Shown here: positions 1 through 61,213 of the stretch, one piece after another
Numbering within the stretch: the stretch's first letter is position 1
Layout of the letters: each line of letters opens with the position of its first letter
Assembly: GCA_018829905.1 (NCBI GenBank)
Contig: JAHJST010000005.1
Location: forward strand, 1-61,213
Length of the DNA stretch: 61,213 nt
DNA from: Patescibacteria group bacterium
Lineage (GTDB): Bacteria; Patescibacteriota; Minisyncoccia; RBG-13-40-8-A
Reading direction: 5' to 3'
Program-made: the position numbers and the translations under genes
The notes under the pieces: model-generated
What the model saw: only the letters and a program-made list of their open reading frames with translations
The model's database searches: none
Told to the model about the DNA's origin: nothing

Positions 1-339
1 AATTGATAAATAACCAGTATATTTATGATTGGGTAGTGTTTTTAATTTAAAAACATCTTTAATTAAATTAAAATATGATTTTTCTAATTTGCCCCATCTT
101 TGATTAAATTCTTTAACTTTTTTATCTAAAGTTTCTTTTTTATTCTCATAAGCCCTATTAACATATTTATTTATTTCTTTCTTTATATCCTTATCTTTTT
201 TATCTATTACCTTTTTCAGTTCTGGATTGGGATTCAAAACACATCCTGAAAAATCTAACCCACCTTGTTTTAAATCAAGAAAAATATTAATCATATCCTT
301 GTCAAGTTTTTTATTCAATTTAAAACTAACTTTTTTCAT
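1..339 (-). CDS. hypothetical protein, N-terminal 113 codons only (ORF continues past the left edge)
   Basis: ATG at 339-337 with an open frame to nt 1 (MKKVSFKLNKKLDKDMINIFLDLKQGGLDF...). Lys/Asp-rich, no motif I recognise. Absent from the supplied track because no stop lies in the window. Confidence 0.35.
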   Translation of the reverse strand, partial: MKKVSFKLNKKLDKDMINIFLDLKQGGLDFSGCVLNPNPELKKVIDKKDKDIKKEINKYVNRAYENKKETLDKKVKEFNQRWGKLEKSYFNLIKDVFKLKTLPNHKYTGYLSI

Positions 340-386
340 AAAATAATTTAAATTCTATTTTAATTATAATACTAAAAAAAGAAATA

Positions 387-419
387 AAATAGGGCCCTAT
401 TTAAAAATAGGGCCCTATT
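387..419 (-). terminator. two tandem GC-cored palindromes ending the peptide/rSAM/TyrRS-like operon
   Basis: AAATAGGGCCCTATTT (387-402) is a perfect 16-nt palindrome, repeated as AATAGGGCCCTATT (406-419). Flanks are T/A-rich. It lies 8 nt past the stop at 427 and could work in both directions. Confidence 0.5.
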
Positions 420-426
420 ATCTTTA

Positions 427-1206
427 TTACAAAATATTTTTTTCTATCTCTTTCGCAAAATGAATAACATTCTCTGGAATCTCACAAATATCTTTTTTAA
501 TCTTCTCTAGAGAATCAGAAAGATAAATACAATTGTTTTCACTATTTCCCATTTTTTTACCATCCTTCCCAAATAAATGAGGAATCAAAAGTCCAACTTC
601 TATGGGCCTACAATGATTCTCTTGTAGGCTGCGAGAAAGCAATACAATAAATTCTTGGTCTTCTCCTACAATCTCTATGTCTGTTTCGAATGCAATTGAA
701 TCATATCCTCCTATTAAAAAATATATTAAACGAGATAATGGCAAAATCTTTTCTGAGCTTAAATCCGTTTTTCTAGAAATATACCTCCATAAAATCCTAG
801 TATCACAATAAGAAGCTATCGATATCATTTTATCTAATCCAATTTTCTCTATCCATTCTGTTTGGAAGACAATTCTAACGGAATCCATGTCTAAAAATCT
901 ACCTATCTGCTTTTTAAAAGAACGCCTAATTTTTTTCTTGTCAATAATTATTCCATTTAAGCTGGCTGCAAAATCTGCTACTACAATATCGACAATCCCA
1001 CCAACATACTGTAATTGTTTGGCTATACAAAACAACAATCCATGTCCTATATGCAAACGGCAATCATTAGGAGTAATTCCGATTTTAACTCTAAATTTAT
1101 AACCACGCAATGCTTTGTTTAATAGGTCTACCAATTCAACTTTTTCAATAACTTTAACGTTCATCCAAAGTAAATACTGTAAAATATTGTCTATCTTTTG
1201 CTGCAT
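427..1206 (-). CDS. TyrRS-like class Ic aminoacyl-tRNA-synthetase catalytic-core paralog lacking the anticodon-binding domain (259 aa)
   Basis: HIGH motif is literally present (CRLHIGHG) and there is a KMSKS-like loop (GKKMGNS). Blocks VADFAASLN, YFLIGGYD and VGEDQEF align by eye to archaeal-type TyrRS. The protein ends 37 aa after the KMSKS loop. I place the start at ATG 1206 because GGAGGGG lies 5-6 nt upstream; the track start at 1215 is GTG. Confidence 0.7.
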   Translation of the reverse strand: MQQKIDNILQYLLWMNVKVIEKVELVDLLNKALRGYKFRVKIGITPNDCRLHIGHGLLFCIAKQLQYVGGIVDIVVADFAASLNGIIIDKKKIRRSFKKQIGRFLDMDSVRIVFQTEWIEKIGLDKMISIASYCDTRILWRYISRKTDLSSEKILPLSRLIYFLIGGYDSIAFETDIEIVGEDQEFIVLLSRSLQENHCRPIEVGLLIPHLFGKDGKKMGNSENNCIYLSDSLEKIKKDICEIPENVIHFAKEIEKNIL

Positions 1207-1211
1207 AATAA

Positions 1212-2624
1212 TCACCCCTCCTCAGATTCATATCTATAAAGATCATTAATCATCCATTTGAGAGTTTCCTTGGCGTGTATACAAAAAATATCATCTAAAG
1301 CAAGAATGCTACCATGTCGAAAATCAGCTCGAGCAGGACAACCGCCACCACAGATACCTAAAACAATACAATCTAAACACTGAGGCATTGTAAGCGGTGA
1401 ACGTTTTGCCCACCCAATAAAATCATTGTTTGTATAAGGTGAGAATTTTGAGTCAGGAATGGAAAAAAACTTCTTACTTAGAATATATGCTTGACACATT
1501 CCAACTTCGCCAGACGGAAGAAAAACAACTTGTCTTCCACAACCACCACAATCATAAGGATAAATTTTTTTATCCACAAAAGAATCTATCTTACGCATCA
1601 TTCTATTTTCATGTATTCCATTTTCTCTCAAAAATTCAAAACATCTAATCATTTCTTTTGTGGCAATCTCTGCATATTCAGAAGAAGAAATTATTCTCTC
1701 TGCACTATCCATTAATAGATTAAGTCCTATTCCTTTTGGTTCAAACTTCTCTATTAGCCATTGAACGTGCTTCAATAAATTTTTTACACTGCTTGGTGTT
1801 ATGGTTATAGACAAACTAAACTCAACACCAACAGATTTTAAAGTTTCACAACCTGTTCTTGTCTTCTTAAATGATCCATTGCCACCAGGAAAGCATCGAT
1901 ATTCATCATTGACTTTAGGCATACCATCTACAGATATACCAACTAAAACATTATAGTCTTTCATAAAAGAAGCAATGTTTCTATCAATCAATGTTCCGTT
2001 TGTAATAACACTTATCTCTAAATCTTCTGGTAATAACTTTTTCTTTTTCAGGATATGCATATGCTTAATCGCCAAACAGAATGCTTCTTTGTTCAATAAT
2101 GGCTCTCCACCATAAAGAATAACTGTTTTATTTTTTGAAACAGATTCAGAAGTCCATTTAGCAAAAAAATTAAGCGATTGTCTTACAACACCAGAAGACA
2201 TAAAAGAAAAATTATATTTCGTATCAATATCTTGTCTAACAAAACAGTATCGACATCTTAAATTACAAGCATCTGTCAAAACCAAATATGCCATATTGAT
2301 TACTGGATTTCTTAAATAGTTTTTTTGATAACCATTAAGCTCTTTGCCTTCATTACACGAAAGTGGTACAAGCATTTTAAACTCTATTAGTCTTTCTACA
2401 AGGGAGAAGAAAGATTTTTTCTCAGAAAAATCCAATTCTTTTTGCATAATTATATAACTAATATTTTTTCCGGTTTTAAACTCAGAAACTAATTCGAGCG
2501 CTCTCGCAGAAAGAAAAACTGTTTCAATCGTAAGAGAATGGAATAAAGCTATATATTCTTTCTCTTTTAAAATGTGTAAAAATCTAGAAAATCTTAAGGG
2601 CAGGTTAATAATTTCTTTAATCAT
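1212..2624 (-). CDS. radical SAM / SPASM-domain peptide-modifying enzyme (470 aa)
   Basis: CX3CX2C triad in LTDACNLRCRYCF. The C-terminus has auxiliary-cluster cysteines (CGGCGRQ...MCQA) and the SPASM signature CLDCIVLGICGGGC (CX2CX5CX3C). An approx 110-aa N-terminal extension precedes the rSAM core. GGAG lies 8 nt upstream of the ATG. Confidence 0.85.
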   Translation of the reverse strand: MIKEIINLPLRFSRFLHILKEKEYIALFHSLTIETVFLSARALELVSEFKTGKNISYIIMQKELDFSEKKSFFSLVERLIEFKMLVPLSCNEGKELNGYQKNYLRNPVINMAYLVLTDACNLRCRYCFVRQDIDTKYNFSFMSSGVVRQSLNFFAKWTSESVSKNKTVILYGGEPLLNKEAFCLAIKHMHILKKKKLLPEDLEISVITNGTLIDRNIASFMKDYNVLVGISVDGMPKVNDEYRCFPGGNGSFKKTRTGCETLKSVGVEFSLSITITPSSVKNLLKHVQWLIEKFEPKGIGLNLLMDSAERIISSSEYAEIATKEMIRCFEFLRENGIHENRMMRKIDSFVDKKIYPYDCGGCGRQVVFLPSGEVGMCQAYILSKKFFSIPDSKFSPYTNNDFIGWAKRSPLTMPQCLDCIVLGICGGGCPARADFRHGSILALDDIFCIHAKETLKWMINDLYRYESEEG

Positions 2625-2638
2625 CAGTATATCTCCTT

Positions 2639-2670
2639 AAAAAAATTTGGGGGGATTAAGTCCCCCCAGT
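2639..2670 (-). terminator. intrinsic terminator/attenuator hairpin between the peptide gene and the rSAM gene
   Basis: Minus strand reads GGGGGG-ACTTAAT-CCCCCC followed by AAATTTTTTT, which runs straight into the rSAM ribosome-binding site (AAGGAG). Confidence 0.55.
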
Positions 2671-2687
2671 CCACGAAAATTCGAATC

Positions 2688-2852
2688 TCAATAATAGTCA
2701 TCACACTTGCAAGGACAGGGGCTCCTACAAACCCTACTATCACCACCGCTTAAAAGCTCCTGTTGAGAAGGAATATTTCCTCGAATTTTCTCTCTGTTCT
2801 TCTTGGATGATGTTGACCATTCAATCACTAATTTGGTATCTTTTTTCTTCAT
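2688..2852 (-). CDS. 54-aa Cys-rich candidate precursor peptide (not in the supplied ORF track)
   Basis: Hand translation: MKKKDTKLVIEWSTSSKKNREKIRGNIPSQQELLSGGDSRVCRSPCPCKCDDYY, stop TGA. GGAG lies 6 nt upstream of the ATG. It is the first gene after a consensus-like promoter and sits directly upstream of the rSAM/SPASM gene. Confidence 0.65.
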   Translation of the reverse strand: MKKKDTKLVIEWSTSSKKNREKIRGNIPSQQELLSGGDSRVCRSPCPCKCDDYY

Positions 2853-2990
2853 TTTTTACTCCATTATCACCTATCTTATTGTATAAATTTGTCTAAATAG
2901 ACACAAAGATAGAATCTATATCAATATTCACTGAAAATCAGCAAATTAAATTATAAAAGAACACTAAAAGAACGTTTAACACACATTATT

Positions 2991-3019
2991 AATATACTGC
3001 TTTTAAAATCCCTTGTCAA
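2991..3019 (-). promoter_or_regulatory. sigma70-type promoter of the peptide operon
   Basis: Minus strand TTGACA (3019-3014), N17, TATATT (2996-2991). This predicts an approx 130-nt 5' UTR before the peptide ATG. Confidence 0.55.
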
Positions 3020-3022
3020 GTT

Positions 3023-5287
3023 TTAATCAACTATATACAAAGAATTAATAAATTTATCATATTCTTCTTTAAAATTAGGATCTATTTGAACTGCTTTATC
3101 AGCAGCTTGTCTTGCTTTATCAAATTGCCCCATATGAGCATAAGCAGCTGCTAATGAAGCATACATTTGAGCGCTTTCTGGTTCTTGTTGCACACCTAAT
3201 TCATATAATCTAGCAACCATATCATATCTCTGTGCTTTTTCAAATATTTTAACCATTCTTAATAATTCAGTTGTATTTGTTTCAAAATCCTTCCATCCTA
3301 ATTCTAATGCCTTATTAAGCGCTTCAAGCGCTTCTTCGTTTTTATCAGCAGCACTAGCAGAAACAGCTGTAAACCACCAAGACAATGAAACTTCTGGATT
3401 TAATTCTGCAGCTGTTTTAAAACTATTATATGATTCTTCATATTCTTTTATTGACATTTGTGCTTGGCCTAATTCATACCAAATCCTAGGATTTCTTTTA
3501 TTTAATTCTAATGCCTTATTAATAGAAGCTAATGCTTGATTAGCTGCTTCTTGCCCATCTTTTTCAATTAATAAAATATACATTCTTCCAACGTATAGAT
3601 ATGGAACAGTGTCTAAAGGAAATCTTTCAATGTTTTTACTTACTATTTTAATTGAAAAATATAAAAGGCTTGGATCAAAATCTCCTTGTTTTTGTTTCAT
3701 TGTTTCTGCAAGCTGAATTGCAAATGTAGCTAGTTTGTGCCTTATTTCATAAGCTCCTTCTGGAACTGGATTACATATAAATTCATTATTTTCTCTTTTA
3801 CAATTTAAAGCTTCTTGGTATTTATCAACTGCTTTTTGAGCATTACCTGCTCTTCCTGCTAATATTGCTCTTGTTGTACTAAAATTAGCTTGAGATGATC
3901 TAATATTTGTTTGAAAAATTAAAATTACAGCTAGGATTAATAAAATAACAATTAAGAATGTTGATGGATATTTTTTTTCTCTTAATGGCTCTATCTTTTT
4001 ATTATTTGTTTTTAAATAATAAACATATGCTAAAACCATAAAGAATAAAAAGTAATTTACAAATGTATCGAAAATAAAAAGATTTTGTATAAAGTATGCA
4101 ATAATCATTGCTGAAAAAACACCAAAAGTAATTTTACCAATTCTTTTAGATTTGAATTTTTTAATCAAAACAATAAACATTGATACAAATATTGATAAAT
4201 AGCTTAATAAACCAACAGCACCCATTGTTGATAAAGCATTTAAAGGAACATTATGAGCTCTGTCCCAAATAGTTTCTGATCCAACATGAGTAAAATGACG
4301 AGCATCAAAATGCTTCATATGAAGAACTGAAAAATTCTCAGGACCCCAACCAAAGATTGGTCTTTCTTTCCATCCTTCAATTGCGCTTGTCCATGACCAA
4401 ATTCTAGTCTGAAGAGTATCTGAATCTAAAGAAAGGCTTGTTATTCTGTCTAGCCAACTAATGTTTTTTACCCATGTACTATTTTTACCAATAAAGGCAA
4501 AAGTAAAAAAAAGAACAAAAATTAAAATTGCAATAATTAAAGATATTTTTAATTTTTTATTCTTTGAAGCAAAAACAAAAAATAGAGCTAAAAGAATTAT
4601 TGTTATAAAAAAAGACAATATTGCTCCCCTAACAGCTGTCATTAATAAAACTGGAATTCCTAAAATTAAAACAATAGAATAAAATCCTTTTTCTCTAATA
4701 TCTGTTTGTTTTTTTAATAAAAACCAAAGAGCTAAATAAAGTATAAAAAGAAGGTAACCAGCAAATAACGCAGGATTACCTATTGTTCCAATTACCCTTT
4801 CTCCGTGTTGCCAACCAACAAAAAAACTACCAAGTCTTAATCTTTGTCCATAAGCAAATAAAATTGAAAGAAAACCAACAAAAGTTGTAATTTTTAATAT
4901 TTTATTCCAGTCTAATTTTATTCTAATAATACTAATCAGAATTACAAAATATACCCAAAAGTGTATAAAAGAAAAAATACCACCCATTCTTTCTATGCTT
5001 CCCCACATACTACTAAAAAAATTAACTCCAATTAATCCAGTAAAAATATATAAACCAGTATAAGCAGTAAAACTAATTAAAATTAAATTCCATTTTGGCC
5101 TATATCTTTTATCAATAATTATTAAAAGAATATAGAAAACAGCCATTAATTCAACCAATGATCTAAATAAAATCATTTTACCAAAATGAAATGGTGATAA
5201 ATGTTGAGAAAAAACTACTAATGGCAAAAACAAAGAAACATATACTCCCCAACGAAGTATTTTATTCAAATTTTCAGAAGTTATCAT
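3023..5287 (-). CDS. O-antigen ligase/polymerase-like (Wzy_C) polytopic membrane protein with C-terminal TPR repeats (754 aa)
   Basis: More than 10 TM helices. Motifs GTIGNPALFAGYL and RPIFGWGPENF...H. The C-terminal approx 250 aa are TPR-like (ALELNKRNPRIWYELGQAQ, YASLAAAYAHMGQFDKARQAADKAVQIDPNF). Start set at ATG 5287 (MITSENL...); the longer track ORF reads through a GC-rich RNA element. Confidence 0.8.
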   Translation of the reverse strand: MITSENLNKILRWGVYVSLFLPLVVFSQHLSPFHFGKMILFRSLVELMAVFYILLIIIDKRYRPKWNLILISFTAYTGLYIFTGLIGVNFFSSMWGSIERMGGIFSFIHFWVYFVILISIIRIKLDWNKILKITTFVGFLSILFAYGQRLRLGSFFVGWQHGERVIGTIGNPALFAGYLLFILYLALWFLLKKQTDIREKGFYSIVLILGIPVLLMTAVRGAILSFFITIILLALFFVFASKNKKLKISLIIAILIFVLFFTFAFIGKNSTWVKNISWLDRITSLSLDSDTLQTRIWSWTSAIEGWKERPIFGWGPENFSVLHMKHFDARHFTHVGSETIWDRAHNVPLNALSTMGAVGLLSYLSIFVSMFIVLIKKFKSKRIGKITFGVFSAMIIAYFIQNLFIFDTFVNYFLFFMVLAYVYYLKTNNKKIEPLREKKYPSTFLIVILLILAVILIFQTNIRSSQANFSTTRAILAGRAGNAQKAVDKYQEALNCKRENNEFICNPVPEGAYEIRHKLATFAIQLAETMKQKQGDFDPSLLYFSIKIVSKNIERFPLDTVPYLYVGRMYILLIEKDGQEAANQALASINKALELNKRNPRIWYELGQAQMSIKEYEESYNSFKTAAELNPEVSLSWWFTAVSASAADKNEEALEALNKALELGWKDFETNTTELLRMVKIFEKAQRYDMVARLYELGVQQEPESAQMYASLAAAYAHMGQFDKARQAADKAVQIDPNFKEEYDKFINSLYIVD

Positions 5288-5294
5288 AAGATAA

Positions 5295-5300
5295 ATTATA
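5295..5300 (-). promoter_or_regulatory. -10 box TATAAT placed 7 nt upstream of the Wzy_C/TPR ATG (leaderless-type arrangement)
   Basis: Minus strand reads TATAAT-TTATCTT-ATG. No SD is present, and it lies just downstream of the ncRNA terminator. Confidence 0.35.
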
Positions 5301-5321
5301 TAGTATATATAAATCTTGTGC

Positions 5322-5536
5322 AAATAAAAGGAGGGGCCCATTATTAGACCCCTCAGGAAACCCACGGCGTGGATATCGCCAGACCTATCGCTGGCTTTTG
5401 GCCAAATCCGTTTTGCGAAGAAAGGACCTAAGGGCCTGTGCGCATAGCACTCCAAGGTGCTCAGATAATGGCACGATCCACACATCCTATTGGCAGGAAA
5501 GAAGAACCTGCCGACTAATCGCAATTTCAGCGTACT
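5322..5536 (-). ncRNA. unclassified structured GC-rich RNA (approx 215 nt)
   Basis: My hand count gives 105/200 G+C for 5331-5530, against very AT-rich flanks. It has its own promoter upstream and ends in GAGGGG...CCCCUC + UUUUAUUU. Several local hairpins are present (GGCAGG-N9-CCUGCC, AGCAC-CUUGGA-GUGCU, GCCAG-N8-CUGGC), plus a possible long-range GUGUGGAU/AUCCACGC helix. Confidence 0.6.
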
Positions 5537-5542
5537 AATACT

Positions 5543-5570
5543 ATCATATTATATTAACAAAAATTGTCAA
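5543..5570 (-). promoter_or_regulatory. sigma70-type promoter of the GC-rich RNA
   Basis: Minus strand TTGACA (5570-5565, overlapping the TGA stop of the hydrolase gene), N16, TATGAT (5548-5543). Confidence 0.5.
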
Positions 5571-6373
5571 ACTTTTTTTAAAAACTCAACTAAATCTTTT
5601 ATATATTTTCGCACTACACTTGGCTTTTCAAGATCATGATCCCCTTCTTTAATAACAAGAGTTTTTATTTTTTCAGTAAGATCGTAATTACTTTGTATTG
5701 GAACTTTATCATCATTTAATCCATGAATAATCAACATGTTTTTAAAATCAATTTTTAATGATTTTAAAATATCCTGATAATCAACATTTACATTTTCTAA
5801 AAAATATTGATTTGAAATAATATGTTCTTTTATTTCTCTTTCTTCTATTTGAATATATTTATCAAATTCATTTATTGTATTTGAATCAATATATTCTTTA
5901 AAATTATTCCATGTTATTTCTTTTTCTTTAAATTTTGATTTTACAAACCAATATTTTTGTAATTCTTTTTGATTAAGCGCTGGTGCAAAAAATACAATTT
6001 TAGAATTTTTAAAGCCAATATTGTTTTCTAAAAATTTTACAACAATTGCACATCCCAAACTATGAGCAATAAAAGAAATTTCATTAATTTTAAATTTTTT
6101 TTTAAATATCTCTGTTGCTATTTTTAATTCTTTTGATAATTTCTGAACTGTAAAATCTTCAAAATCACCATCTGATAAACCAGATCCAGAAAAATCAAAA
6201 AGAAAAGAATAATATTTTCCTTTAATTTCGTCTATAATATTCTTAAATTTCTTTTCACATGATTTTCTCTCAAATCCATGAACAAAGATTATTCCTTTTT
6301 TTTCTTTTCCTCCAAAAACAACACCCCTTAAGATTTGTTTTTTCTGATTTTTAAATTCTAATGCTTTAAACAT
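5567..6373 (-). CDS. alpha/beta-fold hydrolase (esterase/lipase-like)
   Basis: Oxyanion region GIIFVHGF, nucleophile elbow IAHSLGC (GXSXG-type), later IIHGLNDDKVP and GDHD consistent with a Ser-Asp-His triad. Confidence 0.7.
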   Translation of the reverse strand: MFKALEFKNQKKQILRGVVFGGKEKKGIIFVHGFERKSCEKKFKNIIDEIKGKYYSFLFDFSGSGLSDGDFEDFTVQKLSKELKIATEIFKKKFKINEISFIAHSLGCAIVVKFLENNIGFKNSKIVFFAPALNQKELQKYWFVKSKFKEKEITWNNFKEYIDSNTINEFDKYIQIEEREIKEHIISNQYFLENVNVDYQDILKSLKIDFKNMLIIHGLNDDKVPIQSNYDLTEKIKTLVIKEGDHDLEKPSVVRKYIKDLVEFLKKV

Positions 6374-6421
6374 TCTTTTTCCTTTTAATTAATATTTATA
6401 TATTGCTAAAAATTAAAAATG

Positions 6422-6679
6422 TTAATTATTTTCAGCTTCTTTTTCCATTTTATCTAATCTAGTATAATAATCTGAAATTTCTTTTAAGTGAGCTAATGCA
6501 ATTTTTCCAGTTATTATTTCATCATCATTAGTAACATTTGTTTGAGAATCACATAAACCATGTTCTAATTCAACTCTTAATCCCATTCTAAATTCTTCTA
6601 AATTATACTTATTCCAATCAATTCCAATACTATCACCTATTTTTTTAGCCTCTTCAGTTGTGAATTCTTTTAATTTCAT
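6422..6679 (-). CDS. small conserved soluble protein (DUF5661-like, recollection only)
   Basis: 85 aa. The motif string LEEFRMGLRVELEHG...TNVTNDD...IALAHLKEISDYY resembles a small family seen in phages and uncultivated bacteria. Confidence 0.45.
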   Translation of the reverse strand: MKLKEFTTEEAKKIGDSIGIDWNKYNLEEFRMGLRVELEHGLCDSQTNVTNDDEIITGKIALAHLKEISDYYTRLDKMEKEAENN

Positions 6680-6975
6680 AAAAGTATTATTAATAAAATT
6701 AATATAATAGTTATTAAAGAAAACAATAAAGTAAATCCTAAAACAAATAATGATTCCTTTATTTTTTTATGAAGACATAAATATATTGGATAACCAAAAA
6801 CAATTAAACCAACAACTGCTGATGAAAAAACCAATAAAATCAATATTGCAACAGAAACTAAAAATATTGAATTTGGATTAAATCCATCTACAAACTGAAG
6901 TAAGCTGCTTATTAACAAAACATATATTGTTACTCCAATTGCCTGGAAAAGGCCTATTAAAAATAATTTTTTCAT
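6676..6975 (-). CDS. small 3-TM membrane protein (99 aa)
   Basis: Hydrophobic throughout. Start moved to ATG 6975 (MKKLFLIGLF...); the track start at 7026 is TTG inside a promoter. Confidence 0.5.
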   Translation of the reverse strand: MKKLFLIGLFQAIGVTIYVLLISSLLQFVDGFNPNSIFLVSVAILILLVFSSAVVGLIVFGYPIYLCLHKKIKESLFVLGFTLLFSLITIILILLIILL

Positions 6976-7019
6976 AAAGTTTGAGTTGTTTATTATAAAT
7001 AAATTATACCACAAATAAT

Positions 7020-7047
7020 TTGACAAAACATATTAATAATATATACT
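7020..7047 (+). promoter_or_regulatory. sigma70-type promoter of small RNA A
   Basis: TTGACA (7020-7025), N16, TATACT (7042-7047), with +1 expected near 7054-7056. Confidence 0.55.
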
Positions 7048-7054
7048 TAGATAT

Positions 7055-7145
7055 AAGCCGGATCAATCCCAATTCCCAATCCCGTTTTGTCCCCAAAACC
7101 AGATTAAGGAATTGCTTGCTGACTGCAAGGGTCCGGCTTTTTTTT
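7055..7145 (+). ncRNA. small RNA candidate A (approx 90 nt)
   Basis: 10-bp closing stem AAGCCGGAUC/GGUCCGGCUU followed by U8. Internal helices are CAAUUCC/GGAAUUG, AAUC/GAUU and GUUUUG-UCCC-CAAAAC, with a side hairpin CUUGC-UGACU-GCAAG. It lies between two minus-strand genes. Confidence 0.55.
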
Positions 7146-7150
7146 AAAAC

Positions 7151-7179
7151 CGCCACGCATATTGCGAGGCGATTTTTTT
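7151..7179 (+). terminator. second hairpin plus T-tract after small RNA A
   Basis: CGCC-A-CGCA-TAT-TGCG-A-GGCG followed by A-T7. A-rich on the 5' side, so possibly bidirectional. Confidence 0.45.
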
Positions 7180-7453
7180 AATCAATCTTACATATTCTAT
7201 CTTCAAAAATCCAATTATCTAAATAATACATTGTGTAAACTAATTCCATATAATATATAATCTCTATTTTTTTGTACTTTTACTATAGCAAATCTTAATT
7301 CAGAAACAACTTTCTGTCTTTCTTTATAATAAGCAATAATCCTACACATGTTACAGCTCGCACATTCACACAAGATAGCCAATAAATATAAAAACCGTAT
7401 CAAGAATAGTATTTATAATATTAATAAACTAATTATTATTTTCATCTTTTTTA

Positions 7454-8116
7454 CTATATAAATTTTAAAATTTCCTTTAAATCTTTTTTATCAACAACAA
7501 CATTTGCTTTTTGCTTAACTTCATCACTCTTAGAATTAAAAGCAATAAAAAATCCAGCTTCTTCTGCCATTGGAATATCTGTAATAGAATCTCCAATAAC
7601 TGTTACATTTTCTTTAGATAAATTCAATTCTTTCATTTTTTCTTTTAAAATATCAACTTTTATAAATCTATCTATTTTTCTGAAAATTTTACCAGTAGCT
7701 ACGTTATCCTTAAATTCTATTTTTAAACCAAAAACAAAATCTAAATCAAGAATATCATTCAATGCATCAAGAAGAAATTGTGGGCCTGAGCTTATTGCTC
7801 CAACTAAAAATCCTCTTTTTTTTATTTCACGAATAATATTCTTAGCGCCCATCATTAAATTTTTATTACAATAATCAATAGAAATCTTGGTAAATTCTTC
7901 TCTAGAAAAACCCTTACATAATTCTACCAAATTTTCTAATCCCCACGGACCAAGATGTTTTCTTTTTTGATATTCTTCATTTATTTTATTAACATCTTCT
8001 TCTTTCCCAAGAAAAGTTAAAATGTCTTTAAAACCACCAAAAACAACATTCAATAAAACACCTTCGACGCCGAAAAAAACCAATTTAGATTTTCTATTTG
8101 TAATTAAAGTTTTCAT
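7454..8116 (-). CDS. HAD-superfamily (phosphoserine-phosphatase-like) protein with a degenerate motif I
   Basis: Motif II-like VGAISSG and motif IV GDSITDIPM are present. Motif I reads VFFGVEGVL instead of hhhDxDxT. Start placed at ATG 8116; the track start at 8155 is TTG. Confidence 0.6.
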   Translation of the reverse strand: MKTLITNRKSKLVFFGVEGVLLNVVFGGFKDILTFLGKEEDVNKINEEYQKRKHLGPWGLENLVELCKGFSREEFTKISIDYCNKNLMMGAKNIIREIKKRGFLVGAISSGPQFLLDALNDILDLDFVFGLKIEFKDNVATGKIFRKIDRFIKVDILKEKMKELNLSKENVTVIGDSITDIPMAEEAGFFIAFNSKSDEVKQKANVVVDKKDLKEILKFI

Positions 8117-8151
8117 AATTTTTCTACTAATTAACCAAAAACCATATAATA

Positions 8152-8913
8152 TCAATCATTTTGCTTTTTTTTACTAAAGGCCTCAAATGCTCTTAATATT
8201 TCTAATGGAACAGCAAAAACAATTGTATTTGATCTATCAGAACTAATATCATTAATTGACTGAAGGGTTCTTAGGTGTAAAGCGCCTGTTTTTTCAGAAA
8301 GAATACCTGCTGCTTTAGCCATATTTGTTGCTGCAGCAACTTCACCTTCAGCTTTAATAATTATAGCTCGTTTTTCTCTTTCTGCTTCTGCTTGTTTTCC
8401 AATTGTTCTTTTCATTCCTTTTGGTAGAGTAATATCTTTTAATTCAACATTATCAACCTTAATACCCCAAGGATCACTAGCTGTATCAATAACGCTTCTA
8501 ATGTCTTCAGAAACTTTTTCTCTTTGTGAAAGCAATTCATCTAAATCAACTTTACCAACAGCATTTCTCATTGTTGTTTGAGCTAGTTGAGAAATAGCAT
8601 AAAAAAAGTTCTCAACCTCTAACATAGCTTTATCAGCTTCATGTACTTTGTAATATATAACAGCATTAACACTAACAGACACATTATCTTTTGTAATTGC
8701 TTCTTGGCTAGGAACATCTACTGCCTTTGTTCTTATATCTACTCTCATATAACTTTGAAATACCGGGAAAACCAATCTCCATCCTGGTTGCATTAAACCA
8801 ACATATTTACCAAAAGCAAATTTAACTCCTTTTTGATATTGATTAATTTGTTTAATAGATCCAATTATTACAAGAATAATTGCTATTAATAAACCTAAGG
8901 TAAATGGATTCAT
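8152..8913 (-). CDS. SPFH/band-7 (stomatin/prohibitin-like) membrane protein
   Basis: N-terminal TM helix, SPFH core (VDIRTKAVDVPSQEAITKDNVSVSVNAVIYYKV) and an Ala/Glu-rich coiled region (GKQAEAEREKRAIIIKAEGE). Confidence 0.85.
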   Translation of the reverse strand: MNPFTLGLLIAIILVIIGSIKQINQYQKGVKFAFGKYVGLMQPGWRLVFPVFQSYMRVDIRTKAVDVPSQEAITKDNVSVSVNAVIYYKVHEADKAMLEVENFFYAISQLAQTTMRNAVGKVDLDELLSQREKVSEDIRSVIDTASDPWGIKVDNVELKDITLPKGMKRTIGKQAEAEREKRAIIIKAEGEVAAATNMAKAAGILSEKTGALHLRTLQSINDISSDRSNTIVFAVPLEILRAFEAFSKKKQND

Positions 8914-8960
8914 ATTTTTAATTTAATGATTACCTATATATTTTAAAACATTTATATATA

Positions 8961-9482
8961 TTATTCAATAGTGTATATAAAAATTCTACTTGTTTTTGTA
9001 TAAATAATTTCTGGTCTTCTCCAGTTTTTTATTCTAAAAGCATATGATATTACTTTTGTTCCTGGTTTTAATTCTTTATCAAATTTTTCCTTTAAAGAAT
9101 CTAAATAATAATCTAATAAATAACAAAAAATAACATTATATTCACTTAAATCTACTTTTTTAAAGTTTTTAAAATATATTTTTAAAGATTTGCTTTTAAT
9201 TTTAGCTAATAAATATGCCAACAAATTAACCTCATAACCAGTTAAATCTTTAACTCCCTGCTTTTTAAACATTCTTAATACTCTTGCATCGCCACATCCA
9301 AGATCAACAACTCTATCGTTTGGATTTAATTTAATATATTTATTAACTGATTCTAATTGTTTTTTAGTCAACGGAACAAAAGGAACACCCATTGATCTGA
9401 TTAAACCAATAAGACTAAAAAACAAAACAAGTGTAACAATTAATACAATTATCAAATCTAAAAAAATTAAAAACCAAATCAT
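8961..9482 (-). CDS. membrane-anchored class I SAM-dependent methyltransferase
   Basis: N-terminal TM helix, then GVPFVPLTKKQ...VVDLGCGDARVL (motif I). The architecture is reminiscent of FAM173-type protein-lysine methyltransferases (recollection). Confidence 0.7.
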   Translation of the reverse strand: MIWFLIFLDLIIVLIVTLVLFFSLIGLIRSMGVPFVPLTKKQLESVNKYIKLNPNDRVVDLGCGDARVLRMFKKQGVKDLTGYEVNLLAYLLAKIKSKSLKIYFKNFKKVDLSEYNVIFCYLLDYYLDSLKEKFDKELKPGTKVISYAFRIKNWRRPEIIYTKTSRIFIYTIE

Positions 9483-9517
9483 TATTTTTATTTAATATGA
9501 TTTAATATTAACATGTC

Positions 9518-9546
9518 TTGAAAAAAATACTAATATTTGGTAATAT
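9518..9546 (+). promoter_or_regulatory. sigma70-type promoter with extended -10 for small RNA B
   Basis: TTGAAA (9518-9523), N17 ending in TGG, TAATAT (9541-9546). Confidence 0.55.
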
Positions 9547-9552
9547 AAAGAT

Positions 9553-9623
9553 AGGATCTGGTTAATTGCATGAGACAACAACCCTAACTCCAACGAATGG
9601 AACGCAAAACCAGATCCTTTTTT
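9553..9623 (+). ncRNA. small RNA candidate B (approx 70 nt)
   Basis: Perfect 11-bp closing stem AGGAUCUGGUU/AACCAGAUCCU followed by a U-tract. The interior is CA/C-rich (ACAACAACCCUAACUCCAAC). It sits immediately upstream of the glycan operon promoter. Confidence 0.5.
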
Positions 9624-9624
9624 A

Positions 9625-9653
9625 TTGCAAAAGATAAAAAATTAGGATATTAT
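9625..9653 (+). promoter_or_regulatory. promoter of the plus-strand glycan operon, -10 box 7 nt from the ATG
   Basis: TTGCAA (9625-9630), N17, TATTAT (9648-9653), TAATATA, ATG (9661). No SD. Confidence 0.45.
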
Positions 9654-9660
9654 TAATATA

Positions 9661-11031
9661 ATGCGAATTAAAAAATTTATTCTATTATTAGGCGATATAA
9701 TCATTTTATATGCCTCTTTAGCAATTGCTCTAACTATTAGATATAGAGAGTTTGATTTAGGAACTTTTCAAAATCATATACTCCCCTTTTCAATTGTTTA
9801 TTTTGTTTGGTTGATTGTGTTTTTTATACACAATTTATATGATTTAGACACTGCTAAAAATAATATTGAGTTTTCTTCTTCTTTAATAAGAGGAATAATT
9901 ATTGGTGGTTTAATTTCAATTGCATTTTTCTATTTAATTCCTGGTTTTGCAATAAATGAATTAACACCAAAAACAAATCTTTTATTAACAATAATAATCT
10001 TTGTCTTTTTATTCTATGGATGGAGATTATTTTTTAATTTCTTAATTGGCGCATTAAAAATAAGAATTAATTTAGCTATTGTTGGATATAATCCACAAGC
10101 AATTGAATTAGCAAAAGAAATAATTAAAAATCCTCAATTGGGATATAGGCTAAAATTAATTGTTAAAAGTGATGATGAACCAATAAAAGATAGATTAGAA
10201 GGAGTAAAAATCATTCAAGGAATAAAAAATCTAAAAGGAATATTAGAACAAGAAAATATATCTACAGCTATTATTGCTCCTGAAGTATATAAATATCCAG
10301 AATTAATTCAAAACTTATTTGAATGTATAAGACATAAAATAGATTTTGTAAATTTATCTGAATTCTATGAAAACGTAACAAGAAAAATTCCTTTAACAGT
10401 TATTAATCAAATTTGGTTTTTAGAAAACATTTCTCAAAGAGATAGAAATGTTTATGAATTAGCTAAAAGATATTTTGATTTTATTTCTGCTTTTATTCTT
10501 TTAATTTGTTCTCTCCCCTTTTGGATTATTATTGCAATAATGGTTAAATTTAGTTCTAATGGTTCTGTATTTTATTCTCAAAAAAGAGTAGGACGAGGAG
10601 GAAAAACATTTAAATTAACTAAATTTAGATCAATGGTTATGGATGCTGAAAAATATGGCCCTAAAATGGCCAAGAAAAACGATAAAAGAGTTACTAAATT
10701 TGGTAGATTTATGAGAAAAACAAGAATGGACGAGCTTCCTCAATTATGGAACGTAATAAAAGGACAAATGAGCTTTGTTGGTCCAAGAGCAGAAAGACCA
10801 GAATTTCATCAAGAATTAAAAGAAAAAATACCTTTTTATCAAGAAAGATATTTAATTAGACCTGGTTTGTCTGGATGGGCACAAATAAAGCATGGATATA
10901 GCTCAACAGTAGAAGATAATTTTGAAAAAGTTCAATATGATCTTTATTATATTAAAAATAGATCATTTATTTTAGACACATCAATTATTTTAAAAACAAT
11001 TAATATTATCCTCAGAGGAGGAGGAAGATAA
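9661..11031 (+). CDS. initiating polyprenyl-phosphate glycosylphosphotransferase (bacterial sugar transferase family, WbaP-like architecture)
   Basis: N-terminal TM bundle plus a central domain. The C-terminal catalytic block reads KFRSMVMDAE...DELPQLWNVIKGQMSFVGPRAERPEF. Confidence 0.85.
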   Translation: MRIKKFILLLGDIIILYASLAIALTIRYREFDLGTFQNHILPFSIVYFVWLIVFFIHNLYDLDTAKNNIEFSSSLIRGIIIGGLISIAFFYLIPGFAINELTPKTNLLLTIIIFVFLFYGWRLFFNFLIGALKIRINLAIVGYNPQAIELAKEIIKNPQLGYRLKLIVKSDDEPIKDRLEGVKIIQGIKNLKGILEQENISTAIIAPEVYKYPELIQNLFECIRHKIDFVNLSEFYENVTRKIPLTVINQIWFLENISQRDRNVYELAKRYFDFISAFILLICSLPFWIIIAIMVKFSSNGSVFYSQKRVGRGGKTFKLTKFRSMVMDAEKYGPKMAKKNDKRVTKFGRFMRKTRMDELPQLWNVIKGQMSFVGPRAERPEFHQELKEKIPFYQERYLIRPGLSGWAQIKHGYSSTVEDNFEKVQYDLYYIKNRSFILDTSIILKTINIILRGGGR

Positions 11032-11041
11032 AATAAAAATT

Positions 11042-11911
11042 ATGAAAAAATCATTATCTGTTGTGGTTCCTGTCCACAACGAAGAAAAAGCGATTGAAAA
11101 TACAATCAATGATCTACAAACAGAATTAGATAAACTTAATTTAGAATACGAAATTATTGTAATTAATGACGCCTCTACAGATAAAACAAAAGAAATTTTA
11201 GAAAATATTCCCAATATAAAAATAATTAATCATACGCAAAACAAAGGATATGGCGCTTCATTAAAAAATGGAATTAAAAATGCAAAATTTGATTTTATAC
11301 TATTTTTTGATGCCGACGGACAACACAAACCAATCTATATTAAGGAAATGATAAAATATATGGATAATTTTGACATGATAAGTGGAGCAAGAATTGGATA
11401 CAAGGGACCAATTATCCGACAACCAGGAAAAAAAGTATTGCAATGGCTAGCCAATTATCTTAGTCAACAAAAAATTCCAGATTTAAATTGTGGATTAAGA
11501 ATTGTTAAAAAAATAGAAATATTAAAATTCACACATCTTCTTTGTGATGGATTTTCTTTTTCTACAACATCTTCTCTGCTTTTTTTGTCTGAAGGACTAT
11601 CTGTTAAATATGTGCCAATCAGAATAAACAAAAGAGAGGGAAAAAGCAAAGTAAGACCAAAGCACGCATTTGATACATTTATATTTATATTACGAGTTAT
11701 TGTCTTAACGTCTCCCCTTAGAATCTTTCTACCAATTAGTATTTTGCTTTTTCTAATAAGCGGAACACTATTAATACAAAATATAATCTACAAAAATATT
11801 GGCGATATAACCATTTTATTATTTATTTCTGCCATATTAATTTTCTTTTTTGGATTGTTGGCTGATCAAATTTCTGCAATTCGTAAAGAGATAAAAAATA
11901 AAAACAATTAA
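11042..11911 (+). CDS. GT2-family glycosyltransferase with C-terminal TM helices (polyprenyl-phosphate sugar synthase-like)
   Basis: LSVVVPVHNEEKAI, VINDASTDKT, FFDADGQH (DXD), and two C-terminal TM helices. Confidence 0.8.
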   Translation: MKKSLSVVVPVHNEEKAIENTINDLQTELDKLNLEYEIIVINDASTDKTKEILENIPNIKIINHTQNKGYGASLKNGIKNAKFDFILFFDADGQHKPIYIKEMIKYMDNFDMISGARIGYKGPIIRQPGKKVLQWLANYLSQQKIPDLNCGLRIVKKIEILKFTHLLCDGFSFSTTSSLLFLSEGLSVKYVPIRINKREGKSKVRPKHAFDTFIFILRVIVLTSPLRIFLPISILLFLISGTLLIQNIIYKNIGDITILLFISAILIFFFGLLADQISAIRKEIKNKNN

Positions 11912-11913
11912 AA

Positions 11914-13332
11914 ATGAAAGTTCTTCTAATTTATCCACATTATAGTAAAACAACAAATACATTTTTTAGATTTTTAAAAAATAAAATACCACCATTGGGG
12001 CTTTTATACATTGGCTCTGCGCTCAAAGAAAAAAGCCATGAAGTAAAAATAATTGATGCCGAAGAAAAAAAAATAGATTTAGAATCGTTAGGCAAATTAA
12101 CAAAAAATTATAATCCTCAAATTATAGGAATTTCAACTACAACTCCGGTTTTTAAAAGAGCACGAGAAACGGCAACATATCTAAAAAAAATCCTTCCAAA
12201 TGTACCTATTATTTTTGGTGGACCACATTTGGCATCGTTCCCAAAAATAAGTTTAGAATTTAAAGAGATAGACTATGGAATAATTGGGGAAGGCGAAATC
12301 ACTATTTGTGAATTAGTTGATGCAATAGAAAAAAAACAAGATCCGGGAAAAATTAAAGGAATAGTATTCCGTAAAAACAATGAAATAATTCAAACTGAAT
12401 CTAGAGAAATGATTCAAGATCTTAATAAAATATCTTTGCCAGCATGGAGTTTAATCGATATTAGAAAATACCAAGATATTATGTCAAAAAGAGATGCATT
12501 TGCTACGATGATTTCAAGTAGAGGTTGTCCATATAACTGTTTCTGGTGCGATCCAGAAGGAAGATTCGGAAAAAAATTTAGAGCAAGATCAGCAGACAAT
12601 ATGATCAAAGAAATTGACTTGCTTTACAATAAATACGGAATAAGAGAAATACTCTTTTACGACGATACTTTTACGGTAGACAGACAAAGAGTAATAGATT
12701 TTTGCAATACGATAATAAAACAAAAATTCGATTTAATTTGGGAATGTCGCACAAGAGTAAACCTAGTAGACGAAAAATTAATAAAATTAATGGCGAAAGC
12801 AGGATGCTATAGAATTAGATTTGGAATAGAGTCTGGCAATGAAAAAATATTAAAATTTATCAGAAAAGGAATTACCAAGGAACAAGCCAGAAATGCTATA
12901 GGTTGGTGCAAAAAATATAAAATCGAAATTTTTACTTATTTTATGCTAGGATTACCAACCGAAACGGAAAAAACAATGAAAGAAACCATAAAATTTGCAA
13001 TAGAACTAAATCCCGACTATACCACATTTAGTCCAACCATAGCCTTTAATAGAGGAAATGATCTTTTTAAATGGGCCGCCGAAAAAGGATTTATAGAAAA
13101 AGATTATTGGGAAAGATTTGTAAGAGGAGAAAATATAAGTCCATACCCACAACTCAAAACAGATAAATTAAAAGAAGATACTGTTCGTTCTTATTCTAAA
13201 ATGGCTTATAGAAAATTTTATTTACGACCATCTTTTGTCTTAAAAAAACTATCAAATTATCGTAATATAAAAAATCTAAAAAAATATTTATTAATTGGAA
13301 TAGCTTTTTTGTTTGGCAAAATAGAAGCATAA
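11914..13332 (+). CDS. B12-binding-domain radical SAM protein (paralog 1)
   Basis: N-terminal KVLLIYPHY...PPLGLLYIGSAL...IIFGGPH module, and the rSAM triad SSRGCPYNCFWC. Confidence 0.8.
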   Translation: MKVLLIYPHYSKTTNTFFRFLKNKIPPLGLLYIGSALKEKSHEVKIIDAEEKKIDLESLGKLTKNYNPQIIGISTTTPVFKRARETATYLKKILPNVPIIFGGPHLASFPKISLEFKEIDYGIIGEGEITICELVDAIEKKQDPGKIKGIVFRKNNEIIQTESREMIQDLNKISLPAWSLIDIRKYQDIMSKRDAFATMISSRGCPYNCFWCDPEGRFGKKFRARSADNMIKEIDLLYNKYGIREILFYDDTFTVDRQRVIDFCNTIIKQKFDLIWECRTRVNLVDEKLIKLMAKAGCYRIRFGIESGNEKILKFIRKGITKEQARNAIGWCKKYKIEIFTYFMLGLPTETEKTMKETIKFAIELNPDYTTFSPTIAFNRGNDLFKWAAEKGFIEKDYWERFVRGENISPYPQLKTDKLKEDTVRSYSKMAYRKFYLRPSFVLKKLSNYRNIKNLKKYLLIGIAFLFGKIEA

Positions 13333-13336
13333 AAAT

Positions 13337-14749
13337 ATGAAAATTTATTTATTAAATCCATCTTTTATAAAAAATTATGTTAGATCTTCAAGATGTACGT
13401 GGATACCTGTTGCAGGAAGTAATTGGTATCCAATTTTTTTAGCCTATGCCACTGGATGCTTAGAAAAAGATGGTTATAAAGTAAAACTAGTTGATGCATT
13501 GGTCGATGGAATCCCACATGAAAAAATTATAAAAGATATAAAAAATTTCTCTCCTAAAATCACAGTTATTTATACTTCAATAGACAGCATGGAAAACGAA
13601 ATTAAATTATCTGAAATGATTAAAAAAGAAATTAATACATTCATTGTTTTTGTCGGACCATGGTGTGCAATAGATCCAGAAGGAATATTAAAAAAATCTA
13701 AATCAATTGATGGCGTAATTCGAAGAGAATTTGAACTTCCATTACTTAATTTAACAAAAACAATTGAAAGAAATGCCGATCTAAGCGAAGTAAAAGAACT
13801 AACATGGCAAAAAAATAATAAAATAATTAAAAATCCAGACGGAGAATTTATAAATGAAAAAGGATTAAATGAATTACCATTTGTTACAAATATTTATAAA
13901 AAATACTTAAAAATGAAAAATTACCGCCAAACCAGTCTGAAATATCCTTTTGTTGATATGTTTACCGCACGTGGATGTGCCTGGGGTAAATGCACCTTTT
14001 GCCTATGGCCAAACACAATTCACAAAGGAGCACATTATCGTACAAGAACAATAGAAAACATCATAGAAGAATTGAAATCAATAAAAAAAGAATTACCAGA
14101 AATTAAAGAAATATTTTTTCAAGATGATATGTTGCCCAGAATTAGAATTCGTCAAATTGCAGAAGCAATTATAAAAAACAATCTAAAAATTACATGGTCT
14201 GGATACGCTAAGGCCGACCTAGACCTAGAAACAATGAAATTAGCAAAAAAATCTGGATGTAAATTTTTACATATCGGCTACGAATCAGGAATTCAAGAAA
14301 TACTCAATAATATCAACAAGGGAGAAATAGTTTCCGGAATGGAAGAATTTACAAAAAATGCCAAAAAATCAAGAATTAATATTCATGGAGATTTTATCTT
14401 TGGTTTGCCCGGTGAAACAATTGAAACCATTAAAAAAACAATAAAATGGGCTAAAAAATTAAATATTTCTGACTATCAATTCGTAGTGCCCCAACCACAC
14501 AAATCAACTCCTTTTTATAATTGGTTAAAATCAAATGATTATTTAACAAAAGATGAAAAAATTAATTATCCAAATTTATCTATAAAGGATCTCGAATACT
14601 GGAGATTTAGGGCCTATAAAAAAATTTATTTTAGCTTTTCGTATCTATCCAAAAGATTGTGGGAAGCTATTAAAAACCCGGCTGAAGGGACTAGATTACT
14701 AAAGGTTGCTTGGCGTGGACTACCCAAATTATTTAAAAAACCAAAATGA
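13337..14749 (+). CDS. B12-binding-domain radical SAM protein (paralog 2) with CX4CX2C spacing
   Basis: Same overall architecture as paralog 1. The cluster motif reads TARGCAWGKCTFC. Confidence 0.7.
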   Translation: MKIYLLNPSFIKNYVRSSRCTWIPVAGSNWYPIFLAYATGCLEKDGYKVKLVDALVDGIPHEKIIKDIKNFSPKITVIYTSIDSMENEIKLSEMIKKEINTFIVFVGPWCAIDPEGILKKSKSIDGVIRREFELPLLNLTKTIERNADLSEVKELTWQKNNKIIKNPDGEFINEKGLNELPFVTNIYKKYLKMKNYRQTSLKYPFVDMFTARGCAWGKCTFCLWPNTIHKGAHYRTRTIENIIEELKSIKKELPEIKEIFFQDDMLPRIRIRQIAEAIIKNNLKITWSGYAKADLDLETMKLAKKSGCKFLHIGYESGIQEILNNINKGEIVSGMEEFTKNAKKSRINIHGDFIFGLPGETIETIKKTIKWAKKLNISDYQFVVPQPHKSTPFYNWLKSNDYLTKDEKINYPNLSIKDLEYWRFRAYKKIYFSFSYLSKRLWEAIKNPAEGTRLLKVAWRGLPKLFKKPK

Positions 14750-15936
14750 TTCCTTTTGATTTTTTTAATAAAAACTTTATTTGTCCAGATTGCCTTAGTC
14801 GTTTTAAAAAGGAAATATCTTTAAAACTTTCAAAACAAGACTATTATTGTTCAAACTGTCAAAAAAAATATCCTATTAAAAAAATAGTCTATATTTTAAA
14901 AAATAAATGCAACCCCAAAAAATGTAAATTTGAATGCATAAAATCATGCAAAAAAACAGCAATAAAAAAAACCATTATTGAAGAAAAAGGACACTTTATG
15001 CTTAATGGAATAATAAAAAACATAAAAAACCCTGGAATAATTATTAAAGATAAATGTAATAATTGCCGTAAATGTATTAAAACTTGTCCGTTTAATGCGC
15101 TTATCGCAATTAACATACCAACATTCCTTGTAAACGAATATTCTAAAAATGAAGACACCACTAGAGATAGTAAAAAAAATAATTCGGAGATTTTTAATCT
15201 TCAATTACGAACACCAATAAAAGAAAACGAAATAAGACCAGCCTCTTTTTTGCTTTACAAAATTATTTCTCGTAAAATTAAAAGTAAAGAAGAAAATAAA
15301 ATAACCATAGATAATGGCAGTGGATCAAATTTGGCTAAATCATTTATACAAAATGAAAACATTCTTTCATTTGATATTCATACAGATCATAATGCATTCT
15401 ATCCGCTTGATTTGTTGGTAAATAGTGAACATTTACCAATAAAAAAAGAATGTGTTAATTCCTTTATTTCAGTTAATGTAGTCGAACATGTCACAAATCC
15501 ACTTAAATACCTTTTAGAAATGAACAGAACACTAAAAAATAATGGCGAATTAATAATTGCCGTTCCCACACCTTGGTGGCATCTTAGTAAATTACTTTCC
15601 CTGCATCACCACTTAAATTATATGATTCATATTATTAAAGGTCCTTTTAATTTTCTAAAAAATCCATTCAAAAATTTCAACATCTTTTGGAGTCATGAAA
15701 AAGACTGTAATCATGAAAACACAAAAGAAACATCTACTCTTATATCAGAAATTAAAAAATTTAACATTATAAAGTGGGAAAAATTATTTAATGATTCCGG
15801 ATTTATTATAAAAGAAAGAACTGGTGCTGGTAATATTTTCTCCAACAATATATTTGCTGGAAAAATAACAAGAAAATTAGGCAATTCTAAAAAATGTCCT
15901 ATTTTCTTAGTTTATGTTTTAAAAAAAAGAATTTAA
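14746..15936 (+). CDS. fusion protein: Zn-ribbon + 2x[4Fe-4S] ferredoxin-like segment + class I methyltransferase
   Basis: CPDC...CSNC ribbon; CNPKKCKFECIKSC and CNNCRKCIKTCP cysteine clusters; C-terminal VNVVEHVTNPLKYLLEMNRTLKNNGELIIAVP (Methyltransf_11-like). Overlaps the previous gene by 4 nt. Confidence 0.6.
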   Translation: MIPFDFFNKNFICPDCLSRFKKEISLKLSKQDYYCSNCQKKYPIKKIVYILKNKCNPKKCKFECIKSCKKTAIKKTIIEEKGHFMLNGIIKNIKNPGIIIKDKCNNCRKCIKTCPFNALIAINIPTFLVNEYSKNEDTTRDSKKNNSEIFNLQLRTPIKENEIRPASFLLYKIISRKIKSKEENKITIDNGSGSNLAKSFIQNENILSFDIHTDHNAFYPLDLLVNSEHLPIKKECVNSFISVNVVEHVTNPLKYLLEMNRTLKNNGELIIAVPTPWWHLSKLLSLHHHLNYMIHIIKGPFNFLKNPFKNFNIFWSHEKDCNHENTKETSTLISEIKKFNIIKWEKLFNDSGFIIKERTGAGNIFSNNIFAGKITRKLGNSKKCPIFLVYVLKKRI

Positions 15937-15952
15937 ATTAATAACATGCTTT

Positions 15953-16714
15953 ATGATTAATAAAAAAATATTTCAACAAGAACTAGAAGACTGGGATAAA
16001 AATGCCCAATTTTATGCTGAAAAAAATACTCTTCCTTATTATCAAATAATTAATGATAAATTAATAAATTTTTATAAAATAAGTAAAAATGAAAAAATTC
16101 TTGAAGCCGGTGGCGGTGCCATTTTAACAACAGGCAATAATATTACCGTAATTGATTTTTCTAAAAAAATGATTGAATTAGCTAAAAAATTAAATCCATA
16201 TGGAAAATTTATTATAAGTAGCGTACATCAAATACCCACTGATGATAAACAATTTGATGTCATTATCGCCAATGACTTATTTCACCATGTTAAGGCGCAG
16301 GGGCTACTTGAGGCAACAGCAACAGAATTCAAAAGGGTGCTTAAAAACGATGGAAGACTTTGTGTATTTGAAAGATCATCAAGTCTAGTTCCTAAATTAT
16401 TTTTTTATCTAAGAAAACCATTCAAATCAATAATAAAAAAACATCAATGTTCCAGTAGAAACGAAGTTAGTTTTTCTAATAAAGACCTTAAACAAATATT
16501 GCAATGTGGCTTTAAAATTTATGAAAAAAAATACATATTTTCTCTGCCATTCCAAATATTGGCAGTTGCTATCAATGTAATACAATATCTCTTTGGATAT
16601 AAAATAACTTATCGACTTCAGGTAAAAACAAAAAAGATTGCAGCATTTTTAGAAAATAAATTTAATTATAAACATATTTGCGCTCAACAAATTTTTATAT
16701 TAAAAAAGAAATGA
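15953..16714 (+). CDS. class I SAM-dependent methyltransferase
   Basis: ILEAGGGAIL (motif I) and DVIIANDLFHHV. Confidence 0.7.
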   Translation: MINKKIFQQELEDWDKNAQFYAEKNTLPYYQIINDKLINFYKISKNEKILEAGGGAILTTGNNITVIDFSKKMIELAKKLNPYGKFIISSVHQIPTDDKQFDVIIANDLFHHVKAQGLLEATATEFKRVLKNDGRLCVFERSSSLVPKLFFYLRKPFKSIIKKHQCSSRNEVSFSNKDLKQILQCGFKIYEKKYIFSLPFQILAVAINVIQYLFGYKITYRLQVKTKKIAAFLENKFNYKHICAQQIFILKKK

Positions 16715-17691
16715 ACTATCCAAGCGTAACAATCCTAATACCAATTAAAAATGTAGCAAAATACATCAAAGAATGTCTTGATGCATTAATTAATCAAAAT
16801 TATCCACATGACAAATACGAAATTTGGCTTTTAGACAACAACTCTAATGATGGAACGTTAAAAATTGTAGCAAACTACCCTAAAAACAAGGTTAGGGTTA
16901 TTCAAACTGGAATTGATTCTCCGCCAATAAAATACAATAAAATTTTACCATCTATAAAAAACGAAATTATCGGACTAGTAGATGGAGATGCAAATGTCGA
17001 CAAAGAGTGGCTCAAAAAAACCGTTGAACAACTCAAAGATCCCAAAACAGCAGGAGCAACTGGAGTAATTTTAACAGCAAATAGCAAAAAGCTTATTCCA
17101 AGAATAATCGGGTATGAACTACAAGACAGATATGAAAAAATGCCAAAAGAGATAAAAAGAGCGGCTACAATGCACATTGTCTACAAGAAAAAAATAATTG
17201 AAGAGATTGGTGGATTTAACGAAAAGCTAAAAACCGGATACGATGCAGAAATTGGGCACAGAATAAATAATGCTGGATACAAAATAATCTTTGTTAAAGA
17301 TGCAAAGGTTTGGCACAATCATCGTGAAACACTAAAAGCTTTTTTTAAACAACAGTATGAATATGGAAAATTCGCTGTTATAAGATATTTAAAATTACCA
17401 AAAATGCTCAAGGGCGATGAAGTCTCTTCGTTTTGGATGATATCTCAACCATTGTTTTATTTAAGTTCAATTATTTTACTTATTTTCTGGTTTTTTTATA
17501 AATTCTCATGGTACTTAATACTTATACCAATATTAATTTTATTTATTTCCTATATATTTTCTACTCTTCGCTTAACAATAAAATACAAGGATCTTACAGC
17601 AATTTCTTTATTTATTATTTATTTAATAAGACCAATTGGTTGGACAGTGGGAGCAATTTCTGCACTCTTTTCGCTTTTTAGGTCTATTTAA
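16711..17691 (+). CDS. GT2-family glycosyltransferase with C-terminal TM helices
   Basis: VTILIPIKNVAKYIKECLDALINQNYP, LLDNNSNDGT, VDGDANV. Start at ATG 16711 (ATGA overlap with the upstream stop). Confidence 0.8.
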   Translation: MNYPSVTILIPIKNVAKYIKECLDALINQNYPHDKYEIWLLDNNSNDGTLKIVANYPKNKVRVIQTGIDSPPIKYNKILPSIKNEIIGLVDGDANVDKEWLKKTVEQLKDPKTAGATGVILTANSKKLIPRIIGYELQDRYEKMPKEIKRAATMHIVYKKKIIEEIGGFNEKLKTGYDAEIGHRINNAGYKIIFVKDAKVWHNHRETLKAFFKQQYEYGKFAVIRYLKLPKMLKGDEVSSFWMISQPLFYLSSIILLIFWFFYKFSWYLILIPILILFISYIFSTLRLTIKYKDLTAISLFIIYLIRPIGWTVGAISALFSLFRSI

Positions 17692-17694
17692 AAT

Positions 17695-18882
17695 ATGAAA
17701 ATTTGTATCTGCGTTAATGGTCGTGCACATGAAGGAGGAGTAACTTCTTATATTAATTCAGTATGTGATGGTTTAAGATTTTTAAACAGCCAAATAGATG
17801 TAATGACACTGTTTGGAATTTCACAATATAGAGAAACCAAAAATTCAATCGTTGAAAAAACCGACAAACTTCTTCTTGGCTCCCCCATAAAAACCATTAT
17901 TCTCTATTTTTTTAGTAAAATTATTATTGGATTACGACTAGTCTTTTATTATCCCATAAAAAGATGGAATATTATTTTTGCTCAAGATACTTCAATTGTA
18001 GGCGCCAGCAGATTACTTAGATTTTTATTTAAAATTCCATTAATACTAGTTGTTCATGGTTCTGTTGTGCTAGCCCTCGTTCATCAAAAAAAGATCAAAA
18101 AGAATGGATTTATTTGGAAATTAATGATAAATGAAGAAAAAAAAGCATACCGCAAAGCAAAATCAATAATCGCCAATAGCGATCATACAAAAAATCATAT
18201 CTTATCATTATGTCCAGAAATTAAAAATATCGCAGTAGTTCGTAATTTAGTTAACGAAAATATATTCTATAACGACACAAAAGCCAAAAAAGATGGACGA
18301 GAAAAATTTAAAATATCAACAGATACTTTTGTCGTTTTTTTTTCTGGCAGACTAACGGAGTTAAAAGGACCAATCTATTTACTTAAGTCTTTCGAAAAAA
18401 TTGCCAATGACAAAAAAATTATTCTTATTTATGCTGGAGATGGTCCAGAAAAAATTAATCTCGAAAAATATATTCAAGAAAAAAAATTGAATAAACAAGT
18501 AAAAATATTAGGCAATATTCCTTATGAACATATCGGAAAAATCTATAACATAGCAGATCTTCTTGTTGTGCCATCAATTACCATTGGCGAAGTACAAGAA
18601 CCACTGGGGATCGTTGCCCTAGAAGGAATGGCTATAGGAATTCCGGTTATTGCCTTTAGCGTTGGCGGGCTTAAAGAAATTATAAAAGATGGATATAATG
18701 GAATTTTAATTCCAGAAAAGGACATAAATAAATTAGCTCAATCTATTTTGAAAATCAAAAAAAATCCAGCACTTACTCAAAAATTGATTCAAAATGGAAA
18801 AAAAGAAATTAAAAAAGAATATACTACCAGGGTAGTTGCCCAAAGACTAATAAATATATTTCAAAAAATATTATCTAAATAA
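17695..18882 (+). CDS. GT4-type (Glycos_transf_1) glycosyltransferase
   Basis: C-terminal EX7E region EPLGIVALEGMAIGIPVIAFSVGGLKEII. Confidence 0.8.
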   Translation: MKICICVNGRAHEGGVTSYINSVCDGLRFLNSQIDVMTLFGISQYRETKNSIVEKTDKLLLGSPIKTIILYFFSKIIIGLRLVFYYPIKRWNIIFAQDTSIVGASRLLRFLFKIPLILVVHGSVVLALVHQKKIKKNGFIWKLMINEEKKAYRKAKSIIANSDHTKNHILSLCPEIKNIAVVRNLVNENIFYNDTKAKKDGREKFKISTDTFVVFFSGRLTELKGPIYLLKSFEKIANDKKIILIYAGDGPEKINLEKYIQEKKLNKQVKILGNIPYEHIGKIYNIADLLVVPSITIGEVQEPLGIVALEGMAIGIPVIAFSVGGLKEIIKDGYNGILIPEKDINKLAQSILKIKKNPALTQKLIQNGKKEIKKEYTTRVVAQRLINIFQKILSK

Positions 18883-18892
18883 ATCAATTGCA

Positions 18893-19756
18893 ATGCGAAA
18901 AAAATTATTATCAATATATAAAAAGATTAATAAAGTTTTTTTAGGAACCGGGATTAGAAGATTTAAAATTATTAAGGCTATAGACAATTTTATAGCACGT
19001 TTTTTAAAATCAAATTTTACTATAATTCAAGGACAAAAAATGTTTTTAGATTCTGAAGACTCTCTTCGTCTTTCACTTTCGGGAGTATATGAACCATTTG
19101 AAACAAAAATAATTAAAAGTGTAATCAAAAAAGACAATACAGTTATAGATATTGGAGCTAATATTGGATATTATACTTTATTATTTGCAAAACTTGTTGG
19201 AAGGAATGGAAAAATTATTGCTTTTGAACCAGACCCGGATAATTTTTTTTTATTGAAAAAAAATGTAGAAATAAATGGCTATAAAAACGCAACACTAATC
19301 CAGAAAGCAGTATCAAACAAAATTGGAACAACCAAACTGTATCTACACAAAAATGATAAAAAGCAACACAGCATATATAATTCAAACAATAGTCGTAAAT
19401 CCATTGAAATTGAATCTACGCGAGCAGACAATTACATTAATGAAAAAGTAGATCTTATTAAAATTGACATCGAAGGAGCTGAAGGAGAAACAATTAAAGG
19501 AATGAAAAATTTATTAAAAAAGAATAAAAAAATAAAAATTATCACAGAATTCAGTCCCTGTTCACTTGAAAACTCTAGCGTTAAATCAAAAGAATTTTTA
19601 GAACTACTTATTGGACATAATTTTAAATTATATGAGATAAATGAACCCAAAAAAGAACTAAAGCAAACAAGTCCCACCAAATTACTAAAAGCGTATACGA
19701 TCAGGAATAGAAAAGGAACAAACTTATTGTGTGTAAGACAAATAATGGTAAAATAA
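18893..19756 (+). CDS. FkbM-family methyltransferase
   Basis: VIDIGANIGYYTLLFA and KIDIEGAEGE blocks. Confidence 0.75.
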   Translation: MRKKLLSIYKKINKVFLGTGIRRFKIIKAIDNFIARFLKSNFTIIQGQKMFLDSEDSLRLSLSGVYEPFETKIIKSVIKKDNTVIDIGANIGYYTLLFAKLVGRNGKIIAFEPDPDNFFLLKKNVEINGYKNATLIQKAVSNKIGTTKLYLHKNDKKQHSIYNSNNSRKSIEIESTRADNYINEKVDLIKIDIEGAEGETIKGMKNLLKKNKKIKIITEFSPCSLENSSVKSKEFLELLIGHNFKLYEINEPKKELKQTSPTKLLKAYTIRNRKGTNLLCVRQIMVK

Positions 19757-19768
19757 TTCAAAAATTTA

Positions 19769-20641
19769 ATGAAACAAGATGATCTAGAAAGAAAAATAGA
19801 ACAATATTACAAAATAAGTAAAAAAACTTCTGGTACATTTAATTTTGGGGTTAGTAAAGAAAAAAAAGCATACATTAAAGAAATTTTTAAGAATAGCATC
19901 GGCGAAGAGATATATAAAATCATTCAAAAGCACAACCTTGAGCCCAAAAAATTAAAACTATTAGATATGGGGTGCGGACTAGGCGGAGTAATTTCGACCT
20001 GCGAAAAAAATAATATAGATGCTATTGGAATTGATGTAGACAAAGATGCAGTTAATATAGCCAAAGAAAGAATTAAAAAACCAGAAAACATATTAATAGC
20101 CAGCGGAGAAAGCCTACCATTTAAAGAAAATAGCTTTGATATAATAACAAGCACATGTACAATAGAACACGTTAATAATCCAAAAAAATATCTTTCTGAA
20201 GCATATCGCGTTCTAAAAAATAAAGGTCTTTTCATTATTTATGCTCCAAATCACTTATTTCCATGGGAGGGACATTATAAAATGCTATGGCTACCATATG
20301 CCTTGCCATACACAAAATTTATTTTTAAATTATATTTAATAATTAGACATAAAAAAACTAATTTTCTTAATAGTTTAAATTTTAAAATTACTCCCAATTA
20401 TTTAAAAAGTCTTTTAAAGAATATTGGCTTCAAAGAAATTCAAAACATTAGCATGGAAAGATTTTTAAAAAAAATAGAAAATCCTAAAGAAATAGCTAAT
20501 CCTGGATTAGAAAAAATTATTACAAAACTTAAAAAGAATAAACTATTAAATTTATTTTTAGGAACCCTTATTTTATTCCTGAAAATAACAAAATTATATC
20601 ATCCAATTATTTTTACGGCAAAAAAATCAAAACATGATTAA
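19769..20641 (+). CDS. class I SAM-dependent methyltransferase
   Basis: LLDMGCGLGGV (motif I) and DIITSTCTIEHV. Confidence 0.7.
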   Translation: MKQDDLERKIEQYYKISKKTSGTFNFGVSKEKKAYIKEIFKNSIGEEIYKIIQKHNLEPKKLKLLDMGCGLGGVISTCEKNNIDAIGIDVDKDAVNIAKERIKKPENILIASGESLPFKENSFDIITSTCTIEHVNNPKKYLSEAYRVLKNKGLFIIYAPNHLFPWEGHYKMLWLPYALPYTKFIFKLYLIIRHKKTNFLNSLNFKITPNYLKSLLKNIGFKEIQNISMERFLKKIENPKEIANPGLEKIITKLKKNKLLNLFLGTLILFLKITKLYHPIIFTAKKSKHD

Positions 20642-21605
20642 AAAAATTTTAAAAAATAAATGGTTTTTTCGATTGATTGGAATAGTAATCTTTATTTTTA
20701 TTTTAAATAAAATCAATTTAAAAGAAACGCTTTCTTTTTTCCTTAATCTTAATCTATCTTATCTAGTCTTAGCAATACTTATTATGGTTTTTGCCTCAAC
20801 CATAAAACCCTACCGCTGGCAATATATTCTAAAAACAATGAATATCAATTATTCATTTTGGCAAGTTTTCAGGTTATATTTTATTGGACTTTTTATGGGC
20901 ATAGTCACGCCAGGAAGACTTGGCGAACTTGGAAAAATTATTTATCTTAAAAAAAATAACCATTCTTTCGAAAGGTCTTTAGCAAGCATCATGATTGATC
21001 GTTTAGCCGATATATTCTATCTAATTATCTCTGGATTTATTGGTCTTTTTTTATTTTTTTATTTCTTTAAAAATCTAATAATTATAGGTTTTAGTATAAT
21101 TACAATTGGAATAATTTTATTTATAATAATTATAAAAATTAAGAAAGCTAAAATTATTCTTAAAAGATTGATTTTCATTCTTGTCCCCAAAAAATATAAA
21201 CAAAAAATTGAAAAATCATTTTCTGAATTTATTGAGAACATAAAACTATATAAATTCAAAAACTATTTTAAGATATTTATTTTAACCACTTTATCTTGGC
21301 TAGTATCCTATGTAGCTGTTTATTTTTTAACCAAAAGCATAGGAATGATGAATGTATCTTTTATTTATTTAACAGTCTCAATAACGATTGTTAGTCTTGT
21401 AACGCTTCTACCAATTTCCATATCCGGCTTGGGCACGCGCGAGGCTACTTTTCTTATGCTTTTTATTCCACTTGGATTTACTAATGAACAAATTATAAGT
21501 TTATCTTTATTAATTTTTATTACTAACTTTATAATTATTCCCATTATTGGTCTCTCGTGTTGGCTAATAACGCCAATAACAACAAATATAAAAAATCGTG
21601 TCTAA
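20634..21605 (+). CDS. UPF0104 / lysyl-PG-synthase-TM-like (flippase-type) membrane protein
   Basis: About 8 TM helices and a TPGRLGELGKIIYLKK loop typical of this family. Confidence 0.55.
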   Translation: MIKKILKNKWFFRLIGIVIFIFILNKINLKETLSFFLNLNLSYLVLAILIMVFASTIKPYRWQYILKTMNINYSFWQVFRLYFIGLFMGIVTPGRLGELGKIIYLKKNNHSFERSLASIMIDRLADIFYLIISGFIGLFLFFYFFKNLIIIGFSIITIGIILFIIIIKIKKAKIILKRLIFILVPKKYKQKIEKSFSEFIENIKLYKFKNYFKIFILTTLSWLVSYVAVYFLTKSIGMMNVSFIYLTVSITIVSLVTLLPISISGLGTREATFLMLFIPLGFTNEQIISLSLLIFITNFIIIPIIGLSCWLITPITTNIKNRV

Positions 21606-23064
21606 AATTTTACTAATCAACCCTCAATTTAATATCCCTCGTGCAAATTATGATGGAAGCCTTTCTATGGGCATTTTTTGTCTTGCCACTTATTTAGACC
21701 AAAAAGGAATTGAAGTAAAAATTATCGATTGTGCCAGACAACACCAATATCTAGACTTAATTAAAAAAGAACTACCAAATATAAAGTTTGTAGGAATATC
21801 TGTAATGACCACCCAATTACAATCTGCTCTTAATATCTCGAAATTAATAAAAAAATATAATAAAAAAATCATAATCATTTGGGGAGGATTTCATCCAACT
21901 CTTTTTCCAAAAACCACAATAGCTCATCCACTAATAGATGTTGCCGTAATTGGCGAAGGAGAAGAAACGCTTTGGGAAATTATTAATAAAAAAGGCAAAA
22001 ACCTCGAATCCATAAAAGGCATTGCATTTAAGAAAAAAAATAAAACAATAATAACCCCAGAACGACAATTACTAAAAATGGAGGACTTACCCACTCCAAG
22101 GTGGAAATTAATTCCACTGGATATTGTTAACAACTTATCAAAAATTCCCATACACACAAGTCGAGGCTGTCCACATAATTGCACATTCTGCGTAAATGCG
22201 ATTACAAAAAATCGATGGCGAGCCAGATCACCAGAACAAGTAATCAATGACATCAAAAGTGCTATATCTGGGCCATGCAAAGAGAAAAAACATATAGTCT
22301 TTTGGGATGAAAATTTCTTTGTTGATAAAAACAGGGCAAAAATTATAACGCAAGAAATAATAAACAATAATATAAATATCTACTGGAGTGCCAGCATTAG
22401 GAGCAGTTATTTTAATAATAAATTTATAAACAATAACTTTCTTGAATTAATGAAGAAATCCGGTTGTAACCTATTATCAATCGGAGCTGAATCTGGCTCG
22501 ATTAAAATACTTGAAAAAATAAAAAAAAACACAACCCCAGAAGAAATAATTTATTCAGCCAAGCAATGTATTAAATATAATATTGATCCAATTTATTCTT
22601 TCATGGCTGGTCTGCCAGGAGAAACCTGGCAAGATATTAAAAAAACTCTCTGTTTAATTAATGATTTAACAAAAATTAATCAAAGAGTAAAAATCATCGG
22701 ACCACAAACCTTTAGGCCATATCCTGGTTCACCACTATTTGAAGAATGTGTTTCAATGGGATTGCACCTTCCATTATCTCTTGAGGAATGGAGTAAATCA
22801 ATGAGTGGAGAATTAAACTATTTAGACTCTCGCCAGTTTCCTTGGTTAAAAAAACCAAATACAATCGAATCTCTAGATGTTATAGTGCGTCTTGGTGCTA
22901 ATCCACTAAAATATGCCTTGGGATTAGAAGTTAAAGCAAATAAAATTTTAAAATTTTTATTTATTTTTCTTTGCAGGGCCAGATGGAAACTTAAATTTTT
23001 TCATTGGCCAATAGAATATATTCTAGCAAAAAAATTTATCTCAAAATCTACTCCAGCAGATTAA
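21598..23064 (+). CDS. B12-binding-domain radical SAM protein (paralog 3)
   Basis: GTG start overlapping the upstream gene, TSRGCPHNCTFC, and an N-terminal KILLINPQ...IIIWGGFHP module. Confidence 0.8.
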   Translation: MSKILLINPQFNIPRANYDGSLSMGIFCLATYLDQKGIEVKIIDCARQHQYLDLIKKELPNIKFVGISVMTTQLQSALNISKLIKKYNKKIIIIWGGFHPTLFPKTTIAHPLIDVAVIGEGEETLWEIINKKGKNLESIKGIAFKKKNKTIITPERQLLKMEDLPTPRWKLIPLDIVNNLSKIPIHTSRGCPHNCTFCVNAITKNRWRARSPEQVINDIKSAISGPCKEKKHIVFWDENFFVDKNRAKIITQEIINNNINIYWSASIRSSYFNNKFINNNFLELMKKSGCNLLSIGAESGSIKILEKIKKNTTPEEIIYSAKQCIKYNIDPIYSFMAGLPGETWQDIKKTLCLINDLTKINQRVKIIGPQTFRPYPGSPLFEECVSMGLHLPLSLEEWSKSMSGELNYLDSRQFPWLKKPNTIESLDVIVRLGANPLKYALGLEVKANKILKFLFIFLCRARWKLKFFHWPIEYILAKKFISKSTPAD

Positions 23065-23079
23065 TTCTTGGTTATTTTT

Positions 23080-24678
23080 TTAATCAATTATTTTTATCTC
23101 AGTTGCACTTAAAATCTCTTTGCTTAATAATTCGTCAAAACCAGCTATGTGAGTAACACCAAATTTATTAAATGCCCATTGCAATTTATTCTCTCCTAAT
23201 AATCTTTTAATCGTTTTTGGGTCAAAATAAATATAATTATAATTTGTGTAATAATTAAGAAAAAGATAATCTCGCGGAACCACAATTATGTCTTCAGTAT
23301 TAATACTTGAAAAATTTTCTTTAATCATGTTCATTAAAATTATTTTTTCCTGAATCCCAGAATAAAGATAATTCTCGTGAAACATCCACTTATTTGACTG
23401 TATAAGGTGACCAAAGAAAACAAGTAAAATCGCCCCAGCCAACAAAAGGTAATTTCTTCTGCTCTGAATTATTTGTCGTAACCAATCTATAACCCAAAAA
23501 ACTCCCAAAGATATCAATAAAACTAACGGAAATCTTATTTCTAAAAAATGATCTTCATTGCTTGTCCTTAGACTAATCAGAACCAAAAAAAGAAAAACTA
23601 TCCACAAAATAGACAGATTGAAAAGCTTCTTATTTCTTTTGTGGAGAAAAATGGAGCCCAGCACCAAAAACAAAATAACAAACAGACCGCCCATTAATGG
23701 TTGACGAAAAAAGCCAGTAATATAATATTTAAAAGAAATAAAATGCATTTTAATCCTTGCTTTTAAACTATGTATATACCCATAACCAATTAAGGCGTTA
23801 ATTTCATCTCCCTCTGCTGTATCAATTTTTTCTTTAATAAATTCATCTTTTTCAAAATGATAAGTATATGGATCGGTAAAAAGATGTCCATCCCAAGCCA
23901 TTTCTGTTTTGGTGATATAGGAATTTTCTATGCCAGAAAAATAGTCTTGAAACATAAACCCTCCCCACAGTAAAACAACAGGCAAAATAAATACAAAAAT
24001 CCTTTTTGTGATCAACCACAGTAATTGCTTAATTGGTCTCCATTCTTTTTTATAAATAAAATTAGAATAAAAATCATAAAATAAAAATGGAATAAACGAA
24101 ATTAAAAACGCATTTCTGGCTAAAGATGCAAGACCAAAAAACAAACCACTAAATAATAATCTCCAAATGTTTGGTTTCTCTTTCCAGAGATAAATCGATA
24201 TACCGACTACAAAAAACAACATTGCCCATTCATAAAAGCCAAACCAATTTGATCCAGACAAAATAAATGGTAGAAAAATATCAACACCCGCAAATATTAA
24301 GGCTATACGAATATTAAATAATTTTAAAATCAATAAAAATAATAGAACAGTAGTAATTCCGTAAATAACCAAAGAAACATATAGTGGAATTTGTGGATTA
24401 AATCCAAAAACATTGAATATTTTACTATATAGAATCGGTGTTAGTTTATTACTACTACTATAGTTAATCCCTCGTTCTTTTATTAGTTCTGAAGACAATG
24501 CGATATCCATTTTATCTACAATCATATATTCTCCAGTTAAGCTTAGGTTTCTCGCCAAAATTAAATTAGTGGCATCAATGTTCCATGAAAATCCCTTATG
24601 ATAAATCGGCCAATAACGAACTAAAATAGAGATAATAAAAATTAAAAATATAATTAAAACTATATATTGTTTTTTCAT
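23080..24678 (-). CDS. large polytopic membrane protein, GT-C-like (ArnT/PMT-type) glycosyltransferase candidate
   Basis: About 530 aa with more than 10 TM helices and a C-terminal soluble domain, in a glycan-locus context. No catalytic motif verified. Start placed at ATG 24678 (MKKQYIV...). Confidence 0.45.
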   Translation of the reverse strand: MKKQYIVLIIFLIFIISILVRYWPIYHKGFSWNIDATNLILARNLSLTGEYMIVDKMDIALSSELIKERGINYSSSNKLTPILYSKIFNVFGFNPQIPLYVSLVIYGITTVLLFLLILKLFNIRIALIFAGVDIFLPFILSGSNWFGFYEWAMLFFVVGISIYLWKEKPNIWRLLFSGLFFGLASLARNAFLISFIPFLFYDFYSNFIYKKEWRPIKQLLWLITKRIFVFILPVVLLWGGFMFQDYFSGIENSYITKTEMAWDGHLFTDPYTYHFEKDEFIKEKIDTAEGDEINALIGYGYIHSLKARIKMHFISFKYYITGFFRQPLMGGLFVILFLVLGSIFLHKRNKKLFNLSILWIVFLFLVLISLRTSNEDHFLEIRFPLVLLISLGVFWVIDWLRQIIQSRRNYLLLAGAILLVFFGHLIQSNKWMFHENYLYSGIQEKIILMNMIKENFSSINTEDIIVVPRDYLFLNYYTNYNYIYFDPKTIKRLLGENKLQWAFNKFGVTHIAGFDELLSKEILSATEIKIID

Positions 24679-25927
24679 GATAAAAAAAATAAAATCAATA
24701 ATAATAAAACTCCTTATAATATCCCAAAAAAATACAGGAACTGACAATATCTACATTGCCAAGCATGGTTCTTATTTGATGATTGGGAACATTATTAGCA
24801 TGGCCACTGCATTTCTTTTGTCTATCGCTTTTGCAAATATTATTTCCCAAGAAACATATGGAGAATATAGATACATATTGTCAATTATGACAATATTAGC
24901 CATTACCTCACTTGAAGGAATTAATGTAGCCATTATTCAGGGAGTAAGCAAAAAATCTGAAGGCGTTTTTTTAAATGGACTTAAAACAAAATTAAAATAT
25001 AGTTTTTTGGGAAGTATTTGTTCTGTTTTTATTGCCATTTATTTCTGGTTTCAAGGAAATATTGAATTTACTATATCCTTATTAATTATAGCCTTTTTTC
25101 TTCCACTATTCAAAGGTGGAGAAACTTATCAGTACTTCCTAGACGGCAAAAAATTATTTAACAAAAGAGTTGCCTATACTACTATAATTCAAATTTTATC
25201 TACCATTTCAATCATAATAACCTTACTTATAACCAAGAATCTCATTATATTAATCTTGATCTACTTTCTTTCTTATTCTTTATTAAGAATGTTTTTCCTT
25301 TTTTGGACAATTAAAAAAAACAAACCAAATAAAATTAATGACAAAAAAATGATTGCCTATGGAAAACATTTAAGTTTAATGGGAATTATAAATCTTATCA
25401 CTCAGCAAATTGATAATGTTTTTTTATTCTACTTTGTTGGCCCAATACAACTAGCTATTTATTCTTTCGCCGCTTTCCCAATACAGCACATTAGAGGACC
25501 TCTTAAAATTATTCAGGAATTAGCCATACCCAAGCTTTCCGTCAGATCAGAAAATGATATTAAAAAAACATTACCAAAAAAACTTTTGAAAATGACCATA
25601 CTAATTGTTTTCGGAATTATAATATATATTATTCTCGCTCCATACTTTTTTAAAATATTCTATCCTCAGTATATTGAATCAATACCCTATTCAAGACTAT
25701 TGGCTTTTACTCTTTTAGCCTTTCCAATGTCAATGATGGTTCTCTCTCTTCAGGCAAAAATGAAAACAAAAAAACTTTATAAAATAAATATATTAATTCC
25801 AATTATTAAAATAGTTCTTTTTGCTATTTTAATTCCTCTTTATGGAATTTTGGGTGTTATAATTGCTATATTAATATCACAAATTTTTTATTTTTTTATT
25901 GCTTATTTTTTCTTTAAAAAAATGTAA
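24677..25927 (+). CDS. Wzx-like oligosaccharide flippase (MOP superfamily)
   Basis: 416 aa with about 12 TM helices, and the N-terminal pattern typical of polysaccharide biosynthesis flippases. Confidence 0.6.
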   Translation: MIKKIKSIIIKLLIISQKNTGTDNIYIAKHGSYLMIGNIISMATAFLLSIAFANIISQETYGEYRYILSIMTILAITSLEGINVAIIQGVSKKSEGVFLNGLKTKLKYSFLGSICSVFIAIYFWFQGNIEFTISLLIIAFFLPLFKGGETYQYFLDGKKLFNKRVAYTTIIQILSTISIIITLLITKNLIILILIYFLSYSLLRMFFLFWTIKKNKPNKINDKKMIAYGKHLSLMGIINLITQQIDNVFLFYFVGPIQLAIYSFAAFPIQHIRGPLKIIQELAIPKLSVRSENDIKKTLPKKLLKMTILIVFGIIIYIILAPYFFKIFYPQYIESIPYSRLLAFTLLAFPMSMMVLSLQAKMKTKKLYKINILIPIIKIVLFAILIPLYGILGVIIAILISQIFYFFIAYFFFKKM

Positions 25928-25948
25928 TTATACAAATAATTATAAATT

Positions 25949-26386
25949 TTATTTTATTAATTTAATAAATATCTTTCTTCTTGGTTGATACAACCGAAAA
26001 AAAAATATTTTATCTTTTACTTTTTTATAAGAAAATTTCTCAAGCATTTTTTTAATTTCTTTTGTTTTATATCTATATTTATGAGTAGAATCTTTGGCCA
26101 ATAGTCTTTTTTTTGTCCAATCTTTATCAATCTTTATATTAGCTAATTTCCCTCTTTTTAAAACTCTATAAATTTCATCAAAAAATCTCTGAGTCTCTTT
26201 TGGAAGAAAGTGTTCTATTAAATGCGAAGATTGAATTTCATCAATAGAATCATTTTCAATCGGCAAATCTAAAGCAGAAGCAATTATATCTGCATCGCTA
26301 TTAGGATCGATGTCTATACCAACAAATCCCTTCTTTTTTCTTTCTCCACAACCAATATCAAGTTTTATTACTTTGTTTTTAATCAT
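25949..26386 (-). CDS. small class I SAM-dependent methyltransferase
   Basis: KLDIGCGERKKKGFVGIDI and SSHLIEHF. Confidence 0.65.
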   Translation of the reverse strand: MIKNKVIKLDIGCGERKKKGFVGIDIDPNSDADIIASALDLPIENDSIDEIQSSHLIEHFLPKETQRFFDEIYRVLKRGKLANIKIDKDWTKKRLLAKDSTHKYRYKTKEIKKMLEKFSYKKVKDKIFFFRLYQPRRKIFIKLIK

Positions 26387-26387
26387 T

Positions 26388-27473
26388 TTAACTAACTATT
26401 TTTTTATAAACATCTATATATTTTTTAGATAGATTTTTCCAATTCATCTCCCAGGCTCTTTTTCTACCATTTTCACCTAGCTTTTTGGCCAATCCTGGAT
26501 TGTCTAATAATTTTAAAACTGCTTCTGCGGTTTTTTTAATATCGTTTTGTGGAACCAAAAATCCCGTTACATTATCAATAATAGCATCTTCTGCTCCGCA
26601 TTTATAGGTTCCAATTGATGGTTTCCCGCAAGCGTTTGCCTCTAAATAAACCAAACCAAAACCCTCAAAATCATTATCATTTAAAACAACTGGTGTTAAT
26701 AAAAAGATAGATGACTTATGATAAAGTTCAATCAATTCTTTGTCTGATATGTTATAGAAAAATTTAACATTTTTTTCTATGTTGTGCTTCCTAACCAAAT
26801 CAATGTATTCCTTTTCTTTTTTGTCACAAACAATATAATATTTAGCATTGTGTTTTTTAATGACTTGAGCCATTGCCGGTATAGAAATATGATATCCTTT
26901 TCTTGGTTTTAATGCACCAACGCTTAAAATAATTTTTCCTTCTCTTCTCTTTTTCTTAATATCTATTTGAAATTTTTCATAATCAACTCCAAGATTAACA
27001 ACTTCTGTATTGTTTAATTTAATTCTTTTTAAAATCTGATTTCTCGTAAAATTACTAATACATAAAATATTACTAGCTTTTTTATAAGCCCATCTTAATA
27101 AATTTTTTTTCAATATTTCTTCTAAAGGAAGTATAGAATACGTCCCAATGCCACTAATAATAAATTTCTTCTTTAAACCAATATTAGCTAAAGCTGCTAT
27201 CACCCCAAAAGGATATCCATCTAAAGCATGAACAATATCACATTTTTTTATATATTTTCTAATTCTAAAAGCATTAATGAAAATATTGAAAAAATCTCTA
27301 AGAAGATAAGATTTTAAAAGTATTGATTTTTCTAAAGGATGACCACTACCTTCTTCGGTTAAAACAATTATTTCAACATCTTTATTTTTCGAAATTTTAT
27401 CTATAAGATTAAAACCATATCTACCCCTTCCCTCCTTTGGATTTAAGGTGTTGTTTAAAAAACAAATTTTCAT
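26388..27473 (-). CDS. GT4-type glycosyltransferase
   Basis: EGFGLVYLEANACGKPSIG...GFLV. Confidence 0.8.
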   Translation of the reverse strand: MKICFLNNTLNPKEGRGRYGFNLIDKISKNKDVEIIVLTEEGSGHPLEKSILLKSYLLRDFFNIFINAFRIRKYIKKCDIVHALDGYPFGVIAALANIGLKKKFIISGIGTYSILPLEEILKKNLLRWAYKKASNILCISNFTRNQILKRIKLNNTEVVNLGVDYEKFQIDIKKKRREGKIILSVGALKPRKGYHISIPAMAQVIKKHNAKYYIVCDKKEKEYIDLVRKHNIEKNVKFFYNISDKELIELYHKSSIFLLTPVVLNDNDFEGFGLVYLEANACGKPSIGTYKCGAEDAIIDNVTGFLVPQNDIKKTAEAVLKLLDNPGLAKKLGENGRKRAWEMNWKNLSKKYIDVYKKIVS

Positions 27474-28834
27474 AATTTACTTTTAATTAATTTTATAATC
27501 TTTAATAAAAATTTAGTGTTAAAAAAATATAAATTTCCCCAATTATACTTGTGCTTATAATGCCATCTATAAATTTTAGCCAATAATGGGGATTGAGATG
27601 TTCCTACTCTACCAGCATATTTTTCTAAATTTTCCCAATCAAAATCCTTACCTTCTTGTTTCTTTAACATTTCATACATTTCAGTTTCAAAATATGGAAG
27701 CGGTAAATTAGGAGAACACATTGTCTCTAAATCGTTATCAGCTAAAAATTTTTCTGTTTCAGCAATTGTTTTTCTTGTCTCGCCAGGCAAATTAAGAATT
27801 GAATAAATACCAATATTAATTTTATGTTTTTTGCAAACATCAATAGCTTCTTGCATATCACTCATTTTAACCATTTTTTTAGAAATATCCAACAATTTTT
27901 GCGAGCCTGTTTCGAACCCAATATTAATACGAACACAACCAGCTTCTTTCATTTTTCTAACAATTTTATCATCAATATCTGTTGCTCTGGCATTGCAACC
28001 CCATTTAATCTCTATCTTATTTTCTATTATTAAATCACAAATCTTATCTACTCTATCACGACTTATCATAAACTCCCAATCCTGAAAATATATTCCTTTA
28101 ATATTAAAATTATATACTAAATGCTTTATTTCTGCAATAACATTTTCAGGGCTACGAGCAATATATTTATCCTTCATCATTGTTTTTAAACAATATATAC
28201 ACTTAAACGGACAGCCACGAGAAGACATTATTATAGAAAATGGTTTTGGAATGTCTGGATAAGTATATGAATATTTATCCATGGGCAATAAATCATAAGC
28301 AGGAAGAGGTAATTTATCTAAATTCTTATTTCTTTCTGCATCTGGATTATTAATTACTTTACCATTTTTTAAAAAAGAAATACCTCTTACCCTTGAAAAA
28401 TCTTTTATATTATTGATTAAACTTAGAACGGTTAATTCTGGTTCATTGCGAACTATAAAATTAACTCTAGTTTTTTTTAACAACCACTCCGGCATTACAG
28501 ATCCATGAGAACCAGTAAGAATAATGTATGAAATTTTTAAACTATTAATTATTTTAATCAAACTATTAATTAAAAATTTAATATAAGCATGTGAGGGAAC
28601 CTCCCATCTATCGATTGGAGTTGAAGTTAAAATTAATATTTCCGGATTAAATTTTTTAATCTCATTGATTGTATCTTCTAAATTTAAATTTAAAGCATTG
28701 GCATCTAGTAATTTAATTTCGTGATCGTTTCTAAGTAAACTAGCAATATATGCTAGGCTTAAAGGTTGTCTTTTTCTAGATAATCTACTCAATTTTCCAG
28801 TAAATAAGAAAGGGTTTAAAATAAATATTTTCAT
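27470..28834 (-). CDS. B12-binding-domain radical SAM protein (paralog 4)
   Basis: SSRGCPFKCIYC. 4-nt overlap with the downstream GT4 gene. Confidence 0.8.
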   Translation of the reverse strand: MKIFILNPFLFTGKLSRLSRKRQPLSLAYIASLLRNDHEIKLLDANALNLNLEDTINEIKKFNPEILILTSTPIDRWEVPSHAYIKFLINSLIKIINSLKISYIILTGSHGSVMPEWLLKKTRVNFIVRNEPELTVLSLINNIKDFSRVRGISFLKNGKVINNPDAERNKNLDKLPLPAYDLLPMDKYSYTYPDIPKPFSIIMSSRGCPFKCIYCLKTMMKDKYIARSPENVIAEIKHLVYNFNIKGIYFQDWEFMISRDRVDKICDLIIENKIEIKWGCNARATDIDDKIVRKMKEAGCVRINIGFETGSQKLLDISKKMVKMSDMQEAIDVCKKHKINIGIYSILNLPGETRKTIAETEKFLADNDLETMCSPNLPLPYFETEMYEMLKKQEGKDFDWENLEKYAGRVGTSQSPLLAKIYRWHYKHKYNWGNLYFFNTKFLLKIIKLIKSKL

Positions 28835-28868
28835 GTATAATTTTTAGTTTTAACCAAAAAAATATTTT

Positions 28869-29591
28869 TCATTTTTTTAAAACCAAATGAAATGTATTAA
28901 AATACGCAAATCTAAGAAAAAAATACAATAGCTTTAAAAGCCAAAACATTTTTATGTTTCTAAAAAAAATAACGATTTTTTTAAATTTCTTATTAAGAAT
29001 TAATTTGGGATTATTTATTTGTTCAAACCTAGCATCAAAAATCTTAAATCCAATATTATTTGCTTCTTTTTTGAAATTTGAATAAATATAATAATGCATT
29101 TCATTAATTTTTTGTTTATCAAAATGTTTATTTGTATTTCTTTCTTTTTTTCTAAATCTTATATATAATCTACCTAAAAATCTGGGCATCCAATTAAGAA
29201 ATAAAATGCCATAATGAGATTCCATTAAACCAAATCTATTATGAACCGTAATAAACAAACTCCCTCCCTCGTTCAAAACCCTATAACATTCTTTTAAAAC
29301 AATACTTGGTTCGTTTACGTGCTCTAAAACTTCTGTACAATTAATAAAATCAAAATAATTATCATTAAATGGAATATTTTCTCCACTTCCTTTTATGATC
29401 TTTGTTTTAAAATTATAATTATATAATTTTTCTTCCGCTAATTTTATATATTCTGAATTTGGCTCAAGGCCAATAACATCTATTCCCTCTTTATGGCACT
29501 CTAATAAAAAATCTCCTCTTCCAGAGCCAAGATCAAGAATTTTCTTTCTTTTAAAATCAGGATAAAATCTTTTTAAATATTGTAAATGCAT
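28869..29591 (-). CDS. class I SAM-dependent methyltransferase
   Basis: ILDLGSGRGDF and FINCTEVLEHV. Start at ATG 29591, just after the AsnB-like stop. Confidence 0.7.
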   Translation of the reverse strand: MHLQYLKRFYPDFKRKKILDLGSGRGDFLLECHKEGIDVIGLEPNSEYIKLAEEKLYNYNFKTKIIKGSGENIPFNDNYFDFINCTEVLEHVNEPSIVLKECYRVLNEGGSLFITVHNRFGLMESHYGILFLNWMPRFLGRLYIRFRKKERNTNKHFDKQKINEMHYYIYSNFKKEANNIGFKIFDARFEQINNPKLILNKKFKKIVIFFRNIKMFWLLKLLYFFLRFAYFNTFHLVLKK

Positions 29592-29592
29592 A

Positions 29593-31299
29593 TTAAAAAT
29601 ATTTATTATACCAAATTTTAAATACAATCAATGCCCAAATTAAATTTAAATTATATTTTTTTCTTTTAATATGATCATTAAATATTTTTTCAATCTCCTT
29701 AACATTAAAATATTCTTCACTTAAATTTGTAAATAATTTTTTTTCTGCAAATTCTTTTAAGTCTGTTCTTAACCATTCTGACATTGGAGTTAACCAAACT
29801 TTCTTTTTGTCTGATTTTAAGATATGATCAGGTAAATATTCTTTCATGGCTTCAATAAAAATTTCTTTTCCTTGATCTGTGTCTTTCATTTTAAACTTAT
29901 TAGGAATTTTAAAACCCAATTCAACTAAATAATGATCGAGAATAGGAACCCTTTGCTCTAATCCATTTGCCATTGTCATTTTATCTGATCTCATTAAAGA
30001 TTCGTCTGGTAACCAAGTTTTTAAATCAGCAAACATTAATCCATTTTTTAAATAATTTTTACTAAAAAAACTTTTTGTAGTATTCTTTGTATTTAAAAGT
30101 ATTTTTTTAATCTCTTTTTCGTCTTGAAGCATAAATTTAGTATGCAATTTTGATTTTAAAAAAGGAATAAATCTTAATAAATGCGCATAATAATATCTTT
30201 TATATCCCCCAAATAATTCATCACCACCATCTCCACCTAAAACAACATCAACATGCTTTTTGGCCAATTCTGCTAATAAATACGTTGCTATTTGTGTTGG
30301 TTCAGCAACTGGCTCATCCATGTGATAAACAACTTTTTCTAAATTTTCTAAAATATCCTTAGAATTAATCATTAACTCATAATGCTCTGTATTATATATC
30401 TTACTAGTTTTTCTAGCTAAATCCAAATCAGCATTAAATTTTCTATTTGGATCATTAATATCAAAACCAACAGAAAAGGTTTTTAAATCTTTTTTAAATT
30501 CTTTTGCAATTCCCAAAACAGAAGTAGAATCAATGCCTCCAGACAAAAACACGCCAACTGGCTTATCAGAAATTAATTGTCCTTTAATAGATTTTTTCAT
30601 TAATTTCTGAATTTCATTAATTATTTTTTCCTTATCTTTAATCTTTTTAAAATCTTTAACATCCCAATATTTTTTAATTTTTAAATCTTTTTTAAACTTT
30701 AAATAATGTCCTGGTTTTAATTTATAGATGTTATTAAACATCGTTAAAGGGGCTGGAACATACATTAAACGAAAATAATGATTCATTGCCTCTAAATCAA
30801 TTTCTCTTTTAATATTGTGCTCTAAAATAGCTTTAATTTCTGAAGAAAATATTAATTTTTGGTTGTCATAATAATAATATAATGGTTTTACTCCTATTCT
30901 GTCTCTGGCTAAAAATAGTTCTTTGTTTTTAATATCATAAATTGCAAAAGCAAAAATTCCATTTAAATATTTTAAACAATCTTCTTTATACTCTTCGTAT
31001 AAATGAAGAATAACTTCTGAATCTGTTTTAGAAGAAAATGTATGATTTTTTAAATCCTCTTTTAATTCTTTAAAATTATATATCTCACCATTAAAAATCA
31101 AACAAAGAGATTTATCTTCATTAAACATTGGTTGTTTTCCGTTTTCTGATAAATCAATAATTGATAATCTTCTGTGCCCCAAAGAAATATTATCATCAGT
31201 ATAAACACCAGATCCATCAGGACCACGGTGTTTAATTTTTTCATTCATTTTTTCAATTAATTCTTTGTCTTTAAAATTAAAGCCATTTATTCCACACAT
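29593..31299 (-). CDS. asparagine synthase (glutamine-hydrolysing)-like amidotransferase
   Basis: N-terminal MCGINGF (Cys2 nucleophile) and PP-loop VFLSGGIDSTSV. Confidence 0.85.
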   Translation of the reverse strand: MCGINGFNFKDKELIEKMNEKIKHRGPDGSGVYTDDNISLGHRRLSIIDLSENGKQPMFNEDKSLCLIFNGEIYNFKELKEDLKNHTFSSKTDSEVILHLYEEYKEDCLKYLNGIFAFAIYDIKNKELFLARDRIGVKPLYYYYDNQKLIFSSEIKAILEHNIKREIDLEAMNHYFRLMYVPAPLTMFNNIYKLKPGHYLKFKKDLKIKKYWDVKDFKKIKDKEKIINEIQKLMKKSIKGQLISDKPVGVFLSGGIDSTSVLGIAKEFKKDLKTFSVGFDINDPNRKFNADLDLARKTSKIYNTEHYELMINSKDILENLEKVVYHMDEPVAEPTQIATYLLAELAKKHVDVVLGGDGGDELFGGYKRYYYAHLLRFIPFLKSKLHTKFMLQDEKEIKKILLNTKNTTKSFFSKNYLKNGLMFADLKTWLPDESLMRSDKMTMANGLEQRVPILDHYLVELGFKIPNKFKMKDTDQGKEIFIEAMKEYLPDHILKSDKKKVWLTPMSEWLRTDLKEFAEKKLFTNLSEEYFNVKEIEKIFNDHIKRKKYNLNLIWALIVFKIWYNKYF

Positions 31300-31306
31300 T
31301 ATATAT

Positions 31307-31315
31307 ATATTATCA
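31307..31315 (-). promoter_or_regulatory. extended -10 (TGATAATAT) placed 7 nt upstream of the AsnB-like ATG
   Basis: Minus strand reads TGATAATAT-ATATATA-ATG. No SD. Confidence 0.35.
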
Positions 31316-31385
31316 TTTTTTTTAATAAAAATAAACCCTCATCCTAAGAGAAAAGGATTTATTTTTATAGCTTTTGTTTCTAGAT

Positions 31386-32681
31386 TTATAACGAAGTCTT
31401 ATCAGCTCCTAAAGTATACCAGTTTAATTCGTTTTCATTGATAATAAACACAGAATTAAAACTTCCACCTTGAGAGATAAAATCACTACCAGACACATTT
31501 AACCAATGTAAAGTACCAGTGTCTTCACCAGTTACTTCCATACTATATACTTTTTCATCATTAACATATTTGTAATATGAAGAAGTAATAAATGCATCTC
31601 TAGTAGCTGGGCTTACTGTTTTAACATCTTCCCATCCACCTAAGTGTCCGTACATTTTAAAGATTGTTGGATTTAGGAATAATCTTTTATAACCAAACTG
31701 ATTAACAATAAATATATCAAAGTCTCCTTCTGCTCTAATTAAATCCCCTTCTGTTAAACCATAATCTTCTGGTGTAGCCATAGTTGTTGTGGCTTCTTCA
31801 CCTTCTTGTTCTCCAAAAATAGAAAAGTAGGTAAAGTGATGTGTAAGAGCAGTAATTGTGTTATTAACTGTATTAACAGTACTAGACAAACCAATCCACT
31901 CAATACCATTCCAATAATATACTTTTAAAGTAGCTTCTTTTAATACTGATATTTGAGAATCAGTATAAGCAAAGGTTAAAGTAAGATTATCAGAAAAAGT
32001 AGTAACACTTTGACCACCAGCTACAGCTGTGAATTCGTAAATATAACTACCAACTACACTTTTTCCAGAAGGAACTGGGCGAGTACTAACAATGCCTGCT
32101 TTTGCCCTATAATAAATATTCATTTCAGTTGAAGCACTGATTGCACTAGCTGGAACTTCTACTTTAGCATAAGTATTTTCATCTGTGCTTAAAGTAGTTT
32201 CTCCTCCACCAGTTGCAGTTGCAATTACTTGGCCAGTTGTAGTGCTTGGAGTGGTTATGGTGGTTGATGGAGCTGGTGTGCTTCCACTTCCGCCACCAGT
32301 ACTTCCCCAAGAAGGACAAGTACCAGAAGGAGTTACTGTTATATCTGTTTGAGTAGCTGGACCAGTAAGAGTTACTAAAGAAAAATCAGGACTTCCATCA
32401 CAATCAGTATTTACTGAGGCGCCAGTAAATATACTTCTTGCTGTAGATTTTATTTTTATTGTTGAGTTTGTTGATAAAGTAAAAACAACAGTAGTTGGAT
32501 TAACAACAATTTGATCAGCAATTGCTGAATTTAAAACTGTAAATGTAGTACCATCATCCATTCTTATGGTTATATCTGTATTAATCGTTACTTCATCAGC
32601 TGCAAGAGAAACTGAAGACCATGCGATTAAGCTAATCGCGAAAATCAAGAGAAACGCTATTGTAAATATGTATTTGCGCAT
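31386..32681 (-). CDS. secreted surface protein with Thr/Ser-rich linker and C-terminal copy of a shared approx 115-aa domain
   Basis: Signal peptide (MRKYIFTIAFLLIFAISLIAWSSVSLAA), GGGSGSTPAPSTTITTPSTTTG linker, and C-terminal GDLIRAEGDFDIFIVNQFGYKRLFLNPTIF... G+C is visibly above its neighbours. Confidence 0.6.
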   Translation of the reverse strand: MRKYIFTIAFLLIFAISLIAWSSVSLAADEVTINTDITIRMDDGTTFTVLNSAIADQIVVNPTTVVFTLSTNSTIKIKSTARSIFTGASVNTDCDGSPDFSLVTLTGPATQTDITVTPSGTCPSWGSTGGGSGSTPAPSTTITTPSTTTGQVIATATGGGETTLSTDENTYAKVEVPASAISASTEMNIYYRAKAGIVSTRPVPSGKSVVGSYIYEFTAVAGGQSVTTFSDNLTLTFAYTDSQISVLKEATLKVYYWNGIEWIGLSSTVNTVNNTITALTHHFTYFSIFGEQEGEEATTTMATPEDYGLTEGDLIRAEGDFDIFIVNQFGYKRLFLNPTIFKMYGHLGGWEDVKTVSPATRDAFITSSYYKYVNDEKVYSMEVTGEDTGTLHWLNVSGSDFISQGGSFNSVFIINENELNWYTLGADKTSL

Positions 32682-32726
32682 AATAATTTTCTGAATTAAT
32701 TAAGTTAGTATGTAGAATCTATGTTT

Positions 32727-33653
32727 TTAGTTGCCCAAAAACTCAGCAAGATCCCACTCGTTTGCGACCGCACAATAATGAATACTTGCACTTACGCCCT
32801 GACCAGCTCTGAAATACCAGCTTCCAATCGTACAATTAAGCGTAGCTCCTGCAGGAGAGGCTGTTCCACCAAAAAGCTTGGCTCCTCCACCAAACACAAG
32901 ACCAGTATCTTCAGAAAGCGAAGCATATCCATCAAAAGTAGTATTACCACCTACATAAAAGTCTGAAGATACAGATGCTTTACCAACAATAGAAACCAAG
33001 GTTTCTGTAATTGTTAACAGCTCAGTATCAGCAGCATTACTTAATGCAGCACCATTACCAAAAGCAAGATCATTACCTTCAATTTGTAAATCTCCAGAAA
33101 TTGAAGCTTTTCCACTAATAATTACTAATGTTTCAGTAATTAATAAGTTTTCAGCATCAGTAGTATTGTCAATTGAAGCTCCGTTGCCAAAGCTTAAATC
33201 ACCAGTAAGAATCAAGTCATCATCAGCACCGCTTAAAGTAACATCTCCATTAAAGGTTGTATTTCCATCAACATTAAAGTCTGAAGATATAGATGCTTTG
33301 CCAACAACAGAAACCAAGGTTTCTGTAATTGTTAACAGCTCAGTATCAGCAGCATTGCTTAATGCAGCACCATTACCAAAAGCAAGATCATTGCCTTCAA
33401 TTTGTAAATCTCCAGAAATTGAAGCCTTTCCACTGATAAGAACCAATGTTTCAGTAATTGTTAACAGATCAGTATCAGAATTACTCAAAGAGGCACCATT
33501 GCCAAAGGTAAGGGCATTTCCAGTAATAGTTAAATCATCTGTTATAGAAATATCGTTACCAATTGTAGTGGCAGCGTAAACTCCTAAGAAAACTAAAAAA
33601 ACAGAAACAATAACACTGAAAAAGACTCCAAAAAATTCTTTTTTGTGTTTCAT
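32727..33653 (-). CDS. secreted repeat protein (beta-helix-like G/N/S/T repeats)
   Basis: Signal peptide, repeated GN(A/D)L(T/A)FGNGA(S/A)LSN...LLTITETLV...GKASISGD units, and a C-terminal pair of cysteines. Confidence 0.6.
   Translation of the reverse strand: MKHKKEFFGVFFSVIVSVFLVFLGVYAATTIGNDISITDDLTITGNALTFGNGASLSNSDTDLLTITETLVLISGKASISGDLQIEGNDLAFGNGAALSNAADTELLTITETLVSVVGKASISSDFNVDGNTTFNGDVTLSGADDDLILTGDLSFGNGASIDNTTDAENLLITETLVIISGKASISGDLQIEGNDLAFGNGAALSNAADTELLTITETLVSIVGKASVSSDFYVGGNTTFDGYASLSEDTGLVFGGGAKLFGGTASPAGATLNCTIGSWYFRAGQGVSASIHYCAVANEWDLAEFLGN
32961..33459 (-). repeat. intragenic direct duplication (two approx 180-bp copies, 318-bp period)
   Basis: 32961-33141 and 33279-33459 align with only a handful of mismatches by eye. 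The duplication is in frame (106 codons). Confidence 0.8.
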
Positions 33654-33838
33654 ATTTTATACTTTAAATTATTAATTTATTAATCTATCTACCATTTATC
33701 ATGCATCAATAAATGGCATTCATAACGACCTTTGAATTTTTATCTAATAAGACTCAAATTAAGACGATTCAATCAACCTAATATCATCTTATTTACCATT
33801 ATTTAATTATACAATAAAAATAATTTGTCAAGAAATCC

Positions 33839-33851
33839 AAATTGTGGATAA
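33839..33851 (-). promoter_or_regulatory. TTATCCACAATTT motif (contains a perfect DnaA-box 9-mer)
   Basis: Same 13-mer as at 48130-48142. It lies just downstream of the stop at 33853 and 7 nt upstream of a TTGACA hexamer. Confidence 0.3.
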
Positions 33852-33852
33852 C

Positions 33853-35922
33853 TTATTTTGTCAAGTTTTCTAATCTTTCTCTTATTTCTATATTCTCTGG
33901 CTCTAATTGTAAAAATATTCCATAGCTTTTAATTGCTAATTCATTTTTTCCTATTATTTCATAAGTCTTACCAAGCAAATTATATGCTTGTGCAAAATTA
34001 AATTTAAGCTTAATTGTTTCTTGAAAGTTTTCTATTGCAAAATCTATAATCTCATTATGCATATTCTGAAACTCTTCCATTTTTTCTTCATCATCCACAA
34101 ATCTTCTAGTAAGAGAATTGAAATTCTTTTGAACTCTTTCAACCATTGTCATATATGTTCTTCCTAAATTAAAGTAAATTTGAGGATTCTTAGGATCAAG
34201 CTCAATTGCTCTTTTATAAGCTGAAACAGCTGATTGAGCAGCAGTATCATTTAAAGATATTAAATTTTCATAAATCCTGCCCGCATTTAGCCAGTTTAAA
34301 CTATTTTTAGGATTAATGTTAATGCCCTCTTGAACAATCTTTTGAGCATTAACAATATTCCTTTGCAAATCTTCTTGTATTTGTTTTCCAGATAAATCTT
34401 TATCATTTAAAACTTCATTAATTCTAAGTAAAAATATTTGTGATAAGTCCCTATAATATCTATCATTGGTTTTAGCCATGTTCCTAGCTTTATTTATATT
34501 TATAGCTGCCATATTTAATTCCTTTTTCTCTAGAAAATTAAGTCCTTTTTCAAAATAAACTGCGCCTGTGTATTTTTGAGTATAAATATAGAATCCTGCA
34601 GTCGTAATAACCATTAGAATAATAAGTCCTAACATTGAAAAAAAAGCTTTTTGTGGTGGATCAATTAAAGAAATTTCTTTATTTTTCTTAGATGCAATAA
34701 CCCACAAGCCAAGCATTAAAAATCCAGCAAACATTAAACAAAGATTTATTGAATAGAAAATCCATAAGGTTAAAAAATATAATCCACCAATTAATGGAAC
34801 TATAGCATGTTTGTTTTTAAAGCCACGTATAAATCCTTCATAGAAAAAAGTCCCCATTAAAAACAAAATCGCTAAAAACCCTAATATTCCAGAAACATTT
34901 AAAACGGTTACAATACTAGATGATGATTGAATAAACCTAATATTCCAGAATTCAGTTAAATTAATAGCAGATGTGCGATATAAAGTATATTTATATACAA
35001 AACTAGCTGGACCAGAACCAAGAAGAAAATTTTTAGCATTCTCTTCTAAAGTTTTTGTAGCAATATTAAGTCCAGCCTTATAACTTAAATTAACTTCTTG
35101 TGGTAAATCTAAAATATCATTCATTGGTATTCTGATTAATATAAACATTAAAGAAATTGCAAAAATAGCAAATAATAAATAATAGTCTTTTAATTTAATC
35201 TTATTTTTACCAAGCACTCTTAATTTTGTCCAAAAAAGAAAAACCACAGAAAAAACCAATCCAAGCCAAACTACCCAAAAATTAATCAATAAAATACTAA
35301 TAAATAACAAAGCTCCTATTATCCACATTAAAGGAGACTTGTCTTTATTTGTAAAAACCAATGCTATTAAAATAGCAAAAGCACCTCCAAGAAATACTCC
35401 CAACACTTGAACAGAACCAATTAAATTAAAACCATTTGTTTTGGCAAAATCCCAAGGAAAAATATTACCAAAAATTTCTTGAATTAAAAAAAACAGAGAC
35501 ACAATACCACTGCTTAAAAGAAAAACTTTAATTATCTTAAAAACCTGATTCTTAGAAATTAGATTAGAAAATAAGAAAAAGATTAATATATATAATATAA
35601 AATTTAAAAAACTATCTGGTTCAATAGATGTTCCCCAAAAACTCTGGTTTTTTGTAGCTGAAAAAAATGTTGAAACTGCTAATACTATAAATAAAACTAA
35701 AACACCTGAACTTATTTTATTCCAAACCAAATTCATCTTTCCAGTTTTTATGGTTTTAAAAAACCATAAAATAGAAGCTAAAAAACAAACAACAACCAAT
35801 AAAAGCTGTTTGTTTAATGTTATTTGAGAATTAGTCAAGGGCAAAAAGAAAATTGGCAATAAAAAAACCAATAGATACAAAAGATTATTTATAATCCTAT
35901 CAATAATATTCTCTATTTTCAT
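33853..35922 (-). CDS. second O-antigen ligase/polymerase-like membrane protein with C-terminal TPR repeats
   Basis: More than 10 TM helices, LGSGPASFVYKY loop, and C-terminal TPRs (YKRAIELDPKNPQIYFNLGRTY, AQAYNLLGKTYEIIGKNELAIKSY). Start at ATG 35922. Confidence 0.7.
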   Translation of the reverse strand: MKIENIIDRIINNLLYLLVFLLPIFFLPLTNSQITLNKQLLLVVVCFLASILWFFKTIKTGKMNLVWNKISSGVLVLFIVLAVSTFFSATKNQSFWGTSIEPDSFLNFILYILIFFLFSNLISKNQVFKIIKVFLLSSGIVSLFFLIQEIFGNIFPWDFAKTNGFNLIGSVQVLGVFLGGAFAILIALVFTNKDKSPLMWIIGALLFISILLINFWVVWLGLVFSVVFLFWTKLRVLGKNKIKLKDYYLLFAIFAISLMFILIRIPMNDILDLPQEVNLSYKAGLNIATKTLEENAKNFLLGSGPASFVYKYTLYRTSAINLTEFWNIRFIQSSSSIVTVLNVSGILGFLAILFLMGTFFYEGFIRGFKNKHAIVPLIGGLYFLTLWIFYSINLCLMFAGFLMLGLWVIASKKNKEISLIDPPQKAFFSMLGLIILMVITTAGFYIYTQKYTGAVYFEKGLNFLEKKELNMAAININKARNMAKTNDRYYRDLSQIFLLRINEVLNDKDLSGKQIQEDLQRNIVNAQKIVQEGININPKNSLNWLNAGRIYENLISLNDTAAQSAVSAYKRAIELDPKNPQIYFNLGRTYMTMVERVQKNFNSLTRRFVDDEEKMEEFQNMHNEIIDFAIENFQETIKLKFNFAQAYNLLGKTYEIIGKNELAIKSYGIFLQLEPENIEIRERLENLTK

Positions 35923-35931
35923 ACTACACAA

Positions 35932-37050
35932 TTATATCACAAAATCTAAAATCTGCTTAGCTCTATCATCCCAAGTATATTTTTGTACATCTAAATATGC
36001 TTGAGAAGATAATTTCTGAGCCAAGTTTCTATCCCCTAATACTTTATTAATCCCATCAGCTAAAGCTTTTTCATTATCTGATTCAACTAAAATAGAATTC
36101 TTATTATTTAAAACTTCTTTAAATGATTCCAAATCAGAAGCTACAATTGGTTTTTTAGAAGCCATATATTCAAACATTTTCATAGGAGAAGTATATTTTT
36201 TAGAAACAGTGGATCTTTTTGTTCCACATAAAACCAAACAATCAGAAGATTTTAAATAAAAAGGAATTAAAGAATAATCTTTATAACCTAAAACCAAAAC
36301 ATCTAATTTGTTTTTCTTAACAAATTTTTTAAAATTAGTTAAATACCATTTAATCCCTCCAACAATAACAACTAATCCATTAACATATTTAGAAGCTAAT
36401 GCTAATGTTTCTACTCCTTTCCAAGAATATAAGTGACCAGTGTATAAAACTAATTTTTTATCTAATGGTAAATTTAGTTTTTTTCTGCATTCTTGTTCTG
36501 ATTCTTTAATTTTAAAATCATCCAAATCAATTCCATCACTAGCTACTAATATTTTATTCTCTTTAATATTATTCTTAATTAAATCTTTTTTTAAACCTCT
36601 TGTAACAACAATAATCTTTTTAACTTTTTTTGCTATACTAATATCTAAATATCTATGAATTTTATGAATTTCAAAAATAATATTTTTTTTAAAAAACCCA
36701 ATAAAAAATAAACAAAATCTATCACGAGAATAAATTAAGTCTTTTTTTCTAAATAAAAGATAGATTGAAGAAAAAAAAGAGAAACTCAATGCTTGAATTA
36801 AAAAAGAAACAGGACCTAAAAATCTATTTAAAGGAGTTAAATCAAAACAAAAGATTTTTTTAATTTTAAATTTTTTATCTATTTTGTAATATTCAAAAGG
36901 ATCTCCTAAATTAGAAATTTTGAATCTTAAGGGAATGATTAATTCCAATTCAGCTCCATTTTTAATAAAGGCTTCACACATTTTCATTATTTGAAGTCCA
37001 TGAGCCATTTCTGTGGGCATTCTTGTATTTACTGTATAAAGTATTTTCAT
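35932..37050 (-). CDS. GT4-type glycosyltransferase
   Basis: C-terminal MKMFEYMASKKPIVASDL block and a two-Rossmann layout. Confidence 0.75.
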   Translation of the reverse strand: MKILYTVNTRMPTEMAHGLQIMKMCEAFIKNGAELELIIPLRFKISNLGDPFEYYKIDKKFKIKKIFCFDLTPLNRFLGPVSFLIQALSFSFFSSIYLLFRKKDLIYSRDRFCLFFIGFFKKNIIFEIHKIHRYLDISIAKKVKKIIVVTRGLKKDLIKNNIKENKILVASDGIDLDDFKIKESEQECRKKLNLPLDKKLVLYTGHLYSWKGVETLALASKYVNGLVVIVGGIKWYLTNFKKFVKKNKLDVLVLGYKDYSLIPFYLKSSDCLVLCGTKRSTVSKKYTSPMKMFEYMASKKPIVASDLESFKEVLNNKNSILVESDNEKALADGINKVLGDRNLAQKLSSQAYLDVQKYTWDDRAKQILDFVI

Positions 37051-38456
37051 TTTTTTAAATATTTAATTCCTGTTTTAGCAATATTTTTTAATTCTTTAAA
37101 AGATTTTACTTTTTTAAGCTTTTTAAATACCTTTTTAATTATATTACCACCTAATTCTCTAGCCATAAAAGCTTTTACTTTTTCTATTTCAGCTCCTTTC
37201 CATTCCATTAAGGGCAAAGAAGAATCTATTCCAGCTATTTTATATTTTTCACTTTTATATGGCTTATTCCAAGAAAAATCTTTAGGAATTATTCCTTTTT
37301 GTCTAGCTATTAATTCCATTTCTGTTCCTGGATAAGGAATAGAAAAACCATAAGAAGGATAAGAATTTTTAATTTTTTTCAATTCTTTTATTAAATCAGC
37401 AGTCATTTTTAAATCTTCTTCTGTCTCCTCTGGTAAATTAACCATAAAATTACTTACAACATGCATTCCAACATCAGAAGCCATTTGAACTGCATTTTTA
37501 GCTTGTTCAATTGTAATATTTTTCTTAATTACTTTTAAAATTTTAGGGCTACCAGACTCAATTCCAAAACTTATTCTTATACAACCAGCTTTGTGCATTA
37601 TTTCTAATAATTCTTTATCAACTGTATTTACTCTAGCACGAGCATACCAAATAATATCTAATTTTCTTTTTAAAACCTCATTACATATTTCAACTAAATG
37701 AGAACGAACCATTGTTATTGTATCATCCCAAAAATCAAACCCTTTATATCCATATTTGTTATTTAAAAACTCAACCTCATCTATAAAATTCTTAGGACTT
37801 CTTAATCTTAATCTTTTATTGGCATTAGCACAATAAATACAAACATTTGGACAACCCCTACCACTTAATACTCCAATAGCTTTAACATCTGTTCCGTCTA
37901 TTGGTTTATTATAAGCTTTTAAATCAAACAAGTGCCAAGCAGGCATTGGTAAAGAATCAAGATCTTCTATTAAATCTGCAGATTTATTAATTACAATTTC
38001 ATTGTTTTTCCTATAAGCCAAACTAGGAACATTTTCTAAATTACCATTATCCAATGCATTTAATAATTCAACAACTGGTTTTTCTCCTTCTCCTAGAATA
38101 ATATAGTCTATTTCTGGAATAATTTCTAAAGCTTCTTTTGCTGTTAAAGAAAAATGAGGACCACCAAATAAAACAACTACATCTTTTTTTCTTTTTTTCA
38201 ATTCTTTGGCTAAATCTATTGCTTTAAATCTATTGTCTGTTATTGAATGCACACCAACAATATCAGGATTTTTCTTTAAAATCTCCTCAGCTGCTTTAAC
38301 AGCAGTAAATCCATAAGTATGAGCATCAAAAATTTCTACTTCATGATTTGTATTTTTTTCTACATACGAAGCAATGTATCCAATACCAAGAAATGGCAAA
38401 CCTTTTCTTTCAATGTCGCCTTCTGCTCTTGGTGATGTTGTTAAAATTAATTTCAT
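37047..38456 (-). CDS. B12-binding-domain radical SAM protein (paralog 5)
   Basis: SGRGCPNVCIYC. N-terminal LPFLGIGYIASY...VLFGGPH module. 4-nt overlaps on both sides. Confidence 0.8.
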   Translation of the reverse strand: MKLILTTSPRAEGDIERKGLPFLGIGYIASYVEKNTNHEVEIFDAHTYGFTAVKAAEEILKKNPDIVGVHSITDNRFKAIDLAKELKKRKKDVVVLFGGPHFSLTAKEALEIIPEIDYIILGEGEKPVVELLNALDNGNLENVPSLAYRKNNEIVINKSADLIEDLDSLPMPAWHLFDLKAYNKPIDGTDVKAIGVLSGRGCPNVCIYCANANKRLRLRSPKNFIDEVEFLNNKYGYKGFDFWDDTITMVRSHLVEICNEVLKRKLDIIWYARARVNTVDKELLEIMHKAGCIRISFGIESGSPKILKVIKKNITIEQAKNAVQMASDVGMHVVSNFMVNLPEETEEDLKMTADLIKELKKIKNSYPSYGFSIPYPGTEMELIARQKGIIPKDFSWNKPYKSEKYKIAGIDSSLPLMEWKGAEIEKVKAFMARELGGNIIKKVFKKLKKVKSFKELKNIAKTGIKYLKK

Positions 38457-39520
38457 TTAAATAATTTAATAAATTTTTCAACTACATTTTCCATTCCATA
38501 CTCTTTAACCTTTTCTAATCCCTCTTCTTTAAATTTCTCATAAATCTCTTTATCATTTAAAAGAATCTCTATTTTATGCACAAACATATCAATATCTCCT
38601 GGCTTAACTAAAAATCTTTGACCAGTTTCTGGAGATATCTCTTTTACAGCGCCAACATCAAAAGAAACAAAAGGAATTCCCATAGCCATTGGCTCTAATA
38701 AAGACATTGGAAATCCTTCTTCCATAGAAGGAAGAATAAATAAATTAGCTTTTTCATAATATTCAACAATATCTTTGTTTGGAACAAAACCAATAAAATC
38801 AATATATTTCTTTAATTTATTTTCTTCAATTTCTTCTAATAAATTTTCTTTGTATGGACCATCTCCAATAACTAAAATTTTAAAATCTTTAATTAATGGT
38901 TTTAATTTTAAAGCTATTTGAGTAATCATATCAGCTCCTTTTCTTTTGGATAGCCAATGAACAAAAAGCAAAACATTTTTTTGCTTTTTAATTTCTCTAA
39001 ATTTAAATCTTTTTAAATTGATTCTATTTGGAATTACAAGAATTTTTTCTTTTTTCAATTTATAGTGTTTAGAATATCCTTGTTTCATAATTTCTCCTCC
39101 AGTAACTAAATAATGAGATAATTTTAAACTTAAATTAATTCCTAATTTAGAAAGAAATTTTGGTTTAAATAACCAATTCATTGCGCAATTCCAATAATAT
39201 GATTTACCACCAAATAATCTAGTAATAATTCCCGCATTAATTGCAGAAATATATCCATAATGAGTATAAAATGATTTATATCCTTTTGATCTAACTTTTA
39301 AAAGAATAAAAAAGTTTTCTAAAAATCTAAAAGGAATAAATTTAAATTTTTGAATATATGATTCTTTCCCAATATTAATTCCTTTTCCTTTTTCAGCAAT
39401 AATAAATAAATCTATTTTTTCAGATAAATTTTCTAAAAATTCATACAAATGATAAAAATGAGAAATATTATTTTTATCGTAATCAGGAATTATGTAACAA
39501 AGTTTTATATGTTTTTGCAT
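38453..39520 (-). CDS. GT4-type glycosyltransferase
   Basis: EGFPMSLLEPMAMGIPFVSFDVG. Confidence 0.75.
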   Translation of the reverse strand: MQKHIKLCYIIPDYDKNNISHFYHLYEFLENLSEKIDLFIIAEKGKGINIGKESYIQKFKFIPFRFLENFFILLKVRSKGYKSFYTHYGYISAINAGIITRLFGGKSYYWNCAMNWLFKPKFLSKLGINLSLKLSHYLVTGGEIMKQGYSKHYKLKKEKILVIPNRINLKRFKFREIKKQKNVLLFVHWLSKRKGADMITQIALKLKPLIKDFKILVIGDGPYKENLLEEIEENKLKKYIDFIGFVPNKDIVEYYEKANLFILPSMEEGFPMSLLEPMAMGIPFVSFDVGAVKEISPETGQRFLVKPGDIDMFVHKIEILLNDKEIYEKFKEEGLEKVKEYGMENVVEKFIKLFK

Positions 39521-40574
39521 AATTTTCTATTGCTTTTTTTCTTTCAAATTGCTGAACAGTTTTAAAGCCATTTTCAGCAATTTTTTCTCTTAATGAATTG
39601 TTATTTAATAATATGTCAATTTTTTCTCTAATATCTTTAACATTCCAATCAATAAACAATCCATTTTCTTGATCTTTGATAATGTCTAACATTATTCCTA
39701 CTTTAGAAGTAATAACTGGAATTTTACAAGCCATTGCTTCTAAAGTAACTCTTGGACCACCTTCATTAAATGAACACATAATTAATGCTTTAGATTGATT
39801 ATATATTCTAGCTAAATCCTCTGCTGTATCAACCCAACCAATAAAATCTATATTTTTATTTCCCTTAATATATTTTTTAATTTTGTCTTCTAATGGCCCA
39901 GAACCAATTATTGCTAATTTAATATTTAATTTCTTAACAGCTTTTAATAAAAGAAATATTCCTTTATTTTTAACTAATCTACCAGAAAAAACTAAATCAT
40001 ATTTTTTTTCTAAATCCATTGGTTTAAAAATGTTAAAGTCAATATAAAAAGCAGGAATATATTTTAATTTATTTTTATCAAGACCAGATTTAATTAAAAA
40101 CTCAGGAACTTGTTTTTTATTAACAACTCTTATAACTTTAGCATGTTTAGCAAAATGATTAATAAAGATTCTAGTAATAGGTTTATATATCCCCTCCTTA
40201 AATCCAGAAGCTCTTGGATAACCATTTATATGCATTACTTCTAAAACATATGGAACTTTGGTTTTTTTAAATAATTTTAAGCCGCCTAAGTCGTTATAAA
40301 AAGGAGGATAAGAATGAATTGTAAATAAATCAAATTTTTGTTCTTTATAAATCTCTATTCCCTTTTTTAAAATAAAAGATGGTTGTTTAAACAAACTAGT
40401 ATCAGAACAATGAATAAAAACATTATTATGTATTTTTTTAATTTTTTGATCTGTTTTAGGACAAAGAATATCTATTTGATCCCAATGTTTAGAAAATTCT
40501 TCAAGCATATAAAAGAATGGTCCCTTTTTACCTTGAGCCAATGCCCTATCTCCGGTTATCATTAAAAGCTTCAT
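39483..40574 (-). CDS. GT4-type glycosyltransferase
   Basis: EGGPRVTLEAMACKIPVITSKVG. Confidence 0.75.
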   Translation of the reverse strand: MKLLMITGDRALAQGKKGPFFYMLEEFSKHWDQIDILCPKTDQKIKKIHNNVFIHCSDTSLFKQPSFILKKGIEIYKEQKFDLFTIHSYPPFYNDLGGLKLFKKTKVPYVLEVMHINGYPRASGFKEGIYKPITRIFINHFAKHAKVIRVVNKKQVPEFLIKSGLDKNKLKYIPAFYIDFNIFKPMDLEKKYDLVFSGRLVKNKGIFLLLKAVKKLNIKLAIIGSGPLEDKIKKYIKGNKNIDFIGWVDTAEDLARIYNQSKALIMCSFNEGGPRVTLEAMACKIPVITSKVGIMLDIIKDQENGLFIDWNVKDIREKIDILLNNNSLREKIAENGFKTVQQFERKKAIENYAKTYKTLLHNS

Positions 40575-41449
40575 TTTTTAATCATTTTATTAATTCCTTT
40601 ATAAACACTTACTTTTGGTTCCCACCCAGTTAAATTTTTAAATTTATTAATATTAGCCTGATAATACACAACTTCTCCTAAATGACTTTTTTTAACCTCA
40701 ATCTTGCTCTTAGATTTTAATTGTTTTTTAATATATCTGGCTATATCAATTAATTTTGTACTTTTTGCACATGCAATATTATATATAGGAATATCTTGTT
40801 TTGATAAAATTTCAAATTTATTAACAACTATTTCTATTGCATCAACACAATCATCTATATGGGTAAAATCCATTTGTTTTTCTTTTCCAAAAATACAAAC
40901 TTTTTTATCTTTTGGAATATTATCAAATAAAATTGGAATAAATCTATAATTAGGATCATTTAATCCAAAAACATTAGACAATCTAAGAATTACATATTTT
41001 ATTCCATAACAAATTTTATAAGCAGAAAGAAGTGATTCCATATTTACTTTTCCAGCAGAATAAGGGGTTCCAGTAAACCATGTTTTAGAATCAGTTTCTT
41101 TATAGTTTTTTATTGCTTGATTCCCATATACCTCTCTAGAAGAAGAAAATACTATTTTTTTAATATTATTCTTTCTAGCAAATTCTAATATATTACAATC
41201 TATCTCTATATTTTCTCTTGCAAGGCCTGGATCTTTTACTGAATCTCTTACTTGCGCATTTGCAGCCAAATGAATAATCATATCTATTTTTTTCTTAGCA
41301 AGTCCGCTAAAAAAAGAATTGTTAATATTACGAAGATCTTGTAATTTCCCATTTTTTTTATCAACTCCTATTATTTTATGTTTTTTACTTAGTCTTGAGG
41401 ATAAATAAGATCCAACAAACCCTTTTACTCCTGTAATTAAAATAGTCAT
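40571..41449 (-). CDS. NAD-dependent sugar epimerase/dehydratase (extended SDR)
   Basis: ILITGVKGFVGSYL (GXXGXXG) and YSAGK (YXXXK). Confidence 0.8.
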   Translation of the reverse strand: MTILITGVKGFVGSYLSSRLSKKHKIIGVDKKNGKLQDLRNINNSFFSGLAKKKIDMIIHLAANAQVRDSVKDPGLARENIEIDCNILEFARKNNIKKIVFSSSREVYGNQAIKNYKETDSKTWFTGTPYSAGKVNMESLLSAYKICYGIKYVILRLSNVFGLNDPNYRFIPILFDNIPKDKKVCIFGKEKQMDFTHIDDCVDAIEIVVNKFEILSKQDIPIYNIACAKSTKLIDIARYIKKQLKSKSKIEVKKSHLGEVVYYQANINKFKNLTGWEPKVSVYKGINKMIKK

Positions 41450-42522
41450 ATATTTTTTAATTTTTCTAAAGTATTATTAATCATTTTATCTAAAGAAAAA
41501 TTCTTTAATTTTTCTTTACCATTTTTAATAAATTTATTTCTTAATTCTTTGTCTTTATACAATTTCAAAATAGCTTCTTTAAAATCCTCCTTATTATTAT
41601 ACTCAACCAAAATTCCATTAACATTATTTTCAATAACTTCTGGATTGCCACAAACATTAGTAGTTATTACTGGCAATCCCATTGCCAAACACTCTAAAAG
41701 AATATGAGATAATCCTTCATATCCAGTATTTAAAACAAAAGCAAATCCTGATTTAAAATATCCCATTAATTCCTCATGAGGAACTCGATCAATTAATTCA
41801 ATATTTTTCCCTTTAATTTTATCAGATAAAGAACCACGACCAATAACTAATAATTTAAAATTTGCATTTTCTTTTAACAAATCAGGAAAAATATCTACTA
41901 ATAGATCCATTCCCTTCCATGGCTCTAATCTACCAGCAGAAATAATTACATCTCCATCTAGTTTTTTTTCTTTTACATCATTTCCAACAAATGCATTATA
42001 AACAACGTTAATATTTTTTGCTCCCCATGTAGAAACAATTTTTTTTAAATAATTACTAGGAACAATAACAGAATCAGCGTAATTAACAACTTTTTTCTGA
42101 ATCTTTCTTATTCTTTCAACCCCATAACAATATTTTCTTTCTTGAAAAGCATCTATTGAATCGTTAACATTAAATTGATTTCTTGCTTGCTCCCAAGCAT
42201 AATCACCTACAATTTTAATAACTAATCTTTTATTAAGTATTTTACTAACCCACATTGCTGGCAAACCAGCTGATAATGGGCCTTGTGCATAAATTACATC
42301 ACAATTTCTAGCTAAATACAAAAGTTTTAAAAAGTATTTAAAATATCTACTTAACTTATTTTTCCTTAATATCCTATTAACATCATTATCTTTTTTATCA
42401 GAATAACAAATCAAAGAAACATCATGTTCTTTTTTCTTAAATTCTTGTAAAATTAATTTAGAATATGTTGCTGGACCACCAATATCTGGTGGATATATTC
42501 CACTAGCTATTACAATTTTCAT
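41446..42522 (-). CDS. GT4-type glycosyltransferase
   Basis: EGLSHILLECLAMGLPVITTNVCG. Confidence 0.8.
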   Translation of the reverse strand: MKIVIASGIYPPDIGGPATYSKLILQEFKKKEHDVSLICYSDKKDNDVNRILRKNKLSRYFKYFLKLLYLARNCDVIYAQGPLSAGLPAMWVSKILNKRLVIKIVGDYAWEQARNQFNVNDSIDAFQERKYCYGVERIRKIQKKVVNYADSVIVPSNYLKKIVSTWGAKNINVVYNAFVGNDVKEKKLDGDVIISAGRLEPWKGMDLLVDIFPDLLKENANFKLLVIGRGSLSDKIKGKNIELIDRVPHEELMGYFKSGFAFVLNTGYEGLSHILLECLAMGLPVITTNVCGNPEVIENNVNGILVEYNNKEDFKEAILKLYKDKELRNKFIKNGKEKLKNFSLDKMINNTLEKLKNI

Positions 42523-43639
42523 ATAACTTAAATATTTTTTTACTTATTTTATCCCAATCATATATTTCATCTACCATTTTTTTACCATTTTTAATTAATT
42601 TTTCTTTTAATTCCTTATCTTTTAAAAGATTAATTTTTTCAGCTATGTCTTTAGGATTTCCTGGCTCACAAAACAATCCATTTTCCATGTGTTTAAGAAA
42701 ATCAGGAATGCCACCTACTGGGGTTCCAATAACAGGAACATTAACAGCCATTGCCTCTAAAAAAACAATTCCAAATCCTTCTGCCAAAGAAGGACGAACA
42801 AAAATATCAGCCAAAGCAACATATTTAGGAATTTCCGCATAAACCATATCTCCTAATAAAAATACTTTTTTTTCTAATTTAAAATCTTTAATCATTTTTT
42901 CTAGCTTTTCTTTTTCAGATCCACTCCCAATTATTATTATTTTAAAATCTCCTTTTAAATGTTTTGCTGCTTCAATTAAATCATGAGTTCCGTTTTTATA
43001 CTCTAATCTAGAAACACAACAAATTAAATTATCAGTATCAAATCCTAATTTCTTTCTATTCTCCTTTTTATTTAAATCAGGTTTAAAATCTTTAGAAACA
43101 CCATTTGGAATAACAATTGTTTTTTTAATAAATCTTTTTAAATGTTTTTCTAAATGATTGGAAACAGCATGACCATAAACAGCATTTTTAAATATTGCTT
43201 TTTCAAATTTACAATAAATATATTTAATAATATTGATATTAAGTCTTGGATGGTATACACTAAAATCAGCAGACTGAATAGTAATAATATATGGTTTTTT
43301 AGTGAATTTAAAAAGAAAATATGCAATAATTCCACTTAGAAATCCTTGAGCATGTATTAAATCTATTTTTTTCATTAATCTTAAGGATTTAAAGAATATC
43401 CAAATCATTGATCCGAATATGAACCAAGGCTTGCTATATGATAGATCTTTAAGCTTAAACGGAGATGTTCTAAATATTGTTAATCTATCTTTTTTCTCTT
43501 TATTTTTAACTCCAACCACTCTGCTTGTAATTAAAAACACATCCTCGGTTTTACCGATTCTCTCTGCTATGCTTTGAGAAAAAACCTCAAAGCCACCGAT
43601 AACAGGCGGATAATGTAAAACTGGCATTAATATTTTCAT
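42503..43639 (-). CDS. GT4-type glycosyltransferase
   Basis: EGFGIVFLEAMAVNVPVIGTPVGG. Confidence 0.8.
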   Translation of the reverse strand: MKILMPVLHYPPVIGGFEVFSQSIAERIGKTEDVFLITSRVVGVKNKEKKDRLTIFRTSPFKLKDLSYSKPWFIFGSMIWIFFKSLRLMKKIDLIHAQGFLSGIIAYFLFKFTKKPYIITIQSADFSVYHPRLNINIIKYIYCKFEKAIFKNAVYGHAVSNHLEKHLKRFIKKTIVIPNGVSKDFKPDLNKKENRKKLGFDTDNLICCVSRLEYKNGTHDLIEAAKHLKGDFKIIIIGSGSEKEKLEKMIKDFKLEKKVFLLGDMVYAEIPKYVALADIFVRPSLAEGFGIVFLEAMAVNVPVIGTPVGGIPDFLKHMENGLFCEPGNPKDIAEKINLLKDKELKEKLIKNGKKMVDEIYDWDKISKKIFKLYENCNS

Positions 43640-44654
43640 GTATTTTACTCACCCACAATTTAATAAAATATTTTTTCCTAAAGCTAATGGATTAAAAAAT
43701 AAGTTAGCTAAATTTTTTCCTAATAAATATATAGTTTTTACTGATTCTGGAAGATCAGCTTTTCAATTGGCAGTAAAAAGTTTAAATCTAGAAAATACAG
43801 AAATGATTGTTCCAGCATATATTTGCGATATTTTTCAACCAATATTTGATGATTTAAATATTAAACCAAATTATGTTGATATTTCTTTAGATGATTTTAA
43901 TATGGATTTAAAGGAAGAAAACATTACAGAAAATACAAAATCAATTCTTGTTTGTCATACATATGGATATCCTAATGATATGGAAAAAATACAGAAATTA
44001 GCTGATAAATACAATTTAAAGATAATTGAAGATTGCGCTAGAAGCTTTGGAATAAAATTTAAAGATCAATATTTAGGAAATTTTTCAGATTGTTCTATCT
44101 TTAGCTTACCAAAATTTATACCAACAACAAACACTGGAATGCTTATTTCAAAAAAACCAATAAAAGCAGAATTAAATAAAAACAAGACAAAAATCAAAAC
44201 AATAATTAAATTTATTCGTTTATTCCCTGCTTTAGCAATAATCACAGAAAAATTTAGAATAAATAATATAAAAACAAATAAATTAACTCATCCTAAAAAA
44301 CCATCAAAACAATCATTAAAAATATTTAATTGGTATTTAAAAGATTTTGAAAAAACAATAGAAAAAAGAAAACAATTAGCAGAATATTTTAAAAAAGAAT
44401 TAGAAAAATTAAATATTAAAGCATGTAAAGGAATAACATATATATCTGCATTAATGGAAAATAGAGATAAAATATTTAATGAATTAAGAAAAAAGAATAT
44501 TTATTGTTCAAAAACATGGCATAATCCAATAAACACAGAAAAACCAAATTCTAAAAAAGCATCAGAACAAATTATTAATTTTCCTTTACAAGATTATTAC
44601 GAGAAAAAAGACATAGATAAAATAATCAAAGAATTACAATCTATACTTAATTAG
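43638..44654 (+). CDS. DegT/DnrJ/EryC1-type PLP-dependent aminotransferase-like protein
   Basis: VFTDSGRSAFQLAVKSL, IIEDCARSFG and SIFSLPKFI (candidate PLP lysine). Confidence 0.6.
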   Translation: MYFTHPQFNKIFFPKANGLKNKLAKFFPNKYIVFTDSGRSAFQLAVKSLNLENTEMIVPAYICDIFQPIFDDLNIKPNYVDISLDDFNMDLKEENITENTKSILVCHTYGYPNDMEKIQKLADKYNLKIIEDCARSFGIKFKDQYLGNFSDCSIFSLPKFIPTTNTGMLISKKPIKAELNKNKTKIKTIIKFIRLFPALAIITEKFRINNIKTNKLTHPKKPSKQSLKIFNWYLKDFEKTIEKRKQLAEYFKKELEKLNIKACKGITYISALMENRDKIFNELRKKNIYCSKTWHNPINTEKPNSKKASEQIINFPLQDYYEKKDIDKIIKELQSILN

Positions 44655-45572
44655 TTTTTTTGAAATATTTTTAATAACAAAATTAGGCAATAATGCATAA
44701 ATATTTCTTAAGCCAGAAGAACGAAGTTTTTCCTGGCTTCTTTTTATACCTAATTGTACAATTGCATATTCTTTTCCTCTCCATCCCCTTTTAAATGTTT
44801 CTAAAGCAGATCCTTTGGGAGCAGCTCCAAAATCAAAAACAATATCTTTTCCAATTAAAGATTTAATTTTTCCCCAAAGGATTAAATAACTAGCTCCTAG
44901 CTTTTTATATCTAAAATCTGATGCTGAGAAAAAATAATGAACAAAGCCATGATATTCTAAGAATAAATCTCCAGATATAATTTTACCTTTATAATAAGCT
45001 AATAATATATCTGATTTATCAAAAAGAAATTTAAAAATAGAAAAAGGATAAGGAATTGTTTTTTTTCTTTTAAGATTTTTTAAATATAGATTATAAAATT
45101 GCTTTAATTCTTTTAAATTAGAGCATTTTTTAATTTTAATATCCTTATTTGCGTTTTGAATAGAGTGCTTTAATGTTTTTCTGAAAGAATTAAATAATTC
45201 TTTTTCTGATTTATCTCCCAAATAAAGAAAATGAGTTGAAACATCAGATTCTTTTTTGTAAAAAACTCCAGGATGAAACTTAATTTTAAAATTTTTAAAT
45301 TCAGAAATACTTTTTTCAAAATCATTAAAATCTATTTCTCCATTAACAATTAATGGCCCACCATATTCAGAAAAAGGTAAAGAAATTAATTTATTTCCAA
45401 TTTTACCAAAAACTAAAACAAGATTTTTATATAAATAATATTCAAATTCTAACCAAGAAAATTCTTTTTCTAAAAAATTTAACCATTCTAAAGAATGAAA
45501 AAATGTTTTAAATTTAATTTTCTCTAATAACTCCTTATATTCCTCTTTATCTATTTTTTGAAAATTCTTCAT
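44634..45572 (-). CDS. FemAB-family / Acetyltransf_6-type transferase
   Basis: FFHSLEWLNFLEKEF near the N-terminus; YFFSASDFRYKKLGASYLILWGKIK and FDFGAAPKGSALETFKRGW resemble the FemX/FemAB C-terminal blocks. Confidence 0.55.
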   Translation of the reverse strand: MKNFQKIDKEEYKELLEKIKFKTFFHSLEWLNFLEKEFSWLEFEYYLYKNLVLVFGKIGNKLISLPFSEYGGPLIVNGEIDFNDFEKSISEFKNFKIKFHPGVFYKKESDVSTHFLYLGDKSEKELFNSFRKTLKHSIQNANKDIKIKKCSNLKELKQFYNLYLKNLKRKKTIPYPFSIFKFLFDKSDILLAYYKGKIISGDLFLEYHGFVHYFFSASDFRYKKLGASYLILWGKIKSLIGKDIVFDFGAAPKGSALETFKRGWRGKEYAIVQLGIKRSQEKLRSSGLRNIYALLPNFVIKNISKKLIKYRL

Positions 45573-46356
45573 AAATCTGTTTACCAGTTTTAAACGTATA
45601 TCCTTTTTTTAATAAAAGCTTAATCATTTGATCTAATTGATTTAAATAATATTTACCTGAATTAATACATGACTTACCTTCAAATTCAACACCATCCCAA
45701 GAATGCATATTAAAACTAATATATCTTGGTCTTAAGAAAAAGAAAATTAATTTATAAACCCAAACACCCCATTTTCTTATCCAAGTAGCAACCACAGGAA
45801 GATTTAAAACAGGAAGACCAAAAAATGTAATTGGAGATTCTGGTATTTCTAAAATATCTAATTTTCCTTTTTTTAAATAATTTTTCTTACTTGGATAATA
45901 AGGTAAAATAGGAGCTCTGCCTTTATAACCATCATACCTACGAATAGGCCAAGGATAACGAGAAAACACAGAAGAATCATATTTAAATGAATAAGCTTTT
46001 AATAGAGGGAATTGTTCGTTATCTATAACGTTTCTAGGCGCTCTAAAGCCATTGGGACGAGCTTTTAACACGTTTTCGTATAAAACCACGAAATCTTTTA
46101 ATTGCTTCTCTCTAGAAGCTATTTCAATAGAATCAAGCATTTTGTGATTATAATTATGACAAGCTATTTCAAAGTTTTCAGACCACCTTTTTACTAAATC
46201 AGGATATTTTTCTAAAACCTCTCCAGTAACAAAAAGTGTAGCATTAACATTATGCTTTTTAAAAATATTTAGAAGATTATAAAGGTTTTCTACGCCTTCA
46301 AAAGATTTATCTTCTTGTCTTTTTTCAACATCAATTGATAGAAAGCAAGTCTTCAT
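45547..46356 (-). CDS. polysaccharide deacetylase (CE4/NodB-like)
   Basis: FLSIDVE, ATLFVTGEV, EIACHNYNH. Confidence 0.7.
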   Translation of the reverse strand: MKTCFLSIDVEKRQEDKSFEGVENLYNLLNIFKKHNVNATLFVTGEVLEKYPDLVKRWSENFEIACHNYNHKMLDSIEIASREKQLKDFVVLYENVLKARPNGFRAPRNVIDNEQFPLLKAYSFKYDSSVFSRYPWPIRRYDGYKGRAPILPYYPSKKNYLKKGKLDILEIPESPITFFGLPVLNLPVVATWIRKWGVWVYKLIFFFLRPRYISFNMHSWDGVEFEGKSCINSGKYYLNQLDQMIKLLLKKGYTFKTGKQIYEEFSKNR

Positions 46357-46357
46357 A

Positions 46358-46386
46358 TTGACAAAATTAATTAGATTGATTAATAT
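46358..46386 (+). promoter_or_regulatory. consensus-like sigma70 promoter of the 118-aa gene
   Basis: TTGACA (46358-46363), N17, TAATAT (46381-46386), then AAGGAGGG (46396-46403) 5 nt before the ATG at 46409. Confidence 0.6.
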
Positions 46387-46408
46387 TTAATAATAAAGGA
46401 GGGTTCAA

Positions 46409-46765
46409 ATGAATGAAAAAGAATTGTTTATAAAAATTGCTGAACAAATTGAAGCAAAGGCTGATGAATTAACATGGATAGATTCTTCTAATGCAACGGC
46501 AGAACATGATGTTCAAGTTTTTATTACTATAATCGATAAAAATATAGTATCTATTGCTAGATTTCCAAACAAAATAAAATATGTTTGTGCCATAAGGATT
46601 GCAAGGTGTAAAAATGTATTTGATTTAATCGCAGAAGAAAAAGATCCATATTTAAAAACGTTTGAAAAAGCATTTTTTGCAGCTTATAATTCTTTTTGGA
46701 AAAAGGGAGAGAAAATGAATTCTAATTTTGTACTTAAGGAAGTTTTAAAAATTCTCAATTCTTAA
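46409..46765 (+). CDS. hypothetical soluble protein (118 aa)
   Basis: Strong promoter, SD and terminator. No motif recognised. Confidence 0.6.
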   Translation: MNEKELFIKIAEQIEAKADELTWIDSSNATAEHDVQVFITIIDKNIVSIARFPNKIKYVCAIRIARCKNVFDLIAEEKDPYLKTFEKAFFAAYNSFWKKGEKMNSNFVLKEVLKILNS

Positions 46766-46775
46766 AGACTAATCC

Positions 46776-54610: not shown

Positions 54611-55165
54611 TTACATTTTGTCAAGCTTTTTTTTCAATGACTCTAATGCCCTATGAATTAACACTCTAATAGCACCTTCTGACTTATTCATTATTTCTGC
54701 TATTTCTAGTACTGAAACGTCTTCAATATAGTATAAAATCAATACATTTTGATATTCTTCTTTTAGCTTCATAATTGCATTATGAAGCTCTTCTGCTCTT
54801 TCTTTTGACTTTATTTCATCCTTTGCTGGCTCTTGTAATAAAAACTCGGCAAAATCATCATCTAAGGATATTTCTTGAGAACTTTTTCTTCTATATGAAT
54901 CAATTACTAGATTCCTGGCAATTGTATATAAAAGAGATTTAAAGCCATCTTGAATATCTTGCTTTCTTTGTAAATATTCCCAAATTCTTAAAAATGATTC
55001 AGAAGTTAAATCTTCAGCAATTGCTTGAGATTTTACTTTTATTCTAATAAATCTAAAAATCTTTGGCGCATATATATCATATAGCTCACCAAAAGAATCT
55101 TTATCTCCCCTAGTAGCACTTAATACTAGTTCTTTTTCTTTATCAATTTTTTCTATTTCTGCCAT
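54611..55165 (-). CDS. ECF-type sigma-70 family RNA polymerase sigma factor
   Basis: Region 2 (FGELYDIYAPKIFRFIRIKV...AEDLTSESFLRIW) and region 4 HTH (VLEIAEIMNKSEGAIRVLIHRALESLKK). Confidence 0.85.
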   Translation of the reverse strand: MAEIEKIDKEKELVLSATRGDKDSFGELYDIYAPKIFRFIRIKVKSQAIAEDLTSESFLRIWEYLQRKQDIQDGFKSLLYTIARNLVIDSYRRKSSQEISLDDDFAEFLLQEPAKDEIKSKERAEELHNAIMKLKEEYQNVLILYYIEDVSVLEIAEIMNKSEGAIRVLIHRALESLKKKLDKM

Positions 55166-55187
55166 ATATATAATATATCATAGATAT

Positions 55188-55223
55188 AAAAAAAGGGGCA
55201 ATGCTTTTTTAAAGCACTACCCC
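55188..55223 (-). terminator. intrinsic terminator 23 nt upstream of the sigma ATG
   Basis: Minus strand GGGG-UA-GUGCUUU-AAA-AAAGCAU-UG-CCCC followed by U7. Confidence 0.6.
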
Positions 55224-55231
55224 GGATTATG

Positions 55232-55573
55232 CTACATTTTTGTAGCAATTCTAACCAATTCTTTTATAGAGGTTGGTTCGGGTTCCTCTATTTTCTCCCT
55301 TTCTTTTTCTTTAAATATGGTTTCTCCCTGGACCCAAACCACGCTACCCCTGAGCATGATTCCTCCACCAGAAGAAAGAATGTTTGTCAGTCCGGACATG
55401 GTTGAACAACATGTTGCCCTATCCAGAATGATGCCCCTTATTTCATTTTCCAGATTATCTGGAAAATAACCATTTGGGGATCTCACTTCTGTTTCAACCA
55501 ATGCCTGAACACTTTGACCAGAGTAACTCCTAAAAGGAAGCTCGATCGAGAAATTCACTGATTTTAGTTCCAA
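55232..55573 (-). CDS. hypothetical protein (113 aa, TTG start)
   Basis: GAGGAGAGGA lies 4-5 nt upstream of TTG at 55573. G+C is above background. No motif recognised. Confidence 0.55.
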   Translation of the reverse strand: MELKSVNFSIELPFRSYSGQSVQALVETEVRSPNGYFPDNLENEIRGIILDRATCCSTMSGLTNILSSGGGIMLRGSVVWVQGETIFKEKEREKIEEPEPTSIKELVRIATKM

Positions 55574-55624
55574 TTTCCTCTCCTCTTTTAAAGAATTAAT
55601 TTCTCATTTACTGAGATTAATATA

Positions 55625-55653
55625 ATACTATCATAAAAATTATAAAAAGTCAA
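55625..55653 (-). promoter_or_regulatory. sigma70-type promoter of the 113-aa gene
   Basis: Minus strand TTGACT (55653-55648), N17, TAGTAT (55630-55625). A TTTTCCACA (relaxed DnaA-box-like) sequence abuts the -35. Confidence 0.45.
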
Positions 55654-55658
55654 CTGTG

Positions 55659-55686
55659 GAAAAGTCCCCAACCTATGTTGGGGACT
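55659..55686 (-). terminator. hairpin overlapping the stop codon of the SDR-like gene
   Basis: Minus strand AGUCCCCAAC-AUAG-GUUGGGGACU followed by only UUUU. Confidence 0.4.
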
Positions 55687-56593
55687 ATTTGTTGTCTTTG
55701 TACTCCGAAAGTATTTTGGGAACCAAAAACTTTGTTCTTTGCCATTTTAAACCAGATTCTTCAAATACTTTTTTAATTTTTTCACAATTCAGCACAATGC
55801 TTGGCCTTATTGCCTTAATTAATCCTTTTTGAATTAATTCTTCTTGGGTTGTAAGATTAAACTTTTTATGATCAGAATCAACGTGACATCTATACATTTC
55901 CATTAATTCAAAAGGAGAAATAGGTCCTGGACTTACAATATTGAATATTCCTCTTCTTCTCTGTCTAATTAACAATTTAAGAGCCTCTAAAAACTTACTG
56001 ATAATTGTTATTGAGCTTCTGTCGCCGACTAAAAGTTTTGAAAATTTTAACTTATCAATAAGGTTTTTTTCTGAATTAGGAACAGAATGAATTGGCATAT
56101 TCAATCTTAAAATCAAGAAAGTTCTTTTCTTAGACCTATAATCTTTTATAATTCGTTCTGCCTCCAATTTGCTACGACTATAAATCGACAATGGTCTTTT
56201 TGTAATTGGATCATTCTCTTTAAAACCAATTTTTTTTGGTTTCATTGCTTCGAAAATATAAGCTGTTGAAAGAAAAATAACATGAATATTCTTTTCTGGA
56301 CATGCTTTCATAATATTATACACACCAGCAACATTAACTGCATCTGTTTCTGCTTTATTTCTTTCGCACCAATCAACATTAAATCTTCCATTCTTATTAA
56401 TACCACCTGTTATAGCAGAGGCAATAACAACAATACGAGGATTTTCTTTAATAATTATATTTTCTACTTGTTGAATATCTCTAATATCACAATCTACAAT
56501 TTTAATATTCCAGATTTCTTTTAAATAATCATGCATTATTCTAGCCAACCAACTTATTTTTCCTTGAAAAGAGCCGAAAATTATAATTTTCAT
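55685..56593 (-). CDS. RmlD/epimerase-like extended-SDR protein with a degenerate glycine-rich loop
   Basis: YSRSK (YXXXK) is present. The N-terminus reads IIIFGSFQGKIS rather than GXXGXXG. Start at ATG 56593, which has AGGAGG 5 nt upstream; the track GTG at 56599 overlaps that SD. Confidence 0.5.
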   Translation of the reverse strand: MKIIIFGSFQGKISWLARIMHDYLKEIWNIKIVDCDIRDIQQVENIIIKENPRIVVIASAITGGINKNGRFNVDWCERNKAETDAVNVAGVYNIMKACPEKNIHVIFLSTAYIFEAMKPKKIGFKENDPITKRPLSIYSRSKLEAERIIKDYRSKKRTFLILRLNMPIHSVPNSEKNLIDKLKFSKLLVGDRSSITIISKFLEALKLLIRQRRRGIFNIVSPGPISPFELMEMYRCHVDSDHKKFNLTTQEELIQKGLIKAIRPSIVLNCEKIKKVFEESGLKWQRTKFLVPKILSEYKDNK

Positions 56594-56645
56594 ATTCACC
56601 TCCTGAATAATAATGTATCATGATTAAATATTATTGTAAATGAAA

Positions 56646-56667
56646 GGGACTGAAATTATTTCAGTCC
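56646..56667 (-). terminator. hairpin after the 58-aa ORF
   Basis: GGACUGAAA-UAA-UUUCAGUCC followed by an interrupted U-run. Confidence 0.4.
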
Positions 56668-56675
56668 ATCTAATT

Positions 56676-56852
56676 TTACGAAATTTGATTTATTTTTTTA
56701 GTCTTTTGATCCCAAAAAAGAGTATGTAAAAACCCATGGTTTCTTTTTTGGAATACTGCATCTCCATACCCCCAATTATCAGCTATTTTTTCCCAACCTG
56801 CATCTAAAAACTCTTTTTCATCCTGAACAACTTGACCAACTTCAAATTCCAT
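56676..56852 (-). CDS. 58-aa soluble ORF not in the supplied track
   Basis: Hand translation: MEFEVGQVVQDEKEFLDAGWEKIADNWGYGDAVFQKRNHGFLHTLFWDQKTKKINQIS. AAAGGA lies 7 nt upstream. A TTGATA-N17-TATTCT element lies upstream and a hairpin downstream. Confidence 0.4.
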   Translation of the reverse strand: MEFEVGQVVQDEKEFLDAGWEKIADNWGYGDAVFQKRNHGFLHTLFWDQKTKKINQIS

Positions 56853-56915
56853 TATTTATCCTTTCATTTTTATTAAATGTACCAATAAAAAGAATAACAG
56901 AAATATATAAAAATA

Positions 56916-57104
56916 TCAATAAAAAAAAGGCCCGACAAAAGCCGGGCCGATTCCTCCGATCTGTAATTCTTGTAACTGCCTTTGCATGTTTGGGTAAACC
57001 ACGAATGCACAAACAAAAGCAGCAATGACAATGATAACGAGCACCCAAAAAAGAATTTGTTCATTGCTCATCTCACTTGTCTTATTCATCTTCTTCATCT
57101 TCAT
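56916..57104 (-). CDS. 62-aa single-pass membrane protein
   Basis: GGAGGTGA lies 4 nt upstream of the ATG. TM helix ILFWVLVIIVIAAFVCAFVVY. Chosen over two overlapping frames that lack RBS and TM logic. Confidence 0.55.
   Translation of the reverse strand: MKMKKMNKTSEMSNEQILFWVLVIIVIAAFVCAFVVYPNMQRQLQELQIGGIGPAFVGPFFY
56921..56948 (-). terminator. strong intrinsic terminator (inside the last 12 codons of the 62-aa ORF)
   Basis: Minus strand GGCCCGGC-UUUU-GUCGGGCC followed by U8. The G-U wobble exists only in the minus-strand RNA (A-C mismatch on plus). Confidence 0.7.
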
Positions 57105-57130
57105 TTTATCACCTCCATAATCATATGTCT

Positions 57131-57160
57131 ATTATATCATATAAGAATATGTTTTGTCAA
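57131..57160 (-). promoter_or_regulatory. consensus sigma70 promoter with extended -10 for the 62-aa gene
   Basis: Minus strand TTGACA (57160-57155), N18 ending in TGA, TATAAT (57136-57131). Confidence 0.6.
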
Positions 57161-57163
57161 TAC

Positions 57164-60100
57164 CTATGGATCATAATCAACATCTAGTTCTTGCACAACA
57201 GCGCTTGCATCAATAACAACTGGATTTGTATCATCTGCATAATATATAAATACATGATCTAATATTCCAGTACTATTTACATCAAATTTAATATTTTTCC
57301 AATCATTGTCGTTTGGAGACGTAGCACTAGAATCATTGTTAGTATCTCCACCAAATGAATCATCTTTAAATGAGGTAAATACTATTTCACTACTAGAAGC
57401 TGCTTGCGCTATTAATTCTCCCTGAACTAATAAAATAGAATGAATACCACCATGTCCTTTTATAACAGTATTTGGTTCTAATGTTAATATAGACCCACTA
57501 GCAACGGTTGGATAATCACCTTTACTAGAAAATAAAACATATACTAAATCATTATTCCATGTTGTGTTTTGTCCAATTATATGATTTTCATGAACAACAA
57601 CCCCATTTATATTATTCCCAGACACCTGATTATTGCTAAGCTCAGGATAAGCAGTATAAATATGAATAGCTCCTTGAGAATAACTTGTCCCATTGTTTTC
57701 AAAAGAATTATTCTTAATCTGTGGACTAGCGCTATTATTAATTTCTAAACCATATTCAGAATTATCTTTTATTATACAATTATCAATTGTAGGAGAACCT
57801 CCTTGAATTAAAATTCCAATCTTAGAATCTTTAATTTCTGAATCTTCAATTACTGAATTAGAATTTATTAAATTTAATGCTCTGCTTTCACTTTTTTCCA
57901 TTAAAACATCTTTCATTGTTATTGTCCCAGAATCAACTTTTACCATTTCAGAATATAGTTTATTTAAACCAACTCTATCTCCACCATATCTAAAAATTAC
58001 ATTTTCAAAAACAGCTGTTCCACTTATTATCATATCCATCCAGTCTCCTTGAGCTGCTCCTCCAGCACCGCCATAATCAGAATCTTTAATAGATGTAAAA
58101 ACTATTTTTTCTAAAGATGTTCCTTGAGCATCTAATTCTCCTTTAATTTCAAGAAATGTATAATGCCCACCCCTTGGCATTATTACTACACCAGGTTCAA
58201 TAGTTAAAGTAGCTCCTGATTCTACTATTGGCCATTGATTTGAATTAGCTGTAATCCAATATGGAGAACCAGCTATTGTCCATGTTGTATCTGAAGAAAT
58301 AACTAAATTATCTGGAATATCTGTCCCAGGTATTTTTTCTTCTAAATTAGAATTTATTGGTGTAGGGATCTTTTTATACTCAAAATCCGAATTATTATTA
58401 TCAGTATCTTGAAAACTCTTTCTTTGAATAGATTTGTCTATACCAATTGTATCTTGAAATTCTGTTCCTTCTTTTACATTATTAACACTAGCCCAAGCAA
58501 CAACATCAATAACACCATTTCTGGCCTCTTCAATTGTTTTTAATGATGGATCAAATGGGAATATGGCAATGGAACCATTGGAATTACTTAATTGATTAGT
58601 AGAATAAGGTTGCCAATCAGCATCAGGATTACCACTAGACTCTACATAACCTGATAATCCTATTAAATAATATCCTCCACTTGAAATAGAAGCGTTTGAA
58701 GGAAATTGTTGATTTCTATGTGGATCATTCCAATCTTTAGATTCAGAATAATATGCAAAAGAATAACTAGCTAAATTAATATCTGAACTTGTTGGATTAT
58801 ATAACTCAATAAATTCATTATTTCTTATTTGAACCTCGTTTATTATTAAATATGAAGTAGATTGTTGAGAATTATTATTTTCTGAAACAGGTTCAACATT
58901 AGAACCACCACTTTCTCCTGTTTTTTCAGCTTTTATTACTTCAAAATCATTATTTTGTTCTTGAACAACTATTTCTTCAACAATAACTGGCTCATCCTGC
59001 GTATCTTGTTTTGGAATTATTTTCTCTATTATTTCTTCAATTTTTTGCTCAGATTCTTCTTTTTTTTCTTCTAATTTTGGTTTTTCAATAATTAATGGCT
59101 GTTCTATTTCTTGATCAATAGAATCAGAAACAGGAAAACGCATTGGACTTGTTTCAGAATAAGATGATTCAGTCTTTTCTTGTTTTTTTTCTTTTCTTAA
59201 TCCCAAAAAAATCTCTGCTTTTTGAAGCCAACTTAATTCTGGTTCTCTTAACGCTAATCTTTCTTTTTCCCATCTAGCATCAGCTAAAAATATTTCTATT
59301 GCTCTTGCTCCATATAAAACAGCTTTTGGTGCTAGACGTTGCCAGTAACCTTTGTGAATGTTTGGATCATTTTCCTCAATAAGATAAACTGATTCTTTTT
59401 GTCCAGAAGAAATCTCTAACCAATTTGACTTATAGTGACTTTTAAAAGCCAGTCTAAAAAGTTTTCCATTTTCGTCTTCACCCCATAAATAAGTCCTTTG
59501 TCTTATTGGCCCAAAATCTTCTGCTTTTTCCCTAACTATTTCTGGAAATTCATAATCTTTAGATTCAATAGTATCTTTGCTAAAAAAATATCCATTACTA
59601 TACCTTGCCAAAGCACTAAGAATATCGCCTATGTTATATAAATAACGAGCACTACGATTACCTCTATATAAATCATCAGCAAAATCATAATCTTCTTGTT
59701 TTAAATTATCATGAATCCAACTCTCATAAGGATCACCAGTAATATGATGATCATTTCTAGAATGAGCAGGAACAGTCATATCTTCTACTAAATGTAAAAT
59801 ATGACCCAAACCATAAAAAGCCTCATCATTATTGTTATTAGCATAATAGTTCAAACTAGCCTGCCAAGAATAATCACCATGATGAATAAATGTTCCTTTA
59901 AACATTTCTTCAACAGCAGCTATTTTTAATACACCTGGTCTTTGAACACCATAATCAGTTGCCCATGTTTTAGCAGTATAAAGATTAAAAGGAGCTCTGT
60001 TATATATTGGATCATATAAATGAAAAGCTTGTCTTGGCAAAGTATCTTCATCCATACTACCCTTTAAAATTAATTCTATTTGATCTTTGGTTAAATCTGG

Positions 60101-60259
60101 ATCATTTTTTAAATTATATAACTTTATCATTTCCTGAGTTAAAGAATAATGAGTATCTTTGGAATATAAAAAGGCTTTATTAGAATTTAAAATAAAGCCT
60201 AAAATAACTAAACTTACTACACTTATTATTAAAAACACCTTTCTTCTTTTAAAAGACAT
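57164..60259 (-). CDS. 1031-aa surface protein: Zn-dependent phospholipase C / P1-nuclease-like domain + lamin-tail domain + two parallel beta-helix modules
   Basis: N-terminal anchor or signal. HILHLVEDMTVPAH fits the H-x3-D-x5-H metal motif of the PLC/P1 superfamily. There is a Glu/Lys-rich linker. LIINEVQIRNNEFIELYNP is LTD-like. Two related blocks follow (...LTIEPGVVIMPRGG.../...LTLEPNTVIKGHGG...) with NN-rich beta-helix turns. Confidence 0.65.
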   Translation of the reverse strand: MSFKRRKVFLIISVVSLVILGFILNSNKAFLYSKDTHYSLTQEMIKLYNLKNDPDLTKDQIELILKGSMDEDTLPRQAFHLYDPIYNRAPFNLYTAKTWATDYGVQRPGVLKIAAVEEMFKGTFIHHGDYSWQASLNYYANNNNDEAFYGLGHILHLVEDMTVPAHSRNDHHITGDPYESWIHDNLKQEDYDFADDLYRGNRSARYLYNIGDILSALARYSNGYFFSKDTIESKDYEFPEIVREKAEDFGPIRQRTYLWGEDENGKLFRLAFKSHYKSNWLEISSGQKESVYLIEENDPNIHKGYWQRLAPKAVLYGARAIEIFLADARWEKERLALREPELSWLQKAEIFLGLRKEKKQEKTESSYSETSPMRFPVSDSIDQEIEQPLIIEKPKLEEKKEESEQKIEEIIEKIIPKQDTQDEPVIVEEIVVQEQNNDFEVIKAEKTGESGGSNVEPVSENNNSQQSTSYLIINEVQIRNNEFIELYNPTSSDINLASYSFAYYSESKDWNDPHRNQQFPSNASISSGGYYLIGLSGYVESSGNPDADWQPYSTNQLSNSNGSIAIFPFDPSLKTIEEARNGVIDVVAWASVNNVKEGTEFQDTIGIDKSIQRKSFQDTDNNNSDFEYKKIPTPINSNLEEKIPGTDIPDNLVISSDTTWTIAGSPYWITANSNQWPIVESGATLTIEPGVVIMPRGGHYTFLEIKGELDAQGTSLEKIVFTSIKDSDYGGAGGAAQGDWMDMIISGTAVFENVIFRYGGDRVGLNKLYSEMVKVDSGTITMKDVLMEKSESRALNLINSNSVIEDSEIKDSKIGILIQGGSPTIDNCIIKDNSEYGLEINNSASPQIKNNSFENNGTSYSQGAIHIYTAYPELSNNQVSGNNINGVVVHENHIIGQNTTWNNDLVYVLFSSKGDYPTVASGSILTLEPNTVIKGHGGIHSILLVQGELIAQAASSSEIVFTSFKDDSFGGDTNNDSSATSPNDNDWKNIKFDVNSTGILDHVFIYYADDTNPVVIDASAVVQELDVDYDP

Positions 60260-60291
60260 GATTTAAAAAATATTTATTTATATTAAAATTT

Positions 60292-60843
60292 CTAATATAT
60301 ACCATCTATCTCCCAAATCCCATATCTATTCTTTGTAAAAATAATTGTATGTGCTTCTCTGGTTGGATCATCTTTTAAAGAATAATAATAAGAAGACATA
60401 CTCATGGCATCTAAATTTCTGTCGGTATCTTCTAATTCTTCAGGCAAATCATTAATCATCTCTTGTAAAAATCCTTTTTCCTTTATTTCATTCAACGCAG
60501 CTTCCCATTCTATTTGTTGCTCTTCAACAAAACATTCAGCAGCTTTTTTAAAATCTTCTTTAACCAATGCTTGATAAAATTTATCATAAGTCTCTTCTGG
60601 TCTAATCTTTGTAGGAATATTACTATATAAATCTTCTGGAAATTTTCCTATTTCAATTAATTCTTGTTCTGTATATAGTCTATAGGGAAATTTATCACTA
60701 GCTAGTCCTTGCTCAACATATACTCTTCTATATTTCCACCATTCATTTATTTCAATACTAACCCAATATATTAAAACGATTAGAATCATTAAGAAAATAA
60801 TAATTCCAATCATTTTTTTATTTTTGTTTTTTTTCTGTTCCAT
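60292..60843 (-). CDS. membrane-anchored hypothetical protein (183 aa)
   Basis: N-terminal Lys-rich segment plus one TM helix (MIGIIIFLMILIVLIYWV), then an acidic soluble domain. Confidence 0.5.
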   Translation of the reverse strand: MEQKKNKNKKMIGIIIFLMILIVLIYWVSIEINEWWKYRRVYVEQGLASDKFPYRLYTEQELIEIGKFPEDLYSNIPTKIRPEETYDKFYQALVKEDFKKAAECFVEEQQIEWEAALNEIKEKGFLQEMINDLPEELEDTDRNLDAMSMSSYYYSLKDDPTREAHTIIFTKNRYGIWEIDGIY

Positions 60844-60881
60844 GTGTTTTATAAAAATATTAATTTTTTAGAAAACATATT

Positions 60882-61213
60882 TTAAGGCCTTACCTCTCTC
60901 CACAAAGGTATGGGAAAGCTAATTTTAATAGTATCTGAATAAGAGCAAGTATAATTATCTGAATCAGTAACTTGTAATATAACTACTTTAGGACCAGAAG
61001 AATCAAAACTAGTTATTGGATTCTGTTCTGATGATGTTCCAGCTGTTTCAAATGTCCAAAACCATAAACTTGCTGTAGAACCACCATAATATATTGTTTC
61101 ATCTGTAAATTGTACGTCTTCATCTGGTACTGGACTATTTGGTACATGACTAAACCCAGGATCAGGATATGCATGTAATGGTGTTAAATAACTACAAGAA
61201 GATGACCATGATG
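60882..61213 (-). CDS. C-terminal fragment of a PKD-domain protein (5' end beyond the window)
   Basis: Hand translation: ...VQFTDETIYYGGSTASLWFWTFETAGTSSEQNPITSFDSSGPKVVILQVTDSDNYTCSYSDTIKISFPIPLWREVRP, stop TAA at 60884-60882. The pattern is PKD-like. Confidence 0.5.
   Translation of the reverse strand, partial: SWSSSCSYLTPLHAYPDPGFSHVPNSPVPDEDVQFTDETIYYGGSTASLWFWTFETAGTSSEQNPITSFDSSGPKVVILQVTDSDNYTCSYSDTIKISFPIPLWREVRP

Follow-up and report, generated by a model that had tools for sequence, protein, structure and literature searches.

Why should the catalytic core of a tyrosyl-tRNA synthetase (TyrRS) lie in an operon with a small Cys-rich peptide and a radical SAM enzyme? The question is raised by a minus-strand unit from an uncultured Patescibacteria bacterium, located at one end of the 61,213-nucleotide stretch of DNA analysed here (the window), in which a promoter is followed by a 54-aa precursor gene, a maturase gene, a TyrRS-like paralog and a terminator. 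The sequence features listed in the original prediction were all found where it had placed them, and its view of the locus as an RiPP-type operon is supported, with a peptide that is under purifying selection and a radical SAM protein that falls among peptide maturases. The features, in order along the window, are:

1..339, minus strand: HExxH protein, the first 113 of 235 codons, cut by the window edge (full gene in L002 and L003)
388..419, bidirectional: intrinsic terminator with a 14-bp stem formed by two copies of AATAGGGCCCTATT (terminator scan)
427..1206, minus strand: TyrRS catalytic-core paralog of 259 aa, without anticodon-binding and S4 domains (PF00579)
1212..2624, minus strand: peptide maturase of 470 aa with RRE-like, radical SAM and SPASM domains (PF04055, TIGR04136, fold, invariant Cys)
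2638..2668, minus strand: intra-operon hairpin and T-run (GGGGGGACTTAATCCCCCC AAATTTTTTT) in the precursor-maturase gap (terminator scan)
2688..2852, minus strand: precursor gene of 54 aa, a Lys-rich leader up to Gly-Gly and then the core DSRVCRSPCPCKCDDYY (ORF, Shine-Dalgarno sequence)
2853..2990, minus strand: 5' untranslated leader of ~138 nt with two conserved hairpins (alignment with L012)
2991..3019, minus strand: sigma-70-type promoter TTGACA-N17-TATATT, matching at 11 of 12 positions

The peptide ORF, read from 2852 to 2688, encodes MKKKDTKLVIEWSTSSKKNREKIRGNIPSQQELLSGGDSRVCRSPCPCKCDDYY and has, as predicted, a GGAG Shine-Dalgarno sequence 6 nt 5' of its ATG; on a twin ENA contig it is annotated as a gene, and it matches none of the NCBIfam models. 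A diverged locus, L012, whose maturase is 63% identical to that of the window, repeats the same peptide core, inter-gene hairpin and gene order, which goes beyond chance. The peptide encoded there ends ...KGKGGSCISPCPCKCDDYY with the core SPCPCKCDDYY retained, and the differences in the core (8 of the 11 final codons) are without exception synonymous, a pattern indicating that the peptide gene is real and under purifying selection. Precursor genes adjoin the maturase gene in the window, L012, L011, L176 and L180, and related precursors ending SCNC(A/S)CSCTDGY are found 5' of maturases 46-47% identical. Across the wider family the precursors carry a C-terminal CxCxC…D-x-Y, and the registers Cys(-7)-X3-Asp(-3) and Cys(-5)-X3-Tyr(-1) are common to all those seen. 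The C-terminal Tyr is also kept in precursors from loci without a TyrRS-like gene, so that this residue belongs first of all to the maturase system and did not arise for the paralog's sake. Specific to the paralog-bearing clade, judging from two full precursors, are Tyr(-2) and Lys(-6), the latter being the only Lys in the core.

That the predicted promoter drives a strongly expressed precursor gene is strongly supported. Promoter-like sites are no commoner here than chance (17 found, 17.0 expected in shuffled sequence), so the weight of this one, which the original prediction had correctly located at 3019..2991, comes from its position and from its conservation in L003, where both hexamers are kept and the sequence 5' of the -35 element is unrelated. 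The alignment with L012 is better for the 5' leader than for the leader-peptide codons, and Rfam has no match to it; 4 of the 14 predicted pairs in its hairpins show compensatory changes, which makes a weak case for their conservation as there are only two distinct sequences. Terminators exceed chance (7 found, 1.1 expected), and the element originally described as a twin palindromic terminator is a strong 14-bp-stem hairpin that closes the unit at 388..419 and is also present in L002. A further hairpin (2668..2648), in the gap between the peptide and maturase genes, was absent from the features first listed. With its T-run it forms the intra-operon element at 2638..2668, kept in L012 as GGGGGGATTTTATCCCCCC TAATTTTTTT. 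The element is probably an attenuator, which would limit read-through from the precursor gene into the enzyme genes.

The maturase matches PF04055 (63 bits) through the motif CNLRCRYC (C120-X3-C124-X2-C127), which is invariant in 68 homologues. The predicted SPASM signature is present as C416-x2-C419-x5-C425-x3-C429, and with C359, C377 and C448 these residues, likewise invariant in the 68 homologues, make up a full 7-Cys SPASM domain of the kind that carries two auxiliary clusters; the 25 strongest of 79 NCBIfam hits contain no separate SPASM HMM. Residues 1-116 have no match in Pfam even at E<=10, but a leader-binding domain had been proposed at the N-terminus, and the high-confidence AF2 model (pLDDT 95) contains an RRE-like fold there, with four short strands (residues 10-38) and helices 40-51, 55-62 and 66-81 within residues 10-81. 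Foldseek aligns the model along its full length with TigE (8VPO, E 1e-22) and with CteB (5WGG, E 3e-21, TM 0.73-0.77, 466 columns), giving 466-480 columns to CteB/TigE against ~380 to the RRE-less anSME. There is thus strong support for a radical SAM/SPASM peptide maturase with a probable leader-binding (RRE) domain, whose nearest kin are the thioether-forming enzymes FibroRumin, PapB and CteB.

The best NCBIfam match is TIGR04136 (282.1 bits, model positions 1-455 of 458), which falls short of the equivalog cut-off of 400 bits, making this FibroRumin model the nearest family rather than one to which the enzyme belongs; the comparison is by family model, and we found no paper on the family in the literature. 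NCBI names some Patescibacteria relatives (P0128) FibroRumin system radical SAM peptide maturase. The PapB model NF047865 comes second at 142.9 bits (cut-off 340). An anaerobic sulfatase maturase (TIGR03942) was considered and rejected, as the score of 109.7 bits is below the cut-off of 349 and there is no cognate sulfatase among 29 neighbouring ORFs scanned, leaving the enzyme among peptide maturases.

Several known systems resemble this pair. The maturases of PapB/freyrasin and CteB/SCIFF also combine radical SAM and SPASM with a Cys-rich core encoded beside the enzyme, and their RRE has a putative counterpart here, but the window maturase scores far below their models (143 against 340 and 77 against 425), its core has CxCxC and a C-terminal D-x-Y instead of the repeated CX3D or the SCIFF motif, and neither is known to have a TyrRS-like partner. 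PapB joins Cys to the carbon alpha to a carboxylate, the C-terminal carboxylate included (PMC12373016); it needs a carboxylate next to the attacked carbon, and the window core has a Cys-X3-Asp register. The mycofactocin (MftA/MftC) and PQQ (PqqA/PqqE) pathways share a short precursor, a critical Tyr at or near its C-terminus and a radical SAM/SPASM enzyme, RRE-dependent in those pathways. Neither MftA nor PqqA is like the Cys-rich core of the window, the 25 top-ranked of 79 NCBIfam hits include no MftC or PqqE model, and mft or pqq accessory genes are absent from the neighbouring genes scanned; both identities were rejected. The claim that peptide and maturase form a new family does not hold, since they belong to a large existing one, chemically uncharacterised, with 1079 homologues at E<=1e-20 and TIGR04136 as its nearest model. 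What is new is limited to the TyrRS-like add-on, and the Patescibacteria clade to which this is restricted is very small.

The order peptide, radical SAM enzyme, TyrRS-like protein, as originally proposed, was seen again in diverged loci. In the window the TyrRS-like gene starts 5 nt past the maturase stop, with GAGGAGGGG in the final maturase codons, bearing out the predicted translational coupling; in L012 the start of the TyrRS-like gene (MDNKIKFIFK) overlaps the maturase stop, in L009 the maturase C-terminus overlaps the TyrRS-like gene, and L008 probably has the two adjoining as well. The cassette occupies a strain-variable position. Only five sequence clusters of the paralog were found among ~15 billion proteins, and all those with visible flanks adjoin this maturase; the best 80 loci retained when 185,579 species-representative genomes were scanned do not include it. 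The relative P0149 (L173) seems to be truncated or to have decayed. We regard it as strongly supported that the gene, annotated by NCBI as hypothetical, is a dedicated non-housekeeping TyrRS paralog co-inherited with the maturase.

The paralog scores 101 bits against PF00579, its only Pfam match, and 99.4 bits against TIGR00234, below the curated cut-off of 113.8. It aligns with residues ~25-265 of solved TyrRS structures and ends ~35 residues past the KMSKS loop, while canonical TyrRS hits (380-420 aa) carry PF22421 and PF01479 where the paralogs have PF00579 only. When the paralogs were aligned with 147 canonical TyrRS, in which Gly-Asp-Pro and Gln173 are at least 90% conserved, the two halves of the active site differed in their fate. 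HIGH/HLGH (HxGH) is present in every paralog covering that region; the KMSKS loop reads KMGNS, KMSKS or KMGKS, i.e. K-M-(G/S)-x-S; and Lys82, Asp-Gln, Tyr169 and Asp176-Ser are kept. Asp78 of the Gly-Asp-Pro motif is gone from all four paralogs covering it, replaced by Ile, Val, Tyr or Gly in a region that reads Asn/Arg/Gln-Gly-Ile/Val/Tyr, and Gln173 (LQxYD) has become Gly or Ala in five of five. Following the classical studies of Bacillus stearothermophilus TyrRS, we take Asp78, Tyr169 and Gln173 to be the alpha-ammonium binders and Asp176 to contact the phenol OH. The absence of both tRNA-binding domains, the below-cut-off score and the remodelled amino-acid site mean that the paralog cannot be an ordinary TyrRS, as the original prediction had suspected. 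Its active site appears, from these substitutions, to have been rebuilt for the last Tyr of the peptide rather than for free tyrosine. Between the two mechanistic guesses first put forward, the changes in the active site speak for an activated terminal Tyr rather than for ligation of a free amino acid. The window copy reads KMGNS, having lost the second Lys of KMSKS like P0004, and Arg86 is changed in three of the four relatives covering it, so catalysis may be impaired.

A further gene was absent from the earlier description of the locus and is probably a recurrent operon neighbour. It encodes an HExxH protein and comes after the TyrRS-like gene both in the window and in L010, with its first codons visible in L008. 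H142, E143, H146 and E175 are invariant in 36 homologues, and the AF2 model (pLDDT 92) has no significant fold match in the PDB, nor does the protein match Pfam or NCBIfam. A distant homologue lies beside the maturase in L176 and L180, while homologues at 73-77% identity also occur in loci without a maturase. It is a possible fourth component, e.g. a leader peptidase.

It is quite possible, although we hold it tentatively, that the paralog adenylates the C-terminal Tyr carboxylate of the precursor for ligation or cyclisation. With rather more reserve we propose that a class I aaRS catalytic domain may have been turned into an RiPP tailoring enzyme, which would recognise the C-terminal Tyr and adenylate the peptide's carboxylate for ligation or macrocyclisation. 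In such a pathway the maturase would cross-link the four core Cys to carbons beside carboxylates, the C-terminal Tyr would sit in the old tyrosine pocket of the paralog, and the peptide chain would exit via the space freed by loss of the two alpha-ammonium binders. ATP would be spent on adenylating the C-terminal carboxylate, and the acyl-adenylate captured by an amine, Lys(-6) being the simplest candidate, giving a C-terminal macrolactam or amide, and the HExxH neighbour may cut the leader off after Gly-Gly. Were the maturase to treat the C-terminal Tyr as MftC does in mycofactocin, by decarboxylation or cross-linking, perhaps no carboxylate would be left to adenylate. To our knowledge, MccB and other ThiF/E1-like RiPP adenylyltransferases are the only well-known enzymes that spend ATP on adenylating a ribosomal peptide at its C-terminal carboxylate. 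The fold of MccB is E1/ThiF, unrelated to the class I aaRS Rossmann fold of the paralog, and its product is a stable N-P linked peptidyl-nucleotide. In the literature searched we found no precedent for a class I aaRS fold that adenylates a peptide C-terminus, and no RiPP pathway with a class I aaRS core.

The retained HIGH, KMSKS-like and Asp-Gln motifs and the Tyr-OH-binding Asp would also suit an enzyme that activates a free acid and joins it to the peptide without tRNA, be it tyrosine or a Tyr-like acid without an alpha-amine (4-hydroxyphenyl-lactate or -pyruvate), with Lys(-6), the new core N-terminus or a Ser as acceptor. MshC and the amino acid:carrier-protein ligases are truncated or diverged aaRS paralogs that act in this manner (PMC9437257), as does the MetRS-like enzyme of hydrazine pathways (PMC13149037). 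Together with GluQRS/YadB, these enzymes reuse an aaRS core (that of MshC being CysRS-like) outside translation, often without an anticodon-binding domain, but none is TyrRS-derived and all activate a free amino acid, whereas the paralog has lost its alpha-ammonium site; a 2022 review of aaRS lists no paralog function for TyrRS (PMC9437257). We consider a free acid unlikely, since loss of both alpha-ammonium binders in all members argues against free L-Tyr, Patescibacteria metabolism is minimal, and neither the operon nor the neighbouring genes scanned hold a gene for synthesis of an unusual aromatic acid. A non-catalytic role, as a Tyr-terminus-binding subunit or chaperone handing the core to the maturase, or as an immunity or decoy protein against a TyrRS-targeting product, strikes us as distinctly unlikely. 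The missing second Lys of KMSKS, the variable Arg86 and the tight translational coupling with the maturase, which suggests a complex, would fit such a role, and where an antibiotic cluster contains an additional aaRS copy, this is commonly a resistance gene. Yet selection for ATP binding is suggested by the persistence of HxGH, Lys82, Asp-Gln and the first Lys of KMSKS at identities of 44-63%, and a domain unable to bind tRNA or free Tyr could not stand in for an inhibited TyrRS.

Action on tRNA, whether as GluQRS-like tRNA modification or as CDPS-like use of Tyr-tRNA on the peptide, is very improbable. Both GluQRS and cyclodipeptide synthases (CDPS) are truncated class I cores that still use tRNA. 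The CDPS (AlbC etc.) are similar to TyrRS, being stand-alone TyrRS/TrpRS-like Rossmann domains without a tRNA-binding domain that yield peptide natural products (PMC9437257), but they have lost the ATP motifs HIGH and KMSKS and use aminoacyl-tRNAs. The paralog keeps HIGH and KMSKS-like signatures and matches PF00579 and no CDPS model of Pfam, so that CDPS identity was rejected; its genetic link is to a peptide and a maturase, and the window holds no tRNA gene. Scarcely credible, finally, is a minimal or split working TyrRS with its tRNA-binding part encoded elsewhere, lying beside the RiPP pair by chance. The 61-kb window has no full-length TyrRS or other TyrRS gene and reduced proteins are frequent in Patescibacteria, but a canonical TyrRS of 390-406 aa with S4 domains is normal in this group; the loss of Asp78 and Gln173, the TIGR00234 score, a worldwide count of five clusters, each seen with the maturase where flanks are visible, and the variable position of the cassette between strains also speak against a housekeeping enzyme.

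For the adenylation of the peptide's C-terminal Tyr, the active-site pattern, in which the ATP motifs and the residue holding the Tyr side chain persist and every member has lost both alpha-amine binders, offers a concrete hypothesis, with the terminal Tyr of the peptide as substrate. That aaRS paralogs give rise to new ATP-dependent ligases is known; TyrRS-derived ones have not been described (PMC9437257). If the proposal is true, this would be the first non-translational role for a TyrRS paralog, evolved in the CPR/Patescibacteria lineage, and a new enzyme class or route for activating peptide C-termini, useful for peptide ligation and cyclisation tools in the way that MccB and PapB have been engineered. 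It would also mean that Patescibacteria, with their reduced genomes, devote resources to elaborate peptide chemistry, and the operon provides an entry to the large uncharacterised family of CxCxC...D-x-Y peptides and FibroRumin-like maturases.

The three genes lie together on the minus strand, and all the operon features of the original prediction (reading frames, motifs, Shine-Dalgarno sequences and promoter) are present in a minus-strand reading of positions 1..3600, an ORF listing and a consensus scan. With the neighbouring gene and signals, in window coordinates, these are:

3019..2991, minus strand: promoter TTGACA-N17-TATATT, 11/12 positions in the consensus scan
2852..2688, minus strand: precursor ORF of 54 aa, reading MKKKDTKLVIEWSTSSKKNREKIRGNIPSQQELLSGG/DSRVCRSPCPCKCDDYY, with GGAG 6 nt 5' of its ATG
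2638-2668, minus strand: G6/C6 hairpin followed by T7, between the precursor and maturase genes
2624..1212, minus strand: maturase ORF of 470 aa, with CNLRCRYC and CX2CX5CX3C
1206..427, minus strand: TyrRS-like ORF of 259 aa (the paralog), its ATG 5 nt past the preceding stop, behind GAGGAGGGG
388..419: bidirectional terminator with a 14-bp stem, from the consensus scan
339..1, minus strand: gene of an HExxH protein, cut by the window start; 235 aa in the contigs L002 (2644-3351) and L003

Promoter-like sites show no overall enrichment in the window (17 found by the consensus scan against 17.0 expected), and terminator-like sites are more numerous than expected (7 against 1.1). The G6/C6 hairpin, placed at 2668..2648 by the consensus scan and absent from the original prediction, is also kept as a G6-loop-C6 hairpin and T-run in L012 (about 325-355), a contig carrying a related operon, and is probably an attenuator giving a high peptide-to-enzyme ratio. 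Between the window and L012, the 5' untranslated leader of the operon (window 2853-2990, minus strand; L012 20-147) is more conserved than the codons of the leader peptide, and 4 compensatory base-pair changes fall in the two hairpins into which it folds. It matches no Rfam family at the gathering score or at E<=5, and could, from comparison of these two distinct sequences, be a regulatory RNA.

As had been proposed, the radical SAM enzyme belongs among the peptide maturases. It matches PF04055 in Pfam, and among its 79 NCBIfam matches TIGR04136 ("FibroRumin system radical SAM peptide maturase") comes first with a full-length score of 282 bits, below the 400-bit cut-off, followed by the PapB model at 143 bits. 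Identity as an anaerobic sulfatase maturase (anSME) can be rejected, given a score of 110 bits against a cut-off of 349 and no sulfatase among the 29 neighbouring ORFs scanned. Falling below the curated cut-offs of TIGR04136, PapB, SCIFF and anSME, the enzyme is therefore a neighbour of those families rather than a member. Its own family is large, with 1079 members at E<=1e-20, many of them patescibacterial, and the three radical-SAM and seven SPASM cysteines are invariant across 68 homologues. In the AlphaFold2 model (pLDDT 95), residues 10-81 form short strands and then three helices before the barrel. Alignments by Foldseek span the full chain for TigE (8VPO, E 1e-22) and the thioether synthase CteB (5WGG, E 3e-21, 466 columns), but only ~380 columns for anSME, which has no RRE. 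The model fold and these full-chain alignments support an RRE-type leader-binding domain at the N-terminus, a domain that no sequence model detects. Searched separately, the N-terminus and the SPASM region give no Pfam match.

Sequence comparison indicates that the precursor is a real gene under selection. The maturase of L012 is 63% identical to that of the window and is preceded by MKKRPIVKSRISWEASSAKKRGQIRGRISNQTKGKGG/SCISPCPCKCDDYY; 8 of the 11 codons that end the gene (SPCPCKCDDYY) are different there, every change being synonymous, so that the predicted Cys-rich peptide recurs elsewhere with an identical core. Peptides of the same kind also lie 5' of more distant maturases (46-47% identity), ending in ...YGAKSCNCACSCTDGY in L011 (a Bacteroidota MAG), ...YGSKSCNCSCSCTDGY in the locus L180 and ...YGSQSCRCSCSCTDGY in the locus L176. 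With residues numbered back from the last one, all precursors compared have Cys(-9), Cys(-7), Cys(-5), Asp(-3) and Tyr(-1) in common, and therefore share Cys(-7)-X3-Asp(-3) and Cys(-5)-X3-Tyr(-1) registers; the window holds a single precursor of this kind. Lys(-6) and Tyr(-2) are restricted to the paralog-bearing clade, represented by two precursors (n=2), whereas Ser(-6) and Gly(-2) take their place in the other clades. The peptides have no family match in Pfam or NCBIfam. The precursor-like ORF 5' of the L176 maturase (3826-3915, …KKFQGAYGSQSCRCSCSCTDGY) has a very short leader and no ATG, GTG or TTG at the normal distance, so that it either has an unusual start or is a precursor in decay.

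The paralog belongs to an extremely small family. It scores 101 bits against PF00579 and 99.4 bits against the NCBIfam bacterial TyrRS model, below the 113.8 cut-off. It aligns to residues ~25-265 of solved TyrRS structures and ends ~35 residues past the KMSKS loop, and so lacks the anticodon-binding and S4 domains carried by all canonical TyrRS matches. A word-indexed search of 5.8 billion clusters returned only P0002 (53% identity), P0003 (44%) and P0004 (63%, a fragment), to which a profile search run exhaustively over 1.84 billion representatives contributed P0149 alone, the next matches being canonical or double-length TyrRS. P0149, probably either an assembly chimera or a copy in decay, comes from a 783-bp contig (L173); it is missing the first ~45 residues and diverges past the KMSKS loop. 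Scans of genome and metagenome contigs with the paralog alignment add weakly to the evidence for rarity: their patterns are degenerate and shared with ordinary TyrRS, and the matches listed were canonical TyrRS only (<=34% identity over comparable lengths), with no new paralog loci among them. Two high-scoring proteins, P0150 (952 aa) and P0152 (834 aa), were rejected as members, being double-length TyrRS pseudo-dimers. One half of each is canonical; the other, which scores high with the paralog profile, is degenerate and has lost the GDP motif, an independent loss in pseudo-dimeric TyrRS.

The paralog is co-inherited with the maturase, its gene lying 3' of the maturase gene in every locus with visible flanks. 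The complete loci of the paralog-bearing clade number two. The order of peptide, radical SAM enzyme and TyrRS-like gene anticipated by the original prediction recurs in L012, where the starting codons MDNKIKFIFK overlap the maturase stop. In the locus L009 the paralog gene overlaps the 3' end of the maturase gene, and in L008 a short reading frame stops just before it.

An alignment of five paralogs with 147 canonical TyrRS separates what the active site has kept from what it has lost. HxGH, the Lys82-equivalent lysine, Tyr169, Asp176-Ser, Gly-x-Asp-Gln and K-M-(G/S)-x-S (KMGNS in the window copy) are kept. Asp78 of the Gly-Asp-Pro motif (B. stearothermophilus numbering), present in at least 90% of canonical TyrRS, is gone from all four paralogs covering the region, where the site reads N-G-I-I, R-G-I-K, R-G-V-K or Q-G-Y-T, with 12 residues deleted just after it. 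Gln173, likewise conserved at >=90%, is Gly or Ala in all five; Pro170 is replaced by Phe or Leu, and Thr stands in for the GxDPT aspartate in each of the three that cover the position. In the classical TyrRS literature, Asp78, Tyr169 and Gln173 bind the alpha-ammonium group of tyrosine and Asp176 its phenol hydroxyl. Together with these roles, the pattern suggests that ATP chemistry and recognition of the tyrosine side chain are kept and that recognition of the alpha-amine, whose binders are replaced by small or hydrophobic residues, is lost. This is the pattern expected for a substrate tyrosine with its amine in a peptide bond, here the C-terminal Tyr of the precursor.

The operon layout, the conserved peptide, the class of the maturase, the joint inheritance of paralog and maturase, and the paralog's missing domains and altered residues are all observed; the chemistry is inferred. 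We propose a two-enzyme maturation. By analogy with PapB, which accepts even a C-terminal carboxylate (PMC12373016), the maturase would form thioethers from the four cysteines to carbons beside carboxylates. The paralog would adenylate the C-terminal Tyr carboxylate of the precursor, and an amine would capture the adenylate; Lys(-6) would be the simplest candidate, since Lys(-6) and Tyr(-2) are confined to the precursors of the paralog-bearing clade (n=2). This specific role for the paralog is put forward tentatively, as a possibility rather than a probability.

Several other roles were weighed. Ligation of a free acid by the paralog would suit the kept ATP motifs and phenol-binding Asp, but the loss of both alpha-ammonium binders speaks against free tyrosine, and we consider it unlikely. 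A non-catalytic part in binding or immunity, which would suit the lost second Lys of the KMSKS loop in the window copy and sits poorly with the kept HxGH motif, seems somewhat less likely still. A tRNA-dependent role is very improbable; the anticodon-binding and S4 domains are missing, and the 61-kb window contains no tRNA gene. It matches no Rfam family either. Nor did the window yield a second TyrRS, as tblastn with canonical TyrRS matched only the paralog, and no TyrRS tagged KKA23 or KJ684 occurs among members of the clusters sampled; the paralog fails three of the four defining TyrRS features, however, and a housekeeping or split TyrRS is the least probable reading of all. A resistance copy of TyrRS was rejected, there being no tRNA-binding domains and no free-Tyr site; the retained ATP motifs led to the rejection of a cyclodipeptide synthase (CDPS) as well.

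The HExxH protein is a possible leader peptidase that recurs near the maturase family, though not always. Both here and in the locus L010 its gene lies 3' of the TyrRS-like gene, as do its first codons in L008; a distant homologue (hhalign 94%) adjoins the maturase in L176 and L180, and L180 has a closer one two genes away. The HExxH...E signature is invariant among homologues of the 235-aa protein, whose family is Patescibacteria-specific. A strong terminator separates the gene from the operon, and obligatory membership of the cluster was rejected, since homologues at 73-77% identity occur in loci without a maturase. The protein has no Pfam or NCBIfam match, and its confident AlphaFold2 model (pLDDT 92) gave only non-significant Foldseek matches in the PDB (E>1), all to zinc peptidases, so no peptidase family is assigned.

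Identical copies of the proteins are on record from metagenome-assembled genomes of Patescibacteria (CPR), where the TyrRS-like protein is tagged KKA23_00380 and KJ684_01330 and named "hypothetical protein" by NCBI. An identical cassette is present on seven contigs. In L003 both promoter hexamers and all downstream sequence are the same as in the window, but the sequence 5' of the -35 hexamer is unrelated (L003 1-200 vs window 3020-3100), and several assemblies end just 5' of the cassette, which therefore lies at a strain-variable junction; in the window this joins the cassette to an O-antigen-ligase/TPR gene. The remainder is mostly a cell-surface glycan locus, with glycosyltransferases, methyltransferases, a flippase-like gene and a sugar transferase, and includes:

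11914-13332, 13337-14749 and 21598-23064, plus strand: three B12-binding radical SAM genes inside the glycan locus
49857-53510, 48409-49734 and 23080-24747, minus strand: large ORFs of 1217, 441 and 555 aa, no Pfam match at E<=1e-5

The B12-binding radical SAM set, unconnected with the operon, represents decoration chemistry that is unusual on the surface of a CPR cell. The large ORFs have as neighbours a 1031-aa beta-helix/LTD protein and an ECF-type sigma factor, the latter with a DUF5667 partner.

In its way of working the peptide-maturase pair resembles ranthipeptide and sactipeptide systems. For the proposed C-terminal adenylation the nearest functional analogy is MccB, which adenylates a peptide C-terminus with an E1 fold; among truncated aaRS paralogs the nearest are MshC, GluQRS, aa:CP ligases and the MetRS-like hydrazine enzymes. 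A 2022 review gives no paralog function for TyrRS (PMC9437257). In a literature that mostly excluded subscription journals, no class I aaRS paralog turned up in any RiPP cluster, nor did any work on FibroRumin or TIGR04136, so that absence is not proof. The claim of a new RiPP operon thus holds in part: the RiPP system itself is of a known, if unstudied, kind, and what is new is the recruitment of a TyrRS core whose amino-acid site is remodelled, which yields a specific, testable mechanistic prediction.

Follow-up and report, generated by a model that had tools for sequence, protein, structure and literature searches.

A stand-alone tyrosyl-tRNA synthetase-like catalytic core in a radical SAM peptide operon of a Patescibacteria bacterium

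The window analysed here, a 61,213-nt contig of an uncultured Patescibacteria bacterium, encodes a 259-aa protein (P0001) that is a tyrosyl-tRNA synthetase (TyrRS) catalytic domain, with a similarity far beyond chance. It appears to be a TyrRS core stripped to an adenylation machine and fixed in a peptide-natural-product operon, behind a radical SAM (rSAM)/SPASM maturase gene and a precursor peptide gene. Judged from its sequence and setting, the protein probably recognises tyrosyl groups and uses ATP to tailor a peptide, without charging tRNA. As its ATP chemistry appears to be kept and its tRNA-binding parts are lost, it most likely modifies the Tyr-ended peptide rather than taking part in translation. 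Few synthetase families lack a described ATP-using paralog outside translation; TyrRS is among them, the cyclodipeptide synthases (CDPSs) having lost ATP chemistry. Patescibacteria have minimal genomes and are rarely credited with tailored secondary metabolism. A 2022 review of aminoacyl-tRNA synthetase (aaRS) paralogs enters no paralog function for TyrRS (PMC9437257). The initial annotation had suggested that a TyrRS-type core coupled to an rSAM/peptide pair would be a new example, and we found no described precedent in the literature: searches returned no paper on the TyrRS-like family and none on TyrRS-like or aaRS-like RiPP enzymes.

Table 1. Positions of the features in the window
Feature	Position	Strand	Basis
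Palindromic hairpin, perfect 14-bp stem, bidirectional terminator-like, just after the TyrRS-like stop	388..419		sequence
HExxH...E protein, putative zinc peptidase, first 113 of 235 codons	1..339	-	window edge; motif outside window
TyrRS-like stand-alone catalytic core P0001, 259 aa	427..1206	-	PF00579, NCBIfam tyrS, AF2, Foldseek
KMSKS-type loop KMGNS, residues 218-222	541..555	-	sequence and family alignment
Tyrosine-pocket helix YFLIGGYD, residues 162-169	700..723	-	family and TyrRS alignments
Remodelled loop ADFAASLNGIIIDKKKIR, residues 77-94	925..978	-	alignments, column statistics vs 147 TyrRS
HIGH motif, His52-Ile-Gly-His55	1042..1053	-	read from sequence
Radical SAM/SPASM peptide maturase, 470 aa	1212..2624	-	Pfam Radical_SAM E=4e-17
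GC-rich hairpin then T-run, precursor/rSAM intergenic, attenuator-like partial terminator	2648..2668	-	sequence
Precursor peptide, 54 aa, MKKKDTKLVIEWSTSSKKNREKIRGNIPSQQELLSGG followed by DSRVCRSPCPCKCDDYY	2688..2852	-	also called as gene in L002
Promoter-like TTGACA-17-TATATT upstream of precursor gene	2991..3019	-	11/12 matches, consensus match only

Domain make-up, ancestry and rarity

The Pfam tRNA-synt_1b profile (PF00579) matches residues 37-240 of P0001 at profile positions 5-221 of 292 with E=7.8e-29, and the matches among PDB sequences are TyrRSs, the lowest E-value being 4.7e-22. The AF2 model has a pLDDT of 91 and a pTM of 0.90. Its top Foldseek matches are all TyrRSs with TMq of 0.79-0.81, the best being T. 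thermophilus TyrRS (0.81); the TMq to 9SFQ is 0.81. The protein is thus made up of a class Ic Rossmann fold with a HIGH motif, CP1 and a KMSKS-type loop plus 37 residues. The TyrRS-type core with these two motifs, proposed in the initial annotation, is confirmed by Pfam, AF2 and Foldseek, and the five strings quoted there (TPNDCRLHIGH, VADFAASLN, YFLIGGYDSIAFE, VGEDQEF and KMGNS) occur verbatim in the open reading frame. H(I/L)GH is kept in all family members that possess an N-terminus. The counterpart of KMGNS in homologs is KMSKS or KMGKS, and the second Lys is missing in two members.

The chain end 37 residues after the KMSKS loop and the missing anticodon domain, both noted previously, also stand, and every C-terminal tRNA-binding module is absent, bacterial or archaeal, that an enzyme of EC 6.1.1.1 would carry. 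Pfam detected neither an alpha-helical anticodon domain nor an S4 domain in P0001; PF22421 and PF01479 are present in every full-length relative. No split anticodon-domain gene lies beside the TyrRS-like gene. P0001 scores 99.4 bits against NCBIfam TIGR00234 (tyrS), below the cutoff of 113.8 for the tyrosine--tRNA ligase (EC 6.1.1.1) equivalog, and 43.2 bits against NF006330 (archaeal-type TyrRS), below the cutoff of 220. No canonical TyrRS is encoded within the window; two candidates, P0014 and P0007, were traced to other assemblies or MAGs.

The initial annotation had aligned the protein to the archaeal-type enzyme. The E-values of P0001 against PDB entries are 5e-22 for A. baumannii, 2e-18 for T. 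thermophilus, 2e-9 for A. fulgidus and about 1e-5 for M. jannaschii (Mj). By sequence comparison, the nearest relatives are bacterial TyrZ-type TyrRSs rather than the archaeal type, and an archaeal origin is ruled out by the PDB E-values, the NCBIfam scores and the fold ranking; one loop, the short one after ADxxAxL, is archaeal in style. P0001 shares with the TyrZ-type enzymes (T. thermophilus 1H3E/1H3F, A. baumannii 6BQY/6BQZ, H. pylori 6BYQ) the catalytic-domain fold (TMq about 0.8), HIGH, KMSKS, the GxDQ ribose/carboxylate ligands, a Lys at the position of Tyr34 of B. stearothermophilus (Bst) TyrRS and the Asp/Trp/Tyr phenol subsite, at 24-32% identity. Unlike them, it lacks the alpha-helical anticodon and S4-like domains, is encoded in a RiPP operon, has a loop shorter by ~12 residues without GDPxGK...R, carries the changes Gln173 to Gly/Ala, Asp38 to Thr and Asn198 to a hydrophobic residue (Bst numbering), and has lost basic residues of CP1. 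With archaeal/eukaryotic-type TyrRS (M. jannaschii 1J1U) it has in common the short ADxxAxL-N loop, the missing equivalent of Asp78, a hydrophobic residue at Bst Asn198 and, in two TyrRS-like members, a KMSSS-like loop without the second Lys. It differs from the Mj enzyme in having neither Gln155 nor the C-terminal anticodon-binding domain, and it resembles that enzyme far less closely than it does the bacterial type (E about 1e-5 and 5e-22, respectively).

The family is very small, with about five sequences among 15 billion proteins. An exhaustive HMM search of 1.84 billion representatives returned as members only P0001, P0003 and the fragment P0029, followed in the ranking by double-length TyrRS pseudo-dimers and then by ordinary TyrRSs. 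A metagenome scan with the family alignment gave no new members, only canonical TyrRSs at <=32% identity. Intact open reading frames of the family encode proteins of 259-276 aa that conserve the catalytic motifs; their pairwise identity is 44-54%, a distance at which synonymous sites are probably saturated. Two of ~6 copies (L009 and L095) are eroded at the N-terminus.

The tyrosine pocket

Column statistics compared the five members of the TyrRS-like family with the 147 closest genuine TyrRSs, in Bst numbering. The family keeps His45/His48, Trp126, Tyr169, Asp176, Glu189, Gly192, Asp194, Gln195, Lys230-Met-x-x-Ser and Asn237. Among positions with 87-100% conservation in TyrRS, changes affect Asp38 (99% conserved, Thr in the family), Gly77/Asp78/Pro79, Arg86, Gln173 and Asn198 (hydrophobic), and the Arg equivalent to Lys151, Arg157 and Glu166 are lost as well. 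The phenol subsite of P0001 is conserved, with Asp169, Trp118, Tyr162, Glu178 and Gln115. In the pocket helix, Tyr162 equals Bst Tyr169 and Asp169 equals Bst Asp176, the ligand of the phenol OH. Gly166 of the same helix takes the place of Bst Gln173 (Mj Gln155), a ligand of the alpha-NH3+ group; this position reads G/A/A/G/G in the five members and is Gln in 97% of TyrRSs. The alpha-ammonium ligands are Asp78, Tyr169 and Gln173 in the Bst enzyme and Tyr151, Gln155 and Gln173 in the Mj enzyme; Gln184 and Tyr162 remain in P0001, and the Gln replaced by Gly/Ala is the lone alpha-amino ligand lost relative to all types of TyrRS. A complete tyrosine site with both phenol and alpha-ammonium ligands is thus not present: the Gln is replaced in 5/5 members and the equivalent of Asp78 is Gly. 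The latter lies in the loop ADFAASLNGIIIDKKKIR, which occupies the place of the bacterial GDFTxxIGDPxGK...R segment and is ~12 residues shorter, an archaeal-like length. The basic residues conserved in the CP1 region of TyrRS, the Arg/Lys151 equivalent and Arg157, are not kept in the family; in B. stearothermophilus TyrRS, Lys151 contacts the acceptor stem.

MAFFT alignment reproduced the residue equivalences to M. jannaschii TyrRS given in the initial annotation (Tyr32 to Lys41, His70 to Ala80, Gln155 to Gly166, and Asp158 kept as Asp169). The Mj sequence in this alignment matches the whole of PDB 1j1u (668 bits, E about 1e-200). The remodelled pocket read from these equivalences survives for the Gln to Gly/Ala change and falls away for the Tyr32 to Lys change. 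Lys at the position of Bst Tyr34 or Mj Tyr32 is the majority state, found in 122 of the 147 closest genuine TyrRSs (83%), including enzymes solved with tyrosine or tyrosinol, which rules it out as remodelling; the phenol subsite is intact. From the alignments, the remodelling is confined to the alpha-amino subsite, in all five members, plus the Asp38 to Thr change. With the phenol subsite conserved and the alpha-amino subsite altered, the pocket still looks tyrosine-shaped.

Operon context and precursor peptides

The coupling to an rSAM/peptide pair was likewise borne out. The best NCBIfam models for the rSAM protein are the FibroRumin rSAM TIGR04136 (282 bits, below the cutoff of 400) and the PapB ranthipeptide maturase (143 bits). 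By these scores the enzyme fails the FibroRumin equivalog cutoff and belongs to a related clade within the same broad rSAM/SPASM family. We found no papers on 'FibroRumin', and a scan of the genome collection with the single rSAM protein gave no match; a relative, P0179, is 59% identical. The precursor has a Gly-Gly site, four Cys and a Tyr-Tyr end, and a protein search with its 54 aa returned only itself. The leaders of the precursors in the window and L010 have diverged, and the C-terminal SPCPCKCDDYY is identical (n=2, both precursors linked to the family). In a sister rSAM clade (45-47% identity), the operon has no TyrRS-like gene and the peptides end in ...CTDGY. In both clades the last Cys occupies position -5 relative to the terminal Tyr. 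A canonical TyrRS gene lies beside the sister cluster at L015; its product is 25% identical to the TyrRS-like protein, no closer than other TyrRSs, and a special link was dropped, the adjacency being treated as coincidence.

The TyrRS-like gene begins with an ATG 5 nt past the stop codon of the upstream rSAM gene and has a GGAGG ribosome-binding site. The start likewise lies 5 nt after, or overlaps, the rSAM stop in L008 and L010, and by this spacing the gene is translationally coupled to the maturase gene. The order rSAM - TyrRS-like - HExxH recurs in all the independent copies that were found, of 44-63% identity (window/L001-L006, L007, L008, L009 and L010). In L007 the C-terminus of the rSAM is encoded upstream of the TyrRS-like gene, and the HExxH gene is downstream in the window, L007 and L009. 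A terminator-like site of the operon was found only 3' of the TyrRS-like gene; the hairpin between precursor and rSAM genes is of the partial-terminator type and has an equivalent, GGGGGG...CCCCCC, at the same position in L010. In location and apparent co-transcription, the gene thus conforms to a RiPP tailoring enzyme of Cys-rich rSAM/SPASM (FibroRumin/PapB-like) systems. An IS element lies within the rSAM gene of L001, and transposases lie near L003. Neither a tRNA gene nor a tRNA-using enzyme (PEARL, Fem-like or CDPS) was found in the operon.

The 235-aa HExxH partner is visible at full length in L003-L005. Its H142, E143, H146 and E175 do not vary across 14 homologs, and its gene adjoins 27 of 85 related rSAM loci. 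It has no significant relative in Pfam, NCBIfam or PDB, even with a profile of the 14 sequences, and the invariant HExxH...E motif by itself marks it as a putative zinc peptidase.

Proposed function and its alternatives

Among the reactions open to such an enzyme we tentatively prefer one in which it adenylates the C-terminal tyrosine of the peptide. Somewhat more doubtful is the structural account of how this might be done, in which a class I aaRS core would have been repurposed to adenylate -Tyr-Tyr-COOH, the ancestral pocket reading the Tyr side chain and the alpha-amino subsite having opened for the peptide chain. Encoded third in the precursor - rSAM/SPASM - TyrRS-like operon, the protein would be a tRNA-independent, ATP-dependent, adenylate-forming tailoring enzyme. 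Its pocket would bind the C-terminal Tyr of the rSAM-crosslinked precursor, and a peptidyl-tyrosyl adenylate would be formed with ATP at the C-terminal carboxylate. Once activated, this carboxylate could be captured by an intramolecular amine to give a macrolactam, candidates being the conserved Lys of CKCDDYY and the N-terminus exposed when the leader is removed; alternatively, ammonia or a small amine could give a C-terminal amide. Since the alpha-nitrogen of the terminal Tyr is in a peptide bond, the Gln ligand of the alpha-ammonium group would be dispensable. A Tyr-specific enzyme beside a Tyr-ended substrate is expected under C-terminal adenylation and is a coincidence if a free amino acid is used. 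Several points count against C-terminal adenylation. We know of no aaRS paralog that adenylates a peptide C-terminus, and the amino-acid pocket of TyrRS is deep and may not admit a peptide. Sister-clade peptides also have a C-terminal Tyr, with no such enzyme in their operon, so the residue may owe its conservation to the rSAM step. The MAFFT alignment shows loss of the Asp78 ligand to be the native state of archaeal TyrRS too, and with Tyr162 and Gln184 kept, the Gln alone is missing relative to all types of TyrRS. The absence of the second Lys from KMGNS in two members, the erosion of two of ~6 copies and the small number of precursors (n=2) weigh on the same side.

The TyrRS-like protein is a variation on a known theme among aaRS paralogs. 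Like the CDPSs of the AlbC family, which serve natural-product biosynthesis, it is a stand-alone TyrRS/TrpRS-like Rossmann domain without an anticodon domain. CDPSs differ in having lost HIGH/KMSKS and ATP binding and in using aminoacyl-tRNAs as substrates; P0001 has the ATP motifs, no CDPS Pfam match at E<=0.1 and no CDPS among its top 50 fold matches, which rules this assignment out. GluQRS/YadB, the CysRS-like MshC and the MetRS-like domains of hydrazine synthetases share with it a class I core with intact ATP motifs and pass the adenylate to a non-canonical acceptor. They differ in that they are of other aaRS ancestry, keep the alpha-amino ligands, activate a free amino acid and are not tied to a ribosomal peptide. 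MccB and lasso-peptide cyclases adenylate a peptide carboxylate with ATP (the C-terminal Asn of MccA and an Asp/Glu side chain, respectively), followed by intramolecular capture. To the proposed adenylation they are a functional analogy only; no homology of P0001 to MccB (microcin C7) or the cyclases was detected, and their folds, E1/ThiF-like and asparagine-synthetase-like, are unrelated to the TyrRS-like fold. MshC and the MetRS-like enzymes have roles in metabolite biosynthesis (PMC9437257, PMC13149037). If C-terminal Tyr adenylation is true, no earlier TyrRS-derived enzyme would have had a catalytic role outside translation. RiPP biosynthesis would then have a new way of activating a C-terminus, leading to a macrolactam or an amide, and the short list of peptide-carboxylate adenylating enzymes would gain a new fold. 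The protein would also be a compact, sequence-addressable means of ligating or cyclising peptides at the C-terminus.

The main rival, which we hold to be rather unlikely, is that Tyr-AMP is formed from free L-Tyr or an analog (D-Tyr, 4-hydroxyphenyl-lactate) and the tyrosyl moiety moved not to tRNA but to a peptide nucleophile (N-terminal amine, Lys, Ser/Thr or Cys), by the logic of MshC, GluQRS, PoxA and amino acid:carrier-protein ligases. To our knowledge, the characterised paralogs that bear ATP motifs, namely these four and the MetRS-like hydrazine synthetases, all activate a free amino acid, and the retained phenol subsite, Tyr162 and Gln184 suit such a substrate. Archaeal TyrRS binds free Tyr though it has no Asp78 ligand, and TyrZ-type enzymes can bind Tyr with a Lys at the Tyr34 position. 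No characterised aaRS paralog that retains its ATP motifs is known to depart from this mode (for a review of paralogs, see PMC9437257). Against this stand the replacement in 5/5 members of the Gln that serves as alpha-ammonium ligand in bacterial and archaeal enzymes, the Thr in place of the 99%-conserved Asp38, and the pairing of a Tyr-specific enzyme with peptides that already end in Tyr-Tyr, which is left unexplained. Even if free Tyr were ligated to the peptide, no amino acid:peptide ligase of the TyrRS type would have preceded this one. Charging of tRNATyr or another RNA by a minimal TyrRS, without anticodon recognition as in GluQRS/YadB or with a partner in trans, might supply Tyr-tRNA to the pathway and would agree with the intact ATP motifs, yet we regard it as very unlikely. 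B. stearothermophilus TyrRS truncated of its C-terminal domain reportedly makes Tyr-AMP and does not bind tRNA, the CP1 basic residues are lost, and neither tRNA-related genes nor a split anticodon-domain gene accompany the operon. GluQRS does offer the example of a truncated class I core that still modifies tRNA (cited in PMC9437257).

A non-catalytic binder, either an immunity decoy or sponge that sequesters the mature Tyr-ended product, for instance where TyrRS is the target of that product, or a chaperone or recognition subunit presenting the C-terminal tail to the rSAM, would fit the tyrosine-shaped pocket and the tight coupling to the rSAM gene, and extra aaRS copies in biosynthetic clusters are commonly self-resistance genes. 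A resistance copy must charge tRNA, however, and this protein has no tRNA-binding domains; a pure binder has no need of the HIGH, KMSKS, Asp183 and Gln184 that are conserved across homologs of 44-63% identity, and related rSAM clades function without the protein, which makes a binder quite unlikely. We give the least credence, and very little of it, to a decaying TyrRS duplicate without a function of its own. The tiny family, the two eroded copies and the mobile elements in or near L001 and L003 point that way, but the intact members are of constant length and diverged with their catalytic motifs conserved, neither the position nor the translational coupling varies, AF2 models the protein with confidence, and the identical protein sequence occurs on contigs from six samples or assemblies.

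Fold and family of the TyrRS-like protein

The initial annotation had described a TyrRS paralog, and every motif string that it quoted is present verbatim in the 259-aa TyrRS-like protein (P0001). The Pfam domain tRNA-synt_1b matches residues 37-240 (E=7.8e-29), equivalent to profile positions 5-221 of 292, and the C-terminal quarter of the profile is absent. The closest PDB sequences are bacterial TyrZ-type enzymes from A. baumannii (6BQY, E=4.7e-22), T. thermophilus (1H3E, E=1.9e-18) and H. pylori (6BYQ, E=3.3e-18), whereas archaeal TyrRS are much weaker matches (A. fulgidus, 2e-9; M. jannaschii, about 1e-5). The AlphaFold2 model, built from a 27-sequence alignment, has a pLDDT of 91 and a pTM of 0.90; in fold comparison it comes nearest to chains of T. 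thermophilus TyrRS (TMq 0.79-0.81), and every one of the best 50 matches is a TyrRS. Because the Pfam and PDB matches are joined by a confident model with TyrRS-only fold neighbours, the resemblance to TyrRS is beyond chance. The observation is thereby confirmed, and its interpretation is partly supported, with corrections.

Against the NCBIfam bacterial tyrS equivalog the protein scores 99.4 bits, below the cutoff of 113.8, as compared with 43 bits for the archaeal-type TyrRS model and at most 27 bits for the TrpRS models. Since it falls under the equivalog cutoff, lacks the tRNA-binding domains and has an incomplete amino-acid site, it does not count functionally as a tyrosine--tRNA ligase and belongs only to the PF00579 domain superfamily. 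A cyclodipeptide synthase (CDPS) identity was rejected: the ATP motifs are present, no CDPS model matches, and CDPS are absent among the top fold matches.

Conserved and altered residues

The five family members were aligned with 147 genuine TyrRS (340-460 aa), with the enzyme of T. thermophilus and with TyrRS of B. stearothermophilus (Bst), whose numbering is used here for the columns conserved in at least 80% of TyrRS. The Bst sequence used is identical to PDB 2TS1 over residues 1-325; a second alignment added an M. jannaschii (Mj) TyrRS sequence, which matches 1J1U over its full length (668 bits). The family keeps His45, Gly47 and His48 of HIGH, as well as Gly36, Pro39, Gln59, Gly62, Trp126, Tyr169, Asp176, Ser177, Glu189 (the TyrZ state), Gly192, Asp194, Gln195, Lys230-Met, Ser234 and Asn237. 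Asn123 is replaced by Gln, which also occurs in 10% of TyrRS, and the KMSKS loops of the five members read KMGNS, KMSKS, KMGKS, KMGKS and KMGNS. The retained residues include the ATP, ribose and carboxylate ligands and the hydrogen-bond network of the phenol hydroxyl, in which Asp176 is backed by Trp126, Asn123 and Gln189. The ATP site appears to be under selection.

A remodelled tyrosine pocket had been proposed from four positions, and the alignment with Mj TyrRS reproduces their equivalences (Tyr32 to Lys41, His70 to Ala80, Gln155 to Gly166, Asp158 kept as Asp169). The Lys at Bst Tyr34 (Mj Tyr32), found throughout the family, is no change, because 122 of the 147 TyrRS share it, as do the solved enzymes of T. 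thermophilus, A. baumannii and H. pylori. Altered in every member, at sites 87-100% conserved in TyrRS, are Asp38 (Thr), His63 (Gly), Gly70 (Ala), Thr73 (Ala/Ser), Gly77-Asp78-Pro79 ((Asn/Arg/Gln)-Gly-(Ile/Val/Tyr)), Arg86 (Ile/Tyr), Arg/Lys151 and Arg157 (both variable), Glu166 (Arg/Asp), Pro170 (Phe), Gln173 (Gly/Ala) and Asn198 (Ile/Leu/Phe); about 12 residues past the Bst loop are deleted. Asp78, Tyr169 and Gln173 are the alpha-ammonium ligands of bacterial TyrRS, and mutagenesis reportedly placed Lys151 among the residues that contact the acceptor stem. The short ADFxAxL(N/R)G loop of the family has the archaeal length, so the lack of an Asp78 equivalent is a native archaeal state too; to this extent the initial archaeal-type alignment stands, although the protein as a whole is nearest to the bacterial TyrZ type. 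Compared with both TyrRS types, the family lacks a single alpha-ammonium ligand, Gln173 (Mj Gln155), and it is here that the claimed remodelling holds. Judged from these residues, the pocket would still suit a p-hydroxyphenyl side chain, with the alpha-amino subsite loosened.

The C-terminal tRNA-binding modules are all gone, in agreement with the predicted absence of an anticodon-binding domain. Because of this loss, and because Bst TyrRS cut after its catalytic domain reportedly makes Tyr-AMP and does not bind tRNA, the anatomy of the core argues against tRNA charging. It argues for a tyrosyl-recognising, ATP-using enzyme with another acceptor or another tyrosyl substrate.

The operon, its relatives and their precursors

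The suggested coupling to a radical SAM (rSAM)/peptide pair is evident from the gene order (see table), and neither tRNA genes nor Rfam families nor another TyrRS turned up in the 61-kb window. The TyrRS-like protein is a real, well folded and very rare stand-alone core, derived from TyrRS and fixed in a Patescibacteria rSAM RiPP operon.

Features of the operon and the adjacent upstream gene in the window
Feature	Position	Strand	Remarks
Wzy_C (O-antigen-ligase) membrane domain with C-terminal TPR repeats	3023..5524	-	833 aa in the window, 754 aa in the L001/L002 gene calls; immediately upstream of the RiPP operon
Promoter-like site	3019..2991	-	TTGACA-17-TATATT; consensus match
Precursor gene	2852..2688	-	54 aa; MKKKDTKLVIEWSTSSKKNREKIRGNIPSQQELLSGG-DSRVCRSPCPCKCDDYY
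GC-rich hairpin and T-run	2668..2648	-	GGGGGG...CCCCCC; precursor/rSAM interval
Radical SAM/SPASM maturase	2624..1212	-	470 aa; NCBIfam best FibroRumin rSAM 282 bits (cutoff 400), PapB 143 bits
TyrRS-like gene	complement(427..1206)	-	259 aa; ATG 5 nt past TGA of rSAM gene, preceded by GGAGG
Terminator	419..388		perfect 14-bp palindrome, past TyrRS-like gene
HExxH protein	1..339	-	235 aa; start at 339, rest beyond window edge

Among 5.8 billion clustered proteins, the TyrRS-like query retrieved itself (at NCBI 'hypothetical protein KJ684_01330 [Patescibacteria group bacterium]'), P0002 (266 aa, 53% identical), P0003 (276 aa, 44% identical) and the fragment P0004, followed by ordinary TyrRS of ~400 aa and about 30% identity. 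When 1.84 billion representatives were searched exhaustively with the family profile, only the fragment P0029 was added; the next matches are double-length TyrRS pseudo-dimers with a degenerate second copy resembling the family profile. Two of these, the metagenomic bacterial-type P0030 (952 aa) and P0032 (834 aa), outscore ordinary TyrRS against that profile; their first copy is intact, while the second keeps HIGH in one of them and has lost DQ and KMSKS, an architecture resembling the trypanosomatid pseudo-dimer.

Precursor, rSAM, TyrRS-like and 235-aa genes occur together in the window and in contigs L001-L006. P0002 (contig L007) lies between an rSAM C-terminus and the start of a 235-aa homolog, P0003 (L008) follows an rSAM C-terminus whose stop overlaps its start codon, and P0004 (L009) has a 235-aa homolog downstream. 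L010 carries a precursor, an rSAM 63% identical to that of the window and the first ten TyrRS-like codons, which overlap the rSAM stop (MDNKIKFIFK; compare MNNEIKFILK in P0003). Because it recurs in the contexts of independent copies, the order rSAM - TyrRS-like - HExxH is fixed. The RiPP cluster is also unstable: two TyrRS-like copies are eroded, the N-terminal part (in L009 the N-terminal half) being replaced by unrelated DNA (L009 1..180 and L095 1..130), and in one sample an rve-family transposase (IS element) splits the rSAM gene (L001, 7032..9799). The hairpin between the precursor and rSAM genes is conserved in position in L010 (about 318..345) although the rSAM is so divergent; it looks like a partial terminator and would set the precursor-to-enzyme transcript ratio.

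The rSAM family is large (1079 matches at E<1e-20) and common in Patescibacteria. At 80 of its loci in the genome collection a common leader motif and Cys-rich cores mark the upstream peptides, whose C-termini vary (W, K, R, A and others). Both precursors associated with a TyrRS-like gene (window and L010) have diverged leaders and the identical end SPCPCKCDDYY; a tyrosine-specific adenylating core would thus have joined a pathway with a tyrosine-ended substrate. In a sister clade (L011-L015, L055; rSAM 45-47% identical) the TyrRS-like gene is absent from the operon, the HExxH partner is found in L012, L013 and L015, and the peptides end SC(N/R)C(A/S/K)CSCTDGY. The C-terminal Tyr in this clade predates the TyrRS-like enzyme and may serve the rSAM reaction, given that in both clades the final Cys stands at -5 from the terminal Tyr. 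In one sister locus (L015 6438..9765; peptide ...SCRCKCSCTDGY) a canonical full-length TyrRS (399 aa, HLSH in place of HIGH, LMSKS) and a GlyRS lie directly beside the rSAM/HExxH pair. This adjacency is probably coincidence, given an identity of only 25% between that TyrRS and the TyrRS-like protein; recruitment from such an enzyme by local duplication is conceivable.

Possible reactions and neighbouring genes

Our tentatively preferred model is that the TyrRS-like enzyme adenylates the C-terminal Tyr carboxylate of the precursor and that the adenylate is then captured. It builds on the observed fold, motifs, loss of tRNA modules, operon coupling and Tyr-Tyr ends, the last from two precursors. 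As to substrate, adenylation and the fate of the adenylate, we infer that the enzyme would bind the precursor, which is probably thioether-crosslinked, by its C-terminal Tyr and adenylate the C-terminal carboxylate with ATP, and that the peptidyl adenylate would be captured by ammonia, an amine, or an intramolecular amine such as the conserved Lys of CKCDDYY or a new N-terminus after Gly-Gly cleavage. The alpha-nitrogen of the terminal Tyr would sit in a peptide bond, making an alpha-ammonium ligand dispensable. MccB and lasso cyclases adenylate peptide carboxylates; they would be functional analogs if the preferred model is right, and their folds are unrelated.

The main rival, activation of free tyrosine and its transfer to a nucleophile on the peptide, has precedent on its side, for to our knowledge all characterised aaRS paralogs with ATP motifs activate a free amino acid. 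GluQRS, MshC, PoxA and the amino acid:carrier-protein ligases are among such paralogs (PMC9437257), as are the MetRS-like hydrazine synthetases (PMC13149037). The universal Gln to Gly/Ala change and the coincidence of enzyme specificity with the C-terminal residue of the peptide weigh against it, and we rate it somewhat below the preferred model. A non-catalytic decoy or chaperone would be improbable, residual RNA-directed activity more so, and a decaying duplicate the least probable of these.

Paralogs of aaRS with non-translational jobs are already known, and the TyrRS-derived core would belong among them; like GluQRS, MshC and the MetRS-like hydrazine synthetases, it would be a repurposed class I core. 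For TyrRS, a review of aaRS duplications from 2022 names no function of a paralog (PMC9437257), and our literature search turned up neither a TyrRS-derived RiPP enzyme nor any account of this rSAM system. A chemistry new to this fold is a realistic, though not the more likely, possibility.

The HExxH protein has no significant relative in Pfam, NCBIfam or PDB. H142, E143, H146 and E175 (HExxH...E) are invariant in 14 homologs, and its gene adjoins 27 of 85 related rSAM loci (full-length in L003, 1967..2674). From its motif it is a putative zinc peptidase of the rSAM/TyrRS-like system, probably of an undescribed family partnering Cys-rich rSAM RiPPs in Patescibacteria. In one strain (L003 2847..4718), past the left end of the window, the HExxH gene is directly followed by the gene of a 68-aa peptide with the C-terminus ...TTGTYDDIDGFDRF and then by those of an ATP-grasp maturase of the MvdC/MvdD type (NCBIfam TIGR04185, 204 bits), a DUF6624 protein and a pair of transposases; the peptide and maturase would be a second, graspetide-like RiPP cluster. 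L004 and L005 carry a different gene at that site.

Much of the remaining window is a glycan-biosynthesis locus of roughly 38 kb (9661..47848) with five B12-binding radical SAM enzymes (at 11914, 13337, 21598, 27470 and 37047), many class I methyltransferases, GT2/GT4 glycosyltransferases, an asparagine synthase, a DegT aminotransferase, an LPG_synthase_TM protein and a weak FemAB-like protein (44634..45572). The predicted surface-glycan pathway appears methylation-rich to a degree unusual for a small-genome bacterium. At the right end (48409..53510 and 57164..60259, both on the minus strand), large ORFs of 441 and 1217 aa lacking a Pfam match and a 1031-aa protein with Lamin-tail and right-handed beta-helix domains flank a sigma factor of the ECF type (54611..55165) and a DUF5667 protein, and the whole set is a possible surface-protein module.

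Follow-up and report, generated by a model that had tools for sequence, protein, structure and literature searches.

Genes and signals at the locus

The window analysed here is the whole 61,213-nt stretch of contig JAHJST010000005.1 from a Patescibacteria group bacterium, whose genome assembly (GCA_018829905.1) amounts to 641 kb in 27 contigs and is 96% complete. On the minus strand of this window, a short GC-rich island separates an alpha/beta hydrolase gene from a downstream Wzy_C/TPR gene (Table 1). A first-pass annotation of the island, made from the sequence alone, had proposed that it encodes a structured RNA with its own promoter and terminator, and the sequence signals on which that proposal was built could be recovered.

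Table 1. Features of the island and its immediate surroundings (window coordinates)
Feature	Position	Strand	Details and basis
Alpha/beta hydrolase gene, upstream neighbour	5567..6373	-	268 aa; Pfam, ORF list
Sigma-70-type promoter, TTGACA-16-TATGAT	5543..5570	-	Consensus scan, 11/12 matches
Strain-variable segment, 234 nt	5330..5563	-	Alignment with strain L034
Predicted transcript, ~215 nt	5322..5536	-	Start inferred 7 nt past the -10 box; end inferred at the U-run
GC-rich body, 182 nt, 52% GC	5355..5536	-	Sequence, predicted fold
Intrinsic terminator, GAGGGGUCUA-AUAA-UGGGCCCCUC then CUUUUAUUU	5322..5354	-	Consensus scan
Wzy_C/TPR promoter, TTTGCA-18-TATAAT, 7 nt, ATG (5287..5285), leaderless start	5285..5324	-	Sequence, scan

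The island promoter suggested by the first-pass annotation proved to be the top promoter-like site in a consensus scan of positions 4800-6200, with its -10 box TATGAT at 5548..5543. The TGA stop codon of the hydrolase gene (5569..5567) falls within the -35 hexamer TTGACA (5570..5565). This hexamer is host sequence that is also found in a strain without the island, while the spacer and the -10 box are part of the inserted segment. The scan likewise confirmed the proposed terminator, in which a hairpin (5354..5331) of 10 pairs, 6 of them G-C, and a 4-nt loop is followed by the U-run CTTTTATTTG; two terminator-like sites were detected in the scanned region compared with an expectation of 0.4. The island terminator is the only one downstream of the hydrolase gene; the hydrolase mRNA must also end there.

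The promoter of the Wzy_C gene (hexamers within 5324..5295) begins directly past the U-run of the island terminator, and the TATAAT box that had been noted 7 nt before the ATG is indeed present. No Shine-Dalgarno sequence precedes this ATG. Strains that carry the island and strains that lack it have an identical version of this promoter, and the same leaderless arrangement of promoter and ATG occurs in a relative, L033, with 66% amino acid identity. Because the Wzy_C promoter is unchanged in the strain that lacks the island, the island should not be a Wzy_C leader. The earlier suggestion of an independent unit is thus supported, and the island looks like an independent promoter-to-terminator unit. 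The sequence signals, the presence of the island in five assemblies and its absence from two relatives, the lack of a homologue and the slow divergence between haplotypes are observations; transcription, the ends of the RNA, the fold, any target and any function are inferred.

Base composition and the 833-aa open reading frame

The count of 105 G+C in the 200 nt from 5331 to 5530, first made by hand, was reproduced exactly. Across the genome, 200-nt windows have a mean GC content of 0.283 (sd 0.058), and only 0.3% of them reach 0.50 or more. The island peaks at 0.53, which is the level of the rRNA and tRNA genes and lies above the RNase P RNA (0.39) and the tmRNA (0.29) of the same genome. High GC content within an AT-rich genome is, on its own, no sign of a stable RNA fold.

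An 833-aa open reading frame in the ORF list starts at a TTG codon at 5524, within a minus-strand frame that is open from 5548 into Wzy_C. The first-pass annotation had argued that this ORF is long only by reading through the island, and this explanation holds up well: the 79 extra residues match no Pfam family, and the public gene calls all use a 754-aa form of Wzy_C. Judged from these features, the 833-aa ORF is an artefact, and Wzy_C starts at the ATG at 5287 behind its own conserved leaderless promoter. The annotation should be cut back to 754 aa.

Presence and absence among close strains

Relatives of the locus were found through the hydrolase in a protein collection, and the contigs that encode them were then compared. 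The island is carried by five assemblies, drawn from NCBI, ENA and JGI samples, which fall into two haplotypes. Haplotype 1 consists of the window assembly and an identical copy in ENA ERZ27247117; haplotype 2 consists of GCA_018901235.1, ENA ERZ27247124 and JGI 3300020171, with 97.5-97.9% identity to the window over the locus. Since the island occurs in independent samples, it is real DNA rather than an assembly error.

The island is missing from strain L034 (GCA_043826165.1), which matches the window at 99.2% and 98.8% identity across some 6.2 kb of flanking sequence. The distance from the hydrolase stop to the Wzy_C ATG is 78 nt in L034 versus 279 nt in the window. After the common sequence GTTTGACAA, L034 continues with AATTTGACC-AGGGGACCCTAGTGGGACCCCT-TTTTTTATTTGCACAAG, a plain terminator that runs into the identical Wzy_C promoter, so that 234 nt of the window (5563..5330) stand against about 34 nt (AATTTGACC-AGGGGACCCTAGTGGGACCCCT) in L034. 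The variable segment takes in the -10 box and the terminator and leaves out the -35 hexamer. The more distant relative L033 also has a plain terminator, in a gap of 70 nt, and no island. No target-site duplications or terminal inverted repeats were found at the island ends. The island is dispensable in a strain that is 99% identical.

Overall, L034 is closer to the window than haplotype 2 is. The SNPs that distinguish L034 from the window cluster within about 800 nt around the island site, and many of them are common to haplotype 2. From these alignments, the locus is a recombination mosaic in which presence and absence of the island segregate within the species as an indel polymorphism. The neighbourhood of the island is a variable region, and the peptide operon downstream of Wzy_C is also absent from L034. 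The sequence comparison favours the view that the island is a cassette gained in part of the species, because the L034 terminator cannot be obtained from the island terminator by simple deletion and the outgroup L033 has no island.

Searches for more distant copies gave a uniformly negative picture. BLASTN of the island against 60 relatives returned only short chance matches, the best being a 20-mer inside a coding region of genome G007, and blastn-short and nhmmer searches of its own genome found a single copy. A covariance model built from the five island copies recovered only the window's own copy among 400 class-level genomes, and its best foreign match in 39 relatives, searched with lax filters, had E = 0.8. 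No exact 20-24-mer of the island occurred in GTDB species representatives, JGI metagenomes or IMG/VR, and blastn against phage and plasmid collections gave nothing meaningful; these collection scans leave out records very close to the window genome and so speak only to the absence of more distant copies. The hydrolase protein, used as a query against genome contigs, found no match, and its more distant homologues (L040, L041) lie beside other genes, with intergenic gaps close to 50 nt. Finally, the island was not found beside the Wzy_C genes of relatives (L034, L033, the 400 class-level genomes and the 39 relatives). The island is thus, as far as these sequence collections indicate, restricted to one species, and homologue-based covariation has nothing to work on. 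The first-pass annotation had looked to relatives for conservation and covariation; that conservation ends with a single species, that there is no covariation to assess, and that even a nearly identical strain does without the island, all count against it on this point.

Coding potential and rate of divergence

Each strand has one open frame across the GC-rich body, and two such open frames occur in only about 1.4% of dinucleotide shuffles of 5331-5545. This hints that the island may derive from former coding DNA. Present coding function found no support in several searches. No Pfam match was obtained with four island frames. When the open minus-strand frame was compared with 1.84 billion proteins by phmmer, two marginal matches appeared, both driven by internal repeats of the subject proteins, and the open plus-strand frame matched nothing in metagenomes. 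Furthermore, at most two of the five SNPs between the haplotypes are synonymous in any frame, which reveals no coding constraint, and in the minus-strand frame that runs into Wzy_C three of the five are non-synonymous.

The rate at which the island has diverged speaks for function. Between the two island haplotypes, the flanking genes differ by 6.3-7.5% at synonymous and 1.1-1.2% at non-synonymous sites. The island differs at 5 of 232 positions (2.2%), compared with the 14.6-17.5 differences expected at the synonymous rate (Poisson P 0.004-0.0005), and has thus diverged about three times more slowly than neighbouring synonymous sites. The slow divergence, together with a high GC content kept in a 28% GC genome, fits purifying selection. 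The same low divergence could also result from a recent spread of the island between the haplotypes by recombination, a process that is evidently active at this locus.

Predicted folding

The claim that the RNA is structured finds no support in folding energy. The region 5315-5545 does have z = -2.49, and this value is due to the terminator hairpin. For the body (5355-5536, 182 nt), z is -0.09 on the minus strand, where 98 of 200 dinucleotide shuffles fold at least as well, and -1.51 on the plus strand; the body therefore shows no excess folding stability over shuffled sequence. With the same procedure, the RNase P RNA, tmRNA and 5S rRNA of this genome scored -5.3, -4.2 and -2.3. The island does have a very negative free energy, because its GC content is 52%. 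A neighbouring sRNA candidate at 7055-7146 was scored in the same way and had z = -5.7.

The minimum-energy and centroid folds of the island are both multi-branched, with a self-contained terminator at the 3' end. Predicted elements of the body include a 6-bp hairpin, GGCAGG/CCUGCC, with the loop UUCUUCUUU, and a multi-branch domain that the helix GUGGAUCG/CGAUAUCCAC closes. Two copies of the motif UUCUUC are present, both in predicted loops: one of 9 nt, belonging to the GGCAGG/CCUGCC hairpin, and one of 14 nt, belonging to a GGUCC/GGAUU helix. A rough estimate from base frequencies would give about 0.06 copies in 182 nt.

The five differences between the haplotypes (at 5531, 5497, 5368, 5357 and 5346) are all transitions. 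Three change G-C to G-U and keep predicted pairs on the minus strand only, one lies in a loop, and one breaks a weak 3-bp helix. The U to C change at 5346 turns a G-U pair of the terminator into G-C. Four of the five SNPs are thus compatible with the fold, compared with 73% of all possible transitions; this is the chance level and carries no signal for the fold.

Known RNA families and mobile elements

The comparison with Rfam that the first-pass annotation had called for produced no match to a known housekeeping RNA, in agreement with its own failure to match the island to SRP RNA, RNase P RNA, tmRNA or a cobalamin riboswitch. Rfam 15 had no match in the whole window at the gathering score; at E<=10, the region 5200-5700 gave a single chance snoRNA match outside the island, and no riboswitch or intron family. 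ARAGORN detected neither a tRNA nor a tmRNA in the window. Elsewhere the genome does encode RNase P RNA (C16:7964-8297, 140 bits) and tmRNA (C23:16823-17171), and these two identities are thereby ruled out for the island.

A divergent SRP RNA was initially favoured, since the SRP RNA models RF00169 and RF01854 matched none of 13 genomes (this one and 12 relatives). Several results dispose of this idea. The SRP helix 8 motif (AGG, short stem, GNRA loop, short stem, AGCA), sought by a regular-expression scan of the whole genome, does not occur in the island. PF00448, the SRP54-type GTPase domain, gave only P-loop-level matches in PilT-like ORFs across the 13 genomes, while 14 of 14 control genomes were positive; the DTAGR motif was found only in ribosomal protein L31; and no match of an E. 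coli Ffh query in tblastn had an E value below 1.7. Ffh and FtsY are thus absent from the genome and its 12 relatives, and no SRP RNA would be expected here.

The 6S RNA model RF00013 had no match in the genome or in its own family. The sister family does have 6S-like RNAs (37-42 bits with RF00013), which are classic 150-nt rods with paired 5' and 3' ends. The multi-branched fold of the island and its distribution, being absent from L034, L033, the 400 class-level genomes and the 39 relatives, essentially exclude it as a 6S RNA. The island is accordingly not the "missing" SRP RNA or 6S RNA of the clade. A mobile element was also considered and rejected: the island is single-copy, has neither terminal repeats nor a target duplication, and the genome has no match to the IS110 transposase (PF01548) or to TnpB (PF07282).

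A model for the island

The reading that we prefer, with a confidence somewhat short of even, sees the island as a small-RNA unit, accessory and restricted to one species, that would also serve as the 3' UTR and terminator of the hydrolase gene. A functional accessory RNA is still the most likely explanation of this sequence, on account of the slower-than-synonymous divergence between haplotypes. In this reading, a 234-nt cassette sits between the hydrolase stop and the Wzy_C promoter, where other strains have a plain terminator. The -10 box of the cassette would then have combined with the existing host TTGACA at the hydrolase stop to create a near-consensus promoter, and the cassette terminator would end both the small RNA and the hydrolase mRNA. 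The RNA could thus have two sources: transcription from the promoter of the island, and the hydrolase mRNA, whose 3' UTR, or a fragment of that UTR, it would form. It would most likely act in trans as a base-pairing regulator, with the two pyrimidine-rich UUCUUC loops as candidate seed regions. The generic signature of a trans-acting sRNA, namely its own promoter, an intrinsic terminator and no coding potential, can be read from the sequence. In terms of importance, the island would amount to no more than an accessory small-RNA gene of minor weight; it is not a housekeeping RNA that the genome otherwise lacks.

The strongest rival, which we consider unlikely, is a functionless insert: GC-richer foreign DNA brought in by illegitimate or homologous recombination, with signals that are fortuitous or that only end the hydrolase mRNA. 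Much about the island would suit such an origin, as it is an orphan without a homologue, has a GC content foreign to the genome and a folding stability at the random level, varies in presence among near-identical strains within a neighbourhood where the peptide operon is variable as well, and has an open frame on each strand that hints at former coding DNA. A functionless insert does not readily account, however, for a divergence at one third of the synonymous rate with GC kept amid AT-biased surroundings, or for an AT-rich 5' part that puts the -10 box exactly 16 nt from the existing -35; nor was a source seen in the GTDB species representatives, JGI metagenomes, IMG/VR, phages or plasmids. 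A distinctly less probable view keeps a function but dispenses with an independent gene, and takes the island as a cis-acting element in the 3' UTR of the hydrolase mRNA that affects stability or termination. Its position between the hydrolase stop and the sole downstream terminator agrees with this, as does the plain terminator at the same place in strains without the island, but the near-consensus promoter would then be superfluous. A riboswitch or attenuator leader acting on Wzy_C/TPR through its terminator is, in our view, a very unlikely identity for the island. The order of promoter, GC-rich element of about 180 nt, terminator and same-strand gene 35 nt downstream does resemble transcription attenuation, but Wzy_C has its own promoter and leaderless ATG, which are the same without the island and kept in L033, and a read-through transcript would be poorly translated since the ATG has no Shine-Dalgarno sequence. 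Moreover, no Rfam riboswitch is found at E<=10, the island is not seen with the Wzy_C genes of relatives, and no antiterminator pairing was obvious by eye.

Equally improbable is a coding role, either for a small protein or for extra N-terminal residues of Wzy_C, or else an identity as the guide RNA or a remnant of a mobile element (IS110 bridge RNA, TnpB/IscB omega RNA or an intron fragment). The island, with its -10 inside and its -35 outside the element, recalls the promoters of IS110 elements, whose two halves lie on either side of the element junction, and the minus-strand frame that is open from 5548 into Wzy_C might suggest a protein. The protein reading is opposed by the lack of a Pfam match, by the repeat-driven and marginal nature of the only matches among the 1.84 billion proteins, by the three non-synonymous SNPs out of five in the open minus-strand frame, by the terminator within the would-be ORF and by the use of the same ATG in the Wzy_C genes of relatives. 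The mobile-element reading meets a genome without the PF01548 and PF07282 genes, flanking genes that are a hydrolase and Wzy_C, and a single copy that has no terminal repeats or target duplication and resembles no intron family at E<=10. Close to refuted is a divergent housekeeping RNA, SRP RNA or 6S RNA, that Rfam has missed. The failure of Rfam to detect SRP RNA in this genome and 12 relatives, or 6S RNA in the genome or family, left room for one, but Ffh, FtsY and a helix-8-like motif are all lacking, the 6S RNA of the sister family is a 150-nt rod unlike the island fold, and a housekeeping RNA would not be lacking in a strain with 99% identity and in every other member of the family.

A more far-reaching version of the preferred small-RNA reading has an outside chance of being correct. 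The island might belong to a class of accessory non-coding RNA cassettes of Patescibacteria that is so far undescribed. Such a cassette would replace a terminator, form a hybrid promoter from a host -35 hexamer and its own -10 box, be moved between strains by homologous recombination, and stay GC-rich because selection acts on a tertiary fold or on binding to a protein, beyond the reach of nearest-neighbour energy models. Little work appears to exist on the small regulatory RNAs of Patescibacteria (CPR), and our literature search found nothing on them. A strain-variable candidate with signs of constraint is a usable test case in this group, though it is a single orphan locus.

Comparison with known systems

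The island bears a limited resemblance to two housekeeping RNAs. Its length is compatible with the large form of bacterial SRP RNA (RF00169/RF01854), none of which was detected elsewhere in the genome, but it has no helix 8 motif and the partners Ffh and FtsY are absent. It falls in a length class similar to that of 6S RNA (RF00013) and is likewise GC-rich in an AT-rich genome; however, 6S RNA is a rod with paired ends around a central bubble, unlike the island, and the island is unconserved.

The closer parallels are with regulatory RNAs. The species-specific trans-acting sRNAs with pyrimidine-rich loops in Gram-positive bacteria, for example those of the RsaE/RoxS type, are stand-alone RNAs of 100-250 nt with a sigma-70-type promoter, an intrinsic terminator and a repeated C/U-rich loop motif, and they are often species- or strain-restricted. 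The island is like them in its stand-alone promoter/terminator unit, its length, its repeated C/U-rich loop motif and its restricted range. It differs in that their motif is a C-run whereas that of the island is UUCUUC, in having no sequence or Rfam match to them, and in a fold no better than random. With 3'-UTR-derived sRNAs and variable 3' UTRs, the island has in common its position between stop codon and terminator, a terminator used jointly with the mRNA, an internal promoter at the end of the gene, and variation between close strains. The described examples of 3'-UTR-derived sRNAs come mostly from enterobacteria and staphylococci, not from Patescibacteria. Orphan though it is, and without demonstrable structure, the island would be a strain-specific sRNA or 3'-UTR cassette, an already known kind of element.

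Features close to the island

The GC-rich island itself, a candidate small-RNA unit on the minus strand at 5322-5536, is outranked as a structured-RNA candidate by a neighbouring segment on the opposite strand (the sRNA candidate in the table), at least as judged by computed folding. The predicted fold of this neighbour is much more stable than those of shuffled sequences (z = -5.7), and a search of Rfam with it returned no match.

The gene downstream of the island, Wzy_C, has a leaderless layout in which TTTGCA is followed, after 17-18 nt, by TATAAT and then, after another 7 nt, by the ATG, with no Shine-Dalgarno sequence at the start. The same layout is retained in the relative carrying L033, where the neighbouring gene is only 66% identical at the amino acid level. 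Retention of the layout despite this degree of divergence supports the view that initiation of Wzy_C is truly leaderless.

On the downstream side of Wzy_C, the window and the 99%-identical strain (L034) diverge completely. When window positions of about 1500-3000 were compared with L034 6650-7807, mismatches below position 3200 of the window amounted to 15-85 per 200 nt. Where the window has the Cys-rich peptide and radical-SAM operon, L034 has a gene of 216 aa together with an acetyltransferase; that operon is therefore strain-variable too, and the region is a hot spot of accessory content.

The SRP pathway and 6S-like RNAs

Searches for an SRP54-type GTPase (Ffh or FtsY; PF00448) and for SRP RNA (RF00169, RF01854) came up empty both in the window's own genome and in 12 relatives from its family and order (G001-G008, G011-G014). 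In the control genomes, PF00448 was positive in all 14 of 14, and the two RNA models were positive in 12/14 and 11/14. The entire SRP pathway thus seems to be missing from this order of Patescibacteria. Such a loss, if true, would be unusual for a bacterium rich in membrane proteins.

In the sister family, 6S RNA matches below threshold were detected at two loci. Both of these 6S-like RNAs form a 150-nt rod with paired ends, and each has a TATAAT box immediately upstream and a terminator downstream. No 6S RNA of that kind was detected with Rfam in the window's own family.

Other GC-rich stretches and intron-like matches

Small genes in this genome can have a GC content far above the genome level, as two further GC-rich islands proved to be small ORFs. 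A third GC-rich stretch (L046) is non-coding; it had no Rfam match at E<=0.1, folds no better than shuffled sequences (z +0.9), and could be an unknown leader. The gene behind it has a His-rich N-terminus and, judging from this, might encode a membrane or metal-transport protein.

Coordinates of the features discussed
Feature	Location	Strand	Details
sRNA candidate	window 7055-7146	+	promoter 7020-7047; closing stem AAGCCGGAUC/GGUCCGGCUU
Wzy_C putative leaderless promoter-start	window 5285-5324; L033 4318-4359; L034 4345-4388	- (window)	sequence comparison
6S-like RNA	L027 1101-1252 (G011:C7)	minus strand of shown sequence	sub-threshold, 42 bits
6S-like RNA	L028 1501-1651 (G014:C1)	minus strand of shown sequence	sub-threshold, 37 bits
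GC-rich (49%) non-coding stretch, ~195 nt	G000:C24:27690-27885 (L046)	+	immediately 5' of gene starting MKQKVEELIHELKHHVPFTIF
GC-rich small ORF	G000:C5:4594-4737	+	47-aa Cys-rich peptide ending CQCCKPGPCSPKL; then strong terminator
GC-rich small ORF	G000:C10:6992-7240	-	hydrophobic protein, ~80 aa
Weak group I intron match	G000:C12:15900-16650 (L044)		26 bits, below gathering score
Weak group I intron match	G000:C16:31600-31750 (L048)		23 bits, below gathering score

Of the two weak group I intron matches, one falls within the 23S rRNA gene, at its 3' end, and the other is close to the end of a contig. Insertions in rRNA have been described in CPR bacteria, and these matches fit with them.
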